Origin: a virus
Virus record (IMG/VR): IMGVR_UViG_3300029616_000014
Coordinates: 1 to 43,132 of that record
Length of the DNA: 43,132 bases
Strand: one strand, 5' to 3'
Shown here: positions 1 to 43,132 of the stretch, piece after piece
How positions within the stretch are numbered: position 1 is the stretch's first letter
Layout: every line of letters begins with the position of its first letter
Program-made: the position numbers and the translations under genes
Notes under the pieces: generated by a model
Told to the model about the DNA's origin: nothing
Databases searched by the model: none
What the model saw: the letters and a program-made list of their open reading frames with translations, nothing else

Positions 1-92
1 CCCCGCCCCCTGGGGGTATAGGGGGGGGATGCGATACCCGGGGGGCCGAATCGGGCCCGGGTCTCCGCCGCCGCGCCGCGACTAAACTAATA
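1..92. repeat. Left copy of 92-bp direct terminal repeat (identical to 43041-43132)
   Basis: Bases 1-92 (ccccgccccctgggggtata...gactaaactaata) recur exactly as the last 92 bases of the window. This means a circularly closed or terminally redundant complete genome. Confidence 0.95.
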
Positions 93-99
93 CATCTCC

Positions 100-136
100 A
101 CCCCGATACAGTAGCCATAGCGGGGTAATTTTTTTT
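100..136 (+). terminator. Terminator-like hairpin directly upstream of the packaging genes
   Basis: Stem accccg (100-105) / cggggt (121-126), then aa and a run of 8 T (129-136). It ends about 10 nt before the GGAGGG RBS of the first gene. Confidence 0.45.
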
Positions 137-152
137 GAAAGGAGGGTCCTGA

Positions 153-569
153 ATGCGAGCGACAAGAACCGTTTCGAGCTATGGACTTACCCGGCAGGAA
201 ATGAAGATCTGCAAGTTGGCGTTTGAGGGAGTTCCCGACGGAGAAATTGCGGATGAAATCTTTGGCAAAAGCATGGACAGGAAGGAATCCCATAACAAGC
301 GCGAAAAAGTAAAACGGATACTACTCCGCCCCCATGTTCAGGAAAAATTCAGAGAAATGATGCGGGAACAGGCGCTTCTTGATGTTGGCCATGGTCTGAA
401 GAAGCTGCGCGAACAGACTGAGAATGAAAGTGGCTGGCTGGCGAACAAGGCAACGAACGATCTGCTGAACCGCATGTGGCCTATGGTCATGGGCGAGGAA
501 GACAAGTCCGTTGTGGTCAAGATCGAGGGCATGCCTCAACTGGGCACTCCTGACCAGGAAGAAGAATAA
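153..569 (+). CDS. Putative terminase small subunit with N-terminal GerE/sigma-r4-like HTH
   Basis: 138 aa with RBS aaaggaggg. The segment LTRQEMKICKLAFEGVPDGEIADEIFG looks like a LuxR/sigma region-4 HTH. It lies immediately upstream of terL with an acidic C-terminus. The call rests on position and size. Confidence 0.55.
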   Translation: MRATRTVSSYGLTRQEMKICKLAFEGVPDGEIADEIFGKSMDRKESHNKREKVKRILLRPHVQEKFREMMREQALLDVGHGLKKLREQTENESGWLANKATNDLLNRMWPMVMGEEDKSVVVKIEGMPQLGTPDQEEE

Positions 570-572
570 CAG

Positions 573-1994
573 GTGTGGAGGGCTGCACTGATGATAGTGA
601 TCAGCTATAAGCCGACACCCAAGCAGGCGGCCTTCCATGCTACGTGTGCAAATGAGGTTCTATATGGCGGCGCGGCCGGCGGGGGCAAAACGAAGGCTTT
701 AATCATGGATGCGCTGTTCAGGGCGCTGAAATATCCGGGCACAACGGCGGTGGTGTTCAGACGGACGTTCGCTGAACTGGAGGATACCGATATCAAGGAG
801 GCCATGTCCAGCTATCCTGAATCGATTGCCAAGTATAACGCCGGGCGGCATGAATTTAAGCTCGTCAACGGAAGCAAGATCCTGTTCAGGCATTGCGAGC
901 ACGAGGAAGATCGGTTCCGGTACAGCGGTATTGAGATCCAGTTCCTATACTTCGACGAATTGACCAGCTTTGAACAGACGATCTATGACTTCATCAAAAC
1001 CCGCCTGCGCGCCAAGAAGTCCTTGGGCGTGGTGCCGATTGTCCGCTCTGCCAGCAACCCCGGTAACATCGGGCACGGCTGGGTGAAAAAAATGTTTGTG
1101 GATGCTGGGCCATACATGAGCATACAGGAACAGCGGATTTACAGCGATGCGCTGCACAAGGAAAAGGTGATCCGCACGCAGTACATCCCGGCGCTGGCCA
1201 CGGAGAACCCGTTTATCACGGAGGATTATATCTTCCAGCTTGAATCCAAGCCAAAGGCGCTGCGTGACGCGCTGCTCAACGGCGATTGGGACAGCTTCGA
1301 GGGACAGGTATTCGTGGAGTTCCGCAACGACCCTGCGCACTACAAGGATCGGCTGTGGACGCACGTTATTGAACCCTTTGACATTCCGCTGTGGTGGCCG
1401 AGGTTCTTTTCCTTTGACCATGGCTACAGCAAGCCGTTTTCCTGCCAGTGGTGGGCGGTTGACGATGTGGGCCGCGCCTACCTGTACAAGGAATGGTACG
1501 GATGCAGACCCAAGCAGGCGAACGTCGGCATTGAGCTGACCCCGCGCCAGATTGCGGAGGGCATTGTCCAGCGCGAACAGGAGGAAACGCAGAACAACCT
1601 GCGCATTGAGCGGATATGCGATCCGGCGTGCTTTGACCGGAGCCGCGGCGACAGCGTGGCTGACCAGATGCGACCCGGCGCATGGGGGCCTGGCGTGATC
1701 TTCCGTCCGGGCGACAATACGCGCCTGGCTGGCAAGATGCAGGTGCATGAACGGATGCGGTTTGACAAGGACGGCAGGCCGATGATGTATGTATTTAACA
1801 CTTGCGCCGATTGGTTGAGAACAGTTCCGAATTTGCCATACAGTCAAACGAAAATGGAAGACGTGGATACCCGTGCTGAAGACCACGAATACGACAGCAT
1901 GCGGTATTTTTTTATGTCCAGACCGCTGGCTGCGACCAAGTGCAAGCCGCCTAAGCCCAAGACGTGGGATCCCTATAGGAGAGACGAAGAATGA
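573..1994 (+). CDS. terL: Terminase large subunit (ATPase + nuclease)
   Basis: Walker A LYGGAAGGGKTKAL, and a Walker B-like LYFDELT. Size about 470 aa, and the gene overlaps the portal start. ATG 591 is the more likely start (GGAGG at 576-580). Confidence 0.9.
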   Translation: MWRAALMIVISYKPTPKQAAFHATCANEVLYGGAAGGGKTKALIMDALFRALKYPGTTAVVFRRTFAELEDTDIKEAMSSYPESIAKYNAGRHEFKLVNGSKILFRHCEHEEDRFRYSGIEIQFLYFDELTSFEQTIYDFIKTRLRAKKSLGVVPIVRSASNPGNIGHGWVKKMFVDAGPYMSIQEQRIYSDALHKEKVIRTQYIPALATENPFITEDYIFQLESKPKALRDALLNGDWDSFEGQVFVEFRNDPAHYKDRLWTHVIEPFDIPLWWPRFFSFDHGYSKPFSCQWWAVDDVGRAYLYKEWYGCRPKQANVGIELTPRQIAEGIVQREQEETQNNLRIERICDPACFDRSRGDSVADQMRPGAWGPGVIFRPGDNTRLAGKMQVHERMRFDKDGRPMMYVFNTCADWLRTVPNLPYSQTKMEDVDTRAEDHEYDSMRYFFMSRPLAATKCKPPKPKTWDPYRRDEE

Positions 1995-3808
1995 AAGAGA
2001 AACTGAGCGCGGCGGCCATTGGCCAGCAGCCGCTTGACGAAAAGGAACGGGCGCTCCTGACCGAGATATACAACCGGCTGGAAGTGTTTGAACAGGGCTG
2101 TCGGCCATACCATGAAGCCGCCCGCGAGGCGCGCGAAATCCTGCGCATGCGCGACCCCAGGCAGGATGACGGCGAGAATGCTGGGAAACCGACGCTTCAG
2201 CTGCAAACGCTCAAGAGCACGTTTAACAACGTCGTTGCTGAGCAGATGCAGAACATGCCGGAAGCCCGTATCCTGCCCGAAACGCCCGAGCAATCCACCA
2301 TGGCCGAGGATTTGCAGGACGCTGTGCGGTTTATCGTCTACGATGTGAACAACTACGAGACCATACACCGCCGTATTGCAGAGGACATATACGGCCCTGG
2401 TACGGCTGTTATTCAGACGGTATGGGATCCATCCATGAACTATGGAAAGGGCGATATCGCCATTATACGCTGGCCGATTGAAGCCTTTCTGTGGGACACC
2501 AAGGCCGAGTATTTGCAGGACAGCCGCGCGTGCATCAAGGTAAGCTGGCATCCGCTGAGCTGGTACGAGGCGCACTACCCGGACAAGGCTCCATACGTCA
2601 ACGCTGAGGACGGCCAGCACAACGAGGTGGGTATGCCCGAAAGCCAGAAGGATATGCTGGGCGAGGACGAAGGCCGGGCAATGCTGCTGGAATACTGGTA
2701 CAGGGAATACAACGCGAAATCCCACCGGTATACCATCAACGTGGCCTACTGTGCGGGCGGCGCGCTGCTGGAAAACCATAAGGATGTTTACTGGCACGGC
2801 ATGTATCCCTTTGACCTGGACGTGCACTCGACCGTCGAGGGCAGCATGGTCGGCGAGGGCATGGTGACGGAGCTTGCGCCCATGATGCGCTACATCAACC
2901 GTTACGCCCGGTACATCGACACGAACCTGCGCATGTCCAGCAAGGGCCGTATCCTGACGCGGCGGGGAAGCGGTATTGACCGTGAAGCTCTGGCTGACTG
3001 GTCGAAGGATATGGTAGAAGGCGACAGCATTGAAAATGGCAGCGATTGGGCCTGGATGCAGCACGCGCCGTTGAACGGCATGATCGTGCAGCAGATGCTC
3101 CAATATCAGAACGATATGAAGCAGGACAGCGGCGCGAACCAGTTTACCCGCGGCGAGACCATGAACGGCATCACCTCCGGCAAGGCCATTGCCTCCCTGC
3201 AGGCTGCCGGTGGCAAGATCACCTCCCTGCGCACGGCGACGCTGAATAACGGCTTCAGAGAGATGGTGAAGAAGATTATCTGGCTGATGTCCGAGTATTA
3301 CGACGACGACCGCATGCTGCTGATTACGGGCCGTGACGGGCAGAGCCGACAGATCAACGTGCATAGCCTGTTTGGCCATCGCGGCAAGGGCGCGGTTGCG
3401 CCGCCGCCGTACATGGTGCAGATTGAGATCAACCAGAAGAACCCCGTGCGCATCGAGGCCATGAACGAGATGTACATGCAGGCGTACACCATGGCCGCGC
3501 AGGCGCAGCAGTTCTTCCCGCTATCGTCGCTGTTTGAAATGCTCAATATTGACGGCAAGGATCGGCTGCTGCCGGTTATCCGTCAGAACGAGCAGTGGCA
3601 GCAGCAGATGCAGCAGATGCAGCAGCAGAACGTGCAGATGCAGCAGGAAATCGAGAGCTTGCAGCAGGAGCGCGACGGTCTGCGCACGGCGACCACGCAG
3701 ATGAGCAATGCCCTGGCTGGCATGTCTGCCGGACAGCAAGGCGCAACGCCAGCCACGCCAGCTACGCCGTCTACCCCGGCAACACCCGCTGCGGTAGTGA
3801 CAATTTAA
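1991..3808 (+). CDS. Portal protein
   Basis: 605 aa directly after terL with a 4-nt overlap. The C-terminus has a Q-rich coiled coil (QQMQQMQQQNVQMQQEIESLQQ) and a PATPATPSTPATP tail. The call rests on position and size. Confidence 0.75.
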   Translation: MKEKLSAAAIGQQPLDEKERALLTEIYNRLEVFEQGCRPYHEAAREAREILRMRDPRQDDGENAGKPTLQLQTLKSTFNNVVAEQMQNMPEARILPETPEQSTMAEDLQDAVRFIVYDVNNYETIHRRIAEDIYGPGTAVIQTVWDPSMNYGKGDIAIIRWPIEAFLWDTKAEYLQDSRACIKVSWHPLSWYEAHYPDKAPYVNAEDGQHNEVGMPESQKDMLGEDEGRAMLLEYWYREYNAKSHRYTINVAYCAGGALLENHKDVYWHGMYPFDLDVHSTVEGSMVGEGMVTELAPMMRYINRYARYIDTNLRMSSKGRILTRRGSGIDREALADWSKDMVEGDSIENGSDWAWMQHAPLNGMIVQQMLQYQNDMKQDSGANQFTRGETMNGITSGKAIASLQAAGGKITSLRTATLNNGFREMVKKIIWLMSEYYDDDRMLLITGRDGQSRQINVHSLFGHRGKGAVAPPPYMVQIEINQKNPVRIEAMNEMYMQAYTMAAQAQQFFPLSSLFEMLNIDGKDRLLPVIRQNEQWQQQMQQMQQQNVQMQQEIESLQQERDGLRTATTQMSNALAGMSAGQQGATPATPATPSTPATPAAVVTI

Positions 3809-3819
3809 CAGCAGAAAGG

Positions 3820-3847
3820 CACGCCTTGGAAACGGGGCGTGTTTTTC
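3820..3847 (+). terminator. Rho-independent terminator after portal
   Basis: Stem cacgcc (3820-3825) / ggcgtg (3836-3841) followed by ttttt (3842-3846). Confidence 0.6.
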
Positions 3848-3903
3848 ATAGATTCGCCAGTCCGCGTTTTCGCGGCTGAGCGCCCGAAAAGGAGACTTAA
3901 TCC

Positions 3904-4656
3904 ATGGATGAAAACAAAGCGGTCGAAATGATGCTTGCGGATGGCGTGCAGGACGACGCTGCACAGGCCGACGTAGGCGAACCCATCTCTGAGCTTTTGA
4001 ACGAGCAGCCCGCCGCTGAACAGCAGCAGCAGGAGGCCACGCCTCAGAAGGAACCGGGATGGATCAAGCAGCGCATTGGCAAGGCGGTTGAAAAGGCGGT
4101 GGCGGAGGCTGAAGCGCGCGTAACTGCGCAGTACGAAGCGATGCTGGCCCCCATCCGTGAAAGCGTGCTGGACAGACAGGCCGAGGACCTGGTGAAGTCC
4201 GGCGAGTTTAAGAGCCTGGAGACTGCCAAGGAATATGTGCGCTTGAAGGGCGGCGTTGTGTCTGCGCCCGCCGCCGAGCCTGATCAGCAGAAGCCCACCG
4301 TGCAGCAGCGTGATGAGCAGGGCAGATTTGTATCAAATAACGACGCCATGACGCATGCGCGCGCCGATCTGCTGGCGAAACAGGCGCAGAAGATCAAAGC
4401 CCGGCGCGGCCTGGATGTGATGCAGGCAATCAACGCCGACGAAGACATGAAACACCGCGTGCTGAGCGGCGAGTGGGATTTTTACGATGTGGCCGAGAGC
4501 ATGGCCTCTCCGCAGCATAACGCCCCCGTGCCGGTACGCACCTCCAACGGCGGCACCAGCCCCAGCGCTGTATCGATCAGCGGCATGAGCGACGATCAAT
4601 TCAGGCGCTTACAGGCCAATCTTGCCAACGGGAGGATTTACGACATGAGAAAGTGA
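3904..4656 (+). CDS. Putative scaffolding protein
   Basis: 250 aa, acidic, Q/A/E-rich and predicted helical. It lies between portal and capsid, with RBS aaaaggaga. Confidence 0.55.
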   Translation: MDENKAVEMMLADGVQDDAAQADVGEPISELLNEQPAAEQQQQEATPQKEPGWIKQRIGKAVEKAVAEAEARVTAQYEAMLAPIRESVLDRQAEDLVKSGEFKSLETAKEYVRLKGGVVSAPAAEPDQQKPTVQQRDEQGRFVSNNDAMTHARADLLAKQAQKIKARRGLDVMQAINADEDMKHRVLSGEWDFYDVAESMASPQHNAPVPVRTSNGGTSPSAVSISGMSDDQFRRLQANLANGRIYDMRK

Positions 4657-4667
4657 GGATCATTTGA

Positions 4668-5897
4668 ATGGCTGTTTTTGATAACCTGAATAAAACTTAT
4701 TCCCCCGGCGTAGCGCCGTCCGTAGTTGAATACTATGAGCGGTCGCTGCTGGAAAACATGAAGCCCGAAATGGTGCACAACCGCGACGCGCAGAAGCGCA
4801 CGTTGCCTGAGCACAACGGCAAGACCGTGAAGTTCCGTCGCTTCACCCCCTTTGCGGCGATCACCGAGCCCCTGGCCGAGGGCGTAACCCCCGCTGGCCA
4901 GACCCTGACCGAAACCGCCTTTACGGCGATGGTTAAGCCCTACGGCGGCCACGTCGAGCTGACCGACGAAATCAACTTCTACCTGCTGGACAACATGCAC
5001 CAGGAGACCGCCAAACTGCTTGGCGACCAGGCCGCGCTGTCTCTGGACACCATCAGCCGCAATGCGCTCAACGCCGGCATGAACGTGCAGTATGCCAACA
5101 GCAAGACTTCCCGCGGCGCGCTGGCTTCTACCGACAAGCTGACCTTTGCCGAGATCAAGACGGCTGTACGCAACCTGAAGCGCAAGAATGTCAAGCCCTT
5201 TGCTGACGGCTTCTATCATGCCATTGTGCATCCTGACGTTGTGCACGACCTGACCGCCGATACCATGTGGGTGGACGTTGCCAAGTATCAGGACAAGGTA
5301 AAGACCGAGCGCTACGAGCTGGGCACCATCTACAAGGTGAAGTTTTTTGAATCCACTAACGCAATGGTGTTTAAGGCGCAGACCTACATCTACGGCACCA
5401 AGGCGTCCCTGACCGCGACCGCGTTTGACGCTGCCACCAAGTGCATGACCGTATCCGATTCCATCAGCGAGGACGATGCGCGCGCCATGACCGGCCTGCT
5501 GGTGAACGTGCAGATCACCAAGTCGAGCGTTGACAGCGTAACGCCCATGTGCATTGAGCGCGTGGACGCGACCAACAAGAAGGTTTACTTCCGCTGGGTG
5601 CCCGCCAGCACGACCGACTGGACGACCACCAACGCCCTGAAGGTTGTTCCCTACGGCGGCGGCGCTTCCGGTGCGGAGGTCTACTCCACCCTGATCTACG
5701 GCGAGAACGCCTTTGGCACCATCGAACTGGGCGGCACTGGCCGGAATGTGCAGATCATCATCAACGCGCCCGGTTCCTCCGGCGCTCTGGATCCCCTGGC
5801 CCAGCGCGGCACCATCGCCTGGAAGGTCAAGGGCTTCTGCACGGTCATTCTTCAGGACGACTTCATTGTGCGTCTCGAATCCGGCGCGACGGCCTAA
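4668..5897 (+). CDS. Major capsid protein (HK97 fold, N4-gp56-family-like)
   Basis: 409 aa. The N-terminal pattern YYERSLLENMKPEMVH...LPEHNGKTVKFRRF...PLAEGVTPAGQ..YGG matches my recollection of N4-gp56-family capsid proteins. A terminator hairpin follows the gene. Confidence 0.85.
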   Translation: MAVFDNLNKTYSPGVAPSVVEYYERSLLENMKPEMVHNRDAQKRTLPEHNGKTVKFRRFTPFAAITEPLAEGVTPAGQTLTETAFTAMVKPYGGHVELTDEINFYLLDNMHQETAKLLGDQAALSLDTISRNALNAGMNVQYANSKTSRGALASTDKLTFAEIKTAVRNLKRKNVKPFADGFYHAIVHPDVVHDLTADTMWVDVAKYQDKVKTERYELGTIYKVKFFESTNAMVFKAQTYIYGTKASLTATAFDAATKCMTVSDSISEDDARAMTGLLVNVQITKSSVDSVTPMCIERVDATNKKVYFRWVPASTTDWTTTNALKVVPYGGGASGAEVYSTLIYGENAFGTIELGGTGRNVQIIINAPGSSGALDPLAQRGTIAWKVKGFCTVILQDDFIVRLESGATA

Positions 5898-5906
5898 CAA
5901 CGGATG

Positions 5907-5948
5907 AAACACGGAGGCAGGGCAGTCCTGCTTCCGCGTTTCTTTTTG
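5907..5948 (+). terminator. Terminator/attenuator hairpin after capsid gene
   Basis: gaaacacggaggcagg-gcagt-cctgcttccgcgtttc (two mismatches) followed by ttttt. Confidence 0.6.
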
Positions 5949-5964
5949 GGAAGGAGATTTTATC

Positions 5965-6201
5965 ATGGCTAAGAAAGTTGACACCCTGACGGTTGAAACC
6001 CCTGTGCAGGAGACCGTGGCGGATGAACCCCGCGTGCGCGTATATCTGCCCCTGCTGGAAAGCGAGGGCGCGGGCGTGCATATTGACCAGTACGAGCACG
6101 TGACGGTCAACGGTGAAACCACGCTGGTGCGCCGCGGCGAATATGTGGACGTGACGGTTCCTGTATTTATCCAGCTCAAAAACAAATTACCCCACCTGTA
6201 A
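5965..6201 (+). CDS. Small hypothetical head-module protein
   Basis: 78 aa with RBS gggaaggag, in the structural operon. Confidence 0.5.
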   Translation: MAKKVDTLTVETPVQETVADEPRVRVYLPLLESEGAGVHIDQYEHVTVNGETTLVRRGEYVDVTVPVFIQLKNKLPHL

Positions 6202-6219
6202 TGCGAAGGAGGCGGCGGC

Positions 6220-6585
6220 ATGACGGTTGGTGAGATCAAAAACACGGTGATGTTCCAGACCAACAACGACAGCGACGATCTGGAAGATTTCTTGCCGTAT
6301 CTGATGGACTATATCAATGACGGCTATGACCGTCTGGTATATGCCTACACAAAAAAGCACGCATCGCCCATGCTGCACGCCGACACGGAAACGCCCTACC
6401 TGCCGGAGTGGGCGCATCCTGCGCTGGCGGACTGGGCGACGTGGCTTGTATACAGGAACGGGAACCCGCAGAAGCAGCAGCGCGGATACGCGTTTAGAAG
6501 CTCCTTTGAGGAAATCCGCACGAAACTTGTCGAAAACAGTGCGGATGGCTCCCGTGTAGAACACTTTATCAACCTGCCGAGGTGA
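6220..6585 (+). CDS. Putative head-tail connector/adaptor protein
   Basis: 121 aa with RBS gaaggagg. The position after the capsid gene and the size are typical of gp6-like connectors. No motif-level proof. Confidence 0.4.
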   Translation: MTVGEIKNTVMFQTNNDSDDLEDFLPYLMDYINDGYDRLVYAYTKKHASPMLHADTETPYLPEWAHPALADWATWLVYRNGNPQKQQRGYAFRSSFEEIRTKLVENSADGSRVEHFINLPR

Positions 6586-6591
6586 TAGGAT

Positions 6592-8106
6592 ATGGCCAGC
6601 TATAACAGTATTGGAACGTACAGCGCCGTATCTGCCTATCCATCGTTTAAGGGCTTGATGCAATATGGGGACGGTATCAACACCGACCCGCGCTATGCGG
6701 TTGACGCAGTAAACGTGGAGACGGTGGGCGGCGTTTTGCAGCCTGCCGCTGCCTGCGTTTTGCTTGCGCCGAAGCTGGCACAGCCGATCAAGACGCTGGC
6801 GCGCCTGTACCGCAGATGGTACACGGGGACGGATAACCGGGAAGTGCTGGTTGCTGCGAGCGGCGGGAAGCTATATTACATGCTGCCCGGCGCATCGTCC
6901 TGGACGCAGCTTGCGTTTCCAGCTGGCGTAACGGCCTATCAGAGCGACGTATGGAGCTGGGCAGCTTACGAGATTAACCCCGAGGGCAGCGAAGCCAGCG
7001 TGGACGTGCTGCTGCTGTCCAACGCCCTGGACGGCATGGTGATGGTGCGCGGCGACAACCTGACGGTAAGCGTGGTATCGACTCCTAAAAAGTTTGGCGT
7101 TATCGCACGATACGCAGAACGCATTTGGGGCGGCGCAATCACCGAAGACCCGGATATGCTGGTGTACTCAGCGCCATACGATCCTACCGACTGGGCGGCT
7201 AACGTGGAAATTCCCGAGGACGGCGCGGGCGACATCAACCAGCCGAGCTGGGACGGAGACAGTTTTACTGCGCTGCACGCCTTTGGCAGTCAGTTGATCG
7301 CATTTAAGAAAACGCGCGTATGGCGCATCCTGGGCACTGACCCTGGCGAATACACCTTCAAGGAGCAGTACGGCGGCGGCGCACCCTTTGCCGGAACAAT
7401 CGCTGTGGATGTGGAACGCATCCTGATGCTTACGCGGCAGGGCGTGCAGGCATATGACGGCCTGGCTGTCAGCGCCTATCAGCAGGAGTATTGCAAGGCC
7501 ATATGGGAGCGGATGAACGCCGACGCGCTGGACGGTGCAAGCGCCGTATTTTGGCGCGGCAAATATTACTGCGCAATCCCGATGGACGGCAGCGAAATCA
7601 ACAACGCGGTGATCATCTACAACACCCTGGATGGCACATGGCTGTTGCGAAACGACGTGTCCGTAGAGCGCTTTCTTGGCACGCAGGAGACGCTTTACTT
7701 TACCAGCGCAACAACGCCTGGCCGCATATGGGAATGGCGCGAAAACAGTTGGGAGACCGGCTGCACGGCGGTTGAGGGAGCGCGGTGGGTAACGCCGTGG
7801 AACGACCTGGGATACAAACAATCCAATAAGGGCGGCTTTGAAGTGTATCTGCTTTGCGAGGCTCAGGGCGCGCCGGTGCAGCTGCGCGTGACGGTCCAGA
7901 CGGAGAAGAAGGCCAAGACCAAGGTGTACACGGTGCAGCCCCTCAGCGCGCAGGAGATGGCAAACGGCAAGGAATACCGGCAGAAGCGCATGCACTTTGG
8001 CGGCGCTGGGCGCAGGTTCCGGCTGCTGATTGAATCGGCCCCGGCCTCTCCACCCTGGCGGCTGTCCGGCGGTGTCACGGTTGTATCCGAGCTTGACCCG
8101 GATTAA
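6592..8106 (+). CDS. Virion structural protein (putative tail tube/nozzle-type)
   Basis: 504 aa with RBS gaggtga. W/Y/G-rich and beta-rich in composition, lying between the connector and fibre genes. Confidence 0.4.
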   Translation: MASYNSIGTYSAVSAYPSFKGLMQYGDGINTDPRYAVDAVNVETVGGVLQPAAACVLLAPKLAQPIKTLARLYRRWYTGTDNREVLVAASGGKLYYMLPGASSWTQLAFPAGVTAYQSDVWSWAAYEINPEGSEASVDVLLLSNALDGMVMVRGDNLTVSVVSTPKKFGVIARYAERIWGGAITEDPDMLVYSAPYDPTDWAANVEIPEDGAGDINQPSWDGDSFTALHAFGSQLIAFKKTRVWRILGTDPGEYTFKEQYGGGAPFAGTIAVDVERILMLTRQGVQAYDGLAVSAYQQEYCKAIWERMNADALDGASAVFWRGKYYCAIPMDGSEINNAVIIYNTLDGTWLLRNDVSVERFLGTQETLYFTSATTPGRIWEWRENSWETGCTAVEGARWVTPWNDLGYKQSNKGGFEVYLLCEAQGAPVQLRVTVQTEKKAKTKVYTVQPLSAQEMANGKEYRQKRMHFGGAGRRFRLLIESAPASPPWRLSGGVTVVSELDPD

Positions 8107-8115
8107 GGAGGGCGC

Positions 8116-9171
8116 ATGGCGACAAAATACACGACCATACAGCAGCATGAGCCGCTGCGTGTGCCCAGCGGATGGGGGCAGCAGGAGCGCGCTTTTATCG
8201 CGCAGCTGGAAGCGCTGTTTGACGATGTATACCGGCGCTTTAACCGCATCAGGATGCGCGACCTGTCCGAACCGCTGCAGAGCACCATCCAGGAAAGCGC
8301 TGACGGCGTGACGGAAGTAAAGACTTCAATTGTTCAGACGAATGCGCAGATTGCATTGAAGCTGGACAAGACATCGCCTTCTGTCGGCGTTAGCAACTCC
8401 GCCATTCTGATCAACACGGACGGTATCCACCTGAATTCCGAGGGCAGTATCGACGTGGACGGCGGCACGGTCAATATTAAGTCTGGTTCTTCCCTGACCA
8501 TGCAGGCGGTGACGGACGAGGACGCGACGATTAACGGCGGCATGATCTGGCACGCCAAAAACCTGGTGGTTTCGACCTCCGCGCCGACCAACCCCAAGCC
8601 CGGGCTGATCTGGATAAAGCCTATCGCTGCTTCCTCTTATGCGGTCGCTGCGCTGTCTGACGATGTTTCTCTGCAGGCAGCGCCCGAGACTGTTTACTAT
8701 AACGGCACCTGGACGGGCGACGCGCTGAGCAATTCAGCCTTTGCATCGCCGGTCAACATCCCCTGCTATGGCGTGGCACAGGGCGCGGCTCCGTCCGGCA
8801 GCTACAGTTGTCAGTATACCGTCAAGGTGTATTTCTGGAAGTCTGCCGCGATTCACAGTGCAAACGCGCACGTTTATCTTTCCAACACCGTGGGCGGCAT
8901 GGATGTGGATTGTGGGTCGCAGACGTTCACAGCGTCCGGCTGGTTTGAAAAGACTGTCACAAGCAATGTTTGGCTGGGCAACGGCGGTACGATCTTTATT
9001 ACAGTGGTCAAGGATGAAGCTGATTTTGCTGTTTACAAGAACAAGCCTTTCAGCGTGAATGCTGCATTGACCGGTTATACGGAAAGCGGCGGCGGAACTG
9101 ACCCTGATCCCGACCCGCCAACGCCTGTGTCCGGCTTTGTGCCATGCGACGTTTACTATTACACAGGCTAA
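8116..9171 (+). CDS. Tail fibre/spike-like protein
   Basis: 351 aa with RBS taaggaggg. Helical N-terminus, then a beta-rich region (ILINTDGIHLNSEGSIDVDGGTVNIKSGSSL), with a DPDPDPPTP linker near the C-terminus. Confidence 0.5.
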   Translation: MATKYTTIQQHEPLRVPSGWGQQERAFIAQLEALFDDVYRRFNRIRMRDLSEPLQSTIQESADGVTEVKTSIVQTNAQIALKLDKTSPSVGVSNSAILINTDGIHLNSEGSIDVDGGTVNIKSGSSLTMQAVTDEDATINGGMIWHAKNLVVSTSAPTNPKPGLIWIKPIAASSYAVAALSDDVSLQAAPETVYYNGTWTGDALSNSAFASPVNIPCYGVAQGAAPSGSYSCQYTVKVYFWKSAAIHSANAHVYLSNTVGGMDVDCGSQTFTASGWFEKTVTSNVWLGNGGTIFITVVKDEADFAVYKNKPFSVNAALTGYTESGGGTDPDPDPPTPVSGFVPCDVYYYTG

Positions 9172-9184
9172 GGAGATAAGCAAC

Positions 9185-10474
9185 ATGATAACGATCAACG
9201 CAAAATTCTCGCAGGAAATGCAATCTCTTGGCCTGATTGGTCGCGTGGGAGAGAACGCCAGCAGGCAGATTGTATTTGACTGCTCCGAGGTGCTGACCGA
9301 GTTTTCCGGCGCGTCCATCCTGTGCGTGCTGCGGCGATCCAAGGATGAGATGCCCTACACGGCGGATGTGACCATGAGCGGGACGAACGCGACACTGACG
9401 CTGACGGACACCGACCTTGCGGTTGCAGGATATCTGAACATTGAACTGCGCGCAATCAAAAATGGCGTGGTGTACAAATCATCCGTGTTCACGGGCACGG
9501 TGGCGCTATCCCTGTATGGCGACGCGGACAAGCCCGGCGAGGTTGTACGCGATGTTTTGGACAGGGTAGATGCTGCGCTCAACGCGGCAGAAGCGACGAA
9601 AAATCAGCTTGAATTGGCATTGGGCGATGTGACTACTGCTGTCGGCAGCGCAAACACGGCGGCGAACAATGCGCAGACCGTGGCCGATACTGTACAGACG
9701 AAGCTGGACAACGGCGACTTTGTTGGCGCAACTGGCCCTGCTGGCTCAACCGGCGCGGACGGCGTGTCGCCTACGGTGGCTGTAAGTAAAACGGGCAAGG
9801 TTGCTACCGTAACCATCACGGACAAGGACGGCGAACATACTTTCACGGTCAATGATGGCGCTGACGGTTCGGGCAGCGGTGACATGATGAAGGCCACCTA
9901 CGATTCAAACGGAAACGGCATTGTGGACAACGCTGAAAAGCTGGAAGGGCACGCCGCGTCCTACTTTGCGCAGGCCACACACTCCCACGCAATTGCGGAC
10001 GTGAACGGGCTGCAGGCAGCGCTGAACGCCACGGGCGACATGAAAAAGAGCGTATACGACGCGGACGGGGACGGGGTGGTGGACAACGCCCAAAAGCTGG
10101 ACGGCAAGACGGCGGCGCAGTTTGCGGCGGCGCAGCACAGCCATGACATGAGCCAGGTGAGCGGCCTAAGCAGCGCGCTGACGGGAAAAGCAAACGCTGC
10201 GCACAGCCATGAAATTGCAGATGTAAACGGACTGCAAGCCGCTTTGGACGACAAGATCAACACCACCTATACCCTGAGCATCACCGGCAACGCAATCGTA
10301 TTAACGCCCAGCAGCGGGGCCGCGCAGCAAATTACAATCCCCATTGCCACCGCCAGCGCCCTTGGCCTGGTAAAAATCGGCACGGGGCTTGCGATTGCCG
10401 CAGACGGGACGATATCCAACGCCTACTCCATGACTTATTCCAACGGCACGCTTGCTATCACCGGCCCGTCGTAA
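9185..10474 (+). CDS. Tail fibre protein with collagen-like triplets and phage fibre repeats
   Basis: ATG 9185 follows RBS aaggag. It has the collagen-like run GATGPAGSTGADGVS. The unit YD..G.G.VDNA.KL.G occurs twice, and HSH....V.GL..AL occurs three times, which is typical of the phage tail-fibre repeat. Confidence 0.8.
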   Translation: MITINAKFSQEMQSLGLIGRVGENASRQIVFDCSEVLTEFSGASILCVLRRSKDEMPYTADVTMSGTNATLTLTDTDLAVAGYLNIELRAIKNGVVYKSSVFTGTVALSLYGDADKPGEVVRDVLDRVDAALNAAEATKNQLELALGDVTTAVGSANTAANNAQTVADTVQTKLDNGDFVGATGPAGSTGADGVSPTVAVSKTGKVATVTITDKDGEHTFTVNDGADGSGSGDMMKATYDSNGNGIVDNAEKLEGHAASYFAQATHSHAIADVNGLQAALNATGDMKKSVYDADGDGVVDNAQKLDGKTAAQFAAAQHSHDMSQVSGLSSALTGKANAAHSHEIADVNGLQAALDDKINTTYTLSITGNAIVLTPSSGAAQQITIPIATASALGLVKIGTGLAIAADGTISNAYSMTYSNGTLAITGPS

Positions 10475-10486
10475 GGGGGGAAGCAT

Positions 10487-11329
10487 ATGGCCTTTACCTT
10501 CAACGGCAGCGCTCCTTCTATAGTAACTTACAACGGCCAAAGCGTAACGAAGATCACCTATAATGGCGTAGCTGTCTGGAACGCCATCTCCATTTCCGCG
10601 CCGAGCAACCTGCGGGTCAACGGCAGCACCAGCAGCACCAGCTCCGCCTGTAAGCTGACCTGGAAGGCGGCCACCCTCAGCGGCGCAACGGGAACAATTA
10701 CCTATTATATCTACAAAAACGGCTCTCAGGTGGCCACAACCACAAGCACCAGCTACACGTTCAGCACGTCCACGATCACCGGCTGGAGCGGCGTTTCCCT
10801 CAAGGTTCGAGCCTATAACAGCAGCGCAGGCTACAGCGCGTATACCAGCGCCGTAACCTTTACCTATAGGGTTTCCAGCACAAGGGTGACAGTATCAGCC
10901 AGCAAGTATGCTACGACGGACAACTCGTCCTTCGCAAACAGCGGCGGCACCAGCTGCATTGTGGGACGCTCCACGAAGGACAAGCCTGTCGGCACGGCGA
11001 TGAAGTTCAACGCGCCCAGCGGCGGATGGTCGCAATTTAGCAAGGCCGTTTTGCATGTGCAGAGAACAGGTGGCAGCGCGAGCGCGACGGTTCGGGTTGG
11101 TAAGCTGGATGTAGCATATTCTACCACGCTGTACACGACGGAGTTTTATTACGGGAACTACGACACGTCAATTGGCTCGGCGAGCGCGTCCGCGGCGACA
11201 AGCTGGTTCTCGCTCGATATTTCCTCGGCGCTACCGTCCGGCAGCGGAGAGCTGGGCATTACGCTCACCTCGACGAACGCCTATGCGGCTGTGGACGGAA
11301 CAAACGCCTATATCCAACTGTCGGCATAA
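10487..11329 (+). CDS. Receptor-binding/tail accessory protein with FN3-like domain
   Basis: 280 aa. The segment APSNLRVNGSTSSTSSACKLTWKAATLSGATGTITYYIYKNGSQV..TSYTFS reads as a fibronectin type III module. Confidence 0.5.
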   Translation: MAFTFNGSAPSIVTYNGQSVTKITYNGVAVWNAISISAPSNLRVNGSTSSTSSACKLTWKAATLSGATGTITYYIYKNGSQVATTTSTSYTFSTSTITGWSGVSLKVRAYNSSAGYSAYTSAVTFTYRVSSTRVTVSASKYATTDNSSFANSGGTSCIVGRSTKDKPVGTAMKFNAPSGGWSQFSKAVLHVQRTGGSASATVRVGKLDVAYSTTLYTTEFYYGNYDTSIGSASASAATSWFSLDISSALPSGSGELGITLTSTNAYAAVDGTNAYIQLSA

Positions 11330-11341
11330 TTGAAAGGAAAA

Positions 11342-12223
11342 ATGATTGTGAACGAAAAAACGCTTAAAATCATCGAGGCCGCGAAATCCCAGCTTGGCAA
11401 CCCCTATGTATTCGGCATGTGGGGGCGGGAATGCACGCCCTCCGTGCGCCGCCAGTATGCTGGCTATAACCCCAGCCACAAGAGCGCCATCTTCAAGGCG
11501 TGCCCCGTGCTGAGCGGCAAACAGCCCAATTGCGACGGCTGCAAGTGGCAGGGCAAGCTGGCCTTTGACTGCCGGGGCTTTATCTATTGGTGCATCTTCC
11601 AGGGCTACGGCTTTAAGCTCAAGGGCGGCGGCTGCACCAGTCAGTGGGGCTACAAGGTCAACTGGGCGCAGCAGGGCGAAATTGCCGATATGCCCGACCT
11701 GGTGTGCTGCGTGTACCAGTATCGCGGCGGAAAATTCCAGCATACCGGTATCCATATCGGCGGCGGCAAGGTGATCCATTGTTCCGCTGGCGTACAGTGG
11801 GGCGATACGTCCGATAAGGCATGGACGCATTACGCCATTCCGGCAGGGCTGTACACGGCGGAGGAAATCGCGGCGGCGGGAAAGCCCGATACCAGTAAGC
11901 CAACGGAGGGCGTTGTATTTAATCTCAGGCGCGGCAGTAAGGGTGCGGATGTAACCAAGCTCCAAACCACCCTCAACGCCCTGGGATACGACTGCGGCAC
12001 TGCTGATGGCATCTTCGGCGCGAAGACCGAGGCCGCCGTGCGCAATTTCCAGCGCGACCACAGCCTGACCGTGGACGGCATCGCCGGTAAGGCCACGCAG
12101 GCGGCGCTGTATGCGGCTGAGGATACGCCCAAGCCCACCTATACCGTCACCCTGCGCAACGTGCCGCAGGCGGACGCAATCGCGCTTACGGCCAAGTACG
12201 CGGGCGAGATGCTCAAAGAGTGA
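11342..12223 (+). CDS. Endolysin: NlpC/P60 cysteine peptidase + PG_binding_1 domain
   Basis: Catalytic Cys context AFDCRGFIYWC and His context HTGIHIGGGKVIHCS. The C-terminal segment GSKGADVTKLQTTLNALGYDCGTADGIFGAKTEAAVRNFQRDHSLTVDGIAG is a peptidoglycan-binding repeat. Confidence 0.9.
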   Translation: MIVNEKTLKIIEAAKSQLGNPYVFGMWGRECTPSVRRQYAGYNPSHKSAIFKACPVLSGKQPNCDGCKWQGKLAFDCRGFIYWCIFQGYGFKLKGGGCTSQWGYKVNWAQQGEIADMPDLVCCVYQYRGGKFQHTGIHIGGGKVIHCSAGVQWGDTSDKAWTHYAIPAGLYTAEEIAAAGKPDTSKPTEGVVFNLRRGSKGADVTKLQTTLNALGYDCGTADGIFGAKTEAAVRNFQRDHSLTVDGIAGKATQAALYAAEDTPKPTYTVTLRNVPQADAIALTAKYAGEMLKE

Positions 12224-12260
12224 TCTATCGGATCAAAATAAATGAAAGGTACACACCACT

Positions 12261-12494
12261 ATGACAGAAGCCATCATCGTAGCCCTGATTACCGGCGGCA
12301 TCTCGCTGATCGGCACCCTCGCGTCCACCCGCAGCAGCGCCAAATCCACGCAGGCGCTCGTGGATTACAAGCTCAAAGAGCTGAAAGAAAGCGTGGACAG
12401 GCACAACAGCATCATCGAGCGCACGTACAGGCTCGAGGGGCGCATGGAAAACTGCGAACACGATATCCGCGACATCAAGCAGCGGATCAATTAA
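12261..12494 (+). CDS. Holin-like / lysis accessory membrane protein (N-terminal TM + coiled coil)
   Basis: 77 aa. TM segment AIIVALITGGISLIGTLA, then a charged coiled coil. It lies directly after the endolysin. Confidence 0.55.
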   Translation: MTEAIIVALITGGISLIGTLASTRSSAKSTQALVDYKLKELKESVDRHNSIIERTYRLEGRMENCEHDIRDIKQRIN

Positions 12495-12509
12495 GAAGGG
12501 AGAATCACA

Positions 12510-12758
12510 ATGAACAAGATCGACTGGAAGCGTAAGCTCACGTCCCGAAAGTTTTGGATGGCTATTTCGAGTTTTGTCGCCATGCTGGTTGTGGCGTTTG
12601 GCGGCTCCGAAAGTCAGGCTACGCAGATTACAGCCATGATCATGGCCGGTGCTGCCGTGGTCGCCTACATCATCGGCGAGGGTCTGGCCGACGCGTCCGC
12701 CGCAGGCACTTTCGGCACGGAACAGCCTGTTGAAAAACCGCCCGAAGACCTGGGCTGA
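12510..12758 (+). CDS. Holin (two-TM, phiLC3/LL-H-like)
   Basis: 82 aa with RBS gaagggag. Start MNKIDWKRKLTSRKFW, then two TM helices (MAISSFVAMLVVAF and ITAMIMAGAAVVAYIIG). Confidence 0.75.
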   Translation: MNKIDWKRKLTSRKFWMAISSFVAMLVVAFGGSESQATQITAMIMAGAAVVAYIIGEGLADASAAGTFGTEQPVEKPPEDLG

Positions 12759-12772
12759 AAGGGGGGATTGCC

Positions 12773-13756
12773 ATGGCTGGTACGATGAGCGCGGCTGATG
12801 CGCTGAAAAAGCTGCTTGAGCAGTACAACCAGACTTCCTCTTATGTTCCCAAGACCGCTGACCAGATCAGGCAGCAGGCACAGGGCGAATATCAGAGCTA
12901 CTACGACCAACTGAGGCTTGCCGCCCAGCAGGCGCAGGCGCGCAACGACCTTGCATTGCAGCAGCAGCGCGAGGGCTTGCAGCGGACGTATGACAAGCAG
13001 CGCGAGGCCAGCCAGAAGGAATACGAAAACGCCTATTCCAGGGCTGACCGGCAGCAGTTGTCACGCGGCATGCAGCGCTCCAGCTACACGGCGCAGGTGC
13101 TGGCGAATCTCACCCAGGAGGGCGCGGAAGCGCAGCAGGAGCTGTGGGATGCGCAGGGCGCGGCTGAGGGGAACATCGACGCGCAGCGGACGCAGCTTGC
13201 GGCGCAGTTGGCTGACCAGTTATCGCAGTACAGCGCCAGCGAAGCGGCTGACGTGCTGGCGAGAATCAAGCAGCTTGAGGACCAGGAGTATGACCGCGGC
13301 CGTGAAAACGACCAGTACAAGAATTCCCTGTCTGCGCAGATCTATCAGTTCCTTTACCAGGGCGAGCAGGATAAGATTGCTCAGGATCAGTGGCAGAAGG
13401 AATTTGACGAAAACGTGCGCCAGTGGAACGCGCAGTACGGCAGCAAGGGGTCTGGCGGCGGCGGCGGAAACAACTACAACACCAACAAGGATACCACCGG
13501 CAACGGCGGGAACCAGTACACCGATGATACCTTCCTGTCCGACATGAGCCAGGACAGGGCCATTACTAAAACCTCTGCCGGTTTGCCTATGCCTGATCTT
13601 GGCCTCTTTCCTGACCGAATCAACAGCCTGGGCGGGATCAACAGCGTTAAAAGCAAGCTGAACGAAGCATTGAAGAACAAAAGAAAGAAGAAAACCAGCA
13701 CCAACAACGGCGGCGGAGGCGGCGGTCGTTTCTCTCAGGCAATGGTAAGAGACTAA
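12773..13756 (+). CDS. Q-rich coiled-coil / Gly-rich putative internal virion protein
   Basis: 327 aa. Long Q/A/E coiled coil, GGGGG tracts and a basic tail (KNKRKKK). It lies directly upstream of the giant ORF. Confidence 0.45.
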   Translation: MAGTMSAADALKKLLEQYNQTSSYVPKTADQIRQQAQGEYQSYYDQLRLAAQQAQARNDLALQQQREGLQRTYDKQREASQKEYENAYSRADRQQLSRGMQRSSYTAQVLANLTQEGAEAQQELWDAQGAAEGNIDAQRTQLAAQLADQLSQYSASEAADVLARIKQLEDQEYDRGRENDQYKNSLSAQIYQFLYQGEQDKIAQDQWQKEFDENVRQWNAQYGSKGSGGGGGNNYNTNKDTTGNGGNQYTDDTFLSDMSQDRAITKTSAGLPMPDLGLFPDRINSLGGINSVKSKLNEALKNKRKKKTSTNNGGGGGGRFSQAMVRD

Positions 13757-13773
13757 GCAATCGGAGGTAGGCA

Positions 13774-16700
13774 ATGAGCCAGCTATATGATGACGAGAAG
13801 CAGAAAAAGCTGACTACCGTCTCGATGACGAGCAGCAAGCAGAAGCTCAAGCAGGTATTGCAGGAGCAGAAGCAAAAGGAGAAGAATCCTGTTCAGCGCA
13901 AGAACACGAAAATTGGCGCTTCGCAGTCTCCAAAATTTGTGAGCACTACCTTCATCAGTCCGGTGCAGCCTATTGTCCGCACGCAGCCGTCCTCGAACCT
14001 ACAGCGGCTTTTGGCGAAGGTTGAGACGGATAACAGCTGGTATTCCGGCAGCACGCCCACCAGAAGCGAGGCGGCGGCGCGTATCTACACGATATCGCAG
14101 ACTGACCCGGCGCGGGCAAGGAAGCTGAACCAGGCTTTTTCTCAACTGCAGCGTGATCCTTCCAGCCAGTTCTACAATCCATACGGCGCTGCCACGAACA
14201 AGGCCATCCAGGAGCTTGCAAACCTTGGCGTGGATATGAGCGGCGGCATTACGGAGGACTGGCTGGCGAAAAATAGCTGGCTCAAAGCCTACTATCGCAC
14301 CAGCGGCAACAGCGGCACTCCCCTTGCGCCCACCAAGAGCAGCACTGCCGAGCAGAATGCGGCGTACTACTACTATCAGATTCTCAAGGCGCAGGATACA
14401 ACCAATCAGGCAGAAGCCGAGTGGAAGGCCCTGCAGGAGGAGATCGGCTACTGGGCGAACCGCAAGGACCGCAATTACAGCGACGATCAGATCATCAGCA
14501 GGATTGACTGGTCTAAGTATAAGACGCTGGCCAGGATGGACGACGGCGCGGCAAGCGGCGTACCCCTGACGCTGAACAGCTCCATTGGCTACAGCCAGGA
14601 CGCGCTAAAGGGCGTGATCTGGGCGGCGCGCAACGGCAGCACCGGCAACCCGCTGGCTGACAGCGCGAAGGCCGTTTTGGGCGCGGGCAAGACCTGGCAG
14701 GAGGACAAGAGGATCAGCGCGAAGCTCGATCCCAGCAGCAAGGCGTACAGCCCGTACGCTGTCGGCAGCACGCTGGACGACGCGGCGCTGTACTTTGGCG
14801 TGGATTCCTTCAGCAAGGACTGGCTTGCAAACAACCGTAACATTCTGGCCGGCAACGACGCAACGGCCAAGAAAATGTATCAGACGGTGTACAATGCGGA
14901 GCAGACCACGCTGAAGGCGGAGCAGGAGCTGGACGAGCTGCACGCCAATATCGACCGCTATCTTGAATCGACCACTGACCCGGATCAGATTATGCGGATG
15001 ATTGACGGCGATTATAAGACGCTGGACAGCCTGGACGAGAGCATGCGGGATGGCAAGCTGATAGGCACGACCCGCGCGATCAACTACCGCAAGCAGGATA
15101 TCGAGTTTGAGGTGCGCCGTCGCTGTCTGGCCAAGAATACGCAGATCAACGGAGCGGACTATGTGGGCGCTGTGTGGAAGCTGCTGGGCCTGCCGGAGGT
15201 AAAAACCGAGGCCAGTTCGGCTGTGGGCGCTTCCCGCGATAACGCGATCAACGCTGGCGGCGCGACCATTGCGGACGCGGGCACGGACGAGGAAAAGACC
15301 GTATTTAAGACTGCGTACAGCAGCGATTTTGACAACTATCTGACGCAGATCAAGGGCGCGATGGATAGCGGCGTATCCGACCCGCAGGGCGGCTATGACT
15401 ACACGCTCAAGCGCGCTGACCAGTATGCGGCTGAAAACTACATGGACGCGATGGACACCGTTTTGACATACGAGGAAGCCCAGCAGGCCAAGGATGAAGC
15501 CATCAAAAAGCTGAACGACCTGGGCGTTGTCTACGATGAAGACGGCAACATCGACATGACCAACCGCAAGGGCAGCCTGATTGTGCCGGGCGCTGATACG
15601 GCGATGGCTGCTGCCGGGACGAGCGATGCGCCGAGGAAGCTGCGCAAGACCAGTGATGATACGGCTGATGAGATCGACATGCTGCGCAAGGAGATTGCCA
15701 GCGGTTACGGCAAGGATGAGAAGGGAAAGCGCGTAAAGCTGACGGATGAGGAAATCGAGCTAAAGCATTCTCAGCTGCAAGCGCTGCTTCATCCCGAAGC
15801 CATCACGGCAACGCAGAAGGAGATCAACCAGCTTTTGGCTGTGGTGGATGAAAGCACCGAGACCATGGAGCGCACGCAGAAGTCCTATGATAAAGCCAAT
15901 ATCACGCTGAAGAACATCACCGAGGGCTATGCGGTTGCCGACCGGATGCAGGCGCTGACCGGCGTGAAGGCCGGAGACAGCGATTCCACCCTGGCGCAGA
16001 TGACTTATCTGTTCAGCATTGCGCGCAACTATGAGCCGACCGAATATCGATCTGCCAACCTGTATGCGCTGGCCATGGACGGGCAGGGCGCGACCTACGA
16101 GGAAACGGCGGCGGCTGCCAAGCAGGGCATGGCGGAGAACAAGCAGATGATCGAGCAGATCAATTTTGCACTGGGCGAGCTGGAAAGCAAGGGCGCGCAT
16201 CTGCCGGATGACAAGATGGAAAACGTCAAGCGTTATGTCGCTGCGCTTGAGCGCGACGTGCAGGACGCTGAATATTTTCTTTTGCGGGAGAACGACGATT
16301 ACTACCAGGAATCGCAGGACGTAAGCAACGAGATTTTCGCGGCCTGGCAGGATTATAACGAGCTGAACCCGCTGGGCATGCTGAACCCATTTGCCGACCG
16401 GAAGGGCTATACGGCGCTGGATAACGTGGTGGCAATCCGCCTTGAACAGCTGCAAATGGAGGAAGCCAGCAAAACCATTGGGCGGAACCTGAAATCTGAC
16501 AAGGTGATCATGTCCACTGGCAACCCGGCGAAGGACGGTTATTACACAGAGGACATTAACCAGCTCAGCAAAAACGAGTGCATGACCTACCTGTACATTC
16601 GCGGCAAGGAGGGCGTGGACGCTGCGCAGGAATACTACGACCATTTGACCAACGCGGAGTACGGTGTAATCAACATGCGCCGCAATCTGGACTGGACGGC

Positions 16701-19700
16701 GAAGGCGCAGGAATTTGCGGATCAGAACGCTGTGACCGGCGCGCTTGCTTCCGCGCTGACCGTCATTGCTTCCCCTCTTACTGTGGGCGGCATGGTGGAA
16801 TCGATCAAGGCTGATGTGCTGGGGCAGGAGCTGAACCCCTACGCGCGCGGCTTTGTGTACGGCAACATGAGCGGCACGGCGCGTGCGACGGTCAAGGAGA
16901 ATATCTCCGAATCTGTCGGCGGCGGCGCGCGCGGCTGGCTGCTGGGTGCGCTGTATGACGCTTTGATGAGCTACGGCGATTCGATGGTAAGCAGCTACTT
17001 TATGGGCGACCTGGGCGCTGCTGCTGGTTCCGGCGCTGGCAAGCTGCTGGCAAAGACAGGGCTGACCGAGAATTATGTCAATCTCGCGTCCAAGGTGGTA
17101 TCTTCCTTTGTGACGGCTTCTGGCCAGGGCATGCAGGCGGTTGGCAACACCGTGATGGACGCAAAGCTGCGCGGCGCGACTGCGACCGAAAGGCGCGTAC
17201 TTGGCCTTGTTACCTTCCTGGCTGAGACCGCGACGGAAGCGATTGAGGTTGAGACCATCGATTCTGCCATTCACGGCGGCGCTGAACGGGAATTCAAAGA
17301 CACGTTCAAGAAGCTGCTGTTCAACATGTTCAACGAGGGCGCGGGCGAGGGCGTATCCGAATTGGTGGAGGGCATGGCCGACAAGGTTGTGATGGATTAC
17401 AAGTCCAACTGGGCTGAATTCGTACAGCGCTATATTGACGAGGGCATGACCAAGAAGCAGGCCGAAGACGCAGCCTGGAAGGAGATCCTGTGGAACGCAG
17501 CGGAAGCGGCGGCTGTTGGCGGTATCTCTGGCGGCCTTGGCACCGGCCTGGGCTATGTACAGGGCCGTATCTTTGGCGATGGCAGCCAGACGCAGGACGC
17601 TGTGCAGCCAACTGCCGAGACCGTGCAGCAGACGCAGCAGACCGCGCAGGAAACCGTCCAGCAGACCGCACAAGAGCAGACCCAGCAGGAAGCCCCGACG
17701 ATTGCGCAGGAGACGCAGAACGCCGAGGTGGAGAATGCTGCGCCTGAGACCGCAAAAGCCGCCCAAACGCTAAATACAAAGGAAGAAACGCAGCCCTTTG
17801 ACACGGGCGAACGGCTGACGCAGTATGAGGTAAATGAAAAGACCGTGCGGCAGGTGACGGCGCTGACTGCATCCCTGGAGGCGGACGAGGCCAGCCAGAC
17901 GGCGACCATCGGCGCGGCGCTGTTGGGAGATAACGCGACCCCGCAGGAAACGGCCTTTGCCTCCGCGGCGGCGCAGCACATGACCGATACCCTGGGCAGT
18001 GACGCGGCTGTGCGGTTTACCCGCGACGTGCTGCTGCTGGACAGCGACACCAACGGCGTGCGCGCGGCGCTGACTGTTGCGGCGCTGAGCAAGGGAGGGA
18101 ACGCCAGCCAGGTTGCGCAGCGTATGGCGCAGGAGGGCGTAACGGCTGAGGGCATTCAGGAGCTCAAGGCGGCGGCTGACCTCGATGTGCAGGACGCGAA
18201 CGTGACCGCGCAGATGCAGCAGACCGTGCAGGAGAACCAGGTGGCAAAGCGCACGGCGCAGCTGATTGGCGACGGCGCACTGAAAGCCGTACAGCCCTAC
18301 GAGACGGCGGTTGCCCAGGCAAAAAGCGTATTGCGCCAGGCTCAGGGCGAATTGCGCAGGCAGGTAAAGCGCCGGGAAGGGCTTGGGCAGAATCTCCTAT
18401 CTTTACAGGATCAGATCAACAGCGGCACGGCAACCCCGCAGCTGCTTGATACCTTCCGTTCGACCGTCAAGGACATCGAAGGCCAGATCAAGGTTGTGAA
18501 CGAGTACACCCAGCGCGTGGCCAACGCCGAGCAATCGATGCACGACGCGCAGAACCAACTTGACACTGTACGCGACGAAACCCTGCGTCGGGTACGCCAG
18601 CAGGCGCAGCAGGACGTGGCCGACATGCAGGCGCAGCAGCTTGCGGAGCAGGAGGCGGCGAAGGCTGAACAGGCGCAGCAGGCCGAAGCACAGGAAAAGA
18701 CCGGCTATCAGAAGAAGCAGTTTATCCCCTATGATGGCCCTGTCCCGCAGACCGTTGACAACGTGCAGCAGGAAACCGTCGCGATTGACGATGCAAGCTA
18801 TGCGCAGGTGCAGCGGATTGTGGAGGAGGCGCAGGCGGAGGATGAAACGAAACTTAGCGTGCGCAGCATAGTCAAGAGTGCGTTGCGCGCTGCGTTTGGA
18901 AGCCGATTCGACCAAACGCAGGTAACGGTGGACAACGTGCAGTTTGACGGACAGCCGTATACCGTGACGCTGTTCAAGAATCTGATCAACAAGGTTGTTT
19001 CTGACCCTGGGATGACAGTTGATAAACTTTCGGTATTAGGAAACGTCGAACAGGTGTTGAAAAACGCTAATTACCTGACAAGCTCTGATGTTGATAGGAG
19101 CCACCAGAACAAGGATGATGTAATTCGGTATGATTATTTGAATACACCTGTCCGGATAAACGGCGTAGATCAGAATGTAAGATTCACTATTGAGGCTTAT
19201 GATGATCATAACAAGGCGAAAACTTATATGCTAACGGACATAGAAATGACGCCCCCCGCCTCACTGCCCACCACCGGTTACGTACCGGCGCACACAGGAG
19301 ACGGTTTGCTCTCACCTACCGGTCACGTACCGGCGGCGCAGAGCGAGGCGTCATCTTCTACTAATATATTAGCAGACAACGCCGAAAATGTCAATACTGA
19401 AAATATTTCTAATTTGGAATCGCTGAACGATGCGAATGTGCCGCCTGCTACGCCTATGCAGGATAACGCGGATACGCAGAACGATTCCGGGGAGAAATAC
19501 CGCCAGTTTGGCACGCAGACCGCGCAATCGACGGATGCACTGTTCCAGGAGACGCGCGACTATCTGCTGCACAACAGCGTATACGAGGCTGATTCCAACA
19601 CTGAACAGATTGACCGGGCGATTGACTGGGTGCGTGGACAAGCTACGTCGCATGATCCTGCCGGTTACTTTACGGCCAAGTCCGCTGTGCTGGATCCTTC

Positions 19701-22125
19701 CTTCGATTACGCTTCCGCTGACGGACAGGCGCGGATGCTGACGGTCATGCAGATGTCTACCCTGATGGGCGACACGCAGGGGCAGGTGCAGATTGCAGAT
19801 ATCTTCAACCGCCAAGGCACGGTGCTGGCACAGGCATTGCAGGCGCGCAAAATTTTCTATATGATGTCCCCTGCCGCGCAGGCAGCTTCCATTCAGAAGA
19901 TTGCCAACAATCTGAGCCAGGAGAACGGCGTAACCGTTACTGTTCCGCAGGATACGCTTAATCGCCTGAGCCAGGCCAAGACCATGGACGAAGCGCAGAA
20001 GATTCGCAACCAGATTGTAAAGGAAATGTATCAGCAGTTGCCCGCGAACTGGAAATCCCGCCTGAACGGCCTGCGCTACTTTTCCATGCTGGCCAACCCG
20101 AGAACGCATATCCGCAATATCCTTGGCAATACCATTATGCAGGGTACGGCCTATGCGCGAGACGAAATCAACGCGGCCTTGGAGCACTTTTTCCTGCCAC
20201 AGGAGGAGCGCACAAAGGCATTCAAGACGAAGAAGGAATACAGGGACGCGGCGAAGGCGCTGTATACGGAGTTTTCGAGCCTGTTTGACGGGAATACCGG
20301 CAAGTACAACCCGGAGATGAACAGAAGGAACTTCAATACGCAGTGGCTGCAAAAGCTGGCAGACCTGAACACGAACCTGCTGGACAAGGAAGACACCATT
20401 GCGATGAGCCGGAACTTCCTTCATTATTTGGCCGGATTTATGCAGGCGCGCGGCTGGGACGTGAACAATCTGACGGACGCGCAGAAGCATGAAGCCGTGC
20501 AGTACGCCTTCACCAATGCCGAAAAGAACGTGTACCATCAGGCATCCAAGCTGGCTGAATGGCTGAACAAACTGGGCAGAGACAAGGATTCCAGCGTATT
20601 TGACAAGCTCGGACATATGGTGATCGAAGGCGTGCTGCCGTTCAAGAAAACGCCTATCAACATTTTGAAAACGGGCGTTGAGTACAGCCCCATTGGATTG
20701 ATCAATTCCCTGACCCGCGGGCTTTACCAGATGAACCAGTACCGGCAGACGAACGGGCAGAAGGGAATTTCCACGGCGCAGTTTTTGCAGAACCTTTCTT
20801 CCGGCCTGACCGGCGCCGGTCTGATGGGCGTGGGCGCGATGATGATGGCAAACGGCCTGCTGCGCGTAGGCTTTAAGGACAAAGACCCGGATGATGAATA
20901 CGCCAGACTGACCGGCAGCCAGGAATTTTCCATTGAACTGTTTGGCTACTCCTACACCATCGACTGGACGGCGCCTGCCAGCATTCCGCTGTTTATGGGC
21001 GCGTCGATGTACAAGGAGATTGAGAACAGAGACGAGGGGCTGACCTGGGGGAACGCATTCGACGTGTTCATGTCTACGATCTCCGCAATGGCTGAACCCA
21101 TGCTGAACATGACGATGCTTGACGGCGTGAATAGCACAATTCAGTCTGTTGCTTACGCCAATGCGACCGGTTCTTCTGTTGGAGATATCATCATACAATC
21201 GCTGCTCAACCTGTCTACGCAGCTTGTGCCTACAAGCCTTGGCGCTGTTGCGCGCACCGTTGATCCTGTACGCCGAAAGACCTACGCGGACAAGAACCTG
21301 AACATACCGACTTGGCTGCAATACCCATGGGAGCGCGTGCAGAACAAACTGCCAGGGCTGTCGCAGCTTAATATGCCCTACCTGAACGCATGGGGCGAAG
21401 AAGACAGGGAAGATAACCTGCTGATGCGCATCTTTGAAAACTTCCTGTCTCCCGGCTATGTATCCAAGACGGAAGCTGACAGCGTAGAGACCGAATTGCG
21501 CGACATCTCCGTCCGCACGGGTACGAATCTGATTCCTGATCTGCCAAATCAGAGTTTTTCTTTTAATAACGAAAAGATCAACCTGACGGCAGAACAATAT
21601 GAGCAGTACGTCAAGACGCGCGGCAGCCTGATGCACACGGAACTGGAACGGCTGTTTGCGACGGATGAATACAAGGCCATGAGCTTGGGCGCACAGGCAT
21701 CGTGCATTAAGAATATCCAAACGTGGGCAGACGAACAGGGAAAGGTGTCGGTATATCCGGAAAAAACGATTGTACCCAAGTGGATGGATACGAAAGACAT
21801 TGTTCCGGCTGTAATTGAGCGCCGCGCGAGTGAGGACAGGCAGGCGTACCAGAATGAAGCGTATTCCAATATCCAGAACGCCATTGACAACGACGACGCG
21901 GCGACTGCCCGCGATTGGGTGTACGCGCTGAATCAGGCAGGCGTTGAGAACTCAGATATCAAGCAGAAAATGACGACCCTGTATAAATCCGAATACCAGT
22001 ACGCGATCAGAAGCGGCGACCGGGAGACCGCCCGGAAGATCGAATGCATGCTGCTGGCCATGGACATTGGATACAAGGCCAAGAACTTTATCAGCTGGGA
22101 GAAGGACGCTTACAAGGAGGAATGA
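13774..22125 (+). CDS. Giant virion-associated (ejection/pilot, polyvalent-type) protein, 2783 aa
   Basis: Uninterrupted 8352-nt ORF with RBS cggaggt. It has Q-rich linkers (nt about 17580-17760) and hydrophobic segments (GALASALTVIASPLTVGGMV; LTGAGLMGVGAMMMANGLL near nt 20803-20862). No catalytic motif is recognisable by eye. Confidence 0.8.
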   Translation: MSQLYDDEKQKKLTTVSMTSSKQKLKQVLQEQKQKEKNPVQRKNTKIGASQSPKFVSTTFISPVQPIVRTQPSSNLQRLLAKVETDNSWYSGSTPTRSEAAARIYTISQTDPARARKLNQAFSQLQRDPSSQFYNPYGAATNKAIQELANLGVDMSGGITEDWLAKNSWLKAYYRTSGNSGTPLAPTKSSTAEQNAAYYYYQILKAQDTTNQAEAEWKALQEEIGYWANRKDRNYSDDQIISRIDWSKYKTLARMDDGAASGVPLTLNSSIGYSQDALKGVIWAARNGSTGNPLADSAKAVLGAGKTWQEDKRISAKLDPSSKAYSPYAVGSTLDDAALYFGVDSFSKDWLANNRNILAGNDATAKKMYQTVYNAEQTTLKAEQELDELHANIDRYLESTTDPDQIMRMIDGDYKTLDSLDESMRDGKLIGTTRAINYRKQDIEFEVRRRCLAKNTQINGADYVGAVWKLLGLPEVKTEASSAVGASRDNAINAGGATIADAGTDEEKTVFKTAYSSDFDNYLTQIKGAMDSGVSDPQGGYDYTLKRADQYAAENYMDAMDTVLTYEEAQQAKDEAIKKLNDLGVVYDEDGNIDMTNRKGSLIVPGADTAMAAAGTSDAPRKLRKTSDDTADEIDMLRKEIASGYGKDEKGKRVKLTDEEIELKHSQLQALLHPEAITATQKEINQLLAVVDESTETMERTQKSYDKANITLKNITEGYAVADRMQALTGVKAGDSDSTLAQMTYLFSIARNYEPTEYRSANLYALAMDGQGATYEETAAAAKQGMAENKQMIEQINFALGELESKGAHLPDDKMENVKRYVAALERDVQDAEYFLLRENDDYYQESQDVSNEIFAAWQDYNELNPLGMLNPFADRKGYTALDNVVAIRLEQLQMEEASKTIGRNLKSDKVIMSTGNPAKDGYYTEDINQLSKNECMTYLYIRGKEGVDAAQEYYDHLTNAEYGVINMRRNLDWTAKAQEFADQNAVTGALASALTVIASPLTVGGMVESIKADVLGQELNPYARGFVYGNMSGTARATVKENISESVGGGARGWLLGALYDALMSYGDSMVSSYFMGDLGAAAGSGAGKLLAKTGLTENYVNLASKVVSSFVTASGQGMQAVGNTVMDAKLRGATATERRVLGLVTFLAETATEAIEVETIDSAIHGGAEREFKDTFKKLLFNMFNEGAGEGVSELVEGMADKVVMDYKSNWAEFVQRYIDEGMTKKQAEDAAWKEILWNAAEAAAVGGISGGLGTGLGYVQGRIFGDGSQTQDAVQPTAETVQQTQQTAQETVQQTAQEQTQQEAPTIAQETQNAEVENAAPETAKAAQTLNTKEETQPFDTGERLTQYEVNEKTVRQVTALTASLEADEASQTATIGAALLGDNATPQETAFASAAAQHMTDTLGSDAAVRFTRDVLLLDSDTNGVRAALTVAALSKGGNASQVAQRMAQEGVTAEGIQELKAAADLDVQDANVTAQMQQTVQENQVAKRTAQLIGDGALKAVQPYETAVAQAKSVLRQAQGELRRQVKRREGLGQNLLSLQDQINSGTATPQLLDTFRSTVKDIEGQIKVVNEYTQRVANAEQSMHDAQNQLDTVRDETLRRVRQQAQQDVADMQAQQLAEQEAAKAEQAQQAEAQEKTGYQKKQFIPYDGPVPQTVDNVQQETVAIDDASYAQVQRIVEEAQAEDETKLSVRSIVKSALRAAFGSRFDQTQVTVDNVQFDGQPYTVTLFKNLINKVVSDPGMTVDKLSVLGNVEQVLKNANYLTSSDVDRSHQNKDDVIRYDYLNTPVRINGVDQNVRFTIEAYDDHNKAKTYMLTDIEMTPPASLPTTGYVPAHTGDGLLSPTGHVPAAQSEASSSTNILADNAENVNTENISNLESLNDANVPPATPMQDNADTQNDSGEKYRQFGTQTAQSTDALFQETRDYLLHNSVYEADSNTEQIDRAIDWVRGQATSHDPAGYFTAKSAVLDPSFDYASADGQARMLTVMQMSTLMGDTQGQVQIADIFNRQGTVLAQALQARKIFYMMSPAAQAASIQKIANNLSQENGVTVTVPQDTLNRLSQAKTMDEAQKIRNQIVKEMYQQLPANWKSRLNGLRYFSMLANPRTHIRNILGNTIMQGTAYARDEINAALEHFFLPQEERTKAFKTKKEYRDAAKALYTEFSSLFDGNTGKYNPEMNRRNFNTQWLQKLADLNTNLLDKEDTIAMSRNFLHYLAGFMQARGWDVNNLTDAQKHEAVQYAFTNAEKNVYHQASKLAEWLNKLGRDKDSSVFDKLGHMVIEGVLPFKKTPINILKTGVEYSPIGLINSLTRGLYQMNQYRQTNGQKGISTAQFLQNLSSGLTGAGLMGVGAMMMANGLLRVGFKDKDPDDEYARLTGSQEFSIELFGYSYTIDWTAPASIPLFMGASMYKEIENRDEGLTWGNAFDVFMSTISAMAEPMLNMTMLDGVNSTIQSVAYANATGSSVGDIIIQSLLNLSTQLVPTSLGAVARTVDPVRRKTYADKNLNIPTWLQYPWERVQNKLPGLSQLNMPYLNAWGEEDREDNLLMRIFENFLSPGYVSKTEADSVETELRDISVRTGTNLIPDLPNQSFSFNNEKINLTAEQYEQYVKTRGSLMHTELERLFATDEYKAMSLGAQASCIKNIQTWADEQGKVSVYPEKTIVPKWMDTKDIVPAVIERRASEDRQAYQNEAYSNIQNAIDNDDAATARDWVYALNQAGVENSDIKQKMTTLYKSEYQYAIRSGDRETARKIECMLLAMDIGYKAKNFISWEKDAYKEE

Positions 22126-22130
22126 TAACC

Positions 22131-22325
22131 ATGCGTTTTGACCGCATCCATCAATCGCGCATCGACGCGGCGGAGGCAGCCTACGGCCTGACGGACGACG
22201 AGCGCGAGGTGCTGAGCCTGTCCCGGCGCGGGAAATCCGTTATCGCCATCGGCATGGCGCTGGGCATGAGCACCAGAACCGTCAGCCGACGCAGAGCAGA
22301 CATCATGCGCAAGATCAACATCTGA
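22131..22325 (+). CDS. GerE/LuxR-type HTH protein (64 aa)
   Basis: ATG 22131 follows ggagga. LTDDEREVLSLSRRGKSVIAIGMALGMSTRTVSRRRADIMRKI is a textbook GerE-family HTH. Confidence 0.8.
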   Translation: MRFDRIHQSRIDAAEAAYGLTDDEREVLSLSRRGKSVIAIGMALGMSTRTVSRRRADIMRKINI

Positions 22326-22329
22326 CAAC

Positions 22330-22351
22330 GCCCCCTTCGGGGGGCTTTTTT
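22330..22351 (+). terminator. Rho-independent terminator closing the late operon
   Basis: gccccc-ttcg-gggggc followed by tttttt. Confidence 0.9.
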
Positions 22352-22366
22352 ATTTTGCAAAAATGG

Positions 22367-22395
22367 TTGACAAATGGACGTAAAGATGGTATCAT
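22367..22395 (+). promoter_or_regulatory. Near-consensus sigma70/sigmaA promoter
   Basis: TTGACA (22367-22372), 17-nt spacer, TATCAT (22390-22395). Confidence 0.65.
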
Positions 22396-22396
22396 A

Positions 22397-22526
22397 ACAG
22401 CGTCGGGAGATAATCCCGCTGTCAGGAAGCAATTCCTGTGGATTGAAACGAAAACAGAAATGGAAACGATCATGATCTCATGGTCGCATCCGCAAAGAAG
22501 CCTTGCACTGCGCAGGGCTTTTTTGT
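22397..22526 (+). ncRNA. Candidate about 125-nt terminated transcript (sRNA or riboswitch-like leader)
   Basis: Two 5' hairpins: acagc..ggga-gataa-tccc..gctgt, and caggaa-GCAA-ttcctg. An A-rich stretch with repeated gaaac follows. The terminator is gccttgc-actgc-gcagggc + tttttt (22500-22524). Confidence 0.35.
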
Positions 22527-22631
22527 TGCCCAAATGGCGCGAAACTGGCGCGAATGCGGCGCGTTTTCACCCGCGTTTTGTGCGACAATCAGCACACCGG
22601 GAAACCCGGAATAACACAAGGGAGGAATATC

Positions 22632-23207
22632 ATGGACATTGAATACACTCGCAGAGGCCAAGGCAATCTGAATACTGTGCTTGGCGCAATCGGCACGGCT
22701 GGCGCCGTTGGCATTCTGAACGGCGGACTGGGCGGCCTTTTTGGCGGCGCGCGCAATGTGAACGTCAACGGCGAATGCAGCGAAAATCACCTGGTTGATC
22801 GCTATGATGCTTCTCAGCAGGCAAAAATCGCCCAGCTTGAGGCCGAAATTAAGCTGCGCGACAGCAACATCTACACCGATCAGAAGAGCCTTGCGCTGTA
22901 CCAGTACATTGACGGGCAGATCAAGGAGATTCGCGGCGAACTGTCCGATCAGCGCGTACACAACCAGCGCACCGAGGATAGCTTTGTCCTGGCGCGTCAG
23001 GATCTGGCTACCGTTAAGGCCGAGCTGGACGGCAAGATCAAGATGGAAGCCGAAAAGCGCTGCTGCGGCGATAACTCCATCGTGACATACGCAAACGCCA
23101 CCTTCTACCCCAAACAGGTTGCTGACGTGACCGTAGGCACTGCCACCACCGCGCAGAGCACCTACAATCCGCTGCCCAAGTGCGGCGATTGCTGCGGCAA
23201 CAACTGA
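22632..23207 (+). CDS. Hypothetical glycine-zipper / coiled-coil / Cys-rich-tail protein (191 aa)
   Basis: RBS agggagga. N-terminus LGAIGTAGAVGILNGGLGGLFGG, central coiled coil, C-terminus KCGDCCGNN. Hairpin terminators lie on both sides of the gene. Confidence 0.7.
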   Translation: MDIEYTRRGQGNLNTVLGAIGTAGAVGILNGGLGGLFGGARNVNVNGECSENHLVDRYDASQQAKIAQLEAEIKLRDSNIYTDQKSLALYQYIDGQIKEIRGELSDQRVHNQRTEDSFVLARQDLATVKAELDGKIKMEAEKRCCGDNSIVTYANATFYPKQVADVTVGTATTAQSTYNPLPKCGDCCGNN

Positions 23208-23214
23208 CAAAAGC

Positions 23215-23249
23215 GGGAGGGCTGGCACTGACCGGCTCTCTCCGTTTTT
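23215..23249 (+). terminator. Terminator-like hairpin after the glycine-zipper gene
   Basis: gggagggctgg-cactga-ccggctctctc (11 bp including G-U pairs), then cg + ttttt. Confidence 0.5.
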
Positions 23250-23268
23250 CTGATTGGAGGATTACGTA

Positions 23269-23616
23269 ATGGTTAGTATTGAGACCATAGAGCGCGGCCT
23301 TGCGCAGTATATCGACGCTGAATTGCTGCCTAAATTGCCGCAGGACGGCCTTAAAGGCTTTGGCGTGCGGTCAATGGCTACGGCTATTGTAATGCGCGGG
23401 GGACGGCTCCTGAGCGCCTACGCGACCTGGAAGCCTGCGCAGATCATGGGCGCTATTACGCCTGACGGCACAGTTGATATAGATTTTTTGCGCGATGTTT
23501 TCAAGGGCGGCATCCAGCAGGGCGGCCAGAAAATTGATTTGCCGCTGGGTGTGTCGCTGAGAATTACGCCTGAGGATGTAGATCACATATACAGCTACAT
23601 CATGCAGGCGCAGTAA
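23269..23616 (+). CDS. Hypothetical protein (115 aa)
   Basis: ATG 23269 lies 7 nt after ggagga. No recognisable motif. Confidence 0.6.
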   Translation: MVSIETIERGLAQYIDAELLPKLPQDGLKGFGVRSMATAIVMRGGRLLSAYATWKPAQIMGAITPDGTVDIDFLRDVFKGGIQQGGQKIDLPLGVSLRITPEDVDHIYSYIMQAQ

Positions 23617-23626
23617 GGAGGAAATC

Positions 23627-23935
23627 ATGAAAGAACTGAAAGAAGTCATCCGCGACATCGGGGAAATCCTGGACAGCGCGGAGATGTACGCCAAGGAAGC
23701 CGTCAAGCACAAGACGCAGTATCCTTCCCTGGCCGGTGTCTATTGCCGCATCGCGCAGGACGATCTGTCTCACGTCGATATGCTGCATAAGCAGGCCGTT
23801 GAGATGATTGGCGAGCAGAAGCGCTCCGGTGCGACCGTCCCCGAATCCATGCAGGCTGTGTGGGATTTTGAGCACGAGCGCCAGATCGAAGACGTGGCGG
23901 ACGTGAAGCGGCTGATCGATATGTACAAGGAGTAA
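23627..23935 (+). CDS. Hypothetical helical protein (102 aa)
   Basis: RBS aaggagga. Composition predicts an all-helical fold (possible four-helix bundle). No recognisable motif. Confidence 0.6.
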   Translation: MKELKEVIRDIGEILDSAEMYAKEAVKHKTQYPSLAGVYCRIAQDDLSHVDMLHKQAVEMIGEQKRSGATVPESMQAVWDFEHERQIEDVADVKRLIDMYKE

Positions 23936-23943
23936 AATATCAA

Positions 23944-23974
23944 CCGGAGTGCTGATATGTGCTCCGGTTTTTTG
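23944..23974 (+). terminator. Rho-independent terminator
   Basis: ccggagtgc-tgatat-gtgctccgg followed by tttttt. Confidence 0.8.
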
Positions 23975-24020
23975 TACACAATAGATTGGTGTGTACATGT
24001 ACACAATAATGTACATAATA
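23973..24020. repeat. attP arm-type repeats (TGTACA[C/T]AATA x3 plus a TGTACA half)
   Basis: tgtacacaata at 23973-23983 and 23998-24008. tgtacataata at 24010-24020. tgtaca at 23992-23997. Confidence 0.6.
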
Positions 24021-24169
24021 GCCGCACATAACCGCAAGTAACGAACAATAATTCCGCGTTTTCTCCATTTTTCCTTCTTTGCCTCGTCAGCCCAGTTTTC
24101 CCCCGTTTTAGCCCCAAAACCGCACAAAAAAGTGCGAAACCGGCTATTTTCAAGCAGATTTCGCACATT

Positions 24170-24234
24170 TGGCGGAGAAGGAGAGATTTGAACTCTCGCA
24201 CCGGTTATCCCAGTCTACTCCCTTAGCAGGGGAA
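24170..24234 (-). other. attP core: 3' portion of tRNA-Ser(GCU), from anticodon loop to CCA
   Basis: The reverse complement reads tcccctGCTaagggagtagactgggataaccggtgcgagagttcaaatctctccttctccgcca. This is anticodon loop, long variable arm, T arm, acceptor 3' strand and CCA. No matching 5' half is present, so it is not a functional tRNA. Confidence 0.8.
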
Positions 24235-24269
24235 ACGTTTCCAAGTAAAATGGCCGATAAATCGCAGTT

Positions 24270-24291
24270 TGTACACAGTTTGTACACAATA
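24270..24291. repeat. attP arm-type repeats on the integrase side
   Basis: tgtacaca at 24270-24277 and tgtacacaata at 24281-24291. Same motif as at 23973-24020. Confidence 0.6.
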
Positions 24292-24295
24292 ACAG

Positions 24296-25456
24296 TCAGG
24301 CAGTCGGTCGTTTCATCGCGTTTGCAGCTTCTCGTGCATCGCTGTCATCGGGGTGCACATATCTGTCCATCATCTTAGTACTTGACCAGCGCATGATCTT
24401 TTGGAGCACCTGTGGCGGGGTGTGTTCGTCTACAGCGTGAACCGTAGCGGTTGTGTGTCGGCAGGAATAAGGCGTGAGACGGCGCGTAATGCCAGCAGCT
24501 TTCAGCGATTTGTAATACTTTTTGTAAAAGGCCATATCGGTCATAGGGTATAGACGGCCATCCTCTCCGGCCAGCGCCATTGCATCCTCAAGCACAGGGC
24601 AAATGTCATCTGGCAGAAACACGGCAGACTTTTTTCGCGTGTCCGTTTTGATGCCTACGCCGACAATCTCCCTGTTTGGCAGGTCGATCATGGATACGGT
24701 CAGCTTGAGCATTTCGCCGGTCATCATGCCCGTGTATATCATAATCAGCGGAATATAGACGTTTGTATCGCCACGATCATACAACGCCCACAGGAGCCGT
24801 TGTTCTTCGTCCGTAAACGGCTCTCTTTCTTTTTCGTTGATCGCTGGCAAATCTATAAACGACGGCAGGTCTTTGCTACACCATCCATCCGCAGCGGCCA
24901 GATTGAACAAATGGGCAAGCAACTGCTTTGCGTCCCTGGCTGGATAATAAGTAGGGCATGTGGCGTTTACTGCGTTGCGCAGGTCAGCTACCGTGATTGC
25001 GTTGACAGGAACAATGCTGATTGACTTTAGCTTGCTCCAAGCGATTTTGTATGCCGTGCGTTTGCTCTCCGACAGTTTTTCCATTTCATTGCCGTAGTAG
25101 CTTTCCCAATAAAAGGACAGCGGCGGCGCTTTTTTCTTTTCCGCGCCAGACAGCAAGGCCGGACAATAGTTGAGCGCATCGGTTCTGGTGGCAAAACCGC
25201 CCTTGGTTTTTTCCATGCGCACTTTTTCGCCGCTCGCATCTGTATAACAGACCACGACACGCGCCGTCCAGGTCTTCCCGCGCTTGAAGGCGGTTCCCGT
25301 CCCATTGCTGCGCCGCTTTACTCCGCGCTTTTGCGCCTGCCTCATCCCGCACCAGGGGCAGAACGGCGCGCCGTCCGGGATTGCGCCCTTGCATTTTTTG
25401 CATTCCATGGCTTTTTTCTCCATTTTTATCGCATCATCTGTGATTTGCGTGATCAC
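24296..25456 (-). CDS. int: Tyrosine integrase with N-terminal zinc ribbon and arm-binding domain
   Basis: C-terminal segment RHTTATVH...KIMRWSSTKMMDRYVH fits the R..H..Y catalytic pattern. N-terminal segment CKKCKGAIPDGAPFCPWCG is a zinc ribbon. ATG 25408 (MECKKC, RBS ggaga) is the more likely start. Confidence 0.9.
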   Translation of the reverse strand: MITQITDDAIKMEKKAMECKKCKGAIPDGAPFCPWCGMRQAQKRGVKRRSNGTGTAFKRGKTWTARVVVCYTDASGEKVRMEKTKGGFATRTDALNYCPALLSGAEKKKAPPLSFYWESYYGNEMEKLSESKRTAYKIAWSKLKSISIVPVNAITVADLRNAVNATCPTYYPARDAKQLLAHLFNLAAADGWCSKDLPSFIDLPAINEKEREPFTDEEQRLLWALYDRGDTNVYIPLIMIYTGMMTGEMLKLTVSMIDLPNREIVGVGIKTDTRKKSAVFLPDDICPVLEDAMALAGEDGRLYPMTDMAFYKKYYKSLKAAGITRRLTPYSCRHTTATVHAVDEHTPPQVLQKIMRWSSTKMMDRYVHPDDSDAREAANAMKRPTA

Positions 25457-25477
25457 TTTTTTATCAGATGTGACGGA

Positions 25478-26023
25478 TTATCCATTTATGGATATTGGGT
25501 GAATTAACCCGCCTTCCCGACGCCAGCCTGTAACGCGGTGGATAAAGCCGTATCTGGGGTCAAGCAGATCGAACATCAGCAGCAGGCCGAAGACAAAGGA
25601 CATGATGATAATTGCAACGGTCATCACGCTGATCTTGTGCCGCAGCTTTTTAATCGTGCCTTCCAGCGCTTCTATCCTGTCCTGGTCGTCCCCGTGTGAT
25701 TTCTCCTTTTCATCCTTTAAGTACTGCACATTATGCCTTAAATTGGCTATCAGGTCGCTGGTGTGCTGCTGCGGCGTGTAATCGTGTATCACGGTTGGCT
25801 CGTGCCGGATGCCCGCCAGCTCGTCCAGGGATCCGTCGGCAGATCGCACCAGGGAGGCCACGGTCTGAAACTGCGGCGTGGTCTGTCCGTCCAGGATGCG
25901 CGTGATCGTCTGCCCGCTTACGCCGGACACGGCTTCCCATTGTTTGATTGTCCAATTTTTGCTGCTGCGCAATCCGGTCAGATAGCCCGCAATGTCCATG
26001 CGATTGTCGTTTGTCTCATCCAT
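25478..26023 (-). CDS. Membrane-anchored XRE-type HTH protein (181 aa)
   Basis: Start MDETNDN follows RBS gaggggaa. HTH segment WTIKQWEAVSGVSGQTITRILDG, then a coiled coil, then C-terminal TM ISVMTVAIIIMSFVFGLLLMFDLL. Confidence 0.7.
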   Translation of the reverse strand: MDETNDNRMDIAGYLTGLRSSKNWTIKQWEAVSGVSGQTITRILDGQTTPQFQTVASLVRSADGSLDELAGIRHEPTVIHDYTPQQHTSDLIANLRHNVQYLKDEKEKSHGDDQDRIEALEGTIKKLRHKISVMTVAIIIMSFVFGLLLMFDLLDPRYGFIHRVTGWRREGGLIHPISING

Positions 26024-26166
26024 GATACTGATTCCCCTCACCTGTGATGTATTTTGTCCCATGGCTGATAGCGCAAAGGCCCGTATCTGATAAAAAGATG
26101 ATCTTGCAAATCATGCATGCTTGCGTATGGTGTAAGTATCGAATAAAACAGAAGGAGGCTTACACC

Positions 26167-26280
26167 ATGCCAAGGAGAAACTATCCGCCCAGGAGCCGAA
26201 AGCGCAAGACCACATTTGATCTGCCTCCGCAGGTAATCGACCAGATTATCATGCGCAGGGACGAAGAACGTATACATTAG
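26167..26280 (+). CDS. Possible 37-aa basic mini-protein
   Basis: Strong RBS gaaggagg lies 8 nt upstream of the ATG. Sequence MPRRNYPPRSRKRKTTFDLPPQVIDQIIMRRDEERIH. Below the ORF-track cutoff. Confidence 0.3.
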   Translation: MPRRNYPPRSRKRKTTFDLPPQVIDQIIMRRDEERIH

Positions 26281-26376
26281 TATATGACAATACGCGCTGG
26301 AGTATGACAAAAAGTGGGGAGAATTTTCACGATTCTGTGCGGTTTATCCCCATCCAGCACCAGTTTGTCCAATCGC

Positions 26377-26406
26377 TTGACAATCGGGAACGGATGTTCG
26401 TATAAT
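26377..26406 (+). promoter_or_regulatory. Consensus promoter firing antisense into the 3' end of the 26421-26756 gene
   Basis: TTGACA (26377-26382), 18-nt spacer, TATAAT (26401-26406). The predicted start lies about 7 nt from the stop codon of the minus-strand gene. Confidence 0.6.
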
Positions 26407-26420
26407 AATGGCGTGATCAG

Positions 26421-26756
26421 TCACGAACCGGCTGATTGCCCTTCCTCGAACGGCTGGAAAACATGCAGGAACAAAAGGTAGATGTTGGTTCCAAGCAGCA
26501 CAAGCATGCGATTACGCGGCATCCACTGATATAATTCATTGTAAACGAGGTAAAGAAACAGAAGATCGACGAGCAAAAAAATGCCTGTGCAGCCCTGCGC
26601 TTCCGACTTGGAATGCCATAGAACGACGAGGTTTGCGATGAAGCCCACGACGATGATCACGGAAAGCCAGACAGGCGTATAGCTTTCCAGGCAGAACACG
26701 CCGACCATTGAAACTACACGCCAAACGCCGAACAGATTCAAGAGGAACTTTTTCAC
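26421..26756 (-). CDS. Polytopic membrane protein (111 aa), lysogeny-module accessory gene
   Basis: GTG start with RBS ggagggg. Three to four hydrophobic helices (VVSMVGVFCL, VWLSVIIVVGFIANLVVLW, GIFLLVDLLFLYLV, MLVLLGTNIYLLFL). Confidence 0.65.
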   Translation of the reverse strand: MKKFLLNLFGVWRVVSMVGVFCLESYTPVWLSVIIVVGFIANLVVLWHSKSEAQGCTGIFLLVDLLFLYLVYNELYQWMPRNRMLVLLGTNIYLLFLHVFQPFEEGQSAGS

Positions 26757-26834
26757 AACGACCCCTCCGTATTGTAGATTGACAATATTGTATCACATTT
26801 TACCAGATAATAAAATGGAAGGAGCTATACCAAA

Positions 26835-26969
26835 ATGGACAAAACCAACGATTTGCCAACCTACGACGTGCTGATTGCCGATATAAGCCGACTTATTGAG
26901 AAGATGGACTACCACGCCCTGCGCGTTACTTGGCAAGCAATGCGCGCCATGGTTGGCGAAATCAAGTAG
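26835..26969 (+). CDS. Possible 44-aa protein
   Basis: RBS ggaagga. Sequence MDKTNDLPTYDVLIADISRLIEKMDYHALRVTWQAMRAMVGEIK. Below the ORF-track cutoff. Confidence 0.3.
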   Translation: MDKTNDLPTYDVLIADISRLIEKMDYHALRVTWQAMRAMVGEIK

Positions 26970-27011
26970 CGTGTTGGAATGGATGAAGGTTGAAATCCTT
27001 CGCTGGCCTTC

Positions 27012-27407
27012 TTATTTTGAACTGCTCCCGATCTTTATTGTTTGTGAGACGGAATAAATGACTTGTTGCTGTTCTTCGGACAGCGAGAGAATCGACAACA
27101 ATAACTCTCGTCTGAATGGATCAGGATCGGCTGCAACCTGCTGGACTTTTTCCAGCAACTCATTTGCGCGCGCATCACCCTTATCAGCAGAACGTGGCTC
27201 AACCAGCGCAGACTTGCTAACACCAAAGTAATTTGCCATACGCTCTATCTTGTCAATGCGTGGATACTTTCTTGCCTTAATCCAGTCAGTTACTGAGCTA
27301 TAAGATGCGCCTGCAATTTCCGCAAGCTCATACCGGCTGATATTGTTTTTATGCATATAATAGGAAAGGTTTTCAGCCATCACTTGACAATTGCCAAAGT
27401 CGCTCAT
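27012..27407 (-). CDS. CI-like repressor (XRE HTH, no S24 peptidase domain)
   Basis: ATG 27407 follows aaaggagg. HTH segment ISRYELAEIAGASYSSVTDWIKARKYPRIDKIERMANYFGV. It is divergent from the cro-like gene. Confidence 0.8.
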   Translation of the reverse strand: MSDFGNCQVMAENLSYYMHKNNISRYELAEIAGASYSSVTDWIKARKYPRIDKIERMANYFGVSKSALVEPRSADKGDARANELLEKVQQVAADPDPFRRELLLSILSLSEEQQQVIYSVSQTIKIGSSSK

Positions 27408-27480
27408 AAACAATTCCTCCTTTCTTCCTTATCATACACTATCCAGAACAAAAAGACAACAAAAAAGTGAAAAAAATTGC

Positions 27481-27519
27481 GCTTAAAGTGTTGACATTAT
27501 GCTTAAAGCGTGATATTAT
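27481..27519 (+). promoter_or_regulatory. Rightward early promoter with overlapping GCTTAAAG operator boxes
   Basis: TTGACA (27491-27496), 17-nt spacer, TATTAT (27514-27519). GCTTAAAG occurs at 27481-27488 and 27501-27508, with a third copy at 27752-27759. Confidence 0.65.
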
Positions 27520-27553
27520 ATTCTTGCAAGCAAGAGACGGGGGTGAGGAAATA

Positions 27554-27757
27554 ATGAGAGTAACGCTAAAGGCGGCCAGGGTAAACAAGGGTTATACGCT
27601 GGAAGAGGCCGCTAAAAAGATCGGAATAGGGAAGAGAACGCTTCTCAGCTATGAAAAAGGCGCAACATTCCCGAATCAGCAGACCATTGATTCGATTCTT
27701 CGCGTTTATGACGCAGGATACGATGATATTATTTTTTTACCGCAAAACTATGCTTAA
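27554..27757 (+). CDS. Cro-like XRE HTH protein (67 aa)
   Basis: ATG 27554 follows gggggtgagg. HTH segment YTLEEAAKKIGIGKRTLLSYEKGATFPNQQTIDSILRVY. Confidence 0.8.
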   Translation: MRVTLKAARVNKGYTLEEAAKKIGIGKRTLLSYEKGATFPNQQTIDSILRVYDAGYDDIIFLPQNYA

Positions 27758-27813
27758 AGCACAATCTATTGCATCAAGAATAGTAGACGGCAAGAATAGA
27801 AGGAGGGGTAAGG

Positions 27814-27993
27814 ATGGATTTCGACAGCTACAACAAGGTCAAGATGCAGTATATCCGCGAGGTATTCAAGCTGCTGGAAGACGGATTGAAGAAATTCCGA
27901 GAGACCAGGTTTGAATCGGATGTAGAGGAGTACGAAGAACTGCAAGCCATGTTGGCCGTGATGCGGCGGCTGTATCAGGTATGGGAGGATTAA
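27814..27993 (+). CDS. Hypothetical 59-aa helical protein
   Basis: RBS aggagggg. Just below the 60-aa ORF-track cutoff. Overlapping ORFs in the track look spurious. Confidence 0.5.
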   Translation: MDFDSYNKVKMQYIREVFKLLEDGLKKFRETRFESDVEEYEELQAMLAVMRRLYQVWED

Positions 27994-28011
27994 GGCAAGG
28001 GGGCGGGCGCA

Positions 28012-28173
28012 ATGAAACGACCTAAGAAATACAGCGACATGGACGGGCTGCAGAAGCTGGACTACATTCTCCTGATCGTGCAGATTGCGGCCTTCGCATT
28101 GGGCGTATTCGGCGTAGTAGGCGGATTGCTCAGCGGCGAGATAACGATTCCTCAATGGTTAATTGACCCTTGA
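28012..28173 (+). CDS. Hypothetical 53-aa single-TM protein
   Basis: RBS aagggggcggg. TM segment ILLIVQIAAFALGVFGVVGGLL. Confidence 0.4.
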   Translation: MKRPKKYSDMDGLQKLDYILLIVQIAAFALGVFGVVGGLLSGEITIPQWLIDP

Positions 28174-28384
28174 GCGTGCAGCCGTTGCGCTGGAAGGCTT
28201 TCAGCTTCACATATTGGCGGGCGAACTCGTCCGCATCGTGATAGCCCTTTGAATCGCTGGTCAACTGCAAGGCGGTATCCCATACGCGGTCTTTGCGCCT
28301 GTACTCCAGCACGGCAAGGGCGGTGCGAATGATCGCAACGGCGCTGCCAACGATTACGCTGACGGCGATGCAAATCTGATACAT
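28130..28384 (-). CDS. Hypothetical 84-aa N-terminal-TM protein
   Basis: RBS aaaggatg on the minus strand. TM segment ICIAVSVIVGSAVAIIRTALAVL. Its 3' end overlaps the convergent ORF 28012-28173 by 44 nt. Confidence 0.5.
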   Translation of the reverse strand: MYQICIAVSVIVGSAVAIIRTALAVLEYRRKDRVWDTALQLTSDSKGYHDADEFARQYVKLKAFQRNGCTLKGQLTIEESLSRR

Positions 28385-28414
28385 CGTAATTCATCCTTTC
28401 TGGGAGGGCAAGCA

Positions 28415-28603
28415 ATGAAAGCAATCATCATCGCGCTGGCGATACTGGCTGGCGGATCTTACGCAAACACCTGCATCATGATCAACATGGCGCGCGAAGA
28501 AAACGCCACACGCTACTGCACGCTGGCGCAGGTATTTAACACGATCACGTTTTTGCTGCTGTGCGCGGCGGTGGTTATCCTGCGATATACGCAAGGACAG
28601 TGA
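28415..28603 (+). CDS. Hypothetical 62-aa two-TM protein
   Basis: RBS gggaggg. TM segments KAIIIALAILAGG and ITFLLLCAAVVIL. Confidence 0.5.
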   Translation: MKAIIIALAILAGGSYANTCIMINMAREENATRYCTLAQVFNTITFLLLCAAVVILRYTQGQ

Positions 28604-28859
28604 CCACAAGCGTAGCGGCTGCAATGGCGATGGTGATAGCGGATACAAGCCAGAACCGAGCGGTTTCACGCTTGCGCTGGATGGCCTGCCGCTTTTCATC
28701 CTCCGCATGCTGAATTGCTTGCTGCTGCTTATAATCGGCAAGCTCAGCGCGGGCTTGCTTCACCTGGTTGCTGATGGCAGACAGGTTTTCCGCAGAAGAA
28801 CCGGTATTGCGAGCGGTTTTCTCCTGCTGATCAGCGAGCATGTTACCAAACTCATACAT
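28575..28859 (-). CDS. Hypothetical 94-aa tail-anchored coiled-coil protein
   Basis: Start MYEFGN follows aaagggg. Q/E/K coiled coil, then C-terminal TM FWLVSAITIAIAAATLVVTVLAYI. It overlaps the convergent ORF 28415-28603 by 29 nt. Confidence 0.5.
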   Translation of the reverse strand: MYEFGNMLADQQEKTARNTGSSAENLSAISNQVKQARAELADYKQQQAIQHAEDEKRQAIQRKRETARFWLVSAITIAIAAATLVVTVLAYIAG

Positions 28860-28919
28860 ACAAAACACCCCTTTCCCGGCCATTATAGCACGCCGGGCAG
28901 GGATAGAAAAGAGGATACC

Positions 28920-29057
28920 ATGAACGAAGACGCTTACTACGACCGCCTGCTGCGGGAGTATGACCGGGATGTGTGGGCTGACCTGGAGCGCGAGGCCGAG
29001 GAGCGGCTGGCCGCCGGGGACATCGCCTGCGACCGATGGAGGGACGACGGATGCTGA
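28920..29057 (+). CDS. Hypothetical 45-aa acidic protein
   Basis: RBS aaagagga. Sequence MNEDAYYDRLLREYDRDVWADLEREAEERLAAGDIACDRWRDDGC. Confidence 0.4.
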   Translation: MNEDAYYDRLLREYDRDVWADLEREAEERLAAGDIACDRWRDDGC

Positions 29058-29185
29058 TCGTGATCATCATCGCGGCCATTGCTCTGACGGCCTTAACCGC
29101 CTCGCTTACCAGCGGCACGGGGAGCTGCACCGACCATTACAGCGCGTACTACCGCAGCATGGCGCGGTTGACGGATAAAAAGTGA
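29051..29185 (+). CDS. Hypothetical 44-aa N-terminal-TM protein
   Basis: ATGCTGA start/stop overlap with the previous ORF. Sequence begins MLIVIIIAAIALTALTASL. Confidence 0.4.
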   Translation: MLIVIIIAAIALTALTASLTSGTGSCTDHYSAYYRSMARLTDKK

Positions 29186-29210
29186 TCAAAAACAAGGAGG
29201 AAAAATAACA

Positions 29211-29843
29211 ATGTGCCAACTCAAATCCTGCCTGGTGCTCAAGGATCGCGTGTATTGCCCGGACTACGACAGCCACCAGGACATGCTGGACAAGCTGGGT
29301 ATCAAGGATGACTACCTGGGCGCCAGCAAAACCTTTGTGCGGGTGGAGCTTACGCCGCCGGACGGTATGAGATCGCTGATGGAGCAGCTGGACAGGTGGA
29401 CGCTCAAGGTGGATCAGGATGTAACGCCCGAGTGGTGGGACGAAAAGGCCGACCGGCAGCGCGTGGAAGAGGCTGTTGAAGCCTGGCGCGGGGGGCATGT
29501 TTTTACGGAGGGCGAGCACGTCGTTAAGGATGGAGAGGTTTACGCCTTCGGCAGCGCCACGGTGAAAGCCTACAACAGCGCCACGGTGAAAGCCTGGGAC
29601 AGCGCCACGGTGGAAGCCTACAACAGCGCCACGGTGAAAGCCTGGGACAGCGCCACGGTGGAAGCCTACAACCGTGCCACGGTGGAAGCCTGGGGCAGCG
29701 CCAGGGTGACAGCCTGTGGCAGCGCCAGGGTGACAGCCTACAACCGTGCCGCGGTGAAAGTCTACAACTACTCCACGGTGGTTTATCCTCGAAAAAACAA
29801 GATCGTCTATCCCGCCGGATGGACGGCGGAAACGCACGATTAA
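29211..29843 (+). CDS. Octapeptide-repeat (predicted beta-helix/solenoid) protein, 210 aa
   Basis: RBS caaggagga. The unique N-terminal domain is about 113 aa. It is followed by about 9 tandem units of SATV[K/E]A[Y/W][N/D/G]. Confidence 0.7.
   Translation: MCQLKSCLVLKDRVYCPDYDSHQDMLDKLGIKDDYLGASKTFVRVELTPPDGMRSLMEQLDRWTLKVDQDVTPEWWDEKADRQRVEEAVEAWRGGHVFTEGEHVVKDGEVYAFGSATVKAYNSATVKAWDSATVEAYNSATVKAWDSATVEAYNRATVEAWGSARVTACGSARVTAYNRAAVKVYNYSTVVYPRKNKIVYPAGWTAETHD
29553..29768. repeat. 24-bp tandem repeat x9 (in frame, inside CDS 29211-29843)
   Basis: Units start at 29553, 29577, 29601, 29625, 29649, 29673, 29697, 29721 and 29745. Consensus agcgccacggtg[a/g]aagcct[a/g][c/g][a/g]ac. Units 2 and 4 are identical to each other, as are units 3 and 5. 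Confidence 0.95.
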
Positions 29844-29948
29844 CAATAATCACAGCCGGCTGCGGCACGAAACGCCGCTGGCACACGGAAAGACGGGCGC
29901 GCGATGGGAGCGAGACACCCACGGACAGCCGGGAGAGACCGGCAGCAC

Positions 29949-30015
29949 GGGGCGGCTGAGTAGGGTGTGTGTTCAAGCGCTCACATTGTAGGTGCAAATC
30001 CTGCCCGCCCCACCA
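29949..30015 (+). other. tRNA-like minihelix (acceptor stem + T arm + ACCA) lacking a D arm and an anticodon arm
   Basis: Acceptor ggggcgg (29949-29955) pairs with ccgcccc (30005-30011). T arm is gtagg-tgcaaat-cctgc (29988-30004), followed by a + cca. Total length is 67 nt. The 32 nt in between do not fold into canonical D and anticodon arms. Confidence 0.4.
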
Positions 30016-30143
30016 CCTGGCATGTTGGGTACTTGCATGCTGGGCACCTCCTTACTCCGCTATAAGCGGGTGCCGCATGGGTTTATCGCATCCCCCATGG
30101 GCGGCGGGCAGCGCTGGTCAGCAGCGTCAATGCCTGCCTGTCT

Positions 30144-30219
30144 GCCGGTGTAGTTCAAGAGGCAGAACGGCGCACTTGTAACGCGCGCGTTGTCGGTTCG
30201 ATTCCGGCCACCGGCTCCA
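30144..30219 (+). tRNA. tRNA-Thr (anticodon UGU), 76 nt with encoded CCA
   Basis: Hand fold: acceptor gccggtg/caccggc, T8, D arm gttc-aagaggca-gaac. Anticodon arm gcgca-cTTGTaa-cgcgc with a 31-39 A.C mismatch. Variable loop gcgtt, T arm gtcgg-ttcgatt-ccggc, discriminator t, CCA. Confidence 0.85.
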
Positions 30220-30246
30220 TCATTTTACGCGAAAGGATGATTTGCA

Positions 30247-30483
30247 ATGACGTATCCCCCCATGACGCTGGACGAGCTGCGGGCATGGCCCAAGGCCACC
30301 GTATCCCCCACCCAGGCAAGCGGGCTGCTGAACTGCGACCCGTACAGCCTGAACGTGGCTGCCAAGGCTGGGCGGCTGGCCATCCGGCACATCTTTTCTG
30401 GCCGCAACCTGCGCATCAGCAAGACGGACCTGCTGGCCTTTTGCACCGGCAGCACGGAAGGAGCGTGGCGGGTATGCAAATGA
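30247..30483 (+). CDS. Excisionase-family/MerR-like HTH DNA-binding protein (78 aa)
   Basis: RBS gaaagga. LTLDELRAW..VSPTQASGLLNCDPYSLNVAAKAGRLAIRHIFSGRNLRISKTDLLAF fits the excisionase-type winged helix. Confidence 0.45.
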   Translation: MTYPPMTLDELRAWPKATVSPTQASGLLNCDPYSLNVAAKAGRLAIRHIFSGRNLRISKTDLLAFCTGSTEGAWRVCK

Positions 30484-30665
30484 GCCAGGTGCCCTGCAAG
30501 CGCGACTGCCCCAACCGGGCGATTGGCTGCCACGGCAGCTTCCGGGCGGCGCAGGAAGAGCGCTACCGCCAGAACGAGATCAACGCCAGCGCGAGCTATG
30601 TGTATGTCAACGTGCTGCAGGCCCAGCGCAAGAGGCTGATGGACAAAAAAAGCAAGGGCCGCTGA
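30474..30665 (+). CDS. Hypothetical Cys-containing basic protein (63 aa)
   Basis: ATG 30474 lies 9 nt after ggaaggag. Sequence begins MQMSQVPCKRDCPNRAIGCHG. Confidence 0.5.
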   Translation: MQMSQVPCKRDCPNRAIGCHGSFRAAQEERYRQNEINASASYVYVNVLQAQRKRLMDKKSKGR

Positions 30666-30702
30666 CGGTTGCCCCCGCCAACAGCCCCCATGAAAGGAAG
30701 AT

Positions 30703-31215
30703 TTGCAAATGCAGTATACCACAAAAAAGCCCGATGTGCAAGCCGTAAACGGCAAGGAAATGCGCGCGCTGGAATTTCTGGCGGCGTTTGACGCGCAGAT
30801 GGGACTGGATGAGAGGACGCTGGAGGCCCGGCTGCGGACGATCCCCAACGGCTGGCGGAACTTCCGGATGATCCGGACGCAGCACCATTTGCTCATGGAC
30901 GCGCTGTACGACACCATGCCCGACACCAAGCGCTGGATGCTGTACCGGACGATCACCACCGGCCAGCTCATCATGCGCCCCGTGCCCGCCAGCAAGGCGC
31001 ACAGCGAGATGATCGTACAGGCCAGGGACGTGCAGACGGTATGCGCAAAGGCCATCGACGCGGAATGCGCCATGTGCGTAAAGACCGGCGCGGAGATCAA
31101 GCACTGCAAGCTGCGCGAGGCCATGCAGCGGATGGCGACCCCCTATGAGATACCAAAGAGCGGCTGCGAGTATGCGCACTACAGCCATACCTGGGAGGAG
31201 ATGACGGACGATTGA
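30703..31215 (+). CDS. Hypothetical protein (170 aa)
   Basis: Coding-like composition within the early operon. No motif recognised. Confidence 0.6.
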   Translation: MQMQYTTKKPDVQAVNGKEMRALEFLAAFDAQMGLDERTLEARLRTIPNGWRNFRMIRTQHHLLMDALYDTMPDTKRWMLYRTITTGQLIMRPVPASKAHSEMIVQARDVQTVCAKAIDAECAMCVKTGAEIKHCKLREAMQRMATPYEIPKSGCEYAHYSHTWEEMTDD

Positions 31216-31499
31216 GCGAGCAACCGAAGCGCTGCTACTGCTGCGGCGCGGTGCTGGAGGGCGGACACACGCTGTTTTGCCCGGCGTGCTGGGAGCGCTA
31301 CAGGCCGCTGGATAACCTGCCGCGCTGCCGCGTGTGCAGGCGCATCCTGATCGGCTTTGACGACGACATTTGCCCGCCATGTAAAGCAAAGCAGGCCGAA
31401 CTTGCGGAAATGCATGCAAAAACCGCAACTACACTTACGGAAAAGGAGGACAAGGCATGTACTGCGTGTACCGCATCAGCGGAGACAAAAAGCTGCTGA
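31212..31499 (+). CDS. Zinc-ribbon protein (three CxxC pairs)
   Basis: Contains CYCCG...FCPACW...CRVCR...CPPCK. TTG start overlapping the previous stop codon. Confidence 0.5.
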   Translation: MSEQPKRCYCCGAVLEGGHTLFCPACWERYRPLDNLPRCRVCRRILIGFDDDICPPCKAKQAELAEMHAKTATTLTEKEDKACTACTASAETKSC

Positions 31500-31624
31500 T
31501 TGCCCGGACAAGGACCATGGAGCGCGCGGCGCTGCTGGCACAGCGGGTGATGACAGCCCTGCGGCTGTGGCGCAATGACACGGACAGCGTGGTGATCGAA
31601 AGTGAGGATGTGGACGGTGACTGA
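31457..31624 (+). CDS. Hypothetical 55-aa protein
   Basis: RBS aaaaggagga lies 7 nt upstream. Sequence begins MYCVYRISGDKKLLIARTRTMERAALLAQRV. It overlaps the tail of the previous ORF. Confidence 0.4.
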   Translation: MYCVYRISGDKKLLIARTRTMERAALLAQRVMTALRLWRNDTDSVVIESEDVDGD

Positions 31625-32414
31625 GCAGGAGTACAGCAAAGCGCCCGGCATACGCAGATCGCTGCTGTGGGAGATCCGCAGGAGCCCGGCGCATCTGAAA
31701 TGGCGAATGGACAACCCGCCCGAGGCCACCCCGGCGCTGATCTTCGGCCAGGCGCTGCACTGCATGATATTAACGCCATCTGACTTTGGCAGCCAATTTG
31801 TGTTTATGCCTGCCGCAGATCGCCGTACAAAGGCAGGCCGGGAAGCCTGGGACGCGGCGGCGGAACAAGCGCAGGGAAAGACGCAACTGCCTTTTGACTG
31901 GGTAGAGCAGATATCAGGCATGACAAACGCCGTGGCATTTAACCAGGCGGCGGCCAGACTGCTGCGTGGCCCGAACGAGAGTAGCTATTTCTGGTCGGAC
32001 AGCCTGACGAATGAGCTATGCAAGTGCAGGACAGACGCGGAGACCGACATCGGCAATATGCACCTGATTGTCGATCTAAAATCCTGTCAGGATGCGAGCA
32101 CAGATGCATTTATGCGGGACGCGCTGCACTATGGCTACGACGTGCAGGCAGCCATGTACACCGATGGATACAAGGCAGTAACCGGACGGGAAGCATCCTT
32201 TGTGTTTATAGCCGTCGAGAAGAACCCGCCCTACGCGGTGAACATCCTGCAAGCGGATACCCTGTTTATGCAGCACGGCCAGGACCGCTACCGCCACCTG
32301 CTGGGGCTGTACCACGAGTGCAGACAGCGCAACCAGTGGCCGGGCTATACCGGCTTTGACGGCGACATTGCATCCCTCGGACTGCCCGCGTGGCTTGCCA
32401 AGGACTATCAATAA
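31602..32414 (+). CDS. PD-(D/E)XK exonuclease (RecE/DUF3799-type)
   Basis: IVDLKS (D-x-K) and QAAMY (QxxxY) motifs. It lies directly upstream of the annealing protein and SSB. Confidence 0.7.
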   Translation: MRMWTVTEQEYSKAPGIRRSLLWEIRRSPAHLKWRMDNPPEATPALIFGQALHCMILTPSDFGSQFVFMPAADRRTKAGREAWDAAAEQAQGKTQLPFDWVEQISGMTNAVAFNQAAARLLRGPNESSYFWSDSLTNELCKCRTDAETDIGNMHLIVDLKSCQDASTDAFMRDALHYGYDVQAAMYTDGYKAVTGREASFVFIAVEKNPPYAVNILQADTLFMQHGQDRYRHLLGLYHECRQRNQWPGYTGFDGDIASLGLPAWLAKDYQ

Positions 32415-32426
32415 CAGGAGGACATT

Positions 32427-33299
32427 ATGAGCGAGATTACCAACTATCAGCAGGCCCCCAACATGCCTGTGCCGCAGAACGTGCCCATGGGCAACATCAA
32501 TCAGGGCACAATCGCCATCGAATCCCAGCGCGCCATTGCCGAGGCGCAGGCCAAGCTGCTTGTGGCGCAGCGCTTCCCCCGTGACGAGATCGCGGCCTAC
32601 AACCGCATGTACCGCGCCTGTCAGCGCAAGAGCTTCGCCGAGAAGGCGTTTTTCAACTTCCCCCGCGCCGGCGGTTCTGTCAGCGGCCCGACCATTCGCC
32701 TGGCCGAGGAGCTTGCCCGCTGCTGGGGCAATGTGGACTACGGTATCAAGGAGCTGTCGCAGGACAATGGCAAGTCTGAGATGCAGGCTTACGCATGGGA
32801 CTTGGAGACCAACACCATTTCCAGCCAGAACTTTACCAATCCCCACATGCGCGAGGTGACGGAGAAAGACCCCGTGACCGGGCGCAAGGTCAGCGTAAAC
32901 AAAGAGCTGACCAGCATCCGCGATATCTACGAGATCAACGCCAACATGGGCGCGCGCCGCATGCGCTCCCGCATCCTGGCTGTGCTGCCTGCTGACTTTG
33001 TGGAGGCTGCCGTCAGTGAGTGTAAAAAGACGCTGGCCGGGCAGAATGACGAGCCGCTGATCGACCGCGTGAAGCGCATGGTGGTGCAGTTTGGCAAGCT
33101 GGGCGTGACCAAAGAGATGCTGGAAAAGCGCCTGGGCTTTGAGGTCAGCCAGATGAACGCGGACGACTTCGCGGAGTACGTCGGCATTTATACCTCCATC
33201 AAGGACAAGGAGACCCGAATTGCCGAATGGTTTGAGCGCAAGGACGAGCCTACAGCACTCAACGAAGCGCTCAAGGCGGAAGGAGCTGAAAAGAAATGA
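32427..33299 (+). CDS. Putative single-strand annealing protein (recombinase)
   Basis: 290 aa, located between the exonuclease and SSB. RBS aggagga. The family could not be assigned by eye. Confidence 0.5.
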   Translation: MSEITNYQQAPNMPVPQNVPMGNINQGTIAIESQRAIAEAQAKLLVAQRFPRDEIAAYNRMYRACQRKSFAEKAFFNFPRAGGSVSGPTIRLAEELARCWGNVDYGIKELSQDNGKSEMQAYAWDLETNTISSQNFTNPHMREVTEKDPVTGRKVSVNKELTSIRDIYEINANMGARRMRSRILAVLPADFVEAAVSECKKTLAGQNDEPLIDRVKRMVVQFGKLGVTKEMLEKRLGFEVSQMNADDFAEYVGIYTSIKDKETRIAEWFERKDEPTALNEALKAEGAEKK

Positions 33300-33679
33300 T
33301 CAACAGCGTAGCGATTCAGGGGCGGCTTGCCCGCGACCCGGAGATTAAGACCACCCAGAGCGGCATTGCGGTTGCCAATTTTACCGTGTGCTGGTCGGAC
33401 AAATACAAGGAAACCGAGACCCGGCTGTTTTTGCCCTGCAAGGCGTGGCGCGGCACGGCGGAGTTTGTGGGCAAGTATTTCCGCAAGGGGCAGGAGGTTG
33501 CGGTGGACGGCCGCCTGATCGCCGAAGAATGGGAAAAGGACGGCGAAAAGAAGAGCCGCGTGGTGCTGGATGTGCGCAATGTGCATTTCTGCGGCAAGCG
33601 GGATGACAGCCAGGGCGCCGCTGCGGAGCCTGCGGGAAGCCAGCCGGTGCAGGTGGAGGATGAAGGTCTCCCCTTTTAA
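33296..33679 (+). CDS. ssb: Single-stranded DNA-binding protein
   Basis: OB-fold N-terminus MINSVAIQGRLARDPEIKTTQSGIAVANF. Gly/Gln/Ala-rich linker and acidic tip EDEGLPF. Confidence 0.9.
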   Translation: MINSVAIQGRLARDPEIKTTQSGIAVANFTVCWSDKYKETETRLFLPCKAWRGTAEFVGKYFRKGQEVAVDGRLIAEEWEKDGEKKSRVVLDVRNVHFCGKRDDSQGAAAEPAGSQPVQVEDEGLPF

Positions 33680-33710
33680 CCCTTAACCGAACAGAAAGAA
33701 GGTGAAGCCC

Positions 33711-34190
33711 ATGCTGCAGGGAACGACGATCATCTATGACACCCGCGAGCACCCCAGCGCCATCGCCGGTACGCTGCGCACAATCGAGCGTGCAGGCGTT
33801 ATGACAACGCGCCGCAAGCTGGACGTTGGCGACTGGATGCTGGACGGGCACCCCGAGATCGTGATCGATCGCAAGCGCAACCTCAACGAGCTGTGCACCA
33901 ACCTGTGCAGCCCGGACAAGGGGCGCTTTTACCGCGAGGTGCGTCGCGCCCATGCAGCGGGCATTCACCTGTTTATTCTGTGCGAGCACGGCAAGGGGAT
34001 CACCTGCTTGGACGATGTAAAGACCTGGGTCAATACGCGCGGCAGGGTGACGGGCAGGCAGCTCTACGAAGCGATGCTGCGCTGCCATATGGCCTACGGG
34101 GTGGAGTTTCTGTTCTGCGCGAAAGCCCGGACAGGGCACAAGATCATGGAGATATTGGAGGACAACTGCCATGGCAATGGACATCAATGA
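33711..34190 (+). CDS. ERCC4-like nuclease / Holliday-junction resolvase candidate
   Basis: DTRE...VGDWML....IVIDRKRNLNELCTNL resembles the ERCC4 GDx(n)ERKx3D core. Confidence 0.5.
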   Translation: MLQGTTIIYDTREHPSAIAGTLRTIERAGVMTTRRKLDVGDWMLDGHPEIVIDRKRNLNELCTNLCSPDKGRFYREVRRAHAAGIHLFILCEHGKGITCLDDVKTWVNTRGRVTGRQLYEAMLRCHMAYGVEFLFCAKARTGHKIMEILEDNCHGNGHQ

Positions 34191-34401
34191 GCGCAAGGCG
34201 CAGGTAAAGGCCATCTTCCGGGACACCTACAACTGGTGGCTGGCCAACTGCGACCTGGACATGACGGAGCAGTTTTTCATCACCGCCGCCAGAGAGATGG
34301 TTAAATTGTCGGACGCGGGCGACCCGCTGAAGAACAGCATCCTGCTGGCCGTATACGGCGAGTATGAGCGCATCGCCAGGGAGCAGCACCCCCATGATTG
34401 A
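34171..34401 (+). CDS. Hypothetical protein (76 aa)
   Basis: RBS ggagga lies 8 nt upstream. No motif recognised. Confidence 0.55.
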   Translation: MAMDINERKAQVKAIFRDTYNWWLANCDLDMTEQFFITAAREMVKLSDAGDPLKNSILLAVYGEYERIAREQHPHD

Positions 34402-34900
34402 TTACAGGCGCATCCGGGACGAGGTGCCCATGGAGCGGCTGTGCAGCCTGATTGGCATCCCCGTCCGGCACGGCTTTGCGGTGTGCCCGCTGCATCGCGA
34501 CAGCAACGCCTCCATGCGCGTGTACCCGGGAGACAAGGGCTTTTACTGTTTCGGCTGCCATCAGGGCGGGGACGTGATCGACTTCCTGGCGCTGATCACC
34601 AAGCAGAGCCGTTCGGACGCGGCGCGGCAGTTGGCGCAGACGTTTTGTATCCCTGCGAGCAAGGCGGCAGCGAGCCGAAGGGAATCGATTTTAAGCAGGC
34701 AAAAGGCGCGCGAAAATCGCTTGCGCATGCGGGACATAGCAAATGCCCTGGCGGAGATATACCGCGCCCAGAACGCAAATATGAGCCGCTGCGCGCCAAC
34801 CAGAGAGGACGCAGACAAACCATGGCCGGAGGCGTTTGAGACCGCGTGCAACCTGCTGCCGGTGATCGACTGCGCGCTGACCATTGCGGACGAGAGGTGA
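34394..34900 (+). CDS. Stand-alone DnaG-type CHC2 zinc-finger protein (168 aa, no TOPRIM)
   Basis: CPLHRDSNASMRVYPGDKGFYCFGCHQGGDVIDFL is the zf-CHC2 signature. The remainder is helical with no TOPRIM acidic motifs. Confidence 0.75.
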   Translation: MIDYRRIRDEVPMERLCSLIGIPVRHGFAVCPLHRDSNASMRVYPGDKGFYCFGCHQGGDVIDFLALITKQSRSDAARQLAQTFCIPASKAAASRRESILSRQKARENRLRMRDIANALAEIYRAQNANMSRCAPTREDADKPWPEAFETACNLLPVIDCALTIADER

Positions 34901-37829
34901 GAGAGATTTGGACTTGAGCAAGCTGGGCACGCCGCAGGACGTACCGCGGTTTCAGCGGGCGGACTTTGACGGCACAGCGCCCTACGACTACATATACAGA
35001 TTCGCCGCCAACGCCTTCCAGATGATGCAGGTGTACAACGTGGTGGCCGCACAGGCAAAGGAATTAGGCGTAAAAAACTTTGCAAAGATGTTTGAATCCT
35101 ATAAGCGCGTACAGCGCGGATCAGGCTACAATCTGGACATCGAGCAGGCGGCGACCAATTTCCCCGATCAGCCCATGGAGCTGCGCTGCGGGCGCTACAC
35201 CTGCGACGCGGGCGGCGTAGCCTGCGAGGACAAGGGCGGCTATCACACGCTGGTGTGCAGCCATCCGCTGATGCCCGTTAAAAGGATGGAAAACATCGAC
35301 ACGGGCGAACAAAAGGTGGAGATCGCGTTTTCACGCGGCGGCGTGTGGCGCTATAACGTGGTGGATCGCACGGTGCTGTCCAGCGCCAACAAGATCGTGG
35401 ATCTGAGCCGGTACGGCATGGACATTACCACCGAGAGCGCGCGGGATGTGGTCAAGTATTTGGCCACCATCGACGCACTGAACTACGACAAAATCGGCGA
35501 GGTGCGTTCCGTCGGCCGTCTGGGCTGGGTGGGGCACGAGCTGTTTTCGCCCTACGTCCCCGATCTGCGGTACGACGGCGATGCAGGCTATGCGGCGACG
35601 TACAAGGCGGTACACCCGCAGGGGTCGCTTACGGGCTGGCTGGAGGCCGCGCGCCATGGCCGGGAGAGCAGCGTGATCACCCGCGTGATGCTGGCCGCGG
35701 CGTTTGCAAGCGTGCTGGTGGAGCCCTGCGACGCGCTGCCCTTTGTGGTGCATGCGTGGGGAGGCACGGGGGCGGGAAAGGCGCAGCCGCTGGATACCCT
35801 GATCATTACCCCTGACGGGAGTAAACGCATGGGAGATATGCGCGTCGGCGATCTGGTCATCGGCGGAGACGGAAAGCCGCACCCCGTGACGGGCGTATAC
35901 CCGCAGGGCATGAAGAATATCTTTGAGATTACATTTGCGGACGGACGCAAGACGCGCTGCTGCAAAGAGCATTTGTGGAACGTAACGACCAGAACGCGCA
36001 GGAACTACGGTCGAGGATACAAGACCATGGAGCTGCAGGAAATGCTGACCAGAAAGTCCATCAAGACTGCAAAGGGCTATGAGTACCAGATTCCGCTTTG
36101 CAAGCCTGTCGAGTATTCTGACAGCGAAGCCCTGCCCATCGACCCTTATCTGCTGGGCGCAATGATTGGCGACGGCTGCATGACCCTGAAGCAGAACAAG
36201 GCCAACTATTCGCGGAACCTGTATTTCAACAACTCGGAGGCTGATGTGATAGTCCGCGTATCTGCTGAGCTGGAAATACACGGCTCGAAGATGAAACGGA
36301 ATCCGCATACTTCCAACCAGTTTGTCCTTACAAACGCGAAATGGCTTAAGGACGCGATTGTAAATCTCGGGCTGAATCAGAACAGCTATCACAAATTCAT
36401 TCCCGATATTTATATGAAAGCATCTCCTGCCAAGCGCAGAATGCTTCTGTGCGGCCTGATCGATACGGACGGCAACGTTGGAGAGAACGGTTCTGTGTCT
36501 TATTCTACATGCAGCGAACGCCTGGCTTACGATGTTCAGCGTCTTGCGTGGAGCCTTGGCTATAAGTCTACTGTTAGCATGTCGGTTCGCCGTGACAAGG
36601 ATGTGCCAGAATACACCGTTTGCATATCCGCCGATGAAGGCGTATTCCTATCCGAAAAGCATAGCTACAACAAGCTCCGCAGCGTCAATCGTAGGAATCG
36701 CGCTGAAGATAAAACAGCCATGTCTATCATCAGCGTAGAGCCATGCGGACAGGCAGAATGTCAGTGCATCATGGTTGATAGCGACGAGCACACCTATCTG
36801 TGCGACGATTTCATTGTAACGCACAACACCGTTGGCCTGATGCTGGCCGCTTCCGTGTGGGCGGATCCCACAGCAGGCGCGTATTACAAGACGTTTAACG
36901 CTACGGGCGTAGGCCAGGAGATGACGGCAGGCTTTCTCAATTCGCTTCCCCTTTGTCTGGACGAGCTGCAGGTGATCAAGGACAAAAAGGACTTTGACCA
37001 GACGATCTACACCCTGTGCGAGGGCGTAGGCCGGTCACGCGGCGCCAAGGCGGGCGGCCTGCAGCGCATGCAGACGTGGCGCAACGCCATCATCACCACG
37101 GGCGAGATGCCCATCACAAACGCGGACAGCGGCGGCGGCGCGGTGAACCGCGTGATCAACATGGACTGTCAGGACGAGAAGCTGTTTGCCGATCCGCGCT
37201 GGGCGGTATCCGTGATGCGCAGGAACTACGGCCACGCGGGCCGGGCGTTTGTGGAGCACCTGACGGGCGGCGCGATGGAGCGGGCGAAGGAGCTGCAAAA
37301 GGAGTACTACGCCAAGCTCACCGAGCAGGACAGCACGGAGAAGCAAGCCCTGAGCGCGTCCCTGCTGTTGGCGGCGGATACCCTTGCAACGGAGCTGCTG
37401 TTTCAGGACGATCTTGCGCTGACGGTGGAAGACCTTGCGCCCATGCTCGTGACCCGCGCGGAGGCCGACGTCAACGCCCGCTGCTACGAGTGGCTGACGG
37501 GCTTTATCGCGGTCAACAGCAACCGCTTTGATGAATCGGCGGACAACAAGGGCGAGGTGTGGGGGAGGATCGAGGGCGACACGTGCTACTTTGTGGCAAC
37601 CAAATTTGAGCAGGTAATGCGCGAGTACGGCTATTCCAGCAGCAGCTTCCTATCCTGGTGCAGCCGGGTTGGCAAGATCAAGAGGCAGGATGGGAAGAAC
37701 TACAAGAGCGTCGTGCGCATCCGCAAGAACAACACGCGCTGTCTGCTGATCTGCATGCCGCCTGATGGCTTCGTGGAAGTGGATGACGACGAAGATTTCC
37801 CTTTTGAGCAAACAAAGGTGACAATGTAG
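34884..37829 (+). CDS. SF3 replicative helicase (DUF927/D5-like), interrupted by an intein in the Walker A loop
   Basis: The extein junction reads HAWGGTGAGK|...|TVGLMLAA. Splicing would restore GTGAGKT. Downstream segment LDELQVIK is Walker B-like. The start is probably TTG 34908, after gaggtg. Confidence 0.8.
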   Translation: MRTRGERDLDLSKLGTPQDVPRFQRADFDGTAPYDYIYRFAANAFQMMQVYNVVAAQAKELGVKNFAKMFESYKRVQRGSGYNLDIEQAATNFPDQPMELRCGRYTCDAGGVACEDKGGYHTLVCSHPLMPVKRMENIDTGEQKVEIAFSRGGVWRYNVVDRTVLSSANKIVDLSRYGMDITTESARDVVKYLATIDALNYDKIGEVRSVGRLGWVGHELFSPYVPDLRYDGDAGYAATYKAVHPQGSLTGWLEAARHGRESSVITRVMLAAAFASVLVEPCDALPFVVHAWGGTGAGKAQPLDTLIITPDGSKRMGDMRVGDLVIGGDGKPHPVTGVYPQGMKNIFEITFADGRKTRCCKEHLWNVTTRTRRNYGRGYKTMELQEMLTRKSIKTAKGYEYQIPLCKPVEYSDSEALPIDPYLLGAMIGDGCMTLKQNKANYSRNLYFNNSEADVIVRVSAELEIHGSKMKRNPHTSNQFVLTNAKWLKDAIVNLGLNQNSYHKFIPDIYMKASPAKRRMLLCGLIDTDGNVGENGSVSYSTCSERLAYDVQRLAWSLGYKSTVSMSVRRDKDVPEYTVCISADEGVFLSEKHSYNKLRSVNRRNRAEDKTAMSIISVEPCGQAECQCIMVDSDEHTYLCDDFIVTHNTVGLMLAASVWADPTAGAYYKTFNATGVGQEMTAGFLNSLPLCLDELQVIKDKKDFDQTIYTLCEGVGRSRGAKAGGLQRMQTWRNAIITTGEMPITNADSGGGAVNRVINMDCQDEKLFADPRWAVSVMRRNYGHAGRAFVEHLTGGAMERAKELQKEYYAKLTEQDSTEKQALSASLLLAADTLATELLFQDDLALTVEDLAPMLVTRAEADVNARCYEWLTGFIAVNSNRFDESADNKGEVWGRIEGDTCYFVATKFEQVMREYGYSSSSFLSWCSRVGKIKRQDGKNYKSVVRIRKNNTRCLLICMPPDGFVEVDDDEDFPFEQTKVTM
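35781..36827 (+). mobile_element. 349-aa intein with LAGLIDADG homing endonuclease (Ala1, class-3-type W/C/T hallmarks)
   Basis: Block A is AQPLDTLIITPDG. Block B is CCKEHLW. Two LAGLIDADG motifs are present: LLGAMIGDGC and LLCGLIDTDGNV. Blocks F/G are CQCIMVDSDEHTYLCDDFIVTHN, followed by +1 Thr. Confidence 0.85.
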
Positions 37830-37846
37830 CCCAAAGAGGAAACGCC

Positions 37847-37983
37847 GCTACGACTGCTACGACCGCTACGAATGCAAATCAAATATTATATTTTCTCGCT
37901 CTCTCTGTTTTTTGTCAAGAAGAAAATGCGCCCTCGCGCACGGAAATAAAAATTTATGTCGTAGCGGTCGTAGCGGTCGTAGC
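37847..37983. repeat. Inverted iteron cluster flanking an AT-rich spacer (candidate origin of replication)
   Basis: gctacgac at 37847 and 37856, and gctacgaa at 37865, all with 9-bp spacing. The spacer is 85 nt and AT-rich. gtcgtagc recurs at 37958, 37967 and 37976, with a fourth copy at 38053-38060. Confidence 0.6.
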
Positions 37984-38085
37984 GATGCATGAAAAACGCA
38001 GGAAAATCAACGGGTTTTAGCGCTACCACTTGAAAGCATCATGTCGTTACAGGTCGTAGCGCCCACGATGAAAGGAAGATACGCA

Positions 38086-38496
38086 ATGAACGACTATCTG
38101 AGCGTCCGGGGAACGAGGGATTTTGCCCGCGTCAGCCCGGAGGAGCTGAACCGCGTACAAATCGCCAGAAACGGTTATCGCCGAAAGAATCGCGGGACAG
38201 CGTCGCAGATCGGCACGATGATCAGCCGGTATCTGTGCGACGGCCTGAAAAGCAGGTGCTGGGACTGCGAGTGCCTGGTGCAGTGCGAGTACGGCAAGCG
38301 GTACATGGCGCTGCTGCGCCAGCGAGAGGCGGACGCGGGACGGCCCTGGATGGGCTACAAGGCGGCCTTAAAGCCGGAGCTGGACGCGTACAGGATCAAG
38401 GTTGCAGAGTGGCACAGGCGGCAATCGGCCAAGAACAAGGGCAACCAGAACGCAAAAGGGAAACGGAGGAAGATGGATGCAGAAGATCACGGATAA
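38086..38496 (+). CDS. Hypothetical basic protein (136 aa)
   Basis: ATG 38086 follows gaaaggaag. Contains a Cys cluster (CWDCECLVQC) and a K/R-rich tail. Confidence 0.6.
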   Translation: MNDYLSVRGTRDFARVSPEELNRVQIARNGYRRKNRGTASQIGTMISRYLCDGLKSRCWDCECLVQCEYGKRYMALLRQREADAGRPWMGYKAALKPELDAYRIKVAEWHRRQSAKNKGNQNAKGKRRKMDAEDHG

Positions 38497-38668
38497 GTAC
38501 GACACGGGCTGGATGGAGTGGAAGACGTGCACCTGGTACGGAAAATGGGTAGCGCGCCCGCGGTGCATCCTCTGCGATCGGTTGATCCCGCGCAGGCAGA
38601 TCCTGTGCCCGGCGTGCAAAAGGGACTGTAAACAGGTCAAGGGACTGAATATGAGGATTGGAGAGTGA
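38477..38668 (+). CDS. Zinc-ribbon protein (63 aa)
   Basis: ATG 38477 follows ggagga. Contains CILCDR...CPACKRDC. Confidence 0.5.
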   Translation: MQKITDKYDTGWMEWKTCTWYGKWVARPRCILCDRLIPRRQILCPACKRDCKQVKGLNMRIGE

Positions 38669-38672
38669 CAGC

Positions 38673-39017
38673 ATGACGATTAACGAGTATCAAAAGCTGG
38701 CGCAGCGGACGAGCCCGGACGACCACAACAAGCTGCTGAACGGCTGCATGGGGCTGGCCGGGGAAACGGGCGAGGTGTGCGACGTGCTGAAAAAGGCGCT
38801 GTTCCAGGGGCATGCGCTGGATAGGGAACACATGATCGAGGAATTGGGCGATTGCGCCTGGTATCTGGCTGAGGTTGCGACCGGACTTGGGGTATCGTTG
38901 GAGGATATCCTGCTGCAAAACATCGCCAAGCTAAAGCGCCGGTATCCGGATGGCTTTGATCCGGAGCGGAGCATGAACAGGGCGGAAATGGACGCTGGAC
39001 AGGAGGATGACAAATGA
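38673..39017 (+). CDS. mazG: MazG-like nucleotide pyrophosphohydrolase
   Basis: INEYQKLAQRT...GLAGETGEVCDVLKK......EELGDCAWYLAEVA...LEDILLQNIAKLKRRYPDGF shows the EXXE/EXXD helices of all-alpha NTP-PPases. Confidence 0.85.
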   Translation: MTINEYQKLAQRTSPDDHNKLLNGCMGLAGETGEVCDVLKKALFQGHALDREHMIEELGDCAWYLAEVATGLGVSLEDILLQNIAKLKRRYPDGFDPERSMNRAEMDAGQEDDK

Positions 39018-39181
39018 TGTATGAGAGTGGCAAAGGACGAGTGATGATATGCATTGATGATCGGCAATGCGCGCTTATACCATCAATTGGGTTTATTTGG
39101 AGGTCTACGTATTGGCGACTTAGGATGGGGTTTATTTGGCTCAATATCCAAGTCAGTATAGGCATTATTCGCAGAAAATAA
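39014..39181 (+). CDS. Possible 55-aa Trp/Ile-rich mini-protein in a low-GC patch
   Basis: RBS aggagga lies 6 nt upstream. Sequence MMYESGKGRVMICIDDRQCALIPSIGFIWRSTYWRLRMGFIWLNIQVSIGIIRRK with the internal repeat [I/M]GFIW. Confidence 0.35.
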   Translation: MMYESGKGRVMICIDDRQCALIPSIGFIWRSTYWRLRMGFIWLNIQVSIGIIRRK

Positions 39182-39327
39182 CGGAGGATGAAAACAATGG
39201 CGAAAATCAAACAGCGTAGAAGAAATGCACGAAATCTATGAACGCATGTGCGACCACGGAAAAGCAAGCCAGTACTGCCAGGATGCTATTAAGGCGCTTG
39301 AGATGATGGATAAGGAGGAAAATCGCA

Positions 39328-39534
39328 ATGGAAAAACTGAAGAATGACCAATGCACAGGCTGTGCGCACGCGGCGATGTGCAAGTATATTTCGGCCTATG
39401 ACCGGGAGGTCAACGCGCTGAACGAGCATATTTCGGATTACAAGCAACTCCTGGACAAATTGCCCAAGCACTTCCACATCAGCGTTTATTGCGATCTGTT
39501 TTTGCCTGCACGCTTAGGCATAGTAAAACGATAA
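39328..39534 (+). CDS. Hypothetical protein (68 aa)
   Basis: RBS aaggagga. Contains a CTGC..C cluster. Confidence 0.6.
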   Translation: MEKLKNDQCTGCAHAAMCKYISAYDREVNALNEHISDYKQLLDKLPKHFHISVYCDLFLPARLGIVKR

Positions 39535-39549
39535 AAAGGAGGCCGAACA

Positions 39550-40017
39550 ATGACAGACAAGGTGCTGTGCCCGTACTGCGGGAGCGAAATGAAAAGCGAG
39601 GATTGGGTTAAAGTAGACGGCGGTTACCTGTCCTATGCTGTGTGCTCAAATAACGCATGCCAGAGTATCGGCCCGACTGTTACTGGCTATGAGACGATGG
39701 CCGAGGCCCGCGCCGCCGCCCTTGCCGCCGCCCAGGCGCGATACCTGCCGCCCAACAGGCCGCTGACGATGGAGGAGGTTAAGGCGCATTGCAAAGGTGG
39801 AACGAGTGCAACGCCATTGTGGGTAGAGTTTGATGAGGGCATTAACAGATGGGTTCAGATTGCTCCTGAAAAGCCGGGATGCGAATTGGATTATGTCACT
39901 GTATTTGTCAGCATAATGTCGTCGTTATATGGCAAGGAATGGCGTTGCTGGCTCCGCAAGCCCACGCAGGCGGAAATGGACGCGGCGGGATGGGGAGGAG
40001 ATGCAACCGATGACTGA
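39550..40017 (+). CDS. Zinc-ribbon protein with Lar-like (restriction alleviation) N-terminal domain
   Basis: CPYCGSEMKS...YAVCSNNACQSIGP..........EARAAALAAAQARY resembles Lar family architecture. The C-terminal 70 aa are unassigned. Confidence 0.4.
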   Translation: MTDKVLCPYCGSEMKSEDWVKVDGGYLSYAVCSNNACQSIGPTVTGYETMAEARAAALAAAQARYLPPNRPLTMEEVKAHCKGGTSATPLWVEFDEGINRWVQIAPEKPGCELDYVTVFVSIMSSLYGKEWRCWLRKPTQAEMDAAGWGGDATDD

Positions 40018-40156
40018 TACACAGCTTATTATCCCCCTGATGGAGGACGCGCTGACCGTGGCCACGCTGCTGATCAAGGCAGGCTACAGGGTGCAGATGC
40101 GCAAGAGCAAGGAGGGTACTGCCAAATACATGTATGTGCTTGAGATTGCGAGGTGA
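40010..40156 (+). CDS. Hypothetical 48-aa protein
   Basis: ATG 40010 follows ggggaggag and overlaps the previous stop codon. Confidence 0.4.
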   Translation: MTDTQLIIPLMEDALTVATLLIKAGYRVQMRKSKEGTAKYMYVLEIAR

Positions 40157-40160
40157 TCGG

Positions 40161-40673
40161 ATGGACGATAAGGCAACGGCGCGCGGGGCGCTGCAGGATG
40201 ACGCAGGAGCGATTTTTGCGCCGGACAGGGCAACTGCACAGCCCAGGCAGGACAACCCCGCCAAGCGCTATCTGCGCCGCTACGTTGGCTTGCGCAAGTA
40301 TCGGGACGCGCTGCGCGACGAGCTGCGGGAGCACTACAGCACGGCCACGGCCTGCACGGTGCGGCTTAAGCCCATCGCGGTATCTGGCGGCAAGGGCGCG
40401 TATGATCGCATGGCCGAGGATGTGTGTCAGATCGTGGATACCAAGGCCAGGCTCGAGCGGGCGATCTGCAGCCTGGATCAGCAGCTATCCGATATCCTGA
40501 CGCTGCTGGACAGCCTGAGCGATCAGCGCTACAGGGACGTGCTGGCCTACCGCTACATCCGCGGCATGACGTGGGAGCAGGTGGCGCGCGAGACAGGATA
40601 CGAGATTGCGCAGATATACAGGCTGCACGGGCGGGCGCTGATCGAGGTCAACAGGGCGCTGGACAGCCGCTAA
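40161..40673 (+). CDS. Late-gene transcriptional activator (RinA/ArpU/DUF1492-like, sigma region-4 HTH)
   Basis: N-terminal segment KRYLRRYVGLRKYRDALRDEL. C-terminal segment RYRDVLAYRYIRGMTWEQVARETGYEIAQIYRLHGRALIEV. It is the last rightward early gene before the packaging module. Confidence 0.65.
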   Translation: MDDKATARGALQDDAGAIFAPDRATAQPRQDNPAKRYLRRYVGLRKYRDALRDELREHYSTATACTVRLKPIAVSGGKGAYDRMAEDVCQIVDTKARLERAICSLDQQLSDILTLLDSLSDQRYRDVLAYRYIRGMTWEQVARETGYEIAQIYRLHGRALIEVNRALDSR

Positions 40674-40706
40674 AAAAAGAAGCCTCCGGGATTTCCGGGG
40701 GCTTTT
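40672..40706. terminator. Bidirectional rho-independent terminator
   Basis: A7, then gcctccgg-gattt-ccgggggc, then tttt. It sits between convergent genes ending at 40673 (+) and 40720 (-). Confidence 0.8.
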
Positions 40707-40719
40707 GCTGTGCGGTGGG

Positions 40720-41112
40720 TTATGCCGTGGGCAATTTGTGCCGGATGGCGTCGTACTGCGCCAGGATGGCGGCGTCATCATATTTGGCCGTGAGCCTTTG
40801 GATGGCCGGAAAGTTGCGGCGCTTGACGTCGGGGCCTACGGCGATCCACTGCCACGGGCCGCGAGACGTGGCAATGCTGCTGCCCTCCTGTGTGTGCCAG
40901 ACTGCCAGATGCAGCGCGATGTGGTACATTCCGTCTTGCTCATAGCTGCACTGCCAGGTGAGCGTGGCGGTCAGCGTGGTGCGCTCATCGAGCTGGATAT
41001 CCTTCGCGGCCCGCTTTTGCCCGCGAAAGATATAGTAGAGTTCGTCGAGGCGAAACCCGTTGTGCATCTTGGCGTTGATGGCGTTGATCTGATCGTCTGT
41101 GATGCTGTGCAT
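40720..41112 (-). CDS. Hypothetical protein (130 aa), last gene of the leftward operon
   Basis: Coding-like composition, W-rich, no motif recognised. Confidence 0.6.
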   Translation of the reverse strand: MHSITDDQINAINAKMHNGFRLDELYYIFRGQKRAAKDIQLDERTTLTATLTWQCSYEQDGMYHIALHLAVWHTQEGSSIATSRGPWQWIAVGPDVKRRNFPAIQRLTAKYDDAAILAQYDAIRHKLPTA

Positions 41113-41179
41113 TTTACAAGCCTCCTGGCCTTGTGGCCTGTTTTTGTCGCCCTCGTAACCTCCGGGGCGGCTTTTGTGA

Positions 41180-41380
41180 TCAGTAGCAGGGGTTTGCCTT
41201 GCTCAGCTCCCACTCCTCGCCGTACTTGCCGGCGTGGGCCTGCTCGTAGGCCGCGAAAAACTCCTGCTCGGTGCAGGGCGCGAGCTTGTCGTTGAGCTCC
41301 GCGCAAATGTCGTCATCCATCAGGGCGACGGCGGCGGCGTAATCAATCTCGGTGCCGTTGGCGTTGATAACCTTTGTCAT
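41180..41380 (-). CDS. Small acidic hypothetical protein (66 aa)
   Basis: Sequence begins MTKVINANGTEIDYAAAVALMDDDICAELNDKLAPCTEQEFFAAYEQAH. I recall similar small proteins on Firmicute mobile elements, but no function is known to me. Confidence 0.6.
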   Translation of the reverse strand: MTKVINANGTEIDYAAAVALMDDDICAELNDKLAPCTEQEFFAAYEQAHAGKYGEEWELSKANPCY

Positions 41381-41412
41381 ATTTTTGCCCTCCTTATTCT
41401 TTGTCCTCTGTG

Positions 41413-41577
41413 TCAGTTTTCCTTGCCCTGGTTGCGCTCTGCATCCTGCGCAATCAGCATGCGGATATAGGCAGATCGGCTCATGCCGTAAGCTGCTGCG
41501 CGCTTGTCCAGGTAATCCGATAGCTCGCGCGTCAGGATTACGCCGGTGCGCTCCTTGTCTCCGTCCTTTCTTAGCAT
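41413..41577 (-). CDS. Ribbon-helix-helix (CopG/Arc-type) DNA-binding protein, 54 aa
   Basis: RBS ggaggg. TGVILTRELSDYLDKRAAAYGMSRSAYIRMLI shows the beta-strand-helix-helix pattern. Below the ORF-track cutoff. Confidence 0.65.
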   Translation of the reverse strand: MLRKDGDKERTGVILTRELSDYLDKRAAAYGMSRSAYIRMLIAQDAERNQGKEN

Positions 41578-41612
41578 GCCGGCCCTCCTTGCTTGATGGT
41601 TTTTTTCATCGT

Positions 41613-42113
41613 TTATTCCGTTCCTTTCTTTTGGGCTTTTTTCATTTCGGCAATTTTTGCCATAATTTCTTCGGCTGGCACATCATCGTCATAATTTCCG
41701 GCAGCCTCGCGCTCGCTGATGATCATATCCTGCGCCAGGCCGTAGCTATCATCGTCTCCCTCATCATCCAGAGTGCTTACAACGCAAGATATGATGCCGC
41801 TAATACAAGCCTCGGTATCGCCGTCATCGGCATATTGATATATTATATCCGTAATATCATACGCGCCCCTGTCAATAACAGAGCGGCGGAAATCGTGCAG
41901 CTCCAGGCCATACGCATCATTGCCGATGCTGACGATGATAGATGAGCTACGGAGGAGATACCATTGGCGAGCTTTGAGGCGCGCCATATCGCAATCAGTT
42001 GGATCATAGGCAATCGTAACACTTTCCAGCGATTTTTCCAGGGCGTCGCGCGACGGGATATCGCACACATACTCACCGCTGTAATTGTGATAATACGCAT
42101 TATCTTTAATCAA
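41613..42113 (-). CDS. Strongly acidic hypothetical protein (166 aa), DNA-mimic candidate
   Basis: Hand count gives 35 D/E against 16 K/R. Asp clusters are present (DDGD, LDDEGDDD, YDDD), with a short basic C-terminal tail. Confidence 0.6.
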   Translation of the reverse strand: MIKDNAYYHNYSGEYVCDIPSRDALEKSLESVTIAYDPTDCDMARLKARQWYLLRSSSIIVSIGNDAYGLELHDFRRSVIDRGAYDITDIIYQYADDGDTEACISGIISCVVSTLDDEGDDDSYGLAQDMIISEREAAGNYDDDVPAEEIMAKIAEMKKAQKKGTE

Positions 42114-42131
42114 TTTTCTGCCGCCTCCATC

Positions 42132-42311
42132 TTACTTTTTGTCGATGATCTGGACGGTTTCCCAGCCATCCAGCGCGGCCGTGGTGTCCAGGTACTCGAG
42201 CGGCAACCGACGGATTTCGCTGTGGTCGCAGCAGTCTGCGCAGATGTAACGATATTTGCGGGTATCAACGATCAGTTCGCGCATTACCTTTTCAACAAAT
42301 TCCTTTTTCAT
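42132..42311 (-). CDS. Hypothetical 59-aa protein, first gene of the leftward operon
   Basis: ATG 42311 follows caaggagg. The longer ORF-track start at 42371 lies inside the promoter. Contains CADCCDH. Confidence 0.55.
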   Translation of the reverse strand: MKKEFVEKVMRELIVDTRKYRYICADCCDHSEIRRLPLEYLDTTAALDGWETVQIIDKK

Positions 42312-42361
42312 TTTGCTTGCCTCCTTGTTCTTTGCTGTCGGTTTCCCTTGAGCACGTCTGC

Positions 42362-42390
42362 ATTGTATCACGGTTGTGCCACTCTGTCAA
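42362..42390 (-). promoter_or_regulatory. Near-consensus leftward promoter with upstream A/T tract
   Basis: On the minus strand: TTGACA (42390-42385), 17-nt spacer, TACAAT (42367-42362). An UP-like A/T run lies at 42400-42420. Confidence 0.7.
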
Positions 42391-42461
42391 CACCTTTTTG
42401 CAAATTTTTTTAATTTTTTTTCGCCTCCGCAAAAGATGATAGCAAATGATAGTATCGACTG

Positions 42462-42470
42462 TGCTATAAT
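42462..42470 (+). promoter_or_regulatory. Possible extended -10 promoter (TGcTATAAT)
   Basis: tgctataat at 42462-42470 with no good -35. A hairpin plus T-run follows at about 42482-42518. Confidence 0.3.
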
Positions 42471-42638
42471 AGTAGTGTCAAGAGATCGGGACAGCAATGT
42501 TTCTGGTCTCTTTTTCTTTTAGGAGATAATATAGAGTATCATCCTCCGTATTCTGTATTATTTCCTATTAAAATGTAGTTTAATCAAAACGAATGGAAAT
42601 AAGTGTATTGTTAAGTCTCGTTTGTGTGAGGTGATGTA

Positions 42639-42782
42639 ATGCTCGCTGCTCTTGTGCGTGATCCCCTCCCGGGGTGGGCTGCGCTGGTTGTCGGTTGGGC
42701 GCAGACGAGGCAGCGAGGACGGCCAACAGGGCAAGGCGACGCGCTGACCGGGCAACGTGCCCCGCTGATGGTGGCGCTCTGA
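42639..42782 (+). CDS. Possible 47-aa ORF occupying a GC-rich island inside AT-rich DNA
   Basis: RBS gaggtg lies 6 nt upstream. Sequence MLAALVRDPLPGWAALVVGWAQTRQRGRPTGQGDALTGQRAPLMVAL. The island borders coincide with the ORF borders. Confidence 0.3.
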   Translation: MLAALVRDPLPGWAALVVGWAQTRQRGRPTGQGDALTGQRAPLMVAL

Positions 42783-42808
42783 TGGGCGCTGATCGGTGTA
42801 TATGCATG

Positions 42809-42956
42809 CTGTATAGTGTATGATGATACATTGTATACAGTATGGATATTCAATTGTTACATTTAACTACCTTTAACGGATACAGATATAGTATAATATA
42901 TCTATTTGTATCCGTTATCGATAACTATTCGCAAAACATCTCTTTCGCGAATAGTT
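42809..42956. repeat. Cluster of inverted repeats/palindromes in AT-rich DNA upstream of the terminal G/C-run region
   Basis: ctgtata (42809) pairs with tatacag (42840). aacggataca (42875) pairs with tgtatccgtt (42916). ttatcgataa lies at 42914-42923. aactattcgc (42923) pairs with gcgaatagtt (42956). Confidence 0.8.
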
Positions 42957-43040
42957 TGGAAATGCAAAAACAAGGCTGGAGCGGCCGCCGCGCTGACCAG
43001 CTGCGCAGCGGAAAAAAGGCCGAGCAGCCCGAAGACCCCA

Positions 43041-43132
43041 CCCCGCCCCCTGGGGGTATAGGGGGGGGATGCGATACCCGGGGGGCCGAATCGGGCCCGG
43101 GTCTCCGCCGCCGCGCCGCGACTAAACTAATA
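43041..43132. repeat. Right copy of the 92-bp direct terminal repeat
   Basis: Identical to 1-92. Confidence 0.95.

Follow-up and report, generated by a model that had tools for sequence, protein, structure and literature searches.

Organization of the Locus

The window, by which we mean the whole 43,132-nt stretch of DNA analyzed here, is that of a ~43-kb temperate, podovirus-like Clostridia phage. Genes for a terminase (TerL), a P22-like portal, an MCP, an SU10-like adaptor, a fibre, and an endolysin lie on the same strand as, and upstream of, a giant gene, and no tail tube, sheath, chaperone, or tape-measure gene was found in the window gene annotation. The P22/SU10-like portal region, the missing tail tube and tape measure, and the finding of relatives in Clostridia MAGs, which points to the host, all agree with the tail-tube-less Clostridia phage proposed in the initial annotation. 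We considered a tape-measure function for the giant protein and rejected it, as tail tube, sheath, and chaperone genes are missing and the giant gene comes after the lysis cassette.

The giant gene occupies 13774..22125 (+ strand) and encodes, from an ATG start, a protein of 2783 aa (307 kDa, pI 4.9). At 8352 nt, it takes up 19.4% of the window, in keeping with the single ORF of about one-fifth of the genome described earlier. Its ATG is preceded at 9 nt by a GGAGG ribosome-binding site and at 17 nt by the stop codon of the preceding gene. Upstream lie an NlpC/P60 + PG_binding endolysin gene (11330-12223), a two-TM, 82-aa holin-like ORF (12510-12758), and the gene for a 327-aa DUF7934 protein (12773..13756, + strand; Pfam E 1.3e-12), which combines a Q-rich coiled coil with a G-rich basic tail. 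Downstream, a 64-aa GerE/LuxR-type HTH gene (22131..22325, + strand), kept 3′ of the giant gene in close relatives, is the final gene of the operon, which ends at a terminator (22330-22345). This terminator-like element, of the intrinsic type, is the hairpin GCCCCCTTCGGGGGGC with a T-run after it (22330..22352, + strand). No promoter-like site was found on the + strand from 11000 to 19091, and a terminator occurs only beyond 22325. The giant gene is thus the last large gene of the late structural/lysis operon and is made late; its placement by the initial annotation, 3′ of the lysis cassette and of a Q/G-rich 327-aa protein at the late-operon end, holds for each mapped element. We note that a near-consensus sigma-70-like promoter (22367-22395) lies 3′ of the terminator and that a promoter- and terminator-bounded variable region (22367-23610) begins one gene away from the giant gene.

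Relatives of the giant gene occur in 39 IMG/VR viral contigs of 8 to 47 kb, the longest being 41-47 kb, and tblastn of the giant protein against 72,556 plasmids gave no match. The gene order endolysin - DUF7934 - giant - integrase is conserved among the relatives' loci. The DUF7934 gene adjoins the giant gene on its 5′ side in 37 of the 39 IMG/VR loci, and also in loci L001-L003 and L006, and is a conserved partner gene of the giant gene. A 523-aa protein encoded 5′ of a gene with a similar C-terminal region in locus L013 resembles DUF7934 in composition; it was set aside as a candidate partner, having no BLAST similarity to DUF7934 or to the N-terminal core described below.

Several lines of evidence confirm that 13774..22125 is a real gene. 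Protein searches found 231 homologues of the giant protein. Proteins of 2515-2886 aa (mostly 2760-2811 aa) in 37 clusters at 90% identity, from many independent contigs, match both of its large modules, the N-core and the C-module, with 72-96% identity. In-frame GC3 stays at 0.70-0.79 along the ORF, and each module gives a pairwise dN/dS of 0.11-0.27 when compared with two relatives. Since all modules are under purifying selection and intact homologues exist, the ORF is neither a chance frame nor an assembly chimera; the full-length clusters and the dN/dS values contradict the assembly error, splitting the ORF into several genes, that had been raised as a possible refutation. The sequence motifs quoted in the initial annotation were all found in the translation, one of them starting at 20806 rather than at 20803.

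A Conserved N-Terminal Core and an Exchangeable C-Terminal Module

The protein divides into three parts that evolve as units. The N-core spans aa ~80-1648 and the C-module aa 1882-2783, with a central cassette (aa 1649-1881) between them. Ahead of the N-core is an S/K/Q-rich, basic, low-complexity tail (aa 1-80, pI 10.3; 13774..14013, + strand), which is poorly conserved, with low alignment occupancy, and is modeled with a pLDDT <50. The first part of the core, N1 (aa 81-600; 14014..15573, + strand), contains an all-alpha globular core at aa ~90-450, modeled by AF2 with a pLDDT of ~90. No other stretch of the protein is as conserved; numerous W/Y/D/E/R/N positions in it are invariant, as in the motifs RxDRN[YL]SD[DE]E and YSPY. 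N1 is present in 377 clusters at 50% identity, and in the best 150 of the 377 it always lies at the N-terminus of proteins of 2400-4550 aa, shorter entries probably being fragments; a homologue search with the N1 alignment gave eight fragments only. As an N-terminal domain, N1 is the signature of this family. It is followed by N2 (aa 601-1270; 15574..17583, + strand), in which long helices give way to G/A-rich, mildly hydrophobic helices at aa ~985-1260 that include GALASALTVIASPLTVGGMV (aa 989-1008). AF2 predicts N2 as all helix, and 119 of 120 among the homologues listed have it. A Q-rich linker (aa ~1271-1330; tandem repeat 17618-17688) and the Q/A/E-rich helical N3 (linker and N3 together 17584..18717, + strand) bring the N-core to its end; the Q-rich motif at aa 1285-1306 (nt 17626-17691) lies inside a weak 12/24-nt tandem repeat. 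As judged from homologous proteins, the N-core behaves as one evolutionary unit, N-terminal in proteins of 2,400-4,550 aa.

The C-module of the window, which we call type A (19417..22122, + strand), is all-alpha, and aa ~1995-2665 form its conserved core. Motifs of the module are NPRTHIRNxxGN, LPFKKTPxNILKRGxEYSPxG, SGLTGxG...G (a glycine-rich helix at aa 2345-2363), EPxxNxSML, and NKxPGLS; ANPRTHIRNILGN lies at aa 2107 and PFKKTPINILK at aa 2289. Among its 243 homologues, many are C-terminal in polyvalent proteins of 1000-1550 aa, and polyvalent proteins of 1530 aa with this module fill the equivalent slot in other temperate phages. The module is replaceable as a block: collinearity of the window with relative L014 breaks off at 19441 and resumes at 22114, and the stretch between encodes another C-module. 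The replacement seen in sister phages is a 1200-aa type B module with HExxH and LPD38 that begins with HEAGH. From the order NP... / A.Q..T.D / PF..P.N, read by eye, we considered that type A might be a divergent LPD38. This was rejected, as hhalign of type A against the LPD38-type module gave no support over the core and, at 56% probability, matched just 79 residues at the terminus.

The initial annotation had pointed to hydrophobic, possibly membrane-inserting segments. Both are present, at GALASALTVIASPLTVGGMV and at the glycine-rich helix LTGAGLMGVGAMMMANGLL (aa 2345-2363, nt 20806-20862), and both are only marginally hydrophobic: the first reaches a Kyte-Doolittle peak of 1.69 over 19 aa (aa 986-1008), and the second, below the scan cutoff of 1.4, comes to ~1.38 by hand calculation. 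Support for insertion of the two glycine-rich helices into a membrane is weak.

The Central Cassette Is Swapped in Frame

Between the two large modules lies the variable central cassette (18718..19416, + strand), made up of an LPD3 domain (aa 1704-1813; 18883-19212, + strand) and a P/T/N-rich linker. LPD3 (Pfam PF18798), which marks polyvalent proteins of the phage type, is the sole catalogued domain in the giant protein, and it scores 36.6 bits in the whole protein and 43.2 bits in the cassette (E 5.7e-9 and 5.3e-11) against a Pfam gathering cutoff of 27. The edges of the cassette are visible in the DNA. Collinearity with relative L015 stops at 18716, and that relative shows a clean in-frame indel in which exactly 702 nt (18717-19417), a cassette of 234 codons, are missing. 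No direct repeats flank the cassette besides low-complexity Q-codon repeats. In composition it stands apart, with a GC of 0.494 and a GC3 of 0.554 versus the in-frame GC3 of 0.70-0.79 along the giant ORF, and its dS of 0.91 is about five-fold higher than the 0.15-0.18 of the flanks.

Modularity was assessed from a BLASTP module map, cassette length classes, and DNA breakpoints. Phages with >90% identical cores either lack the cassette or carry ddrB-ParB or other inserts in its place, and distant relatives have 200-1400 aa at this position, including ART, Zeta-toxin kinase, MuF_C (PBECR RNase), and methyltransferase domains. Where N-cores are >90% identical, cassette and C-module are exchanged independently, in frame, at low-complexity linkers. 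Natural alleles include LPD3, a RelA/SpoT-like cassette, a ddrB-ParB cassette, and the cassette-free form. The mapping of conserved and swapped modules across relatives, suggested in the initial annotation, thus reveals modules that are real and precise, with in-frame breakpoints. Because sister phages without any cassette exist, the cassette is dispensable, so that an essential role, if there is one, must lie in the other modules. Such in-frame exchange of the cassette and of the whole C-module among near-identical phages is a natural experiment that could tell delivery functions (the conserved chassis) from arms-race payloads (the cassettes).

Motif, Domain, and Fold Searches

The earlier statement that the protein has no recognisable catalytic motif is upheld by the translation and by the homologues. 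Neither HExxH, which the initial annotation had also reported as missing, nor HxxEH occurs in the 2783 aa. A lone Walker-A-like match, AVLGAGKT (aa 300-307, nt 14671-14694), had been flagged as possibly fortuitous, and fortuitous it is. Across 20 diverse homologues, the glycines G303 and G305 are retained in 19 and 18, respectively, but T307 varies, and the lysine K306 is found in just 6, with N in its place in 11. We rejected a P-loop NTPase on two grounds: the Walker-A lysine is mostly Asn in homologues, and the model is all-helical, with no beta-strand before the segment.

Pfam searches of the giant protein gave no hit to LPD1, LPD5, or MuF-C and no SLT or lysozyme domain, although T7 gp16 has a lytic transglycosylase at its N-terminus; LPD38 (PF18857), present in sister phages, gave no hit even at E<=1. 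Whole-protein searches of PHROGs, NCBIfam, and PDB sequences returned nothing, and profile and domain searches with N1, like searches with the C-module, found no match in Pfam, PHROGs, NCBIfam, or PDB, with nothing below E 0.09 for the profiles of either against PDB sequences. The giant protein and its modules gave no tblastn hit in 50,697 GenBank phage records. Structures of the T7 core are present in the PDB, and the N-core and C-module profiles found nothing significant in T7 gp14, gp15, or gp16. A domain-wise structure search had been proposed earlier; run with Foldseek on a 1200-aa N-terminal and an 883-aa C-terminal model (pLDDT 80), with aa 1261-1900 outside both, it gave no PDB hit at E<0.1 for either large module. 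The best matches, at E 0.14 (C-module) and E 1.0, were to generic helical repeat proteins and transporters and were discarded as noise. In all, ~90% of the protein (N-core + C-module) is outside all of the domain, family, and structure catalogues searched, and we suggest that the N1 and C modules merit family definitions of their own.

Against predicted structures (BFVD), the C-module model matched polyvalent proteins at E 1e-39 to 1e-27 and, at E ~1e-10, "internal virion proteins" of Synechococcus and Pelagibacter podoviruses. The marine T7-like proteins concerned (Synechococcus S-RIP1, S-CBP3, and WH11-B; Pelagibacter phages) align over ~900 columns at E ~1e-10 to 1e-11, with only 12-14% identity and TM-scores of 0.3-0.45 between predicted structures. 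In these phages, the gene takes its place within a gp14-gp15-gp16 order, right before the tail fibre gene. A weak sequence hit of the C-module also falls on a 1356-aa gene of Synechococcus phage WH11-B in the T7 gp16 position, whose product keeps the motif pair F-x-KTP-x-N...Y-[ST]-P-x-G; the C-module profile, however, did not score significantly against the cyanophage gp16-position protein and shows no similarity to T7 gp16 itself. The link comes from Foldseek comparison of predicted structures of long all-helical proteins, and the resemblance of the C-module to the cyanophage gp16-position proteins stands at the level of fold only.

Relationship to Polyvalent and Other Giant Phage Proteins

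By domain evidence, we assign the giant protein to the phage-type polyvalent proteins because its LPD3 scores above the gathering cutoff and because proteins that share its N-core carry polyvalent domains (ART-PolyVal, Zeta toxin, ddrB-ParB, MuF_C, LPD38, methyltransferase), which substantiates the polyvalent-type class named in the initial annotation. As for several activities in one protein, LPD3 is the only domain recognisable in this allele, and some N-core relatives combine ART, Zeta toxin, and LPD38 or comparable sets. The window protein shares with the class of Iyer, Burroughs, Anand, de Souza, and Aravind (2017; PMC5512222) its large size and late/virion-region location in a portal-terminase phage, an LPD domain, and mosaicism, and its relatives carry ART, ddrB-ParB, MuF_C/PBECR, Zeta-toxin kinase, and LPD38; in that work, LPD3 and LPD38 are virion-context domains. 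It differs in that ~90% of it consists of two modules without a Pfam LPD match, with one recognised domain and no metallopeptidase.

The closest described case is that of prophages phi1 and phi4 of C. clostridioforme LM41, a strain with a closed genome that spontaneously releases podovirus-like particles (PMC11318856). Both carry 8-kb ORFs at their 3′ ends whose only annotation is similarity to LPD3, and the authors read the ORF as a possible polyvalent protein (PMC11318856). The likeness, which is by description and not by sequence, covers ~41-kb temperate podovirus-like Clostridia prophages with an ORF of ~20% of the genome at the end of the late region. The ORF type had therefore already been noted; that paper contains neither a module analysis nor virion proteomics (PMC11318856). 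A second giant polyvalent protein of a podovirus, similar again by description, is gp47 of Stx phage phi24B (2811 aa; LPD5, LPD1, LPD38, and MuF-C). Mass spectrometry shows gp47 to be abundant in virions, the cryo-EM map leaves it unseen, and a role as an ejected conduit or effector has been proposed for it (bioRxiv 10.64898/2026.04.10.717836). The host of phi24B is Gram-negative, and the window protein has no LPD38, LPD1, LPD5, or MuF-C, although its sister phages carry an LPD38 module in place of the C-module. By tblastn, the type B module of these sister phages finds a group of giants comprising P1 DarB, the "DarB-like antirestriction" proteins of Ralstonia phage GP4, and Bacillus phage Page-type proteins at E 1e-5 to 1e-18, and relatives of it occur in cultured podoviruses (Ralstonia GP4, Bacillus Page, and Vibrio phages). 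P1 DarB is given, in literature cited in PMC5512222, as a head-internal, injected anti-restriction protein. The window's own modules differ from these P1 DarB, GP4, and Page giants in having no hit in GenBank phages and no methylase-helicase dyad.

Proposed Role and Alternatives

We consider it probable that the gene encodes a virion-internal polyvalent protein, co-ejected with the DNA of a temperate short-tailed Clostridia phage, in which a conserved delivery chassis carries a plug-in effector slot. As to the giant, injected, polyvalent-type virion protein of the initial annotation, class, phage type, and module swapping stand, while packaging in the capsid and injection are parts that we infer. 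In T7 (core), P22 (E-proteins), and N4 (vRNAP), the totals come to ~1-2 MDa per virion, and a comparable total would correspond to ~4-6 copies of the 307-kDa protein. These few copies would be packed in the capsid and, at infection, the largely alpha-helical protein would be threaded through portal and nozzle along with the DNA. The N-core and C-module may do the generic jobs of head incorporation and of wall and membrane crossing, and possibly form or extend a DNA conduit. The cassette would then be a strain-specific early effector, probably directed against host defence, with a putative role for LPD3. If packaging and ejection are true, the protein would exemplify the transfer of a 300-kDa protein by a short-tailed phage into a Gram-positive cell. 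Giant late genes of this kind, about one-fifth of the genome, are found in widespread temperate podoviruses of gut Clostridia (N1: 377 clusters at 50% identity), and candidate anti-defence effectors among them include LPD3, a RelA/SpoT-like insert, ddrB-ParB, ART, and Zeta toxin.

A bolder version, which we offer tentatively and hold to be possible rather than probable, is that the N-core, the C-module, and the ever-adjacent DUF7934 make up an undescribed one-polypeptide ejectosome of Gram-positive-infecting podoviruses. N1, with its invariant W/Y/D/E residues at aa ~90-450, would be a new type of domain that binds or cuts the wall. A membrane conduit would be formed by the glycine-rich helices together with the C-module, and the middle slot, with low-complexity sequence on both sides, would be a natural plug-in site for the exchange of injected effectors among gut phages. 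If true, this would be a phage counterpart of polymorphic-toxin cassettes and possibly a chassis for protein delivery.

The alternative that survives best, though we think it unlikely, is a purely structural ejectosome or conduit, a single-polypeptide functional counterpart, for Gram-positive cells, of T7 gp14-16 or P22 gp7/20/16, in which LPD3 and the small inserts are spacers. Conservation of the two large modules in phages where the cassette can be missing fits this reading, as do the all-alpha structure, like that of known ejection proteins, and the fold similarity of the C-module to cyanopodovirus internal virion proteins in the gp16 position; besides DUF7934, the window contains no other obvious ejection-protein gene. 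It overlaps with our preferred reading, and the role of the cassette is the sole point on which the two disagree. Here, the slot in relatives holds enzymatic effectors (ART, Zeta toxin, ddrB-ParB, MuF_C/PBECR, methyltransferase), and the foreign composition of the cassette, together with its faster turnover than the flanks, marks an arms-race payload and not a spacer.

We regard it as distinctly improbable that the gene is instead a non-virion "moron" of the prophage end, serving the lysogen, for instance in superinfection exclusion, at the cell surface, or as a large toxin. The gene does lie at the prophage end, adjoining the integrase and one gene from the variable region at 22367-23610, and the polymorphism of its cassette recalls polymorphic toxins. 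It is nevertheless oriented like, and tightly packed with, the late and lysis genes (17-nt gap, RBS), with no promoter-like site of its own ahead of it and a terminator only after the next small gene. Moreover, neither a signal peptide nor an LXG, Rhs, or cell-wall-anchor domain is present in the protein, the N-core is invariably phage-borne, in genomes of ~41-47 kb, and LPD3 and LPD38 are virion-context domains (PMC5512222).

We hold it to be very unlikely that the protein is an enzyme carried in the virion for early gene expression, for example an RNA polymerase of the N4 or crAss kind that has diverged beyond recognition, a possibility raised by the mention of N4 in the initial annotation. 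The N4 gp50 virion RNA polymerase is a giant of ~380 kDa that is packed into the podovirus head in a few copies per virion and ejected, and the 307-kDa mass and podovirus setting of the window protein resemble it. In agreement with the initial annotation, which saw no convincing RNA polymerase motif, no RNAP domain was found in Pfam, PHROGs, or NCBIfam. The 1200-aa N-terminal and 883-aa C-terminal models (aa 1261-1900 outside) match no PDB polymerase and consist almost wholly of helices, with no beta core resembling a palm. The phage is also temperate, with its own repressor and a sigma-70-like promoter, so that the host RNAP would suffice. Finally, a sequencing or assembly error fusing several ordinary genes, for which nothing but the unusual length argues, has a negligible chance of being correct given intact homologues of 2500-4500 aa on hundreds of independent contigs (ENA, Logan, JGI, NCBI), purifying selection in all modules, and the similar 8-kb ORF in the closed C. 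clostridioforme LM41 genome (PMC11318856). Two long antisense ORFs (783 and 668 aa) inside the giant gene are the usual by-product of GC-rich coding sequence.

Gene Integrity and Genome Context

The giant gene runs from 13774 to 22125 on the plus strand, exactly as the initial annotation placed it, and all peptides quoted from it there were found, offset by at most 3 nt. Its 2783 codons start at an ATG and take up 19.4% of the window (43,132 nt). A GGAGG is found 9 nt 5′ of the ATG, and the preceding gene stops 17 nt upstream. Thirty-seven clusters (90% identity) from independent assemblies consist of proteins of 2515–2886 aa, most of them 2760–2811 aa, that match the N-core and C-module of the giant protein at 72–96% identity. 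In-frame GC3 is 0.70–0.79, and dN/dS against two relatives is 0.11–0.27 in every module. From these near-full-length clusters, the GC3, and the dN/dS, we conclude that the ORF is a real gene under selection. Two antisense ORFs within it (668 aa, 15760–17766; 783 aa, 19369–21720; both minus strand) are most likely a noncoding shadow of the GC-rich sense frame, which an automatic gene caller could mis-call.

The window is the genome of a temperate, short-tailed phage. The plus strand encodes a terminase (573–1994), a P22/SU10-like portal (1991–3808), a capsid protein (4668–5897), a 121-aa adaptor-like protein, tail proteins of 504 and 351 aa, a PTR-repeat fiber, and an NlpC/P60 and PG-binding endolysin (11330–12223). 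An 82-aa holin-like ORF with two TM segments and a Q/G-rich DUF7934 protein (12773–13756) follow, and the giant gene is next. The integrase and repressor lie on the minus strand (24296–26062). Genes for a tail tube, sheath, or tape measure are absent from the window, in agreement with the earlier view of a phage that lacks a tail tube. On the plus strand, no promoter-like site lies 5′ of the giant gene (11000–19091 being free of such sites). Directly 3′ of it is a 64-aa GerE/LuxR-type HTH gene (22131–22325, plus strand), followed by a strong terminator (22330–22345) and, beyond that, a near-consensus TG-extended promoter (22367–22395, plus strand). The HTH gene is conserved in this position in close relatives. 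The DUF7934 gene is a near-obligatory partner, directly 5′ of the giant gene in 37 of the 39 IMG/VR viral loci and in four MAG loci; its product may act as a chaperone or be ejected after packaging alongside the giant protein. Relatives occur on 39 IMG/VR viral contigs of 8–47 kb (the longest 41–47 kb) and in Clostridia MAGs (Anaeromassilibacillus, Eubacteriales, Oscillospiraceae, and others).

Architecture of the Giant Protein

Comparison with 240 homologues divides the protein into three evolutionary units. The N-core (aa ∼80–1648) is preceded by a basic, low-complexity tail and comprises N1 (aa ∼90–450), where conservation is highest and dozens of W, Y, D, E, R, and N residues are invariant; N2, in which long helices lead into a helical region (aa 985–1260) that is rich in G and A and mildly hydrophobic; and, at its end, a Q-rich linker together with N3, which is helical. 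The central cassette (aa 1649–1881) carries LPD3 and a P/T/N-rich linker. The C-module (aa 1882–2783) contains the strongly conserved motifs NPRTHIRNxxGN, LPFKKTPxNILKRGxEYSPxG, a glycine-rich helix, EPxxNxSML, and NKxPGLS. LPD3 is the sole Pfam domain (aa 1704–1813, E = 5.7e-9; 36.6 bits, cutoff 27) and scores 43.2 bits on the isolated cassette. Searches of PHROGs, NCBIfam, and PDB sequences gave no match.

An exhaustive phmmer search of 1.84 billion representatives recovered N1 in 377 clusters, 340 of which have E ≤ 1e-10. In the best 150 of the 377, N1 stands at the N-terminus; the proteins measure 2,400–4,550 aa, except for some shorter entries that are probably fragments. In one distant relative (P0108), two overlapping N1 matches (aa 5–336 and 329–717) were observed, and N1 there appears to be partially duplicated. 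The C-module also terminates many proteins of 1,000–1,550 aa, whose N-terminal parts carry MuF_C, ART-PolyVal, PBECR1/3, LPD3, or peptidase M23.

Exchange of the Cassette and C-Module

The initial annotation had proposed mapping conserved and swapped modules against other tail-less Clostridia phages, and both protein comparison and DNA breakpoints show that modules are exchanged. Among proteins with an N-core >90% identical to that of the window, the cassette may be LPD3 (∼260 aa), a 255-aa RelA/SpoT-like insert, a further insert of 282 (P0047 type) or 381 aa, or a 403-aa ddrB-ParB insert, or it may be absent, leaving 27–47 aa of linker. At the same N-core identity, the C-module is either that of the window (type A) or a 1,200-aa alternative (type B) that starts with a HEAGH metallopeptidase motif and contains LPD38. 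LPD3 is paired with either C-module, as is the 282-aa insert, so the two positions assort independently. At the DNA level, a clean, in-frame 702-nt gap at 18717–19417 is the only break in the collinearity of sister locus L015 with the window. Sister locus L014 follows the window up to 19441 and again from 22114, which is 12 nt short of the stop; the C-module that separates these two points is unrelated.

The LPD3 cassette (18718–19416) is compositionally foreign, with a GC of 0.494 and a GC3 of 0.554 versus 0.73–0.79 for GC3 in the core. Its dS against the LPD3 cassette of L014 is 0.91 versus 0.15–0.18 in the flanks, about five-fold higher, which together with the low GC suggests that alleles are exchanged even between one LPD3 cassette and another. 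The RelA/SpoT-like cassette occupies the position of 18718–19416 in seven sister-phage proteins (P0021–P0025, P0036, and P0037) and is assigned by motif only (YGYRGLHVTW...GVEVQLTT), with no Pfam match at E ≤ 0.1; an injected alarmone synthetase is one possible identity. In more distant relatives, the slot spans 200–1,400 aa and includes ART-PolyVal, Zeta toxin/AAA_33, MuF_C, and methyltransferase domains.

Predicted Structure and Remote Likenesses

AlphaFold2 models of the C-module (pLDDT 80, pTM 0.64) and of aa 61–1260 (pLDDT 77, N1 ∼90) are almost purely helical. Foldseek found no meaningful neighbor of either in the PDB (best E = 0.14 and 1.0). Against the predicted viral structures of BFVD, the C-module matches fragments of uncharacterized gut-virome giants (E = 1e-39 to 1e-27) annotated as ART-PolyVal, LPD3, MuF_C, or nuclease. 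More distantly, it resembles "internal virion proteins" from three Synechococcus phages (S-RIP1, S-CBP3, and S-CBP2) and from a Pelagibacter podovirus (E ∼1e-10 to 1e-11, TM 0.3–0.45, predicted structures). The sole tblastn match of the C-module among GenBank phages is weak (E = 0.3), to a 1,356-aa gene of Synechococcus phage WH11-B. This gene holds the position of T7 gp16, after gp14-like and gp15-position genes and just 5′ of the tail fiber. The F-x-KTP-x-N and Y-[ST]-P-x-G motifs are retained in the alignment, with a profile score that is not significant. We treat the likeness to gp16-position proteins as a fold-level resemblance, not established homology; as such, it supports an internal-virion role. 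At its C-terminus, the 859-aa gp15-position protein of WH11-B (3606–6185 of its locus) weakly matches Cell Wall Hydrolase (Hydrolase_2), below the Pfam cutoff, and wall-degrading activity may sit on a different core protein in this phage than in T7.

A motif scan of all 2783 aa confirmed that HExxH is lacking and that [AG]x4GK[ST] matches once. The match was rejected as a Walker A motif and is considered fortuitous: its glycines are largely kept (19/20 and 18/20 homologues), its lysine is Asn in most homologues, its Thr varies, and the segment sits in an all-helical model. The two segments suggested to insert into membranes are present and marginal as TM helices. The first has a Kyte–Doolittle value of 1.69; the second falls below the 1.4 scan cutoff (∼1.38 by hand) and is the conserved glycine-rich helix of the C-module.

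Proposed Role

The proposal of a giant injected or polyvalent-type virion protein is supported. The comparisons show a late-operon gene of three units, independent in-frame exchange of its cassette and C-module, effector domains in the relatives' slot, and the DUF7934 neighbor. We infer that the phage head would contain a few copies, which would be threaded out together with the DNA. The N-core and C-module would serve in incorporation, envelope crossing, and possibly conduit formation, and the cassette would be an exchangeable early effector. This model draws on how phage-type polyvalent proteins are defined and on their genomic logic (PMC5512222), on the likeness of the C-module to internal virion proteins, and on the precedent of phi24B gp47. 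The latter, a 2,811-aa protein with LPD5, LPD1, LPD38, and MuF-C, is abundant in virions by mass spectrometry and missing from the cryo-EM map (bioRxiv 10.64898/2026.04.10.717836). Relatives of the type B module occur in cultured podoviruses, namely, Ralstonia GP4 (as a "DarB-like antirestriction protein"), Bacillus phage Page, and Vibrio podophages.

For alleles that lack the cassette, a purely structural ejectosome without an effector function is plausible; this reading fits poorly with enzymatic payloads and rapid cassette turnover. A nonvirion moron at the prophage end is disfavored by the operon structure and the lack of secretion signals. There is no support for an N4-like polymerase, and an assembly artifact is excluded.

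Relative to the literature and catalogues searched, the N1/N-core and type A C-module are new as defined units. N1 or the C-module may correspond to one of those LPDs of Iyer et al. (e.g., the phage-only LPD4) that are not known to have a Pfam model. Also new are the very wide distribution of these units, the conserved DUF7934 partnership, and the exact exchange of cassette and C-module between near-identical phages. A gene of the same kind had already been noticed in prophages of C. clostridioforme LM41 and read by the authors as a possible polyvalent protein (PMC11318856).

Other Features of the Genome

Two regions, 10168–11355 and 22567–23610, have no DNA similarity to the L014 and L015 sister genomes, which are 84–97% identical elsewhere. 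The first (distal fiber and a 280-aa gene) probably relates to host range. The second, a possible moron slot, is located 3′ of the late terminator and includes a 234-aa ORF whose product has a hydrophobic, G-rich stretch and ends in a Cys-rich C-terminus. The 981-aa DUF927 primase/helicase gene (34884–37829, plus strand) has LAGLIDADG_3 and Hom_end matches at aa 511–583, and its DUF927 match is broken into two stretches; on this basis, it looks like a replication gene holding an intein with a homing endonuclease.

Follow-up and report, generated by a model that had tools for sequence, protein, structure and literature searches.

Does the interval at positions 22367-23975 hold one gene behind a long regulatory leader, or is the structured RNA upstream of the gene a gene in its own right? 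To answer this, we analyzed a 43,132-nt stretch of DNA (the window) as a whole and compared the locus with its homologs in other viral contigs. We favor the view, at a probability of roughly 0.6 for the full two-unit explanation, that the interval comprises two independent transcription units rather than a single gene preceded by a long leader; unit A would produce a small RNA, and unit B a cassette of protein-coding genes (Table 1).

The window is a complete circular phage genome because it has a 92-bp terminal direct repeat, and its phage identity is evident from its terminase, portal, major head protein, and integrase genes. The first-pass annotation had placed the locus at a prophage end near attP; the adjoining integrase gene agrees with this, whereas the prophage end gives way to the complete circular genome. 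Its statement that the region is bracketed by terminators stands. The MAG bins of homologous contigs are mostly Oscillospiraceae and Clostridia.

Table 1. Features of the two transcription units and of related genes in the window
Feature	Positions	Strand	Description
Lysin	11330-12223		
Holin candidate, 97 aa	12242-12535		Separate from the 191-aa gene
GerE/LuxR-type HTH protein, 64 aa	22131-22325	+	Stand-alone; last cistron of the late operon
Late-operon intrinsic terminator	22330-22351	+	GCCCCCTTCGGGGGGC; 6-bp all-GC stem, then T-run TTTTTTATTT
Unit A (small RNA)	22367-22526	+	Promoter, 5' hairpin, repeat mimic, tail, terminator
Small-RNA promoter	22367-22395	+	TTGACA-17-TGgTATCAT; near-consensus sigma-70-type, predicted
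5'-terminal hairpin of small RNA	22404-22418	+	CGGGA-GAUAA-UCCCG; minimum-free-energy (MFE) fold
Type I-C CRISPR repeat mimic, solitary	22421-22449	+	GTCAGGAAGCAATTCCTGTGGATTGAAAC; GT, 6-bp stem, GCAA loop, handle
Small-RNA tail, non-conserved	22450-22491	+	Roughly 40-50 nt; hairpin 22467-22486 inside
Small-RNA intrinsic terminator	22492-22526	+	15-pair stem in MFE fold, then UUUUUU
Unit B (cassette)	22535-23975	+	Repeats, -10 box, hairpin, RBS, three genes
(T)GGCGCG direct repeats, three	22535-22575	+	Exact 11-nt spacing, starts 22536, 22547, 22558; putative HTH sites
Extended -10 box	22581-22589	+	TGcGACAAT; read from sequence
5' mRNA stem-loop	22597-22609	+	CCGGG-AAA-CCCGG; predicted mRNA 5' end
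191-aa protein	22632-23207	+	Gly-rich uncharged N-terminus, long helix, conserved Cys-containing C-terminal motif
Intercistronic GC-rich hairpin	23215-23249	+	Hairpin 23215-23242, then CGTTTTTCTG
115-aa partner protein	23269-23616	+	Partner ORF after the 191-aa gene in 144/146 loci
102-aa third cassette gene	23627-23935	+	Subset of loci
Cassette-ending strong terminator	23942-23975	+	11-pair stem (to 23969), then TTTTGT
Integrase	24296-25456		Adjoins cassette region

Unit A opens with a predicted promoter made up of TTGACA (22367-22372), a 17-nt spacer, TG (22387-88), and TATCAT (22390-22395); it agrees with the consensus at 11 of 12 positions, is the sole match of such quality in 20000-26000, and, as judged by sequence comparison, is functionally conserved in the related loci L001, L159, L162, L163, and L165. 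The 5'-terminal hairpin is kept in L001, L162, L163, and L165; in L159 it has a single mismatch. A second hairpin, with a GCAA loop, occupies 22423-22438 and leads into GGATTGAAAC...GGAAAC. The tail differs in sequence between the window, L001, and L159, and measures 37, about 50, and 55 nt in the closest relatives. The core stem of the terminator (22500-22518) is extended by an A-tract and a U-tract, and its sequence differs from relative to relative while the architecture is kept. As a whole, the 131-nt small RNA folds with a z of -5.1 against shuffles. The promoter following the late-operon terminator, both hairpins, and the terminator ahead of the gene had been described in the first-pass annotation, and all are present. 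Of its two alternatives, a stand-alone sRNA of ∼125 nt and a riboswitch or attenuator leader, the former is favored.

What had been missed is that the GCAA hairpin together with GGATTGAAAC is, on comparison with published repeats, a type I-C CRISPR repeat mimic. A first hint came from a permissive Rfam search of 22300-23300, in which the hits were sub-threshold noise, among them a weak match to CRISPR-DR9 (E=0.47). A covariance model (CM R1), built solely from seven published type I-C repeats, gave a single match in the window, that to the mimic on the + strand (19.4 bits, E=7.5e-4), and the next-best match, with filters off, had an E of about 8. The mimic ends in an 11-nt handle, TGGATTGAAAC, identical to that of published I-C repeats; its 12-nt 3' end as a whole is likewise identical, and it has the 5' GTC and the GCAA-loop hairpin. 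No Cas family was found among the ORFs scanned.

CM R1 also found solitary copies in L027, L016, L019, L099, L147, L162, L163, and L165. The copies in L027, L099, and L147 are preceded, 6-30 nt upstream, by a TTGACA-17-TATAAT-like promoter, and a hairpin terminator lies 28-35 nt downstream of the repeat mimic in all of the relatives inspected. Across nine phage copies, we counted seven different stems, all of them paired, with the GT...handle frame conserved; that is, the stem covaries. Position 4 is an A (pairing with T) in seven of the nine phage copies, whereas it is a G (pairing with C) in all seven published repeats. Only three substitutions separate the L165 copy from that of the window, of which two fall in loops (GCAA to GAAA). 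The small-RNA bodies of L162 and L163 align to that of the window without a mismatch, with a different promoter, UTR, and gene allele behind them; further, in L027, L016, and L099, the equivalent units are found either on the downstream side of the cassette or in divergent orientation to it. These alignments indicate that the small-RNA unit is mosaic relative to the 191-aa gene and moves independently of it.

Published I-C repeats start with GTC, continue with a GC hairpin, and end in GTGGATTGAAAC; examples are GTCGCGCCCCGCACGGGCGCGTGGATTGAAAC and, from gut Clostridia, GTCGCACTCCGCAAGGAGTGCGTGGATTGAAAC. The window mimic shares with them (i) the 5' GTC, (ii) a hairpin with a 4-5-nt loop, and (iii) the identical 3' GTGGATTGAAAC, and it shares both the GCAA loop and the handle with the gut Clostridia repeat. 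It differs from them in being a single copy, with no array, leader, or cas genes, and in having a stem of 6 bp rather than 7-8 bp. Viral solitary repeat units of this kind are the RNA anti-CRISPRs (Racrs), of which RacrIF1 and RacrIC1 are validated members, according to Camara-Wilpert et al. 2023 (PMC10651486). The same paper describes RacrIC1 as coming from a Bifidobacterium pseudocatenulatum prophage and as being co-transcribed with acrIC5, 11 nt downstream of it. Like the Racrs, the window RNA is phage-encoded, intergenic, solitary, and a mimic in both sequence and hairpin, it has no accompanying cas genes, and its predicted promoter lies directly upstream, ending 25 nt (in round terms, about 20 nt) before the mimic and thus within 250 bp of it. 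Moreover, its handle GGATTGAAAC almost equals the GGATCGAAAC of RacrIC1. Unlike RacrIC1, it would form a unit of its own, which has its own terminator besides a 5' hairpin and a consensus promoter, and no acr neighbor was recognized; its stem is also shorter (6 bp) and AT-rich. Searches of the available text of the Racr paper's supplements found neither these contigs nor the mimic sequence.

Taken with these likenesses, the small RNA is probably a Racr that imitates a type I-C repeat. As such it would be an added candidate for the Racr class, the class of solitary repeat units itself having been known since 2023. By analogy with RacrIF1 and RacrIC1, the ∼125-nt RNA would be made abundantly; the Cas5c of a host type I-C system might recognize the hairpin and the UGGAUUGAAAC handle, probably cutting before U22439; and Cas5c and Cas7 would thereby be tied up on a non-targeting RNA, which would lower CRISPR interference against the phage. 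Against a decoy of this kind, canonical repeats have longer and less AT-rich stems, the CM score is modest, no acr gene was recognized near the small RNA, and the layout of a tail plus a hairpin is also compatible with a guide RNA. If the RNA is active, temperate phages of dominant gut Clostridia (Oscillospiraceae-type hosts) would carry dedicated RNA decoys, expressed at high levels, against type I-C systems, whose repeats are among those reported in human-gut CRISPR surveys. The recurrence of the promoter-repeat-tail-terminator design with host-matched stems makes this easy to test, and the locus carries a lesson for annotation in that a structured "leader" beside a phage gene can be an independent anti-defense RNA.

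In the guide alternative, Cas5c would cut the repeat to leave a crRNA-like RNA (the 11-nt handle, the tail beginning with GAAAACAGAAAT..., and the terminator hairpin as a 3' handle), which would reprogram the host type I-C Cascade and could repress cas or toxin promoters or target a competitor. The spacer-like length of the tail before the hairpin in other loci (28-35 nt) and the 33 nt between the window repeat and a GTCGC motif agree with such a role, as does the precedent of viral crlRNAs (Cracrs), type I-C ones included, which a preprint (bioRxiv 10.1101/2024.10.29.618823) describes as hijacking host Cas proteins and as having, between two pseudo-repeats, a pseudo-spacer with partial complementarity to a host cas or creT promoter. 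While the window RNA is, like a Cracr, phage-encoded and derived from CRISPR repeats, it has one detectable repeat: the CM found neither a second repeat nor a pseudo-repeat in the window, and the hairpin farther downstream, a terminator, contains no handle sequence. Further, the length of the tail varies among the closest relatives. Taken as a spacer, the tail had no match elsewhere in the window with up to three mismatches allowed, and its exact 30-mer did not occur in viral contigs outside the tail's own loci. We regard a guide as an improbable alternative to the decoy.

A single transcript that begins at the TTGACA promoter and reaches the 191-aa gene by way of a 235-nt leader, whose riboswitch or attenuator terminator controls this gene, would fit the same-strand tandem of promoter and terminator ahead of the gene, a 5' end able to pair with the RBS region in the full-length fold, and the possibility of some read-through, but this model is very hard to sustain, since (i) the Rfam scan proposed in the first-pass annotation gave a tRNA as the sole match in the whole window at gathering thresholds and no leader family, (ii) BLASTN against 158 loci matched the leader in the closest relatives only, (iii) the small-RNA body fronts a different promoter, UTR, and gene allele in L162 and L163 and lies elsewhere relative to the cassette in L027, L016, and L099, (iv) a proximal promoter architecture belonging to the 191-aa gene itself is conserved across its family, and (v) the terminator is strong and a conserved antiterminator alternative is absent. 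Two further ideas about the small RNA were dropped: its antisense pairing with the 5' region of the 191-aa mRNA was no better than that of shuffles in three relatives, and a small ORF inside it lacks both an RBS and conservation.

The proximal promoter architecture of unit B centers on three phased GGCGCG repeats, with a degenerate fourth copy, CCCGCG, at 22570. The third repeat occupies the -35 position, and a -35 hexamer is absent. The arrangement occurs once in the window. Three or more phased repeats were present in 41% of 125 homologous upstream regions, where the figure was 2.2% for shuffles and 3.5% for real-sequence controls, an enrichment of 12-18-fold, although 59% of the regions failed the strict three-repeat test. 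Iterons, or a terminase-binding site, were dropped as explanations because the position of the repeats is fixed before the -10 box and the gene. A -10-like box is found at the equivalent place relative to the hairpin and the RBS across homologs, which also have equivalent hairpins or palindromes with compensatory changes in place of the 5' stem-loop; the enrichment of this stem-loop is modest (mean z of -1.1 vs. -0.3 in the control). A strong RBS, GGGAGG, precedes the ATG at 22632. In close relatives, the proximal region is nearly identical, whereas the distal region diverges.

The last cistron of the late operon suggests a regulator for these repeats. The 64-aa HTH protein matches the Pfam GerE domain (PF00196; E=2.4e-9) with 37.1 bits, the cut-off being 23.5, and its gene starts 5 nt past the stop of a 2783-aa gene, a tight coupling to the preceding ORF that recurs at 66% of 61 homologous junctions. 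In 78 of 141 loci, the cassette is immediately preceded by an HTH gene, which usually lies ≤40 nt from the ORF before it; about 45% of the loci have none at this position. The repeat motif co-varies with the clade of the upstream HTH gene (TGGCGCG, TGACGA, TGCGTCA, and ATGTCCC in the different clades), and binding of the repeats by the HTH protein is putative, drawn from this covariation only. GerE/NarL/FixJ-type HTH proteins are terminal-stage transcription regulators that bind repeated sites near -35. The window protein resembles Bacillus subtilis GerE and the NarL/FixJ-type regulators in consisting of a free-standing GerE/LuxR-type HTH about 64-88 aa long; it differs from them in being phage-encoded, as the last cistron of a late operon, and in that its presumed sites are 3-5 direct repeats with strict 11-bp phasing. 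The 64-aa protein would bind the repeats and activate the -35-less promoter, so that the cassette would come on after late and lysis transcription, as a "post-late" class, although the sign of the regulation could also be repression.

We found at least 2,568 homologs of the 191-aa protein, falling into 425 clusters at 50% identity, and more than 2,500 of them share the unit B layout. The features ascribed to this protein in the first-pass annotation are real: no charged residue occurs in the segment 9-39, which has 12 Gly, cysteines lie at positions 49, 144, 145, 184, 187, and 188, and the AlphaFold2 (AF2) model has one helix (residues 57-157), albeit with low confidence (pLDDT 58). The best 19-residue Kyte-Doolittle (KD) window of the N-terminus scores 1.43 against the usual transmembrane-helix threshold of 1.6, which is reached by 16% of the family. 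The protein had no match in Pfam, PHROGs, NCBIfam, PADLOC, or a PDB profile search, and Foldseek with the AF2 monomer returned no PDB or BFVD structural match. Family-wide scans gave weak coiled-coil-type matches only; the membrane-penetration protein VP5 of Orbivirus was matched weakly by 8 of 40 family members. A literature search on glycine-zipper/coiled-coil phage proteins found nothing relevant.

Contrary to the description of a single-gene module, the 191-aa gene belongs to a conserved cassette of two or three genes. The hairpin that follows it had been called a terminator. In the window it is indeed a hairpin followed by CGTTTTTCTG, whereas the family lacks a U-run in 89 of 94 gaps (a U-run is present in 5/94), 93% of the gaps folding with z<-2; the element is likely a partial terminator or a 3' stabilizer of the mRNA. 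Together, the two hairpins around the 191-aa segment of the mRNA could stabilize it, yielding the 191-aa protein in excess over its partners. In the weakest step of this scheme, the protein might oligomerize as a coiled coil whose Gly-rich N-terminus seeks the membrane and, with the 115-aa protein as a cofactor, might act on the cell membrane or envelope as infection ends. On a speculative note, the HTH gene might, together with the phased repeats and the cassette, make up an undescribed "post-late" gut-phage regulon, with the 191-aa family as membrane-active effectors of lysis, release, or entry. The regulator, as the last product of the late/lysis operon, would switch on the hairpin-stabilized mRNA, and the effectors, with their fusion-peptide-like Gly-rich N-terminus and Cys-bearing C-terminal motif, would be shared by phages of Clostridia and Bacteroidota. 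We hold this combined proposal to be unlikely as it stands.

It is also doubtful that the cassette is an accessory module, expressed during lysogeny and serving superinfection exclusion, abortive infection, or conversion, which the HTH protein would shut off as a late repressor in lytic growth. Its place between the lysis/late genes and the integrase, its own promoter and terminators, the accessory genes that vary around it from locus to locus, the ability of an extended -10 box to work with no -35 element, and the membrane location suggested by the Gly-rich N-terminus would all suit such a module. Against it, the family is near-ubiquitous in the phage group rather than sporadic, the cassette also occurs in virulent 179-kb Bacteroides phages, PADLOC gives no match, and a weak -10 box with sites both at -35 and upstream of it is the more typical arrangement of an activated promoter. 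The first-pass annotation had pointed to morons, exclusion genes, and abortive-infection effectors; while the unit is autonomous in layout, it is broadly distributed, virulent phages included, and it seems to need a regulator that the late operon supplies.

A virion component, such as a trimeric coiled-coil fiber, needle, or decoration protein, with the 115-aa protein as its assembly chaperone, would account for the long coiled coil with its conserved, knob-like C-terminal motif, for the high late expression suggested by a hairpin-bracketed mRNA with a strong RBS, and for the small downstream partner gene, which is the usual fiber-chaperone layout; the podovirus-like character of the phage would also suit it. 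The 191-aa gene lies, however, outside the structural operon, after the lysis genes, and adjoins different structural and lysis contexts in different loci. Moreover, the PHROG tail-fiber matches are scattered and from single members only, and the structural searches of PDB and BFVD gave no match. We thus consider a virion role unlikely. The phage is podovirus-like in appearance, with internal virion proteins.

In architecture only, the 191-aa protein recalls Rz-type i-spanins and class I viral fusion proteins, which likewise combine a Gly-rich or hydrophobic N-terminus, a coiled coil, and cysteines. It differs from both in having no sequence or structure homology to them and a partner with no lipobox, and from i-spanins also in that its hosts are mostly monoderm Clostridia and its N-terminal segment is below the transmembrane threshold. 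An i-spanin role was dropped on the grounds of the missing lipobox and the monoderm hosts. A holin role does not fit either: the KD value is too low, a separate lysin and holin candidate are present in the window, and no PHROG lysis family is matched. Separate holin-like genes exist in other loci as well.

With more than 2,500 homologs, no annotation anywhere, and a regulatory grammar of 11-bp phased repeats and a small HTH protein, the cassette offers a tractable entry to an uncharacterized and very common gut-phage function. As for the remaining cassette products, the AF2 model of the 115-aa protein (pLDDT 77) matches in its fold only uncharacterized phage proteins, including crAss-like ones, and the 102-aa protein has a weak match to the four-helix-bundle family TIGR02284 (E=0.014).

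To the 5' side of the 191-aa gene, 22367-22526 is predicted to encode a small RNA whose second hairpin resembles a type I-C CRISPR repeat. All of the elements listed here by the first-pass annotation, namely a late-operon terminator, a TTGACA-17-TATCAT promoter, two 5' hairpins (one with a GCAA loop), a GAAAC-rich stretch, and an internal terminator ahead of the 191-aa gene, were found; the promoter is the sole match of 11/12 quality within 6 kb, and the 131-nt RNA folds with a z of -5.1 relative to shuffles. The second hairpin and the bases after it read GTCAGGAAGCAATTCCTGTGGATTGAAAC. Published type I-C repeats comprise those of Pseudomonas (GTCGCGCCCCGCACGGGCGCGTGGATTGAAAC, with a near-identical Legionella repeat), Xanthomonas oryzae (GTCGCGTCCTCACGGGCGCGTGGATTGAAAC), Bacteroides coprophilus (GTCGCACCCTGCGTGGGTGCGTGGATTGAAAC), and gut Clostridia (GTCGCACTCCGCAAGGAGTGCGTGGATTGAAAC), the last with the same GCAA loop as the small RNA. 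The common plan of these repeats and the small-RNA hairpin is (i) a GT, (ii) a stem closed by C-G, (iii) a 4-5-nt loop, and (iv) an 11-nt handle, TGGATTGAAAC.

A covariance model made from seven published I-C repeats, with no phage copies, and run with filters off gave one match in the 43-kb window, at 22421-22449 (+), with 19.4 bits and an E of 7.5e-4; the runner-up had an E of ~8. Among the homologous loci fetched around homologues of the 191-aa protein (L numbers), it also found solitary copies in L027, L016, L019, L099, and L147, in addition to window-type copies, and gave 11 bits to the diverged versions in L001 and L159. In L027, L099, and L147, the mimic is preceded at a distance of 6-30 nt by a TTGACA-17-TATAAT-like promoter, and all copies inspected (these three, L016, and L019) are followed after 28-35 nt by a hairpin terminator. 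Relative to the cassette (the 191-, 115-, and 102-aa genes), the mimic is downstream in L027 and L016 and divergent upstream in L099. Covariation among relatives, proposed earlier as a check on the hairpin, is evident in nine phage copies, which have seven different stems, all paired, and keep the GT and the handle. The stems of L027, L016, L099, and L147 differ, and the mimics' positions around the cassette/integrase region vary.

Viral solitary repeat units are RNA anti-CRISPRs (Racrs) that sequester Cas proteins, as exemplified for type I-C by RacrIC1, GTGCGGCCCCGCGAGGGGGCGCGTGGATCGAAAC, and many type I-C units are already catalogued in gut viromes (Camara-Wilpert et al. 2023, PMC10651486). 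Judged by its sequence, the small RNA fits the definition of such a unit, and because such RNAs have been shown to be Racrs, we consider 22367-22526 a Racr-type small RNA gene, that is, a candidate type I-C solitary repeat unit. It is a new example of the kind described in 2023, and was not found in the accessible part of that study's supplement text. By analogy, host Cas5c would recognize the hairpin and handle, would probably cleave before U22439, and would be titrated together with Cas7. The main alternative is that the small RNA may be a guide-type RNA (Cracr/crlRNA), given its spacer-like tail lengths; however, the same unfiltered search found no second repeat in the window, and no target of the tail was found in the window or viral contigs. 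No cas gene was found among the window ORFs scanned.

The small RNA had also been read as a possible riboswitch/attenuator leader, for which a check against Rfam was proposed; no family reached the threshold. We fetched 80 viral and 77 genomic loci for comparison; among them, only the nearest relative (83%) matched the 306 nt that precede the window's 191-aa gene. In the closest relatives, L001 and L159-161, the last ~105 nt ahead of the ATG are nearly identical; the distal part keeps its architecture alone (promoter, two hairpins, UUGAAAY, variable middle, and terminator), with a different terminator stem sequence in each. A pattern search identified three further carriers, among which L162 and L163 have a small-RNA body that aligns to the window's without mismatch but is joined to another proximal promoter, UTR, and gene allele, and L165 departs from the window at three positions, two of the substitutions falling in hairpin loops (GCAA to GAAA). 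The distal unit is therefore a separate, mosaic module, which argues against a leader and favors the stand-alone small RNA that had been the other option. Antisense control of the neighboring mRNA was not supported.

Coordinates of features in the window and in homologous loci
Feature	Coordinates	Remarks
Late-operon terminator	22330-22351	
TTGACA-17-TATCAT promoter	22367-22395	11/12 match; TG upstream of TATCAT
5' hairpins of small RNA	22404-22418; 22423-22438	Second with GCAA loop; then GAAAC-rich stretch
Terminator of small RNA	22492-22526	Strong
GGCGCG repeats	22536, 22547, 22558	Exact 11-nt phasing; unique in window
TGcGACAAT, -10-like box	22581-22589	
CCGGG-AAA-CCCGG hairpin	22597-22609	Then GGGAGG RBS
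191-aa ORF	22632-23207	Preceded by GGGAGG
Intercistronic hairpin	23215-23242	
102-aa gene	23627-23935	
Terminator ending cassette	23942-23969	Strong
Insert (9.4 kb): DUF7934 gene, 2783-aa LPD3 polyvalent protein	12747-22122	Between holin region and HTH gene
tRNA-Tyr (GTA)	30144-30219	Early region
DUF927 primase/helicase-type protein	34884-37829	LAGLIDADG and Hom_end homing-endonuclease domains mid-protein
179-aa DUF1492/sigma-70 region-4 protein	40134-40670	Just ahead of packaging genes
Solitary type I-C repeat mimic, L027	5306-5338 (+)	
Solitary type I-C repeat mimic, L016	5400-5431 (-)	
Solitary type I-C repeat mimic, L099	5642-5674 (-)	
Solitary type I-C repeat mimic, L147	4858-4886 (-)	
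191-aa homologue, Bacteroides phage DAC22 (L158)	4965-5666	MT074141.1 77555-78256; lone in-frame TAA, codon 68

Upstream regions of the 191-aa homologues are unalignable, yet the order of their elements is constant: three to five direct repeats (6-7-mers, ~11-nt spacing), a -10-like box ~20 nt on, a short hairpin or palindrome 6-8 nt further, and a strong RBS. In the window, the third GGCGCG repeat sits at the -35 position, and a -35 hexamer is absent. Of 125 unique upstream regions, 41% have three or more phased repeats, compared with 2.2% for dinucleotide shuffles and 3.5% for real-sequence controls; the signal from the 5' hairpin is weaker (mean z of -1.1 versus -0.3 in the control). A small HTH gene (64 aa in the window; Pfam GerE, 37 bits) directly precedes the cassette in 78 of 141 loci, mostly with lysin and holin genes immediately upstream, and since its start is mostly within 40 nt of the late or lysis ORF ahead of it, it forms the final cistron of the late/lysis operon. 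The repeat motif follows the HTH clade (TGGCGYG, TGACGA, TGCGTCA, ATGTCCC, TGCCGGTT, or TGGGTAA). The HTH protein would thus bind the repeats and activate the -35-less promoter, placing the cassette in a 'post-late' expression class, although it may instead act there as a repressor.

What had been described as a single-gene module has a partner ORF (~106-131 aa) ~50 nt past the 191-aa gene in 144 of 146 loci, and a homologue of the 102-aa gene in a subset. The hairpin earlier taken as a terminator (23215-23249) is present, and in 93% of loci the first two genes are separated by a very stable GC hairpin, often GGGGCGGC-nnnn-GCCGCCCC; because just 5 of 94 loci have a U-run after it, it is probably a conserved stabilizer or a partial terminator and not a canonical one. 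Its sequence is markedly conserved across otherwise divergent phages (94 loci). Neither the cassette nor its regulatory grammar has been described before.

Contigs of ~36-50 kb carry at least 2,568 homologues of the 191-aa protein, and the family falls into 425 clusters at 50% identity. The protein features reported earlier were all recovered: residues 9-39 are uncharged with 12 Gly, a long helix spans residues 57-157 (AF2 prediction), and Cys residues lie at 49, 144, 145, and, in the tail, 184, 187, and 188. Conserved across the family are the Gly-rich N-terminus, a CSENH-x-RYE helix start, a coiled coil of variable length, and the motif EAxxRCC(G/A)DNxIVxYxNATFYPKxVADVTxGTTTTAQxxYNPxPxCGxCC. 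The protein has no match in Pfam, PHROGs, NCBIfam, PADLOC, or PDB; 8 of 40 family members weakly matched the Orbivirus membrane-penetration protein VP5, and the hydrophobic segment falls under the usual transmembrane threshold. We tentatively suggest, with low confidence, an abundant, membrane-seeking coiled-coil protein that would act on the envelope as infection ends; it may alternatively be a virion component or a lysogeny-expressed exclusion function.

Homologues also occur in Alistipes-binned contigs and in virulent 179-kb Bacteroides phages; in the latter, the gene contains an in-frame TAA. In DAC22, the frame runs on full length past it, MT074141.1 annotates two hypothetical proteins, and a 160-aa protein follows that is homologous to the partner in Alistipes-binned contigs, whose partners differ from the usual one and are mutually homologous. 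The 115-aa protein has a fair AF2 model (pLDDT 77) and matches uncharacterized phage proteins only; the 102-aa protein weakly matches the PA2169 four-helix-bundle family (TIGR02284, E=0.014).

The module had been placed at a prophage end; because an exact 92-bp direct repeat occurs at both window ends (1-92 and 43041-43132), the window is instead a complete, circularly assembled phage genome of ~43.0 kb. A tyrosine integrase gene adjoins the cassette region on the minus strand. Close relatives are 44,150-bp contigs with start points rotated between samples. The DUF7934/LPD3 block is missing in L164 and L165, where the sequence of window 12492-12746 directly adjoins the HTH gene. The homing-endonuclease domains within the DUF927 protein probably mark an intein, and the DUF1492 protein is probably a RinA-like late activator, separate from the 64-aa HTH protein. 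Beside the cassette, L022 (2952-3764, -) and L092 (1723-2544, -) carry a divergent gene for a 270-aa protein that, judged by eye only, appears to fuse a dCTP-deaminase/dUTPase-like domain to C-terminal transmembrane helices and may be a defense-type accessory gene.

What the first reader, a model, noticed from the sequence alone, without database searches (positions are those of the whole stretch)
40720..42390. Leftward five-gene operon (acidic proteins + RHH regulator) from a consensus promoter: candidate anti-defence or prophage-expressed accessory system
This is the only multi-gene block on the minus strand outside the lysogeny module. It is wedged between the late activator (40161-40673) and the packaging genes. 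The promoter is TTGACA-17-TACAAT (42390-42362) with an A/T tract upstream. Five tightly packed ORFs follow: 59 aa (CADCCDH), 166 aa, a 54-aa ribbon-helix-helix protein, 66 aa and 130 aa. The operon ends at a bidirectional terminator (40672-40706). The 166-aa product is extremely acidic (35 D/E against 16 K/R by hand count, with Asp clusters), and the 66-aa product is also acidic. Acidic DNA-mimic proteins such as Ocr and ArdA, and anti-CRISPR operons carrying a small HTH or RHH autoregulator, share this layout. None of the five proteins has a motif I can place in a known family. The autonomous promoter could equally mean expression from the prophage, i.e. a defence or exclusion function.
Basis: partly seen in the sequence, partly recalled or inferred. 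Interest (0 to 1): 0.7.

Follow-up and report, generated by a model that had tools for sequence, protein, structure and literature searches.

The report
Phage anti-CRISPR operon with RHH regulator
This five-gene leftward block of a temperate gut-Clostridia phage is an anti-defence operon: it carries a clear homologue of the known anti-CRISPR AcrIC5, a small ribbon-helix-helix regulator and three uncharacterised passenger genes, so it is a new example of a known kind and a source of candidate new inhibitors.

Summary
Five tightly packed minus-strand ORFs (59, 166, 54, 66 and 130 aa) run from a near-consensus promoter (42362-42390) to a bidirectional terminator (40672-40706).

The 66-aa acidic protein belongs to Pfam AcrIC5 (82.9 bits against a cut-off of 27). 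It is 45% identical to the solved Pseudomonas AcrIC5, a validated type I-C anti-CRISPR that blocks target-DNA binding.

The 54-aa protein looks like a CopG/Arc-type RHH and sits in the position of an anti-CRISPR-associated (Aca) regulator.

Related phages keep the same promoter and the g1+RHH head but swap the cargo: AcrIC5, the 130-aa family, a 75-aa acidic protein, or the anti-restriction protein ArdC. In other relatives an HTH replaces the RHH, or the RHH is fused in frame to AcrIC5. This is the usual pattern of an acr/anti-defence locus.

The 166-aa acidic protein (net charge -19) has no homologue anywhere except its own sequence. It is inserted between g1 and the RHH and has atypical codon GC. 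A DNA-mimic role is untested.

Elsewhere the phage carries a promoter-driven small RNA with a type I-C repeat-like hairpin and handle (22421-22449), a candidate RNA anti-CRISPR.

Verdict: a new member of a known kind, of moderate interest.

The parts
42362..42390 (-). Sigma-70-type promoter TTGACA-17-TACAAT with an extended -10 (TG). The inferred transcription start is near 42355.
   Evidence: 11 of 12 matches; one of only 3 such sites in 43 kb, against 0.09 expected; the -35 and -10 are conserved in L001, L004, L006, L081-L083 and L086, while the spacer varies in L004 and L006.
42391..42425 (-). A/T-rich tract upstream of the -35, possibly an UP element.
   Evidence: Sequence. Conserved as an A-tract in all related promoters. 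Function is inferred.
42312..42355 (-). 5' UTR with the conserved motif AACCGACAGCAAA (42330-42343) and the RBS AAGGAGG. This region and the promoter spacer are the candidate operator region for the RHH protein.
   Evidence: the blocks ACCGTGATAcAAT, AGACGTGCTCAA and AACCGACAGCAAA are conserved across 8 loci. No local inverted repeat with an exact seed of 6 bp or more was found. The RNA fold is not significant (z -0.25).
42132..42311 (-). g1: 59-aa protein of unknown function, the conserved first gene of the operon. Candidate anti-defence or accessory protein.
   Evidence: 91-100% identical copies lie directly upstream of the RHH gene in L081-L086. The exact sequence occurs on 255 contigs. Homologues at 51-55% identity occur in PolB-encoding low-GC viral contigs, where the Cys motif is not conserved. 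No family or PDB hit.
41613..42113 (-). g2: 166-aa, strongly acidic orphan protein (net charge -19, pI 4.25), inserted between g1 and the RHH gene. Candidate anti-defence cargo; a DNA-mimic role is untested.
   Evidence: Charge. No homologue other than itself in the 5.8-billion-cluster search or the exhaustive HMMER search of 1.84 billion representatives. The only other hit there is a 5,975-aa repeat protein, which I judge spurious. No relative in viral contigs. GC3 is 0.51 against 0.72-0.87 for neighbouring genes. Absent from sibling loci, where g1 abuts the RHH gene. The AF2 model is unusable (pLDDT 42).
41413..41577 (-). g3: 54-aa ribbon-helix-helix (CopG/Arc/MetJ-type) DNA-binding protein. 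Inferred Aca-like repressor of the operon promoter.
   Evidence: RHH_1 scores 18.6 bits, below the cut-off of 20.5. Weak hits to NikA, HicB, FitA, VapB, BrnA, RelB and MazE models and to Arc/CopG PHROGs all point the same way. The G-M-S-R-S turn motif is visible in the sequence. JGI names it a CopG/Arc/MetJ regulator. It is linked to AcrIC5, ArdC and g5 cargo in different loci.
41180..41380 (-). g4: 66-aa acidic AcrIC5-family protein, a type I-C anti-CRISPR homologue.
   Evidence: Pfam PF22147 AcrIC5: E 1.7e-23, 82.9 bits against a cut-off of 27, covering model positions 1-53 of 53. PDB 7yhr AcrIC5: E 6.7e-9, 25 of 56 aligned positions identical. Net charge -9. 53 related viral loci.
41113..41179 (-). 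g4-g5 intergenic junction with the hairpin element GCCGCCCCGGAGGTTACGAGGGCGAC and a conserved leader before g5 (ACAGGCCACAAGGCCAGGAGG).
   Evidence: in L081 the same element occurs twice, flanking a 75-aa gene. The window holds one hybrid copy, which fits cassette gain or loss by recombination. The fold is modest (z -1.6).
40720..41112 (-). g5: 130-aa protein of a small uncharacterised family that travels with AcrIC5. Candidate anti-defence cargo. The window copy lacks 12 internal residues found in most family members.
   Evidence: 26 homologues, all unannotated. Alignment A1 shows the 12-aa deletion. The family lies next to AcrIC5 in L001, L004, L007, L081 and L085. AF2 gives pLDDT 64. No fold match in PDB or BFVD: best E-values 0.029 and 0.024, TM-score at most 0.41.
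40672..40706 (.). Bidirectional intrinsic terminator shared with the convergent sigma-like gene (40161-40673, + strand).
   Evidence: Sequence. The minus-strand RNA hairpin folds at -19.9 kcal/mol and is followed by U7.
22367..22526 (+). Separate locus, not part of the operon but probably aimed at the same target. A promoter-driven, terminator-bounded small RNA carries a type I-C CRISPR-repeat-like hairpin plus handle (CAGGAAGCAATTCCTG-TGGATTGAAAC, 22423-22449). Candidate RNA anti-CRISPR (Racr-like solitary repeat unit).
   Evidence: Exact GTGGATTGAAAC at 22438-22449. Sequence. Promoter TTGACA-17-TATCAT. RNA fold z -4.85. Weak hit to Rfam CRISPR-DR9: 18.4 bits, E 0.12. The transcribed part is 100% identical in two sibling phages while the promoter spacer has diverged. 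No matching array or protospacer was found.

Best explanation
This is an anti-defence (acr-aca type) operon of a temperate phage of gut Clostridia.

**Proposed sequence of events**
1. Host RNA polymerase fires the strong sigma-70 promoter at 42362-42390 as soon as the DNA enters the cell. Basal firing in lysogens is also possible. This timing is inferred.
2. A single mRNA covers g1-g2-g3-g4-g5 and stops at the terminator at 40672-40706.
3. g4, an AcrIC5-family protein, binds the host type I-C Cascade and stops it from engaging target DNA. Published work on the family predicts binding at the PAM-recognition site of Cas8c. This step is inferred from family membership.
4. g3, a small RHH dimer, binds within or next to the promoter and shuts the operon down after the first burst, as Aca proteins do. 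This step is inferred from position and association.
5. g1, g2 and g5 are exchangeable cargo that probably counter other host defences. Their targets are unknown.

**What is shown**
- The gene set, the promoter and the terminator.
- g4's membership of the AcrIC5 family.
- g3's repeated linkage to different anti-defence genes.
- The modular exchange of cargo between related phages.
For: **g4 is an AcrIC5-family protein.**
- Pfam AcrIC5 scores 82.9 bits against a cut-off of 27 over the full model.
- It matches the solved AcrIC5 (7yhr) at E 6.7e-9 with 45% identity.
- It is small and acidic, like AcrIC5.

**Published knowledge of AcrIC5.**
- It inhibits type I-C systems of P. aeruginosa and Eggerthella lenta, blocks CRISPRi, and has orthologues in Firmicutes (PMC7913775).
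- A Bifidobacterium prophage homologue was validated experimentally (PMC10651486).
- It is predicted to occlude the Cas8c PAM site (bioRxiv 10.1101/2025.06.06.658234).

**Locus variants in related phages.**
- g1-RHH-AcrIC5-75aa-g5 (L081).
- g1-RHH-AcrIC5-ArdC (L082).
- g1-RHH-ArdC (L086).
- g1-RHH-AcrIC5-g5 (L085).
- RHH fused to AcrIC5, then g5 (L001, L004).
- ArdC-HTH-AcrIC5 (L005).
- g5-HTH-AcrIC5 (L007).

**Promoter.** It is conserved across two different phage backbones even where the first gene differs. It is one of only three near-consensus promoters in the genome.

**Precedent for the regulator.** An RHH Aca has been shown experimentally (Aca14, PMC13551039).

**Lifestyle.** The phage is temperate, with an integrase and HTH repressors.

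**Independent sign of a type I-C host.** A conserved small RNA elsewhere in the phage carries a type I-C repeat-like hairpin and handle.
Against: - No experiment: activity of this homologue against any type I-C system is untested.
- The host and its CRISPR type are not identified. Only MAG titles are available (uncultured Clostridiales, Ruminococcaceae).
- g3 scores below Pfam's RHH_1 cut-off (18.6 against 20.5).
- No clear inverted-repeat operator was found in the promoter.
- g1, g2 and g5 have no homology or fold match to any known anti-defence protein. Their roles rest only on their neighbours.
Confidence: 0.8

Rival explanations
1. It is a toxin-antitoxin or other prophage-expressed defence or exclusion module. 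g3 would be an RHH antitoxin and a neighbouring gene the toxin or effector, protecting the lysogen against other phages.
For: The best NCBIfam and Pfam hits for g3 are antitoxin RHH models (VapB 26 bits, BrnA, RelB, MazE, HicB-like, FitA). The phage is temperate. The operon has its own host-type promoter.
Against: All those hits are far below the curated cut-offs of 50-65 bits. The gene after g3 is an AcrIC5-family protein, not a toxin. In L086 the gene after the RHH is ArdC. No PADLOC model hits any of the five proteins. No PIN, RelE, ParE or MazF-like partner is present.
Confidence: 0.05
2. It is an Arc/Mnt-like immunity (immI-type) regulatory cassette. The RHH protein would control lysis-lysogeny or antirepressor expression, and the AcrIC5-like gene would be a passenger with no role in this host.
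For: g3 gives weak PHROG hits to Arc-like and CopG-like repressors. The phage has a P22-type portal. A strong promoter repressed by a small RHH protein resembles P22 Pant/Arc (my knowledge of P22 immI).
Against: No antirepressor-like gene is present. The RHH-linked cargo across loci consists of known anti-defence proteins, AcrIC5 and ArdC. The same cassette sits in an unrelated SPP1-portal phage backbone.
Confidence: 0.05
3. Only the g3-g4 pair is functional as an aca-acr pair. g1, g2 and g5 would be neutral morons or decaying or spurious ORFs with no anti-defence role.
For: g2 has no homologue anywhere and an atypical GC3. g5 in the window carries a 12-aa internal deletion. No fold or family hits for any of the three.
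Against: The exact g1 sequence occurs on 255 contigs and keeps its place at the head of the operon. The g5 family has 47 invariant columns and is found in two phage backbones and in 76-104 kb elements. g2 has a good RBS, lies in an operon and shows a GC1 > GC3 > GC2 coding pattern. ArdC occupies the same slot as g5 in siblings.
Confidence: 0.2

Closest known systems
AcrIC5 (type I-C anti-CRISPR; Pfam PF22147; PDB 7yhr; Leon et al. 2021, PMC7913775)
   Same: g4 matches the full Pfam model well above the cut-off and is 45% identical to the solved protein. It has the same size class (66 aa against 60) and the same strong acidity. It is encoded on a phage next to a small DNA-binding regulator.
   Different: It comes from a gut-Clostridia temperate phage rather than Pseudomonas. 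It has a short C-terminal extension (LSKANPCY). It is paired with an RHH protein rather than Aca1 (HTH). In some relatives it is fused in frame to the RHH. Its activity is untested.
acr-aca operons regulated by Aca repressors, including the RHH-type Aca14 (PMC13551039)
   Same: A strong promoter drives a small operon that holds a known acr gene, a small DNA-binding protein and variable unannotated cargo. The same regulator is linked to different anti-defence genes in different elements. The regulator is RHH rather than HTH, as in Aca14.
   Different: g3 is a minimal 54-aa RHH, whereas Aca14 is described with a long helical extension. Aca14 has a conserved inverted repeat over the -10; none was evident here. 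The regulator gene lies upstream of the acr gene rather than last in the operon.
acrIC5-racrIC1 locus of a Bifidobacterium pseudocatenulatum prophage (PMC10651486)
   Same: A prophage carries both an AcrIC5 homologue and a solitary type I-C repeat-like RNA, so protein and RNA inhibitors would aim at the same system.
   Different: There the Racr lies 11 nt downstream of acrIC5 on the same transcript. Here the repeat-like RNA is about 19 kb away with its own promoter and terminator. Its anti-CRISPR activity is only conjecture.
Acidic DNA-mimic anti-restriction proteins (Ocr, ArdA)
   Same: g2 is strongly acidic, with Asp/Glu clusters, and sits in an anti-defence operon expressed from an early-type promoter.
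   Different: g2 has no sequence similarity to Ocr, ArdA or any other protein. No reliable structure model exists to examine its charge pattern.
P22 immI Arc/Pant circuit
   Same: A very strong promoter feeds a gene set whose over-expression is presumably harmful, and a small RHH protein encoded in the same transcript holds it in check.
   Different: The cargo is anti-defence proteins, not an antirepressor. No Mnt-like divergent partner was identified.

Membership tests
AcrIC5 family (Pfam PF22147) | Sequence match to the family model above the curated gathering score, over the whole domain | tested here: met
   82.9 bits against a cut-off of 27, E 1.7e-23, model positions 1-53 of 53 aligned to residues 5-57.
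AcrIC5 family (Pfam PF22147) | Significant similarity to the experimentally characterised and solved AcrIC5 | tested here: met
   7yhr_A at E 6.7e-9, 25 of 56 aligned positions identical.
AcrIC5 family (Pfam PF22147) | Small, strongly acidic protein | tested here: met
   66 aa, 13 D/E against 4 K/R, pI 4.1.
AcrIC5 family (Pfam PF22147) | Inhibits type I-C CRISPR-Cas interference by blocking DNA binding | not testable with these tools
   Needs plaque or CRISPRi assays. The only indirect hint that the host has type I-C is the repeat-like RNA at 22421-22449.
Aca (anti-CRISPR-associated) regulators | Small DNA-binding protein encoded in the same operon as a known acr gene | tested here: met
   g3 lies 32 nt upstream of g4 in one transcription unit. 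RHH assignment rests.
Aca (anti-CRISPR-associated) regulators | The same regulator family recurs with different acr or anti-defence genes | tested here: met
   g3 homologues (81-94% identity) occur with AcrIC5+g5, AcrIC5+ArdC, and ArdC alone. In siblings an HTH replaces the RHH in the same slot.
Aca (anti-CRISPR-associated) regulators | Binds repeats in the acr promoter and represses it | tested here: inconclusive
   Conserved blocks overlap the -10 and the 5' UTR, but no local inverted repeat with an exact seed of 6 bp or more was found. Binding itself needs EMSA or a reporter assay.
Aca14 (RHH Aca, PMC13551039) | Sequence homology to Pasteurella multocida WP_005725436.1 | not tested
   The Aca14 sequence is not held here; the paper has no supplementary text available.
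RHH_1 / CopG (Pfam PF01402) | Score above the gathering threshold | tested here: inconclusive
   18.6 bits against 20.5, covering 38 of 39 model positions. More than ten independent RHH models give convergent weak hits. A source names it CopG/Arc/MetJ.
DNA-mimic anti-restriction proteins (Ocr, ArdA), for g2 | Homology to, or a DNA-like charge array on, a defined fold | tested here: not met
   No Pfam, PHROG, NCBIfam, PADLOC or PDB hit. The AF2 model has pLDDT 42 and is unusable. Only the bulk acidity is met.
Type II toxin-antitoxin module | RHH antitoxin paired with a recognisable toxin | tested here: not met
   No toxin family hits any of the five proteins. Antitoxin model scores are far below their cut-offs.
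Known anti-phage defence systems (PADLOC) | Any component matching a defence-system model | tested here: not met
   no families for any of the five proteins at E up to 1.

The most novel reading that the evidence does not exclude
The operon is a multi-target counter-defence cassette run by a new RHH-type Aca family. At least one of g1, g2 and g5 would be a new inhibitor family. g2 would be a de novo or very fast-evolving acidic DNA mimic, and g5 a recurrent partner of AcrIC5. A 1-nt indel would switch the regulator and AcrIC5 between separate proteins and a self-regulating fusion. The phage would back this up with a separately transcribed RNA anti-CRISPR against the same type I-C system.
Probability: 0.35. 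Interest if true: 0.65.

Novelty: new member of a known kind. Interest (0 to 1): 0.5.

Why it matters
Almost no anti-CRISPR or anti-defence genes have been characterised for phages of gut Clostridia, where type I-C systems are common (my own knowledge).

- **A usable anchor.** The locus gives a confident anchor (an AcrIC5 homologue plus an RHH regulator) for discovery by association.
- **Three candidate families.** g1 is widespread, g5 recurs with AcrIC5, and g2 is an acidic orphan. They occupy slots that ArdC fills in sibling phages.
- **A second RHH regulator lineage.** If g3 is confirmed, it would show that Aca-type control reaches beyond HTH proteins in Firmicutes phages.
- **Natural experiments.** The fused and unfused RHH/AcrIC5 variants allow a direct comparison of self-regulating Acr designs.
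- **Protein and RNA together.** The separate type I-C repeat-like RNA would make this phage a model for combined protein and RNA anti-CRISPR strategies.

Tried and rejected
**g2**
- Exhaustive homology searches found only itself.
- The 5,975-aa hit P0028 is a tandem-repeat protein, and I judged the match spurious.
- The single-sequence AF2 model was too poor to search with.
- Relaxed tblastn against all fetched loci gave nothing.

**g5**
- The AF2 model was moderate (pLDDT 64).
- Foldseek against PDB and BFVD gave no hit better than E 0.02, with TM-scores at most 0.41. The AfAgo-N and RAD52 rows are noise.

**g1**
- No family or PDB hit.
- The CxxCC motif is not conserved in distant homologues, so a zinc-binding reading was dropped.

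**Operator search**
- No convincing palindrome lies in the promoter.
- The 20-nt, 75% inverted repeat flanking the promoter (42332-42351 / 42478-42497) has its upstream arm in backbone DNA that L001, L004 and L085 lack. I do not rely on it.

**RNA families**
- Rfam found nothing credible in 40000-43132.

**Host and relatives**
- The phages collection holds only short hits to uncultured human-gut phage records.
- Only MAG titles were obtained for the host.

**Type I-C repeat-like RNA**
- The mini-CRISPR-array reading was tested. The 17-mer finds no arrays in viral or metagenome contigs.
- The putative 34-nt spacer has no protospacer in viral contigs. The solitary-repeat (Racr-like) reading is therefore preferred.

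**Strand assignment at 22470-24201**
- It could not be resolved.
Full report
**1. Observation**

The five minus-strand ORFs exist as described:
- g1: 42132-42311, 59 aa.
- g2: 41613-42113, 166 aa, TTG start 8 nt after GGAGG.
- g3: 41413-41577, 54 aa.
- g4: 41180-41380, 66 aa.
- g5: 40720-41112, 130 aa.

Independent gene calls on a near-identical 43,111-bp metagenomic contig list the same five products. They lie between a sigma-like gene and the small-terminase, terminase and P22-type portal genes.

The promoter TTGACA-17-TACAAT (42390-42362), with TG before the -10, is the best promoter-like site in the region. Only three sites in the whole window match TTGACA-N17-TATAAT with at most one mismatch, against 0.09 expected. 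The other two are the early promoter beside the HTH repressor (27491) and the promoter of a small RNA (22367).

The terminator at 40672-40706 is a 10-bp hairpin flanked by A7 and T4. On the minus strand it folds at -19.9 kcal/mol and is followed by U7.

g4 has net charge -9 and pI 4.1.

**2. What the proteins are**

*g4.* It is a full-length member of Pfam PF22147 AcrIC5 (E 1.7e-23, 82.9 bits against a cut-off of 27). It matches the solved Pseudomonas AcrIC5 (7yhr) at E 6.7e-9, with 25 of 56 aligned positions identical.

Published work on AcrIC5 says the following:
- It is a validated type I-C anti-CRISPR that blocks CRISPRi, meaning it prevents target-DNA binding.
- It also inhibits the Eggerthella lenta type I-C system.
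- It has orthologues in Firmicutes and Actinobacteria (PMC7913775).
- A Bifidobacterium prophage homologue was validated experimentally (PMC10651486).
- It is highly acidic and is predicted to occlude the PAM-binding site of Cas8c (bioRxiv 10.1101/2025.06.06.658234; PMC10478522).

*g3.* It gives convergent but sub-threshold hits to RHH models. These include RHH_1 at 18.6 bits against 20.5, NikA, HicB-like, FitA, VapB, BrnA, RelB, MazE and the Arc/CopG PHROGs. It carries the typical G-x-S-R-S turn. JGI names it a CopG/Arc/MetJ regulator.

*g1, g2 and g5.* None hits Pfam, PHROGs, NCBIfam, PADLOC or PDB sequences.
- g2 is an orphan. Only its own sequence turns up in the 5.8-billion-cluster search and the exhaustive 1.84-billion-representative HMMER search. 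The one extra hit is a tandem-repeat giant protein, which I discount. Its single-sequence AF2 model is unusable (pLDDT 42).
- g5 belongs to a small family of 26 clusters, mostly 142-145 aa. The window copy lacks 12 internal residues. Its AF2 model (pLDDT 64) matches nothing in PDB or BFVD.
- g1 has homologues at 51-55% identity among the small genes of PolB-encoding low-GC phages. The Cys motif is not conserved there.

**3. Comparative anatomy**

This is the decisive evidence. AcrIC5-like genes occur in at least 53 viral contigs with very different neighbours.

Close relatives of this phage have a sigma-like gene 95-98% identical to the window's. Together with an unrelated SPP1-portal phage, they show these arrangements in the same slot:

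| Locus | Gene order |
|---|---|
| window | g1 - g2 - RHH - AcrIC5 - g5 |
| L081 | g1 - RHH - AcrIC5 - 75-aa acidic protein - g5 |
| L082 | g1 - RHH - AcrIC5 - ArdC |
| L086 | g1 - RHH - ArdC (no AcrIC5) |
| L085 | g1 - RHH - AcrIC5 - g5 - FtsK-like |
| L001, L004 | RHH fused in frame to AcrIC5 - g5 - FtsK-like |
| L005 | ArdC - HTH - AcrIC5 |
| L007 | g5 - HTH - AcrIC5 |
| L006 | another 59-aa protein - another RHH-like protein - AcrIC5 |

The ArdC assignment rests on ArdcN at 96.7 bits and MPTase-PolyVal at 120.6 bits.

Three conclusions follow:
- A small DNA-binding protein, RHH or HTH, always accompanies the cargo.
- The cargo includes two independently known anti-defence proteins, AcrIC5 and ArdC.
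- g5 and ArdC alternate in the same position.

g2 is present only in the window lineage, wedged between g1 and the RHH gene. In all siblings those two genes are about 12 nt apart. g2's GC3 is 0.51, against 0.72-0.87 for the phage's other genes. This points to a recent foreign insertion.

Window and L001 share an identical -35, spacer, -10 and 5' UTR although their first genes differ (g1 against RHH).

Cassette junctions carry a repeated hairpin element, CCGGAGGTYACGAGGGC. In L081 it flanks the 75-aa gene on both sides. The window has one hybrid copy, which suggests gain or loss by recombination.

**4. Mechanism**

*Shown:*
- One transcription unit with a near-consensus host-type promoter and an intrinsic terminator.
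- An AcrIC5-family gene.
- An RHH-like gene linked to varied anti-defence cargo.

*Inferred:*
- Immediate-early transcription.
- g4 binds type I-C Cascade and blocks DNA recognition.
- g3 dimers repress the promoter after the initial burst. This is the logic established for Aca1 and Aca2 (my own knowledge) and shown for the RHH-type Aca14 (PMC13551039).
- g1, g2 and g5 inhibit other defences.

I could not identify an operator. The promoter region has conserved blocks (ACCGTGATAcAAT, AGACGTGCTCAA, AACCGACAGCAAA) but no clear palindrome.

The phage is temperate, with a tyrosine integrase and HTH repressors. The Acr could therefore also protect the prophage from self-targeting.

**5. Independent hint at the target**

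An exact GTGGATTGAAAC lies at 22438-22449. From my own knowledge, this is the conserved 3' end of type I-C repeats and the crRNA 5' handle.

It directly follows a 6-bp hairpin (CAGGAA-GCAA-TTCCTG). It sits in a 130-nt unit bounded by a TTGACA-17-TATCAT promoter and a strong terminator.

Further properties of this RNA:
- It is highly structured (z -4.85).
- It gives a weak hit to Rfam CRISPR-DR9.
- Its transcribed part is 100% identical in two sibling phages whose promoter spacers have diverged.
- No arrays share the sequence.
- The would-be spacer has no protospacer in viral contigs.

I therefore read it as a solitary repeat unit, like RacrIC1, which accompanies an AcrIC5 homologue in Bifidobacterium (PMC10651486). 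This is a lead, not a demonstration.

**6. Rivals**

- *Toxin-antitoxin or defence module.* The antitoxin-model scores are far below their cut-offs, no toxin is present, and PADLOC is silent.
- *Arc/Mnt-type immunity cassette.* There is no antirepressor, and the cargo is anti-defence.
- *Only g3-g4 are functional.* This remains possible, at about 0.2. However, g1 and g5 are conserved and mobile, and ArdC fills g5's slot in siblings.

**7. Comparison and novelty**

This is an acr-aca type operon, which is a known kind. g4 is a member of a known family. g3 is probably a further RHH-type Aca lineage; its relation to Aca14 was not tested.

The new elements are:
- Three uncharacterised cargo families.
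- A fused/split RHH-AcrIC5 polymorphism. The 132-aa fusion is seen on at least 15 contigs and corresponds to NCBI DAG61430.1.
- The cassette-junction repeats.
- The unlinked type I-C repeat-like RNA.

Interest is moderate at 0.5. The locus will not surprise a specialist, but it is a well-anchored source of candidate anti-defence genes for gut Clostridia phages.

Noticed in passing
window 22367-22526 (+): A small RNA gene bounded by a promoter (TTGACA-17-TATCAT) and a terminator. It carries a type I-C CRISPR-repeat-like hairpin followed by the exact handle TGGATTGAAAC (22423-22449). It is highly structured (z -4.85) and 100% conserved in two sibling phages whose promoter spacers differ. No matching arrays or protospacers were found. 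Candidate Racr-like RNA anti-CRISPR; a degenerate mini-array is less likely.
   Followed up: partly
L001 9455-9853; L004 3803-4201; proteins P0059, P0060, P0062: In related phages the RHH gene and the AcrIC5 gene form one 132-aa in-frame fusion, with the RBS region translated as the linker. The difference from the window is a 1-nt indel. The fusion is seen on at least 15 contigs (NCBI DAG61430.1). It may be a natural self-regulating Acr.
   Followed up: partly
window 41113-41179; L081 3900-3960 and 4190-4260: A hairpin element, CCGGAGGTYACGAGGGC, recurs at cassette boundaries. In L081 it flanks a 75-aa acidic gene on both sides, and the window has a single hybrid copy. This fits cargo gain or loss by recombination between intergenic repeats. 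A longer conserved leader of about 130 nt precedes g5 or ArdC in L001, L005, L007, L082 and L086.
   Followed up: partly
window 40720-41112 (g5), alignment A1 columns 61-72: The window copy of g5 lacks 12 residues (KTTSYHDTINMQ-like) that most family members have. Only one other cluster shares the deletion.
   Followed up: no
window 22367-22395, 27491-27519, 42362-42390: Only three near-consensus sigma-70 promoters exist in the 43-kb genome, against 0.09 expected by chance. They drive the repeat-like small RNA, the early region beside the HTH repressor, and the anti-CRISPR operon.
   Followed up: partly
window 42332-42351 and 42478-42497: A 20-nt inverted repeat, 75% complementary, brackets the operon promoter. 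The upstream arm lies in backbone DNA that is absent from the SPP1-type phages carrying the same operon. Its significance is unclear.
   Followed up: partly
window 34884-37829 (+): The DUF927/HTH_56 primase-helicase-like gene appears to contain an intein. The equivalent gene of the near-identical contig L003 has LAGLIDADG_3 and Hom_end hits.
   Followed up: no
window 29552-29780: A 24-nt tandem repeat of 9.5 copies, about 80% matching, lies inside an ORF at about 29106-29846. It would encode an 8-residue protein repeat.
   Followed up: no
window 13774-22125 (+): A single 2,783-aa ORF occupies a fifth of the genome. It is followed by a small GerE/LuxR-type HTH gene (22044-22325) just before the repeat-like RNA.
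   Followed up: no
L068 and L069 (76-104 kb viral contigs), around 2600-3500: Distant g5 homologues (45% identity) sit in runs of small acidic ORFs in large elements. One of these ORFs is an 84-aa protein related to the 75-aa acidic gene that precedes g5 in L081, so the 75-aa/g5 pair is conserved across very different elements.
   Followed up: partly
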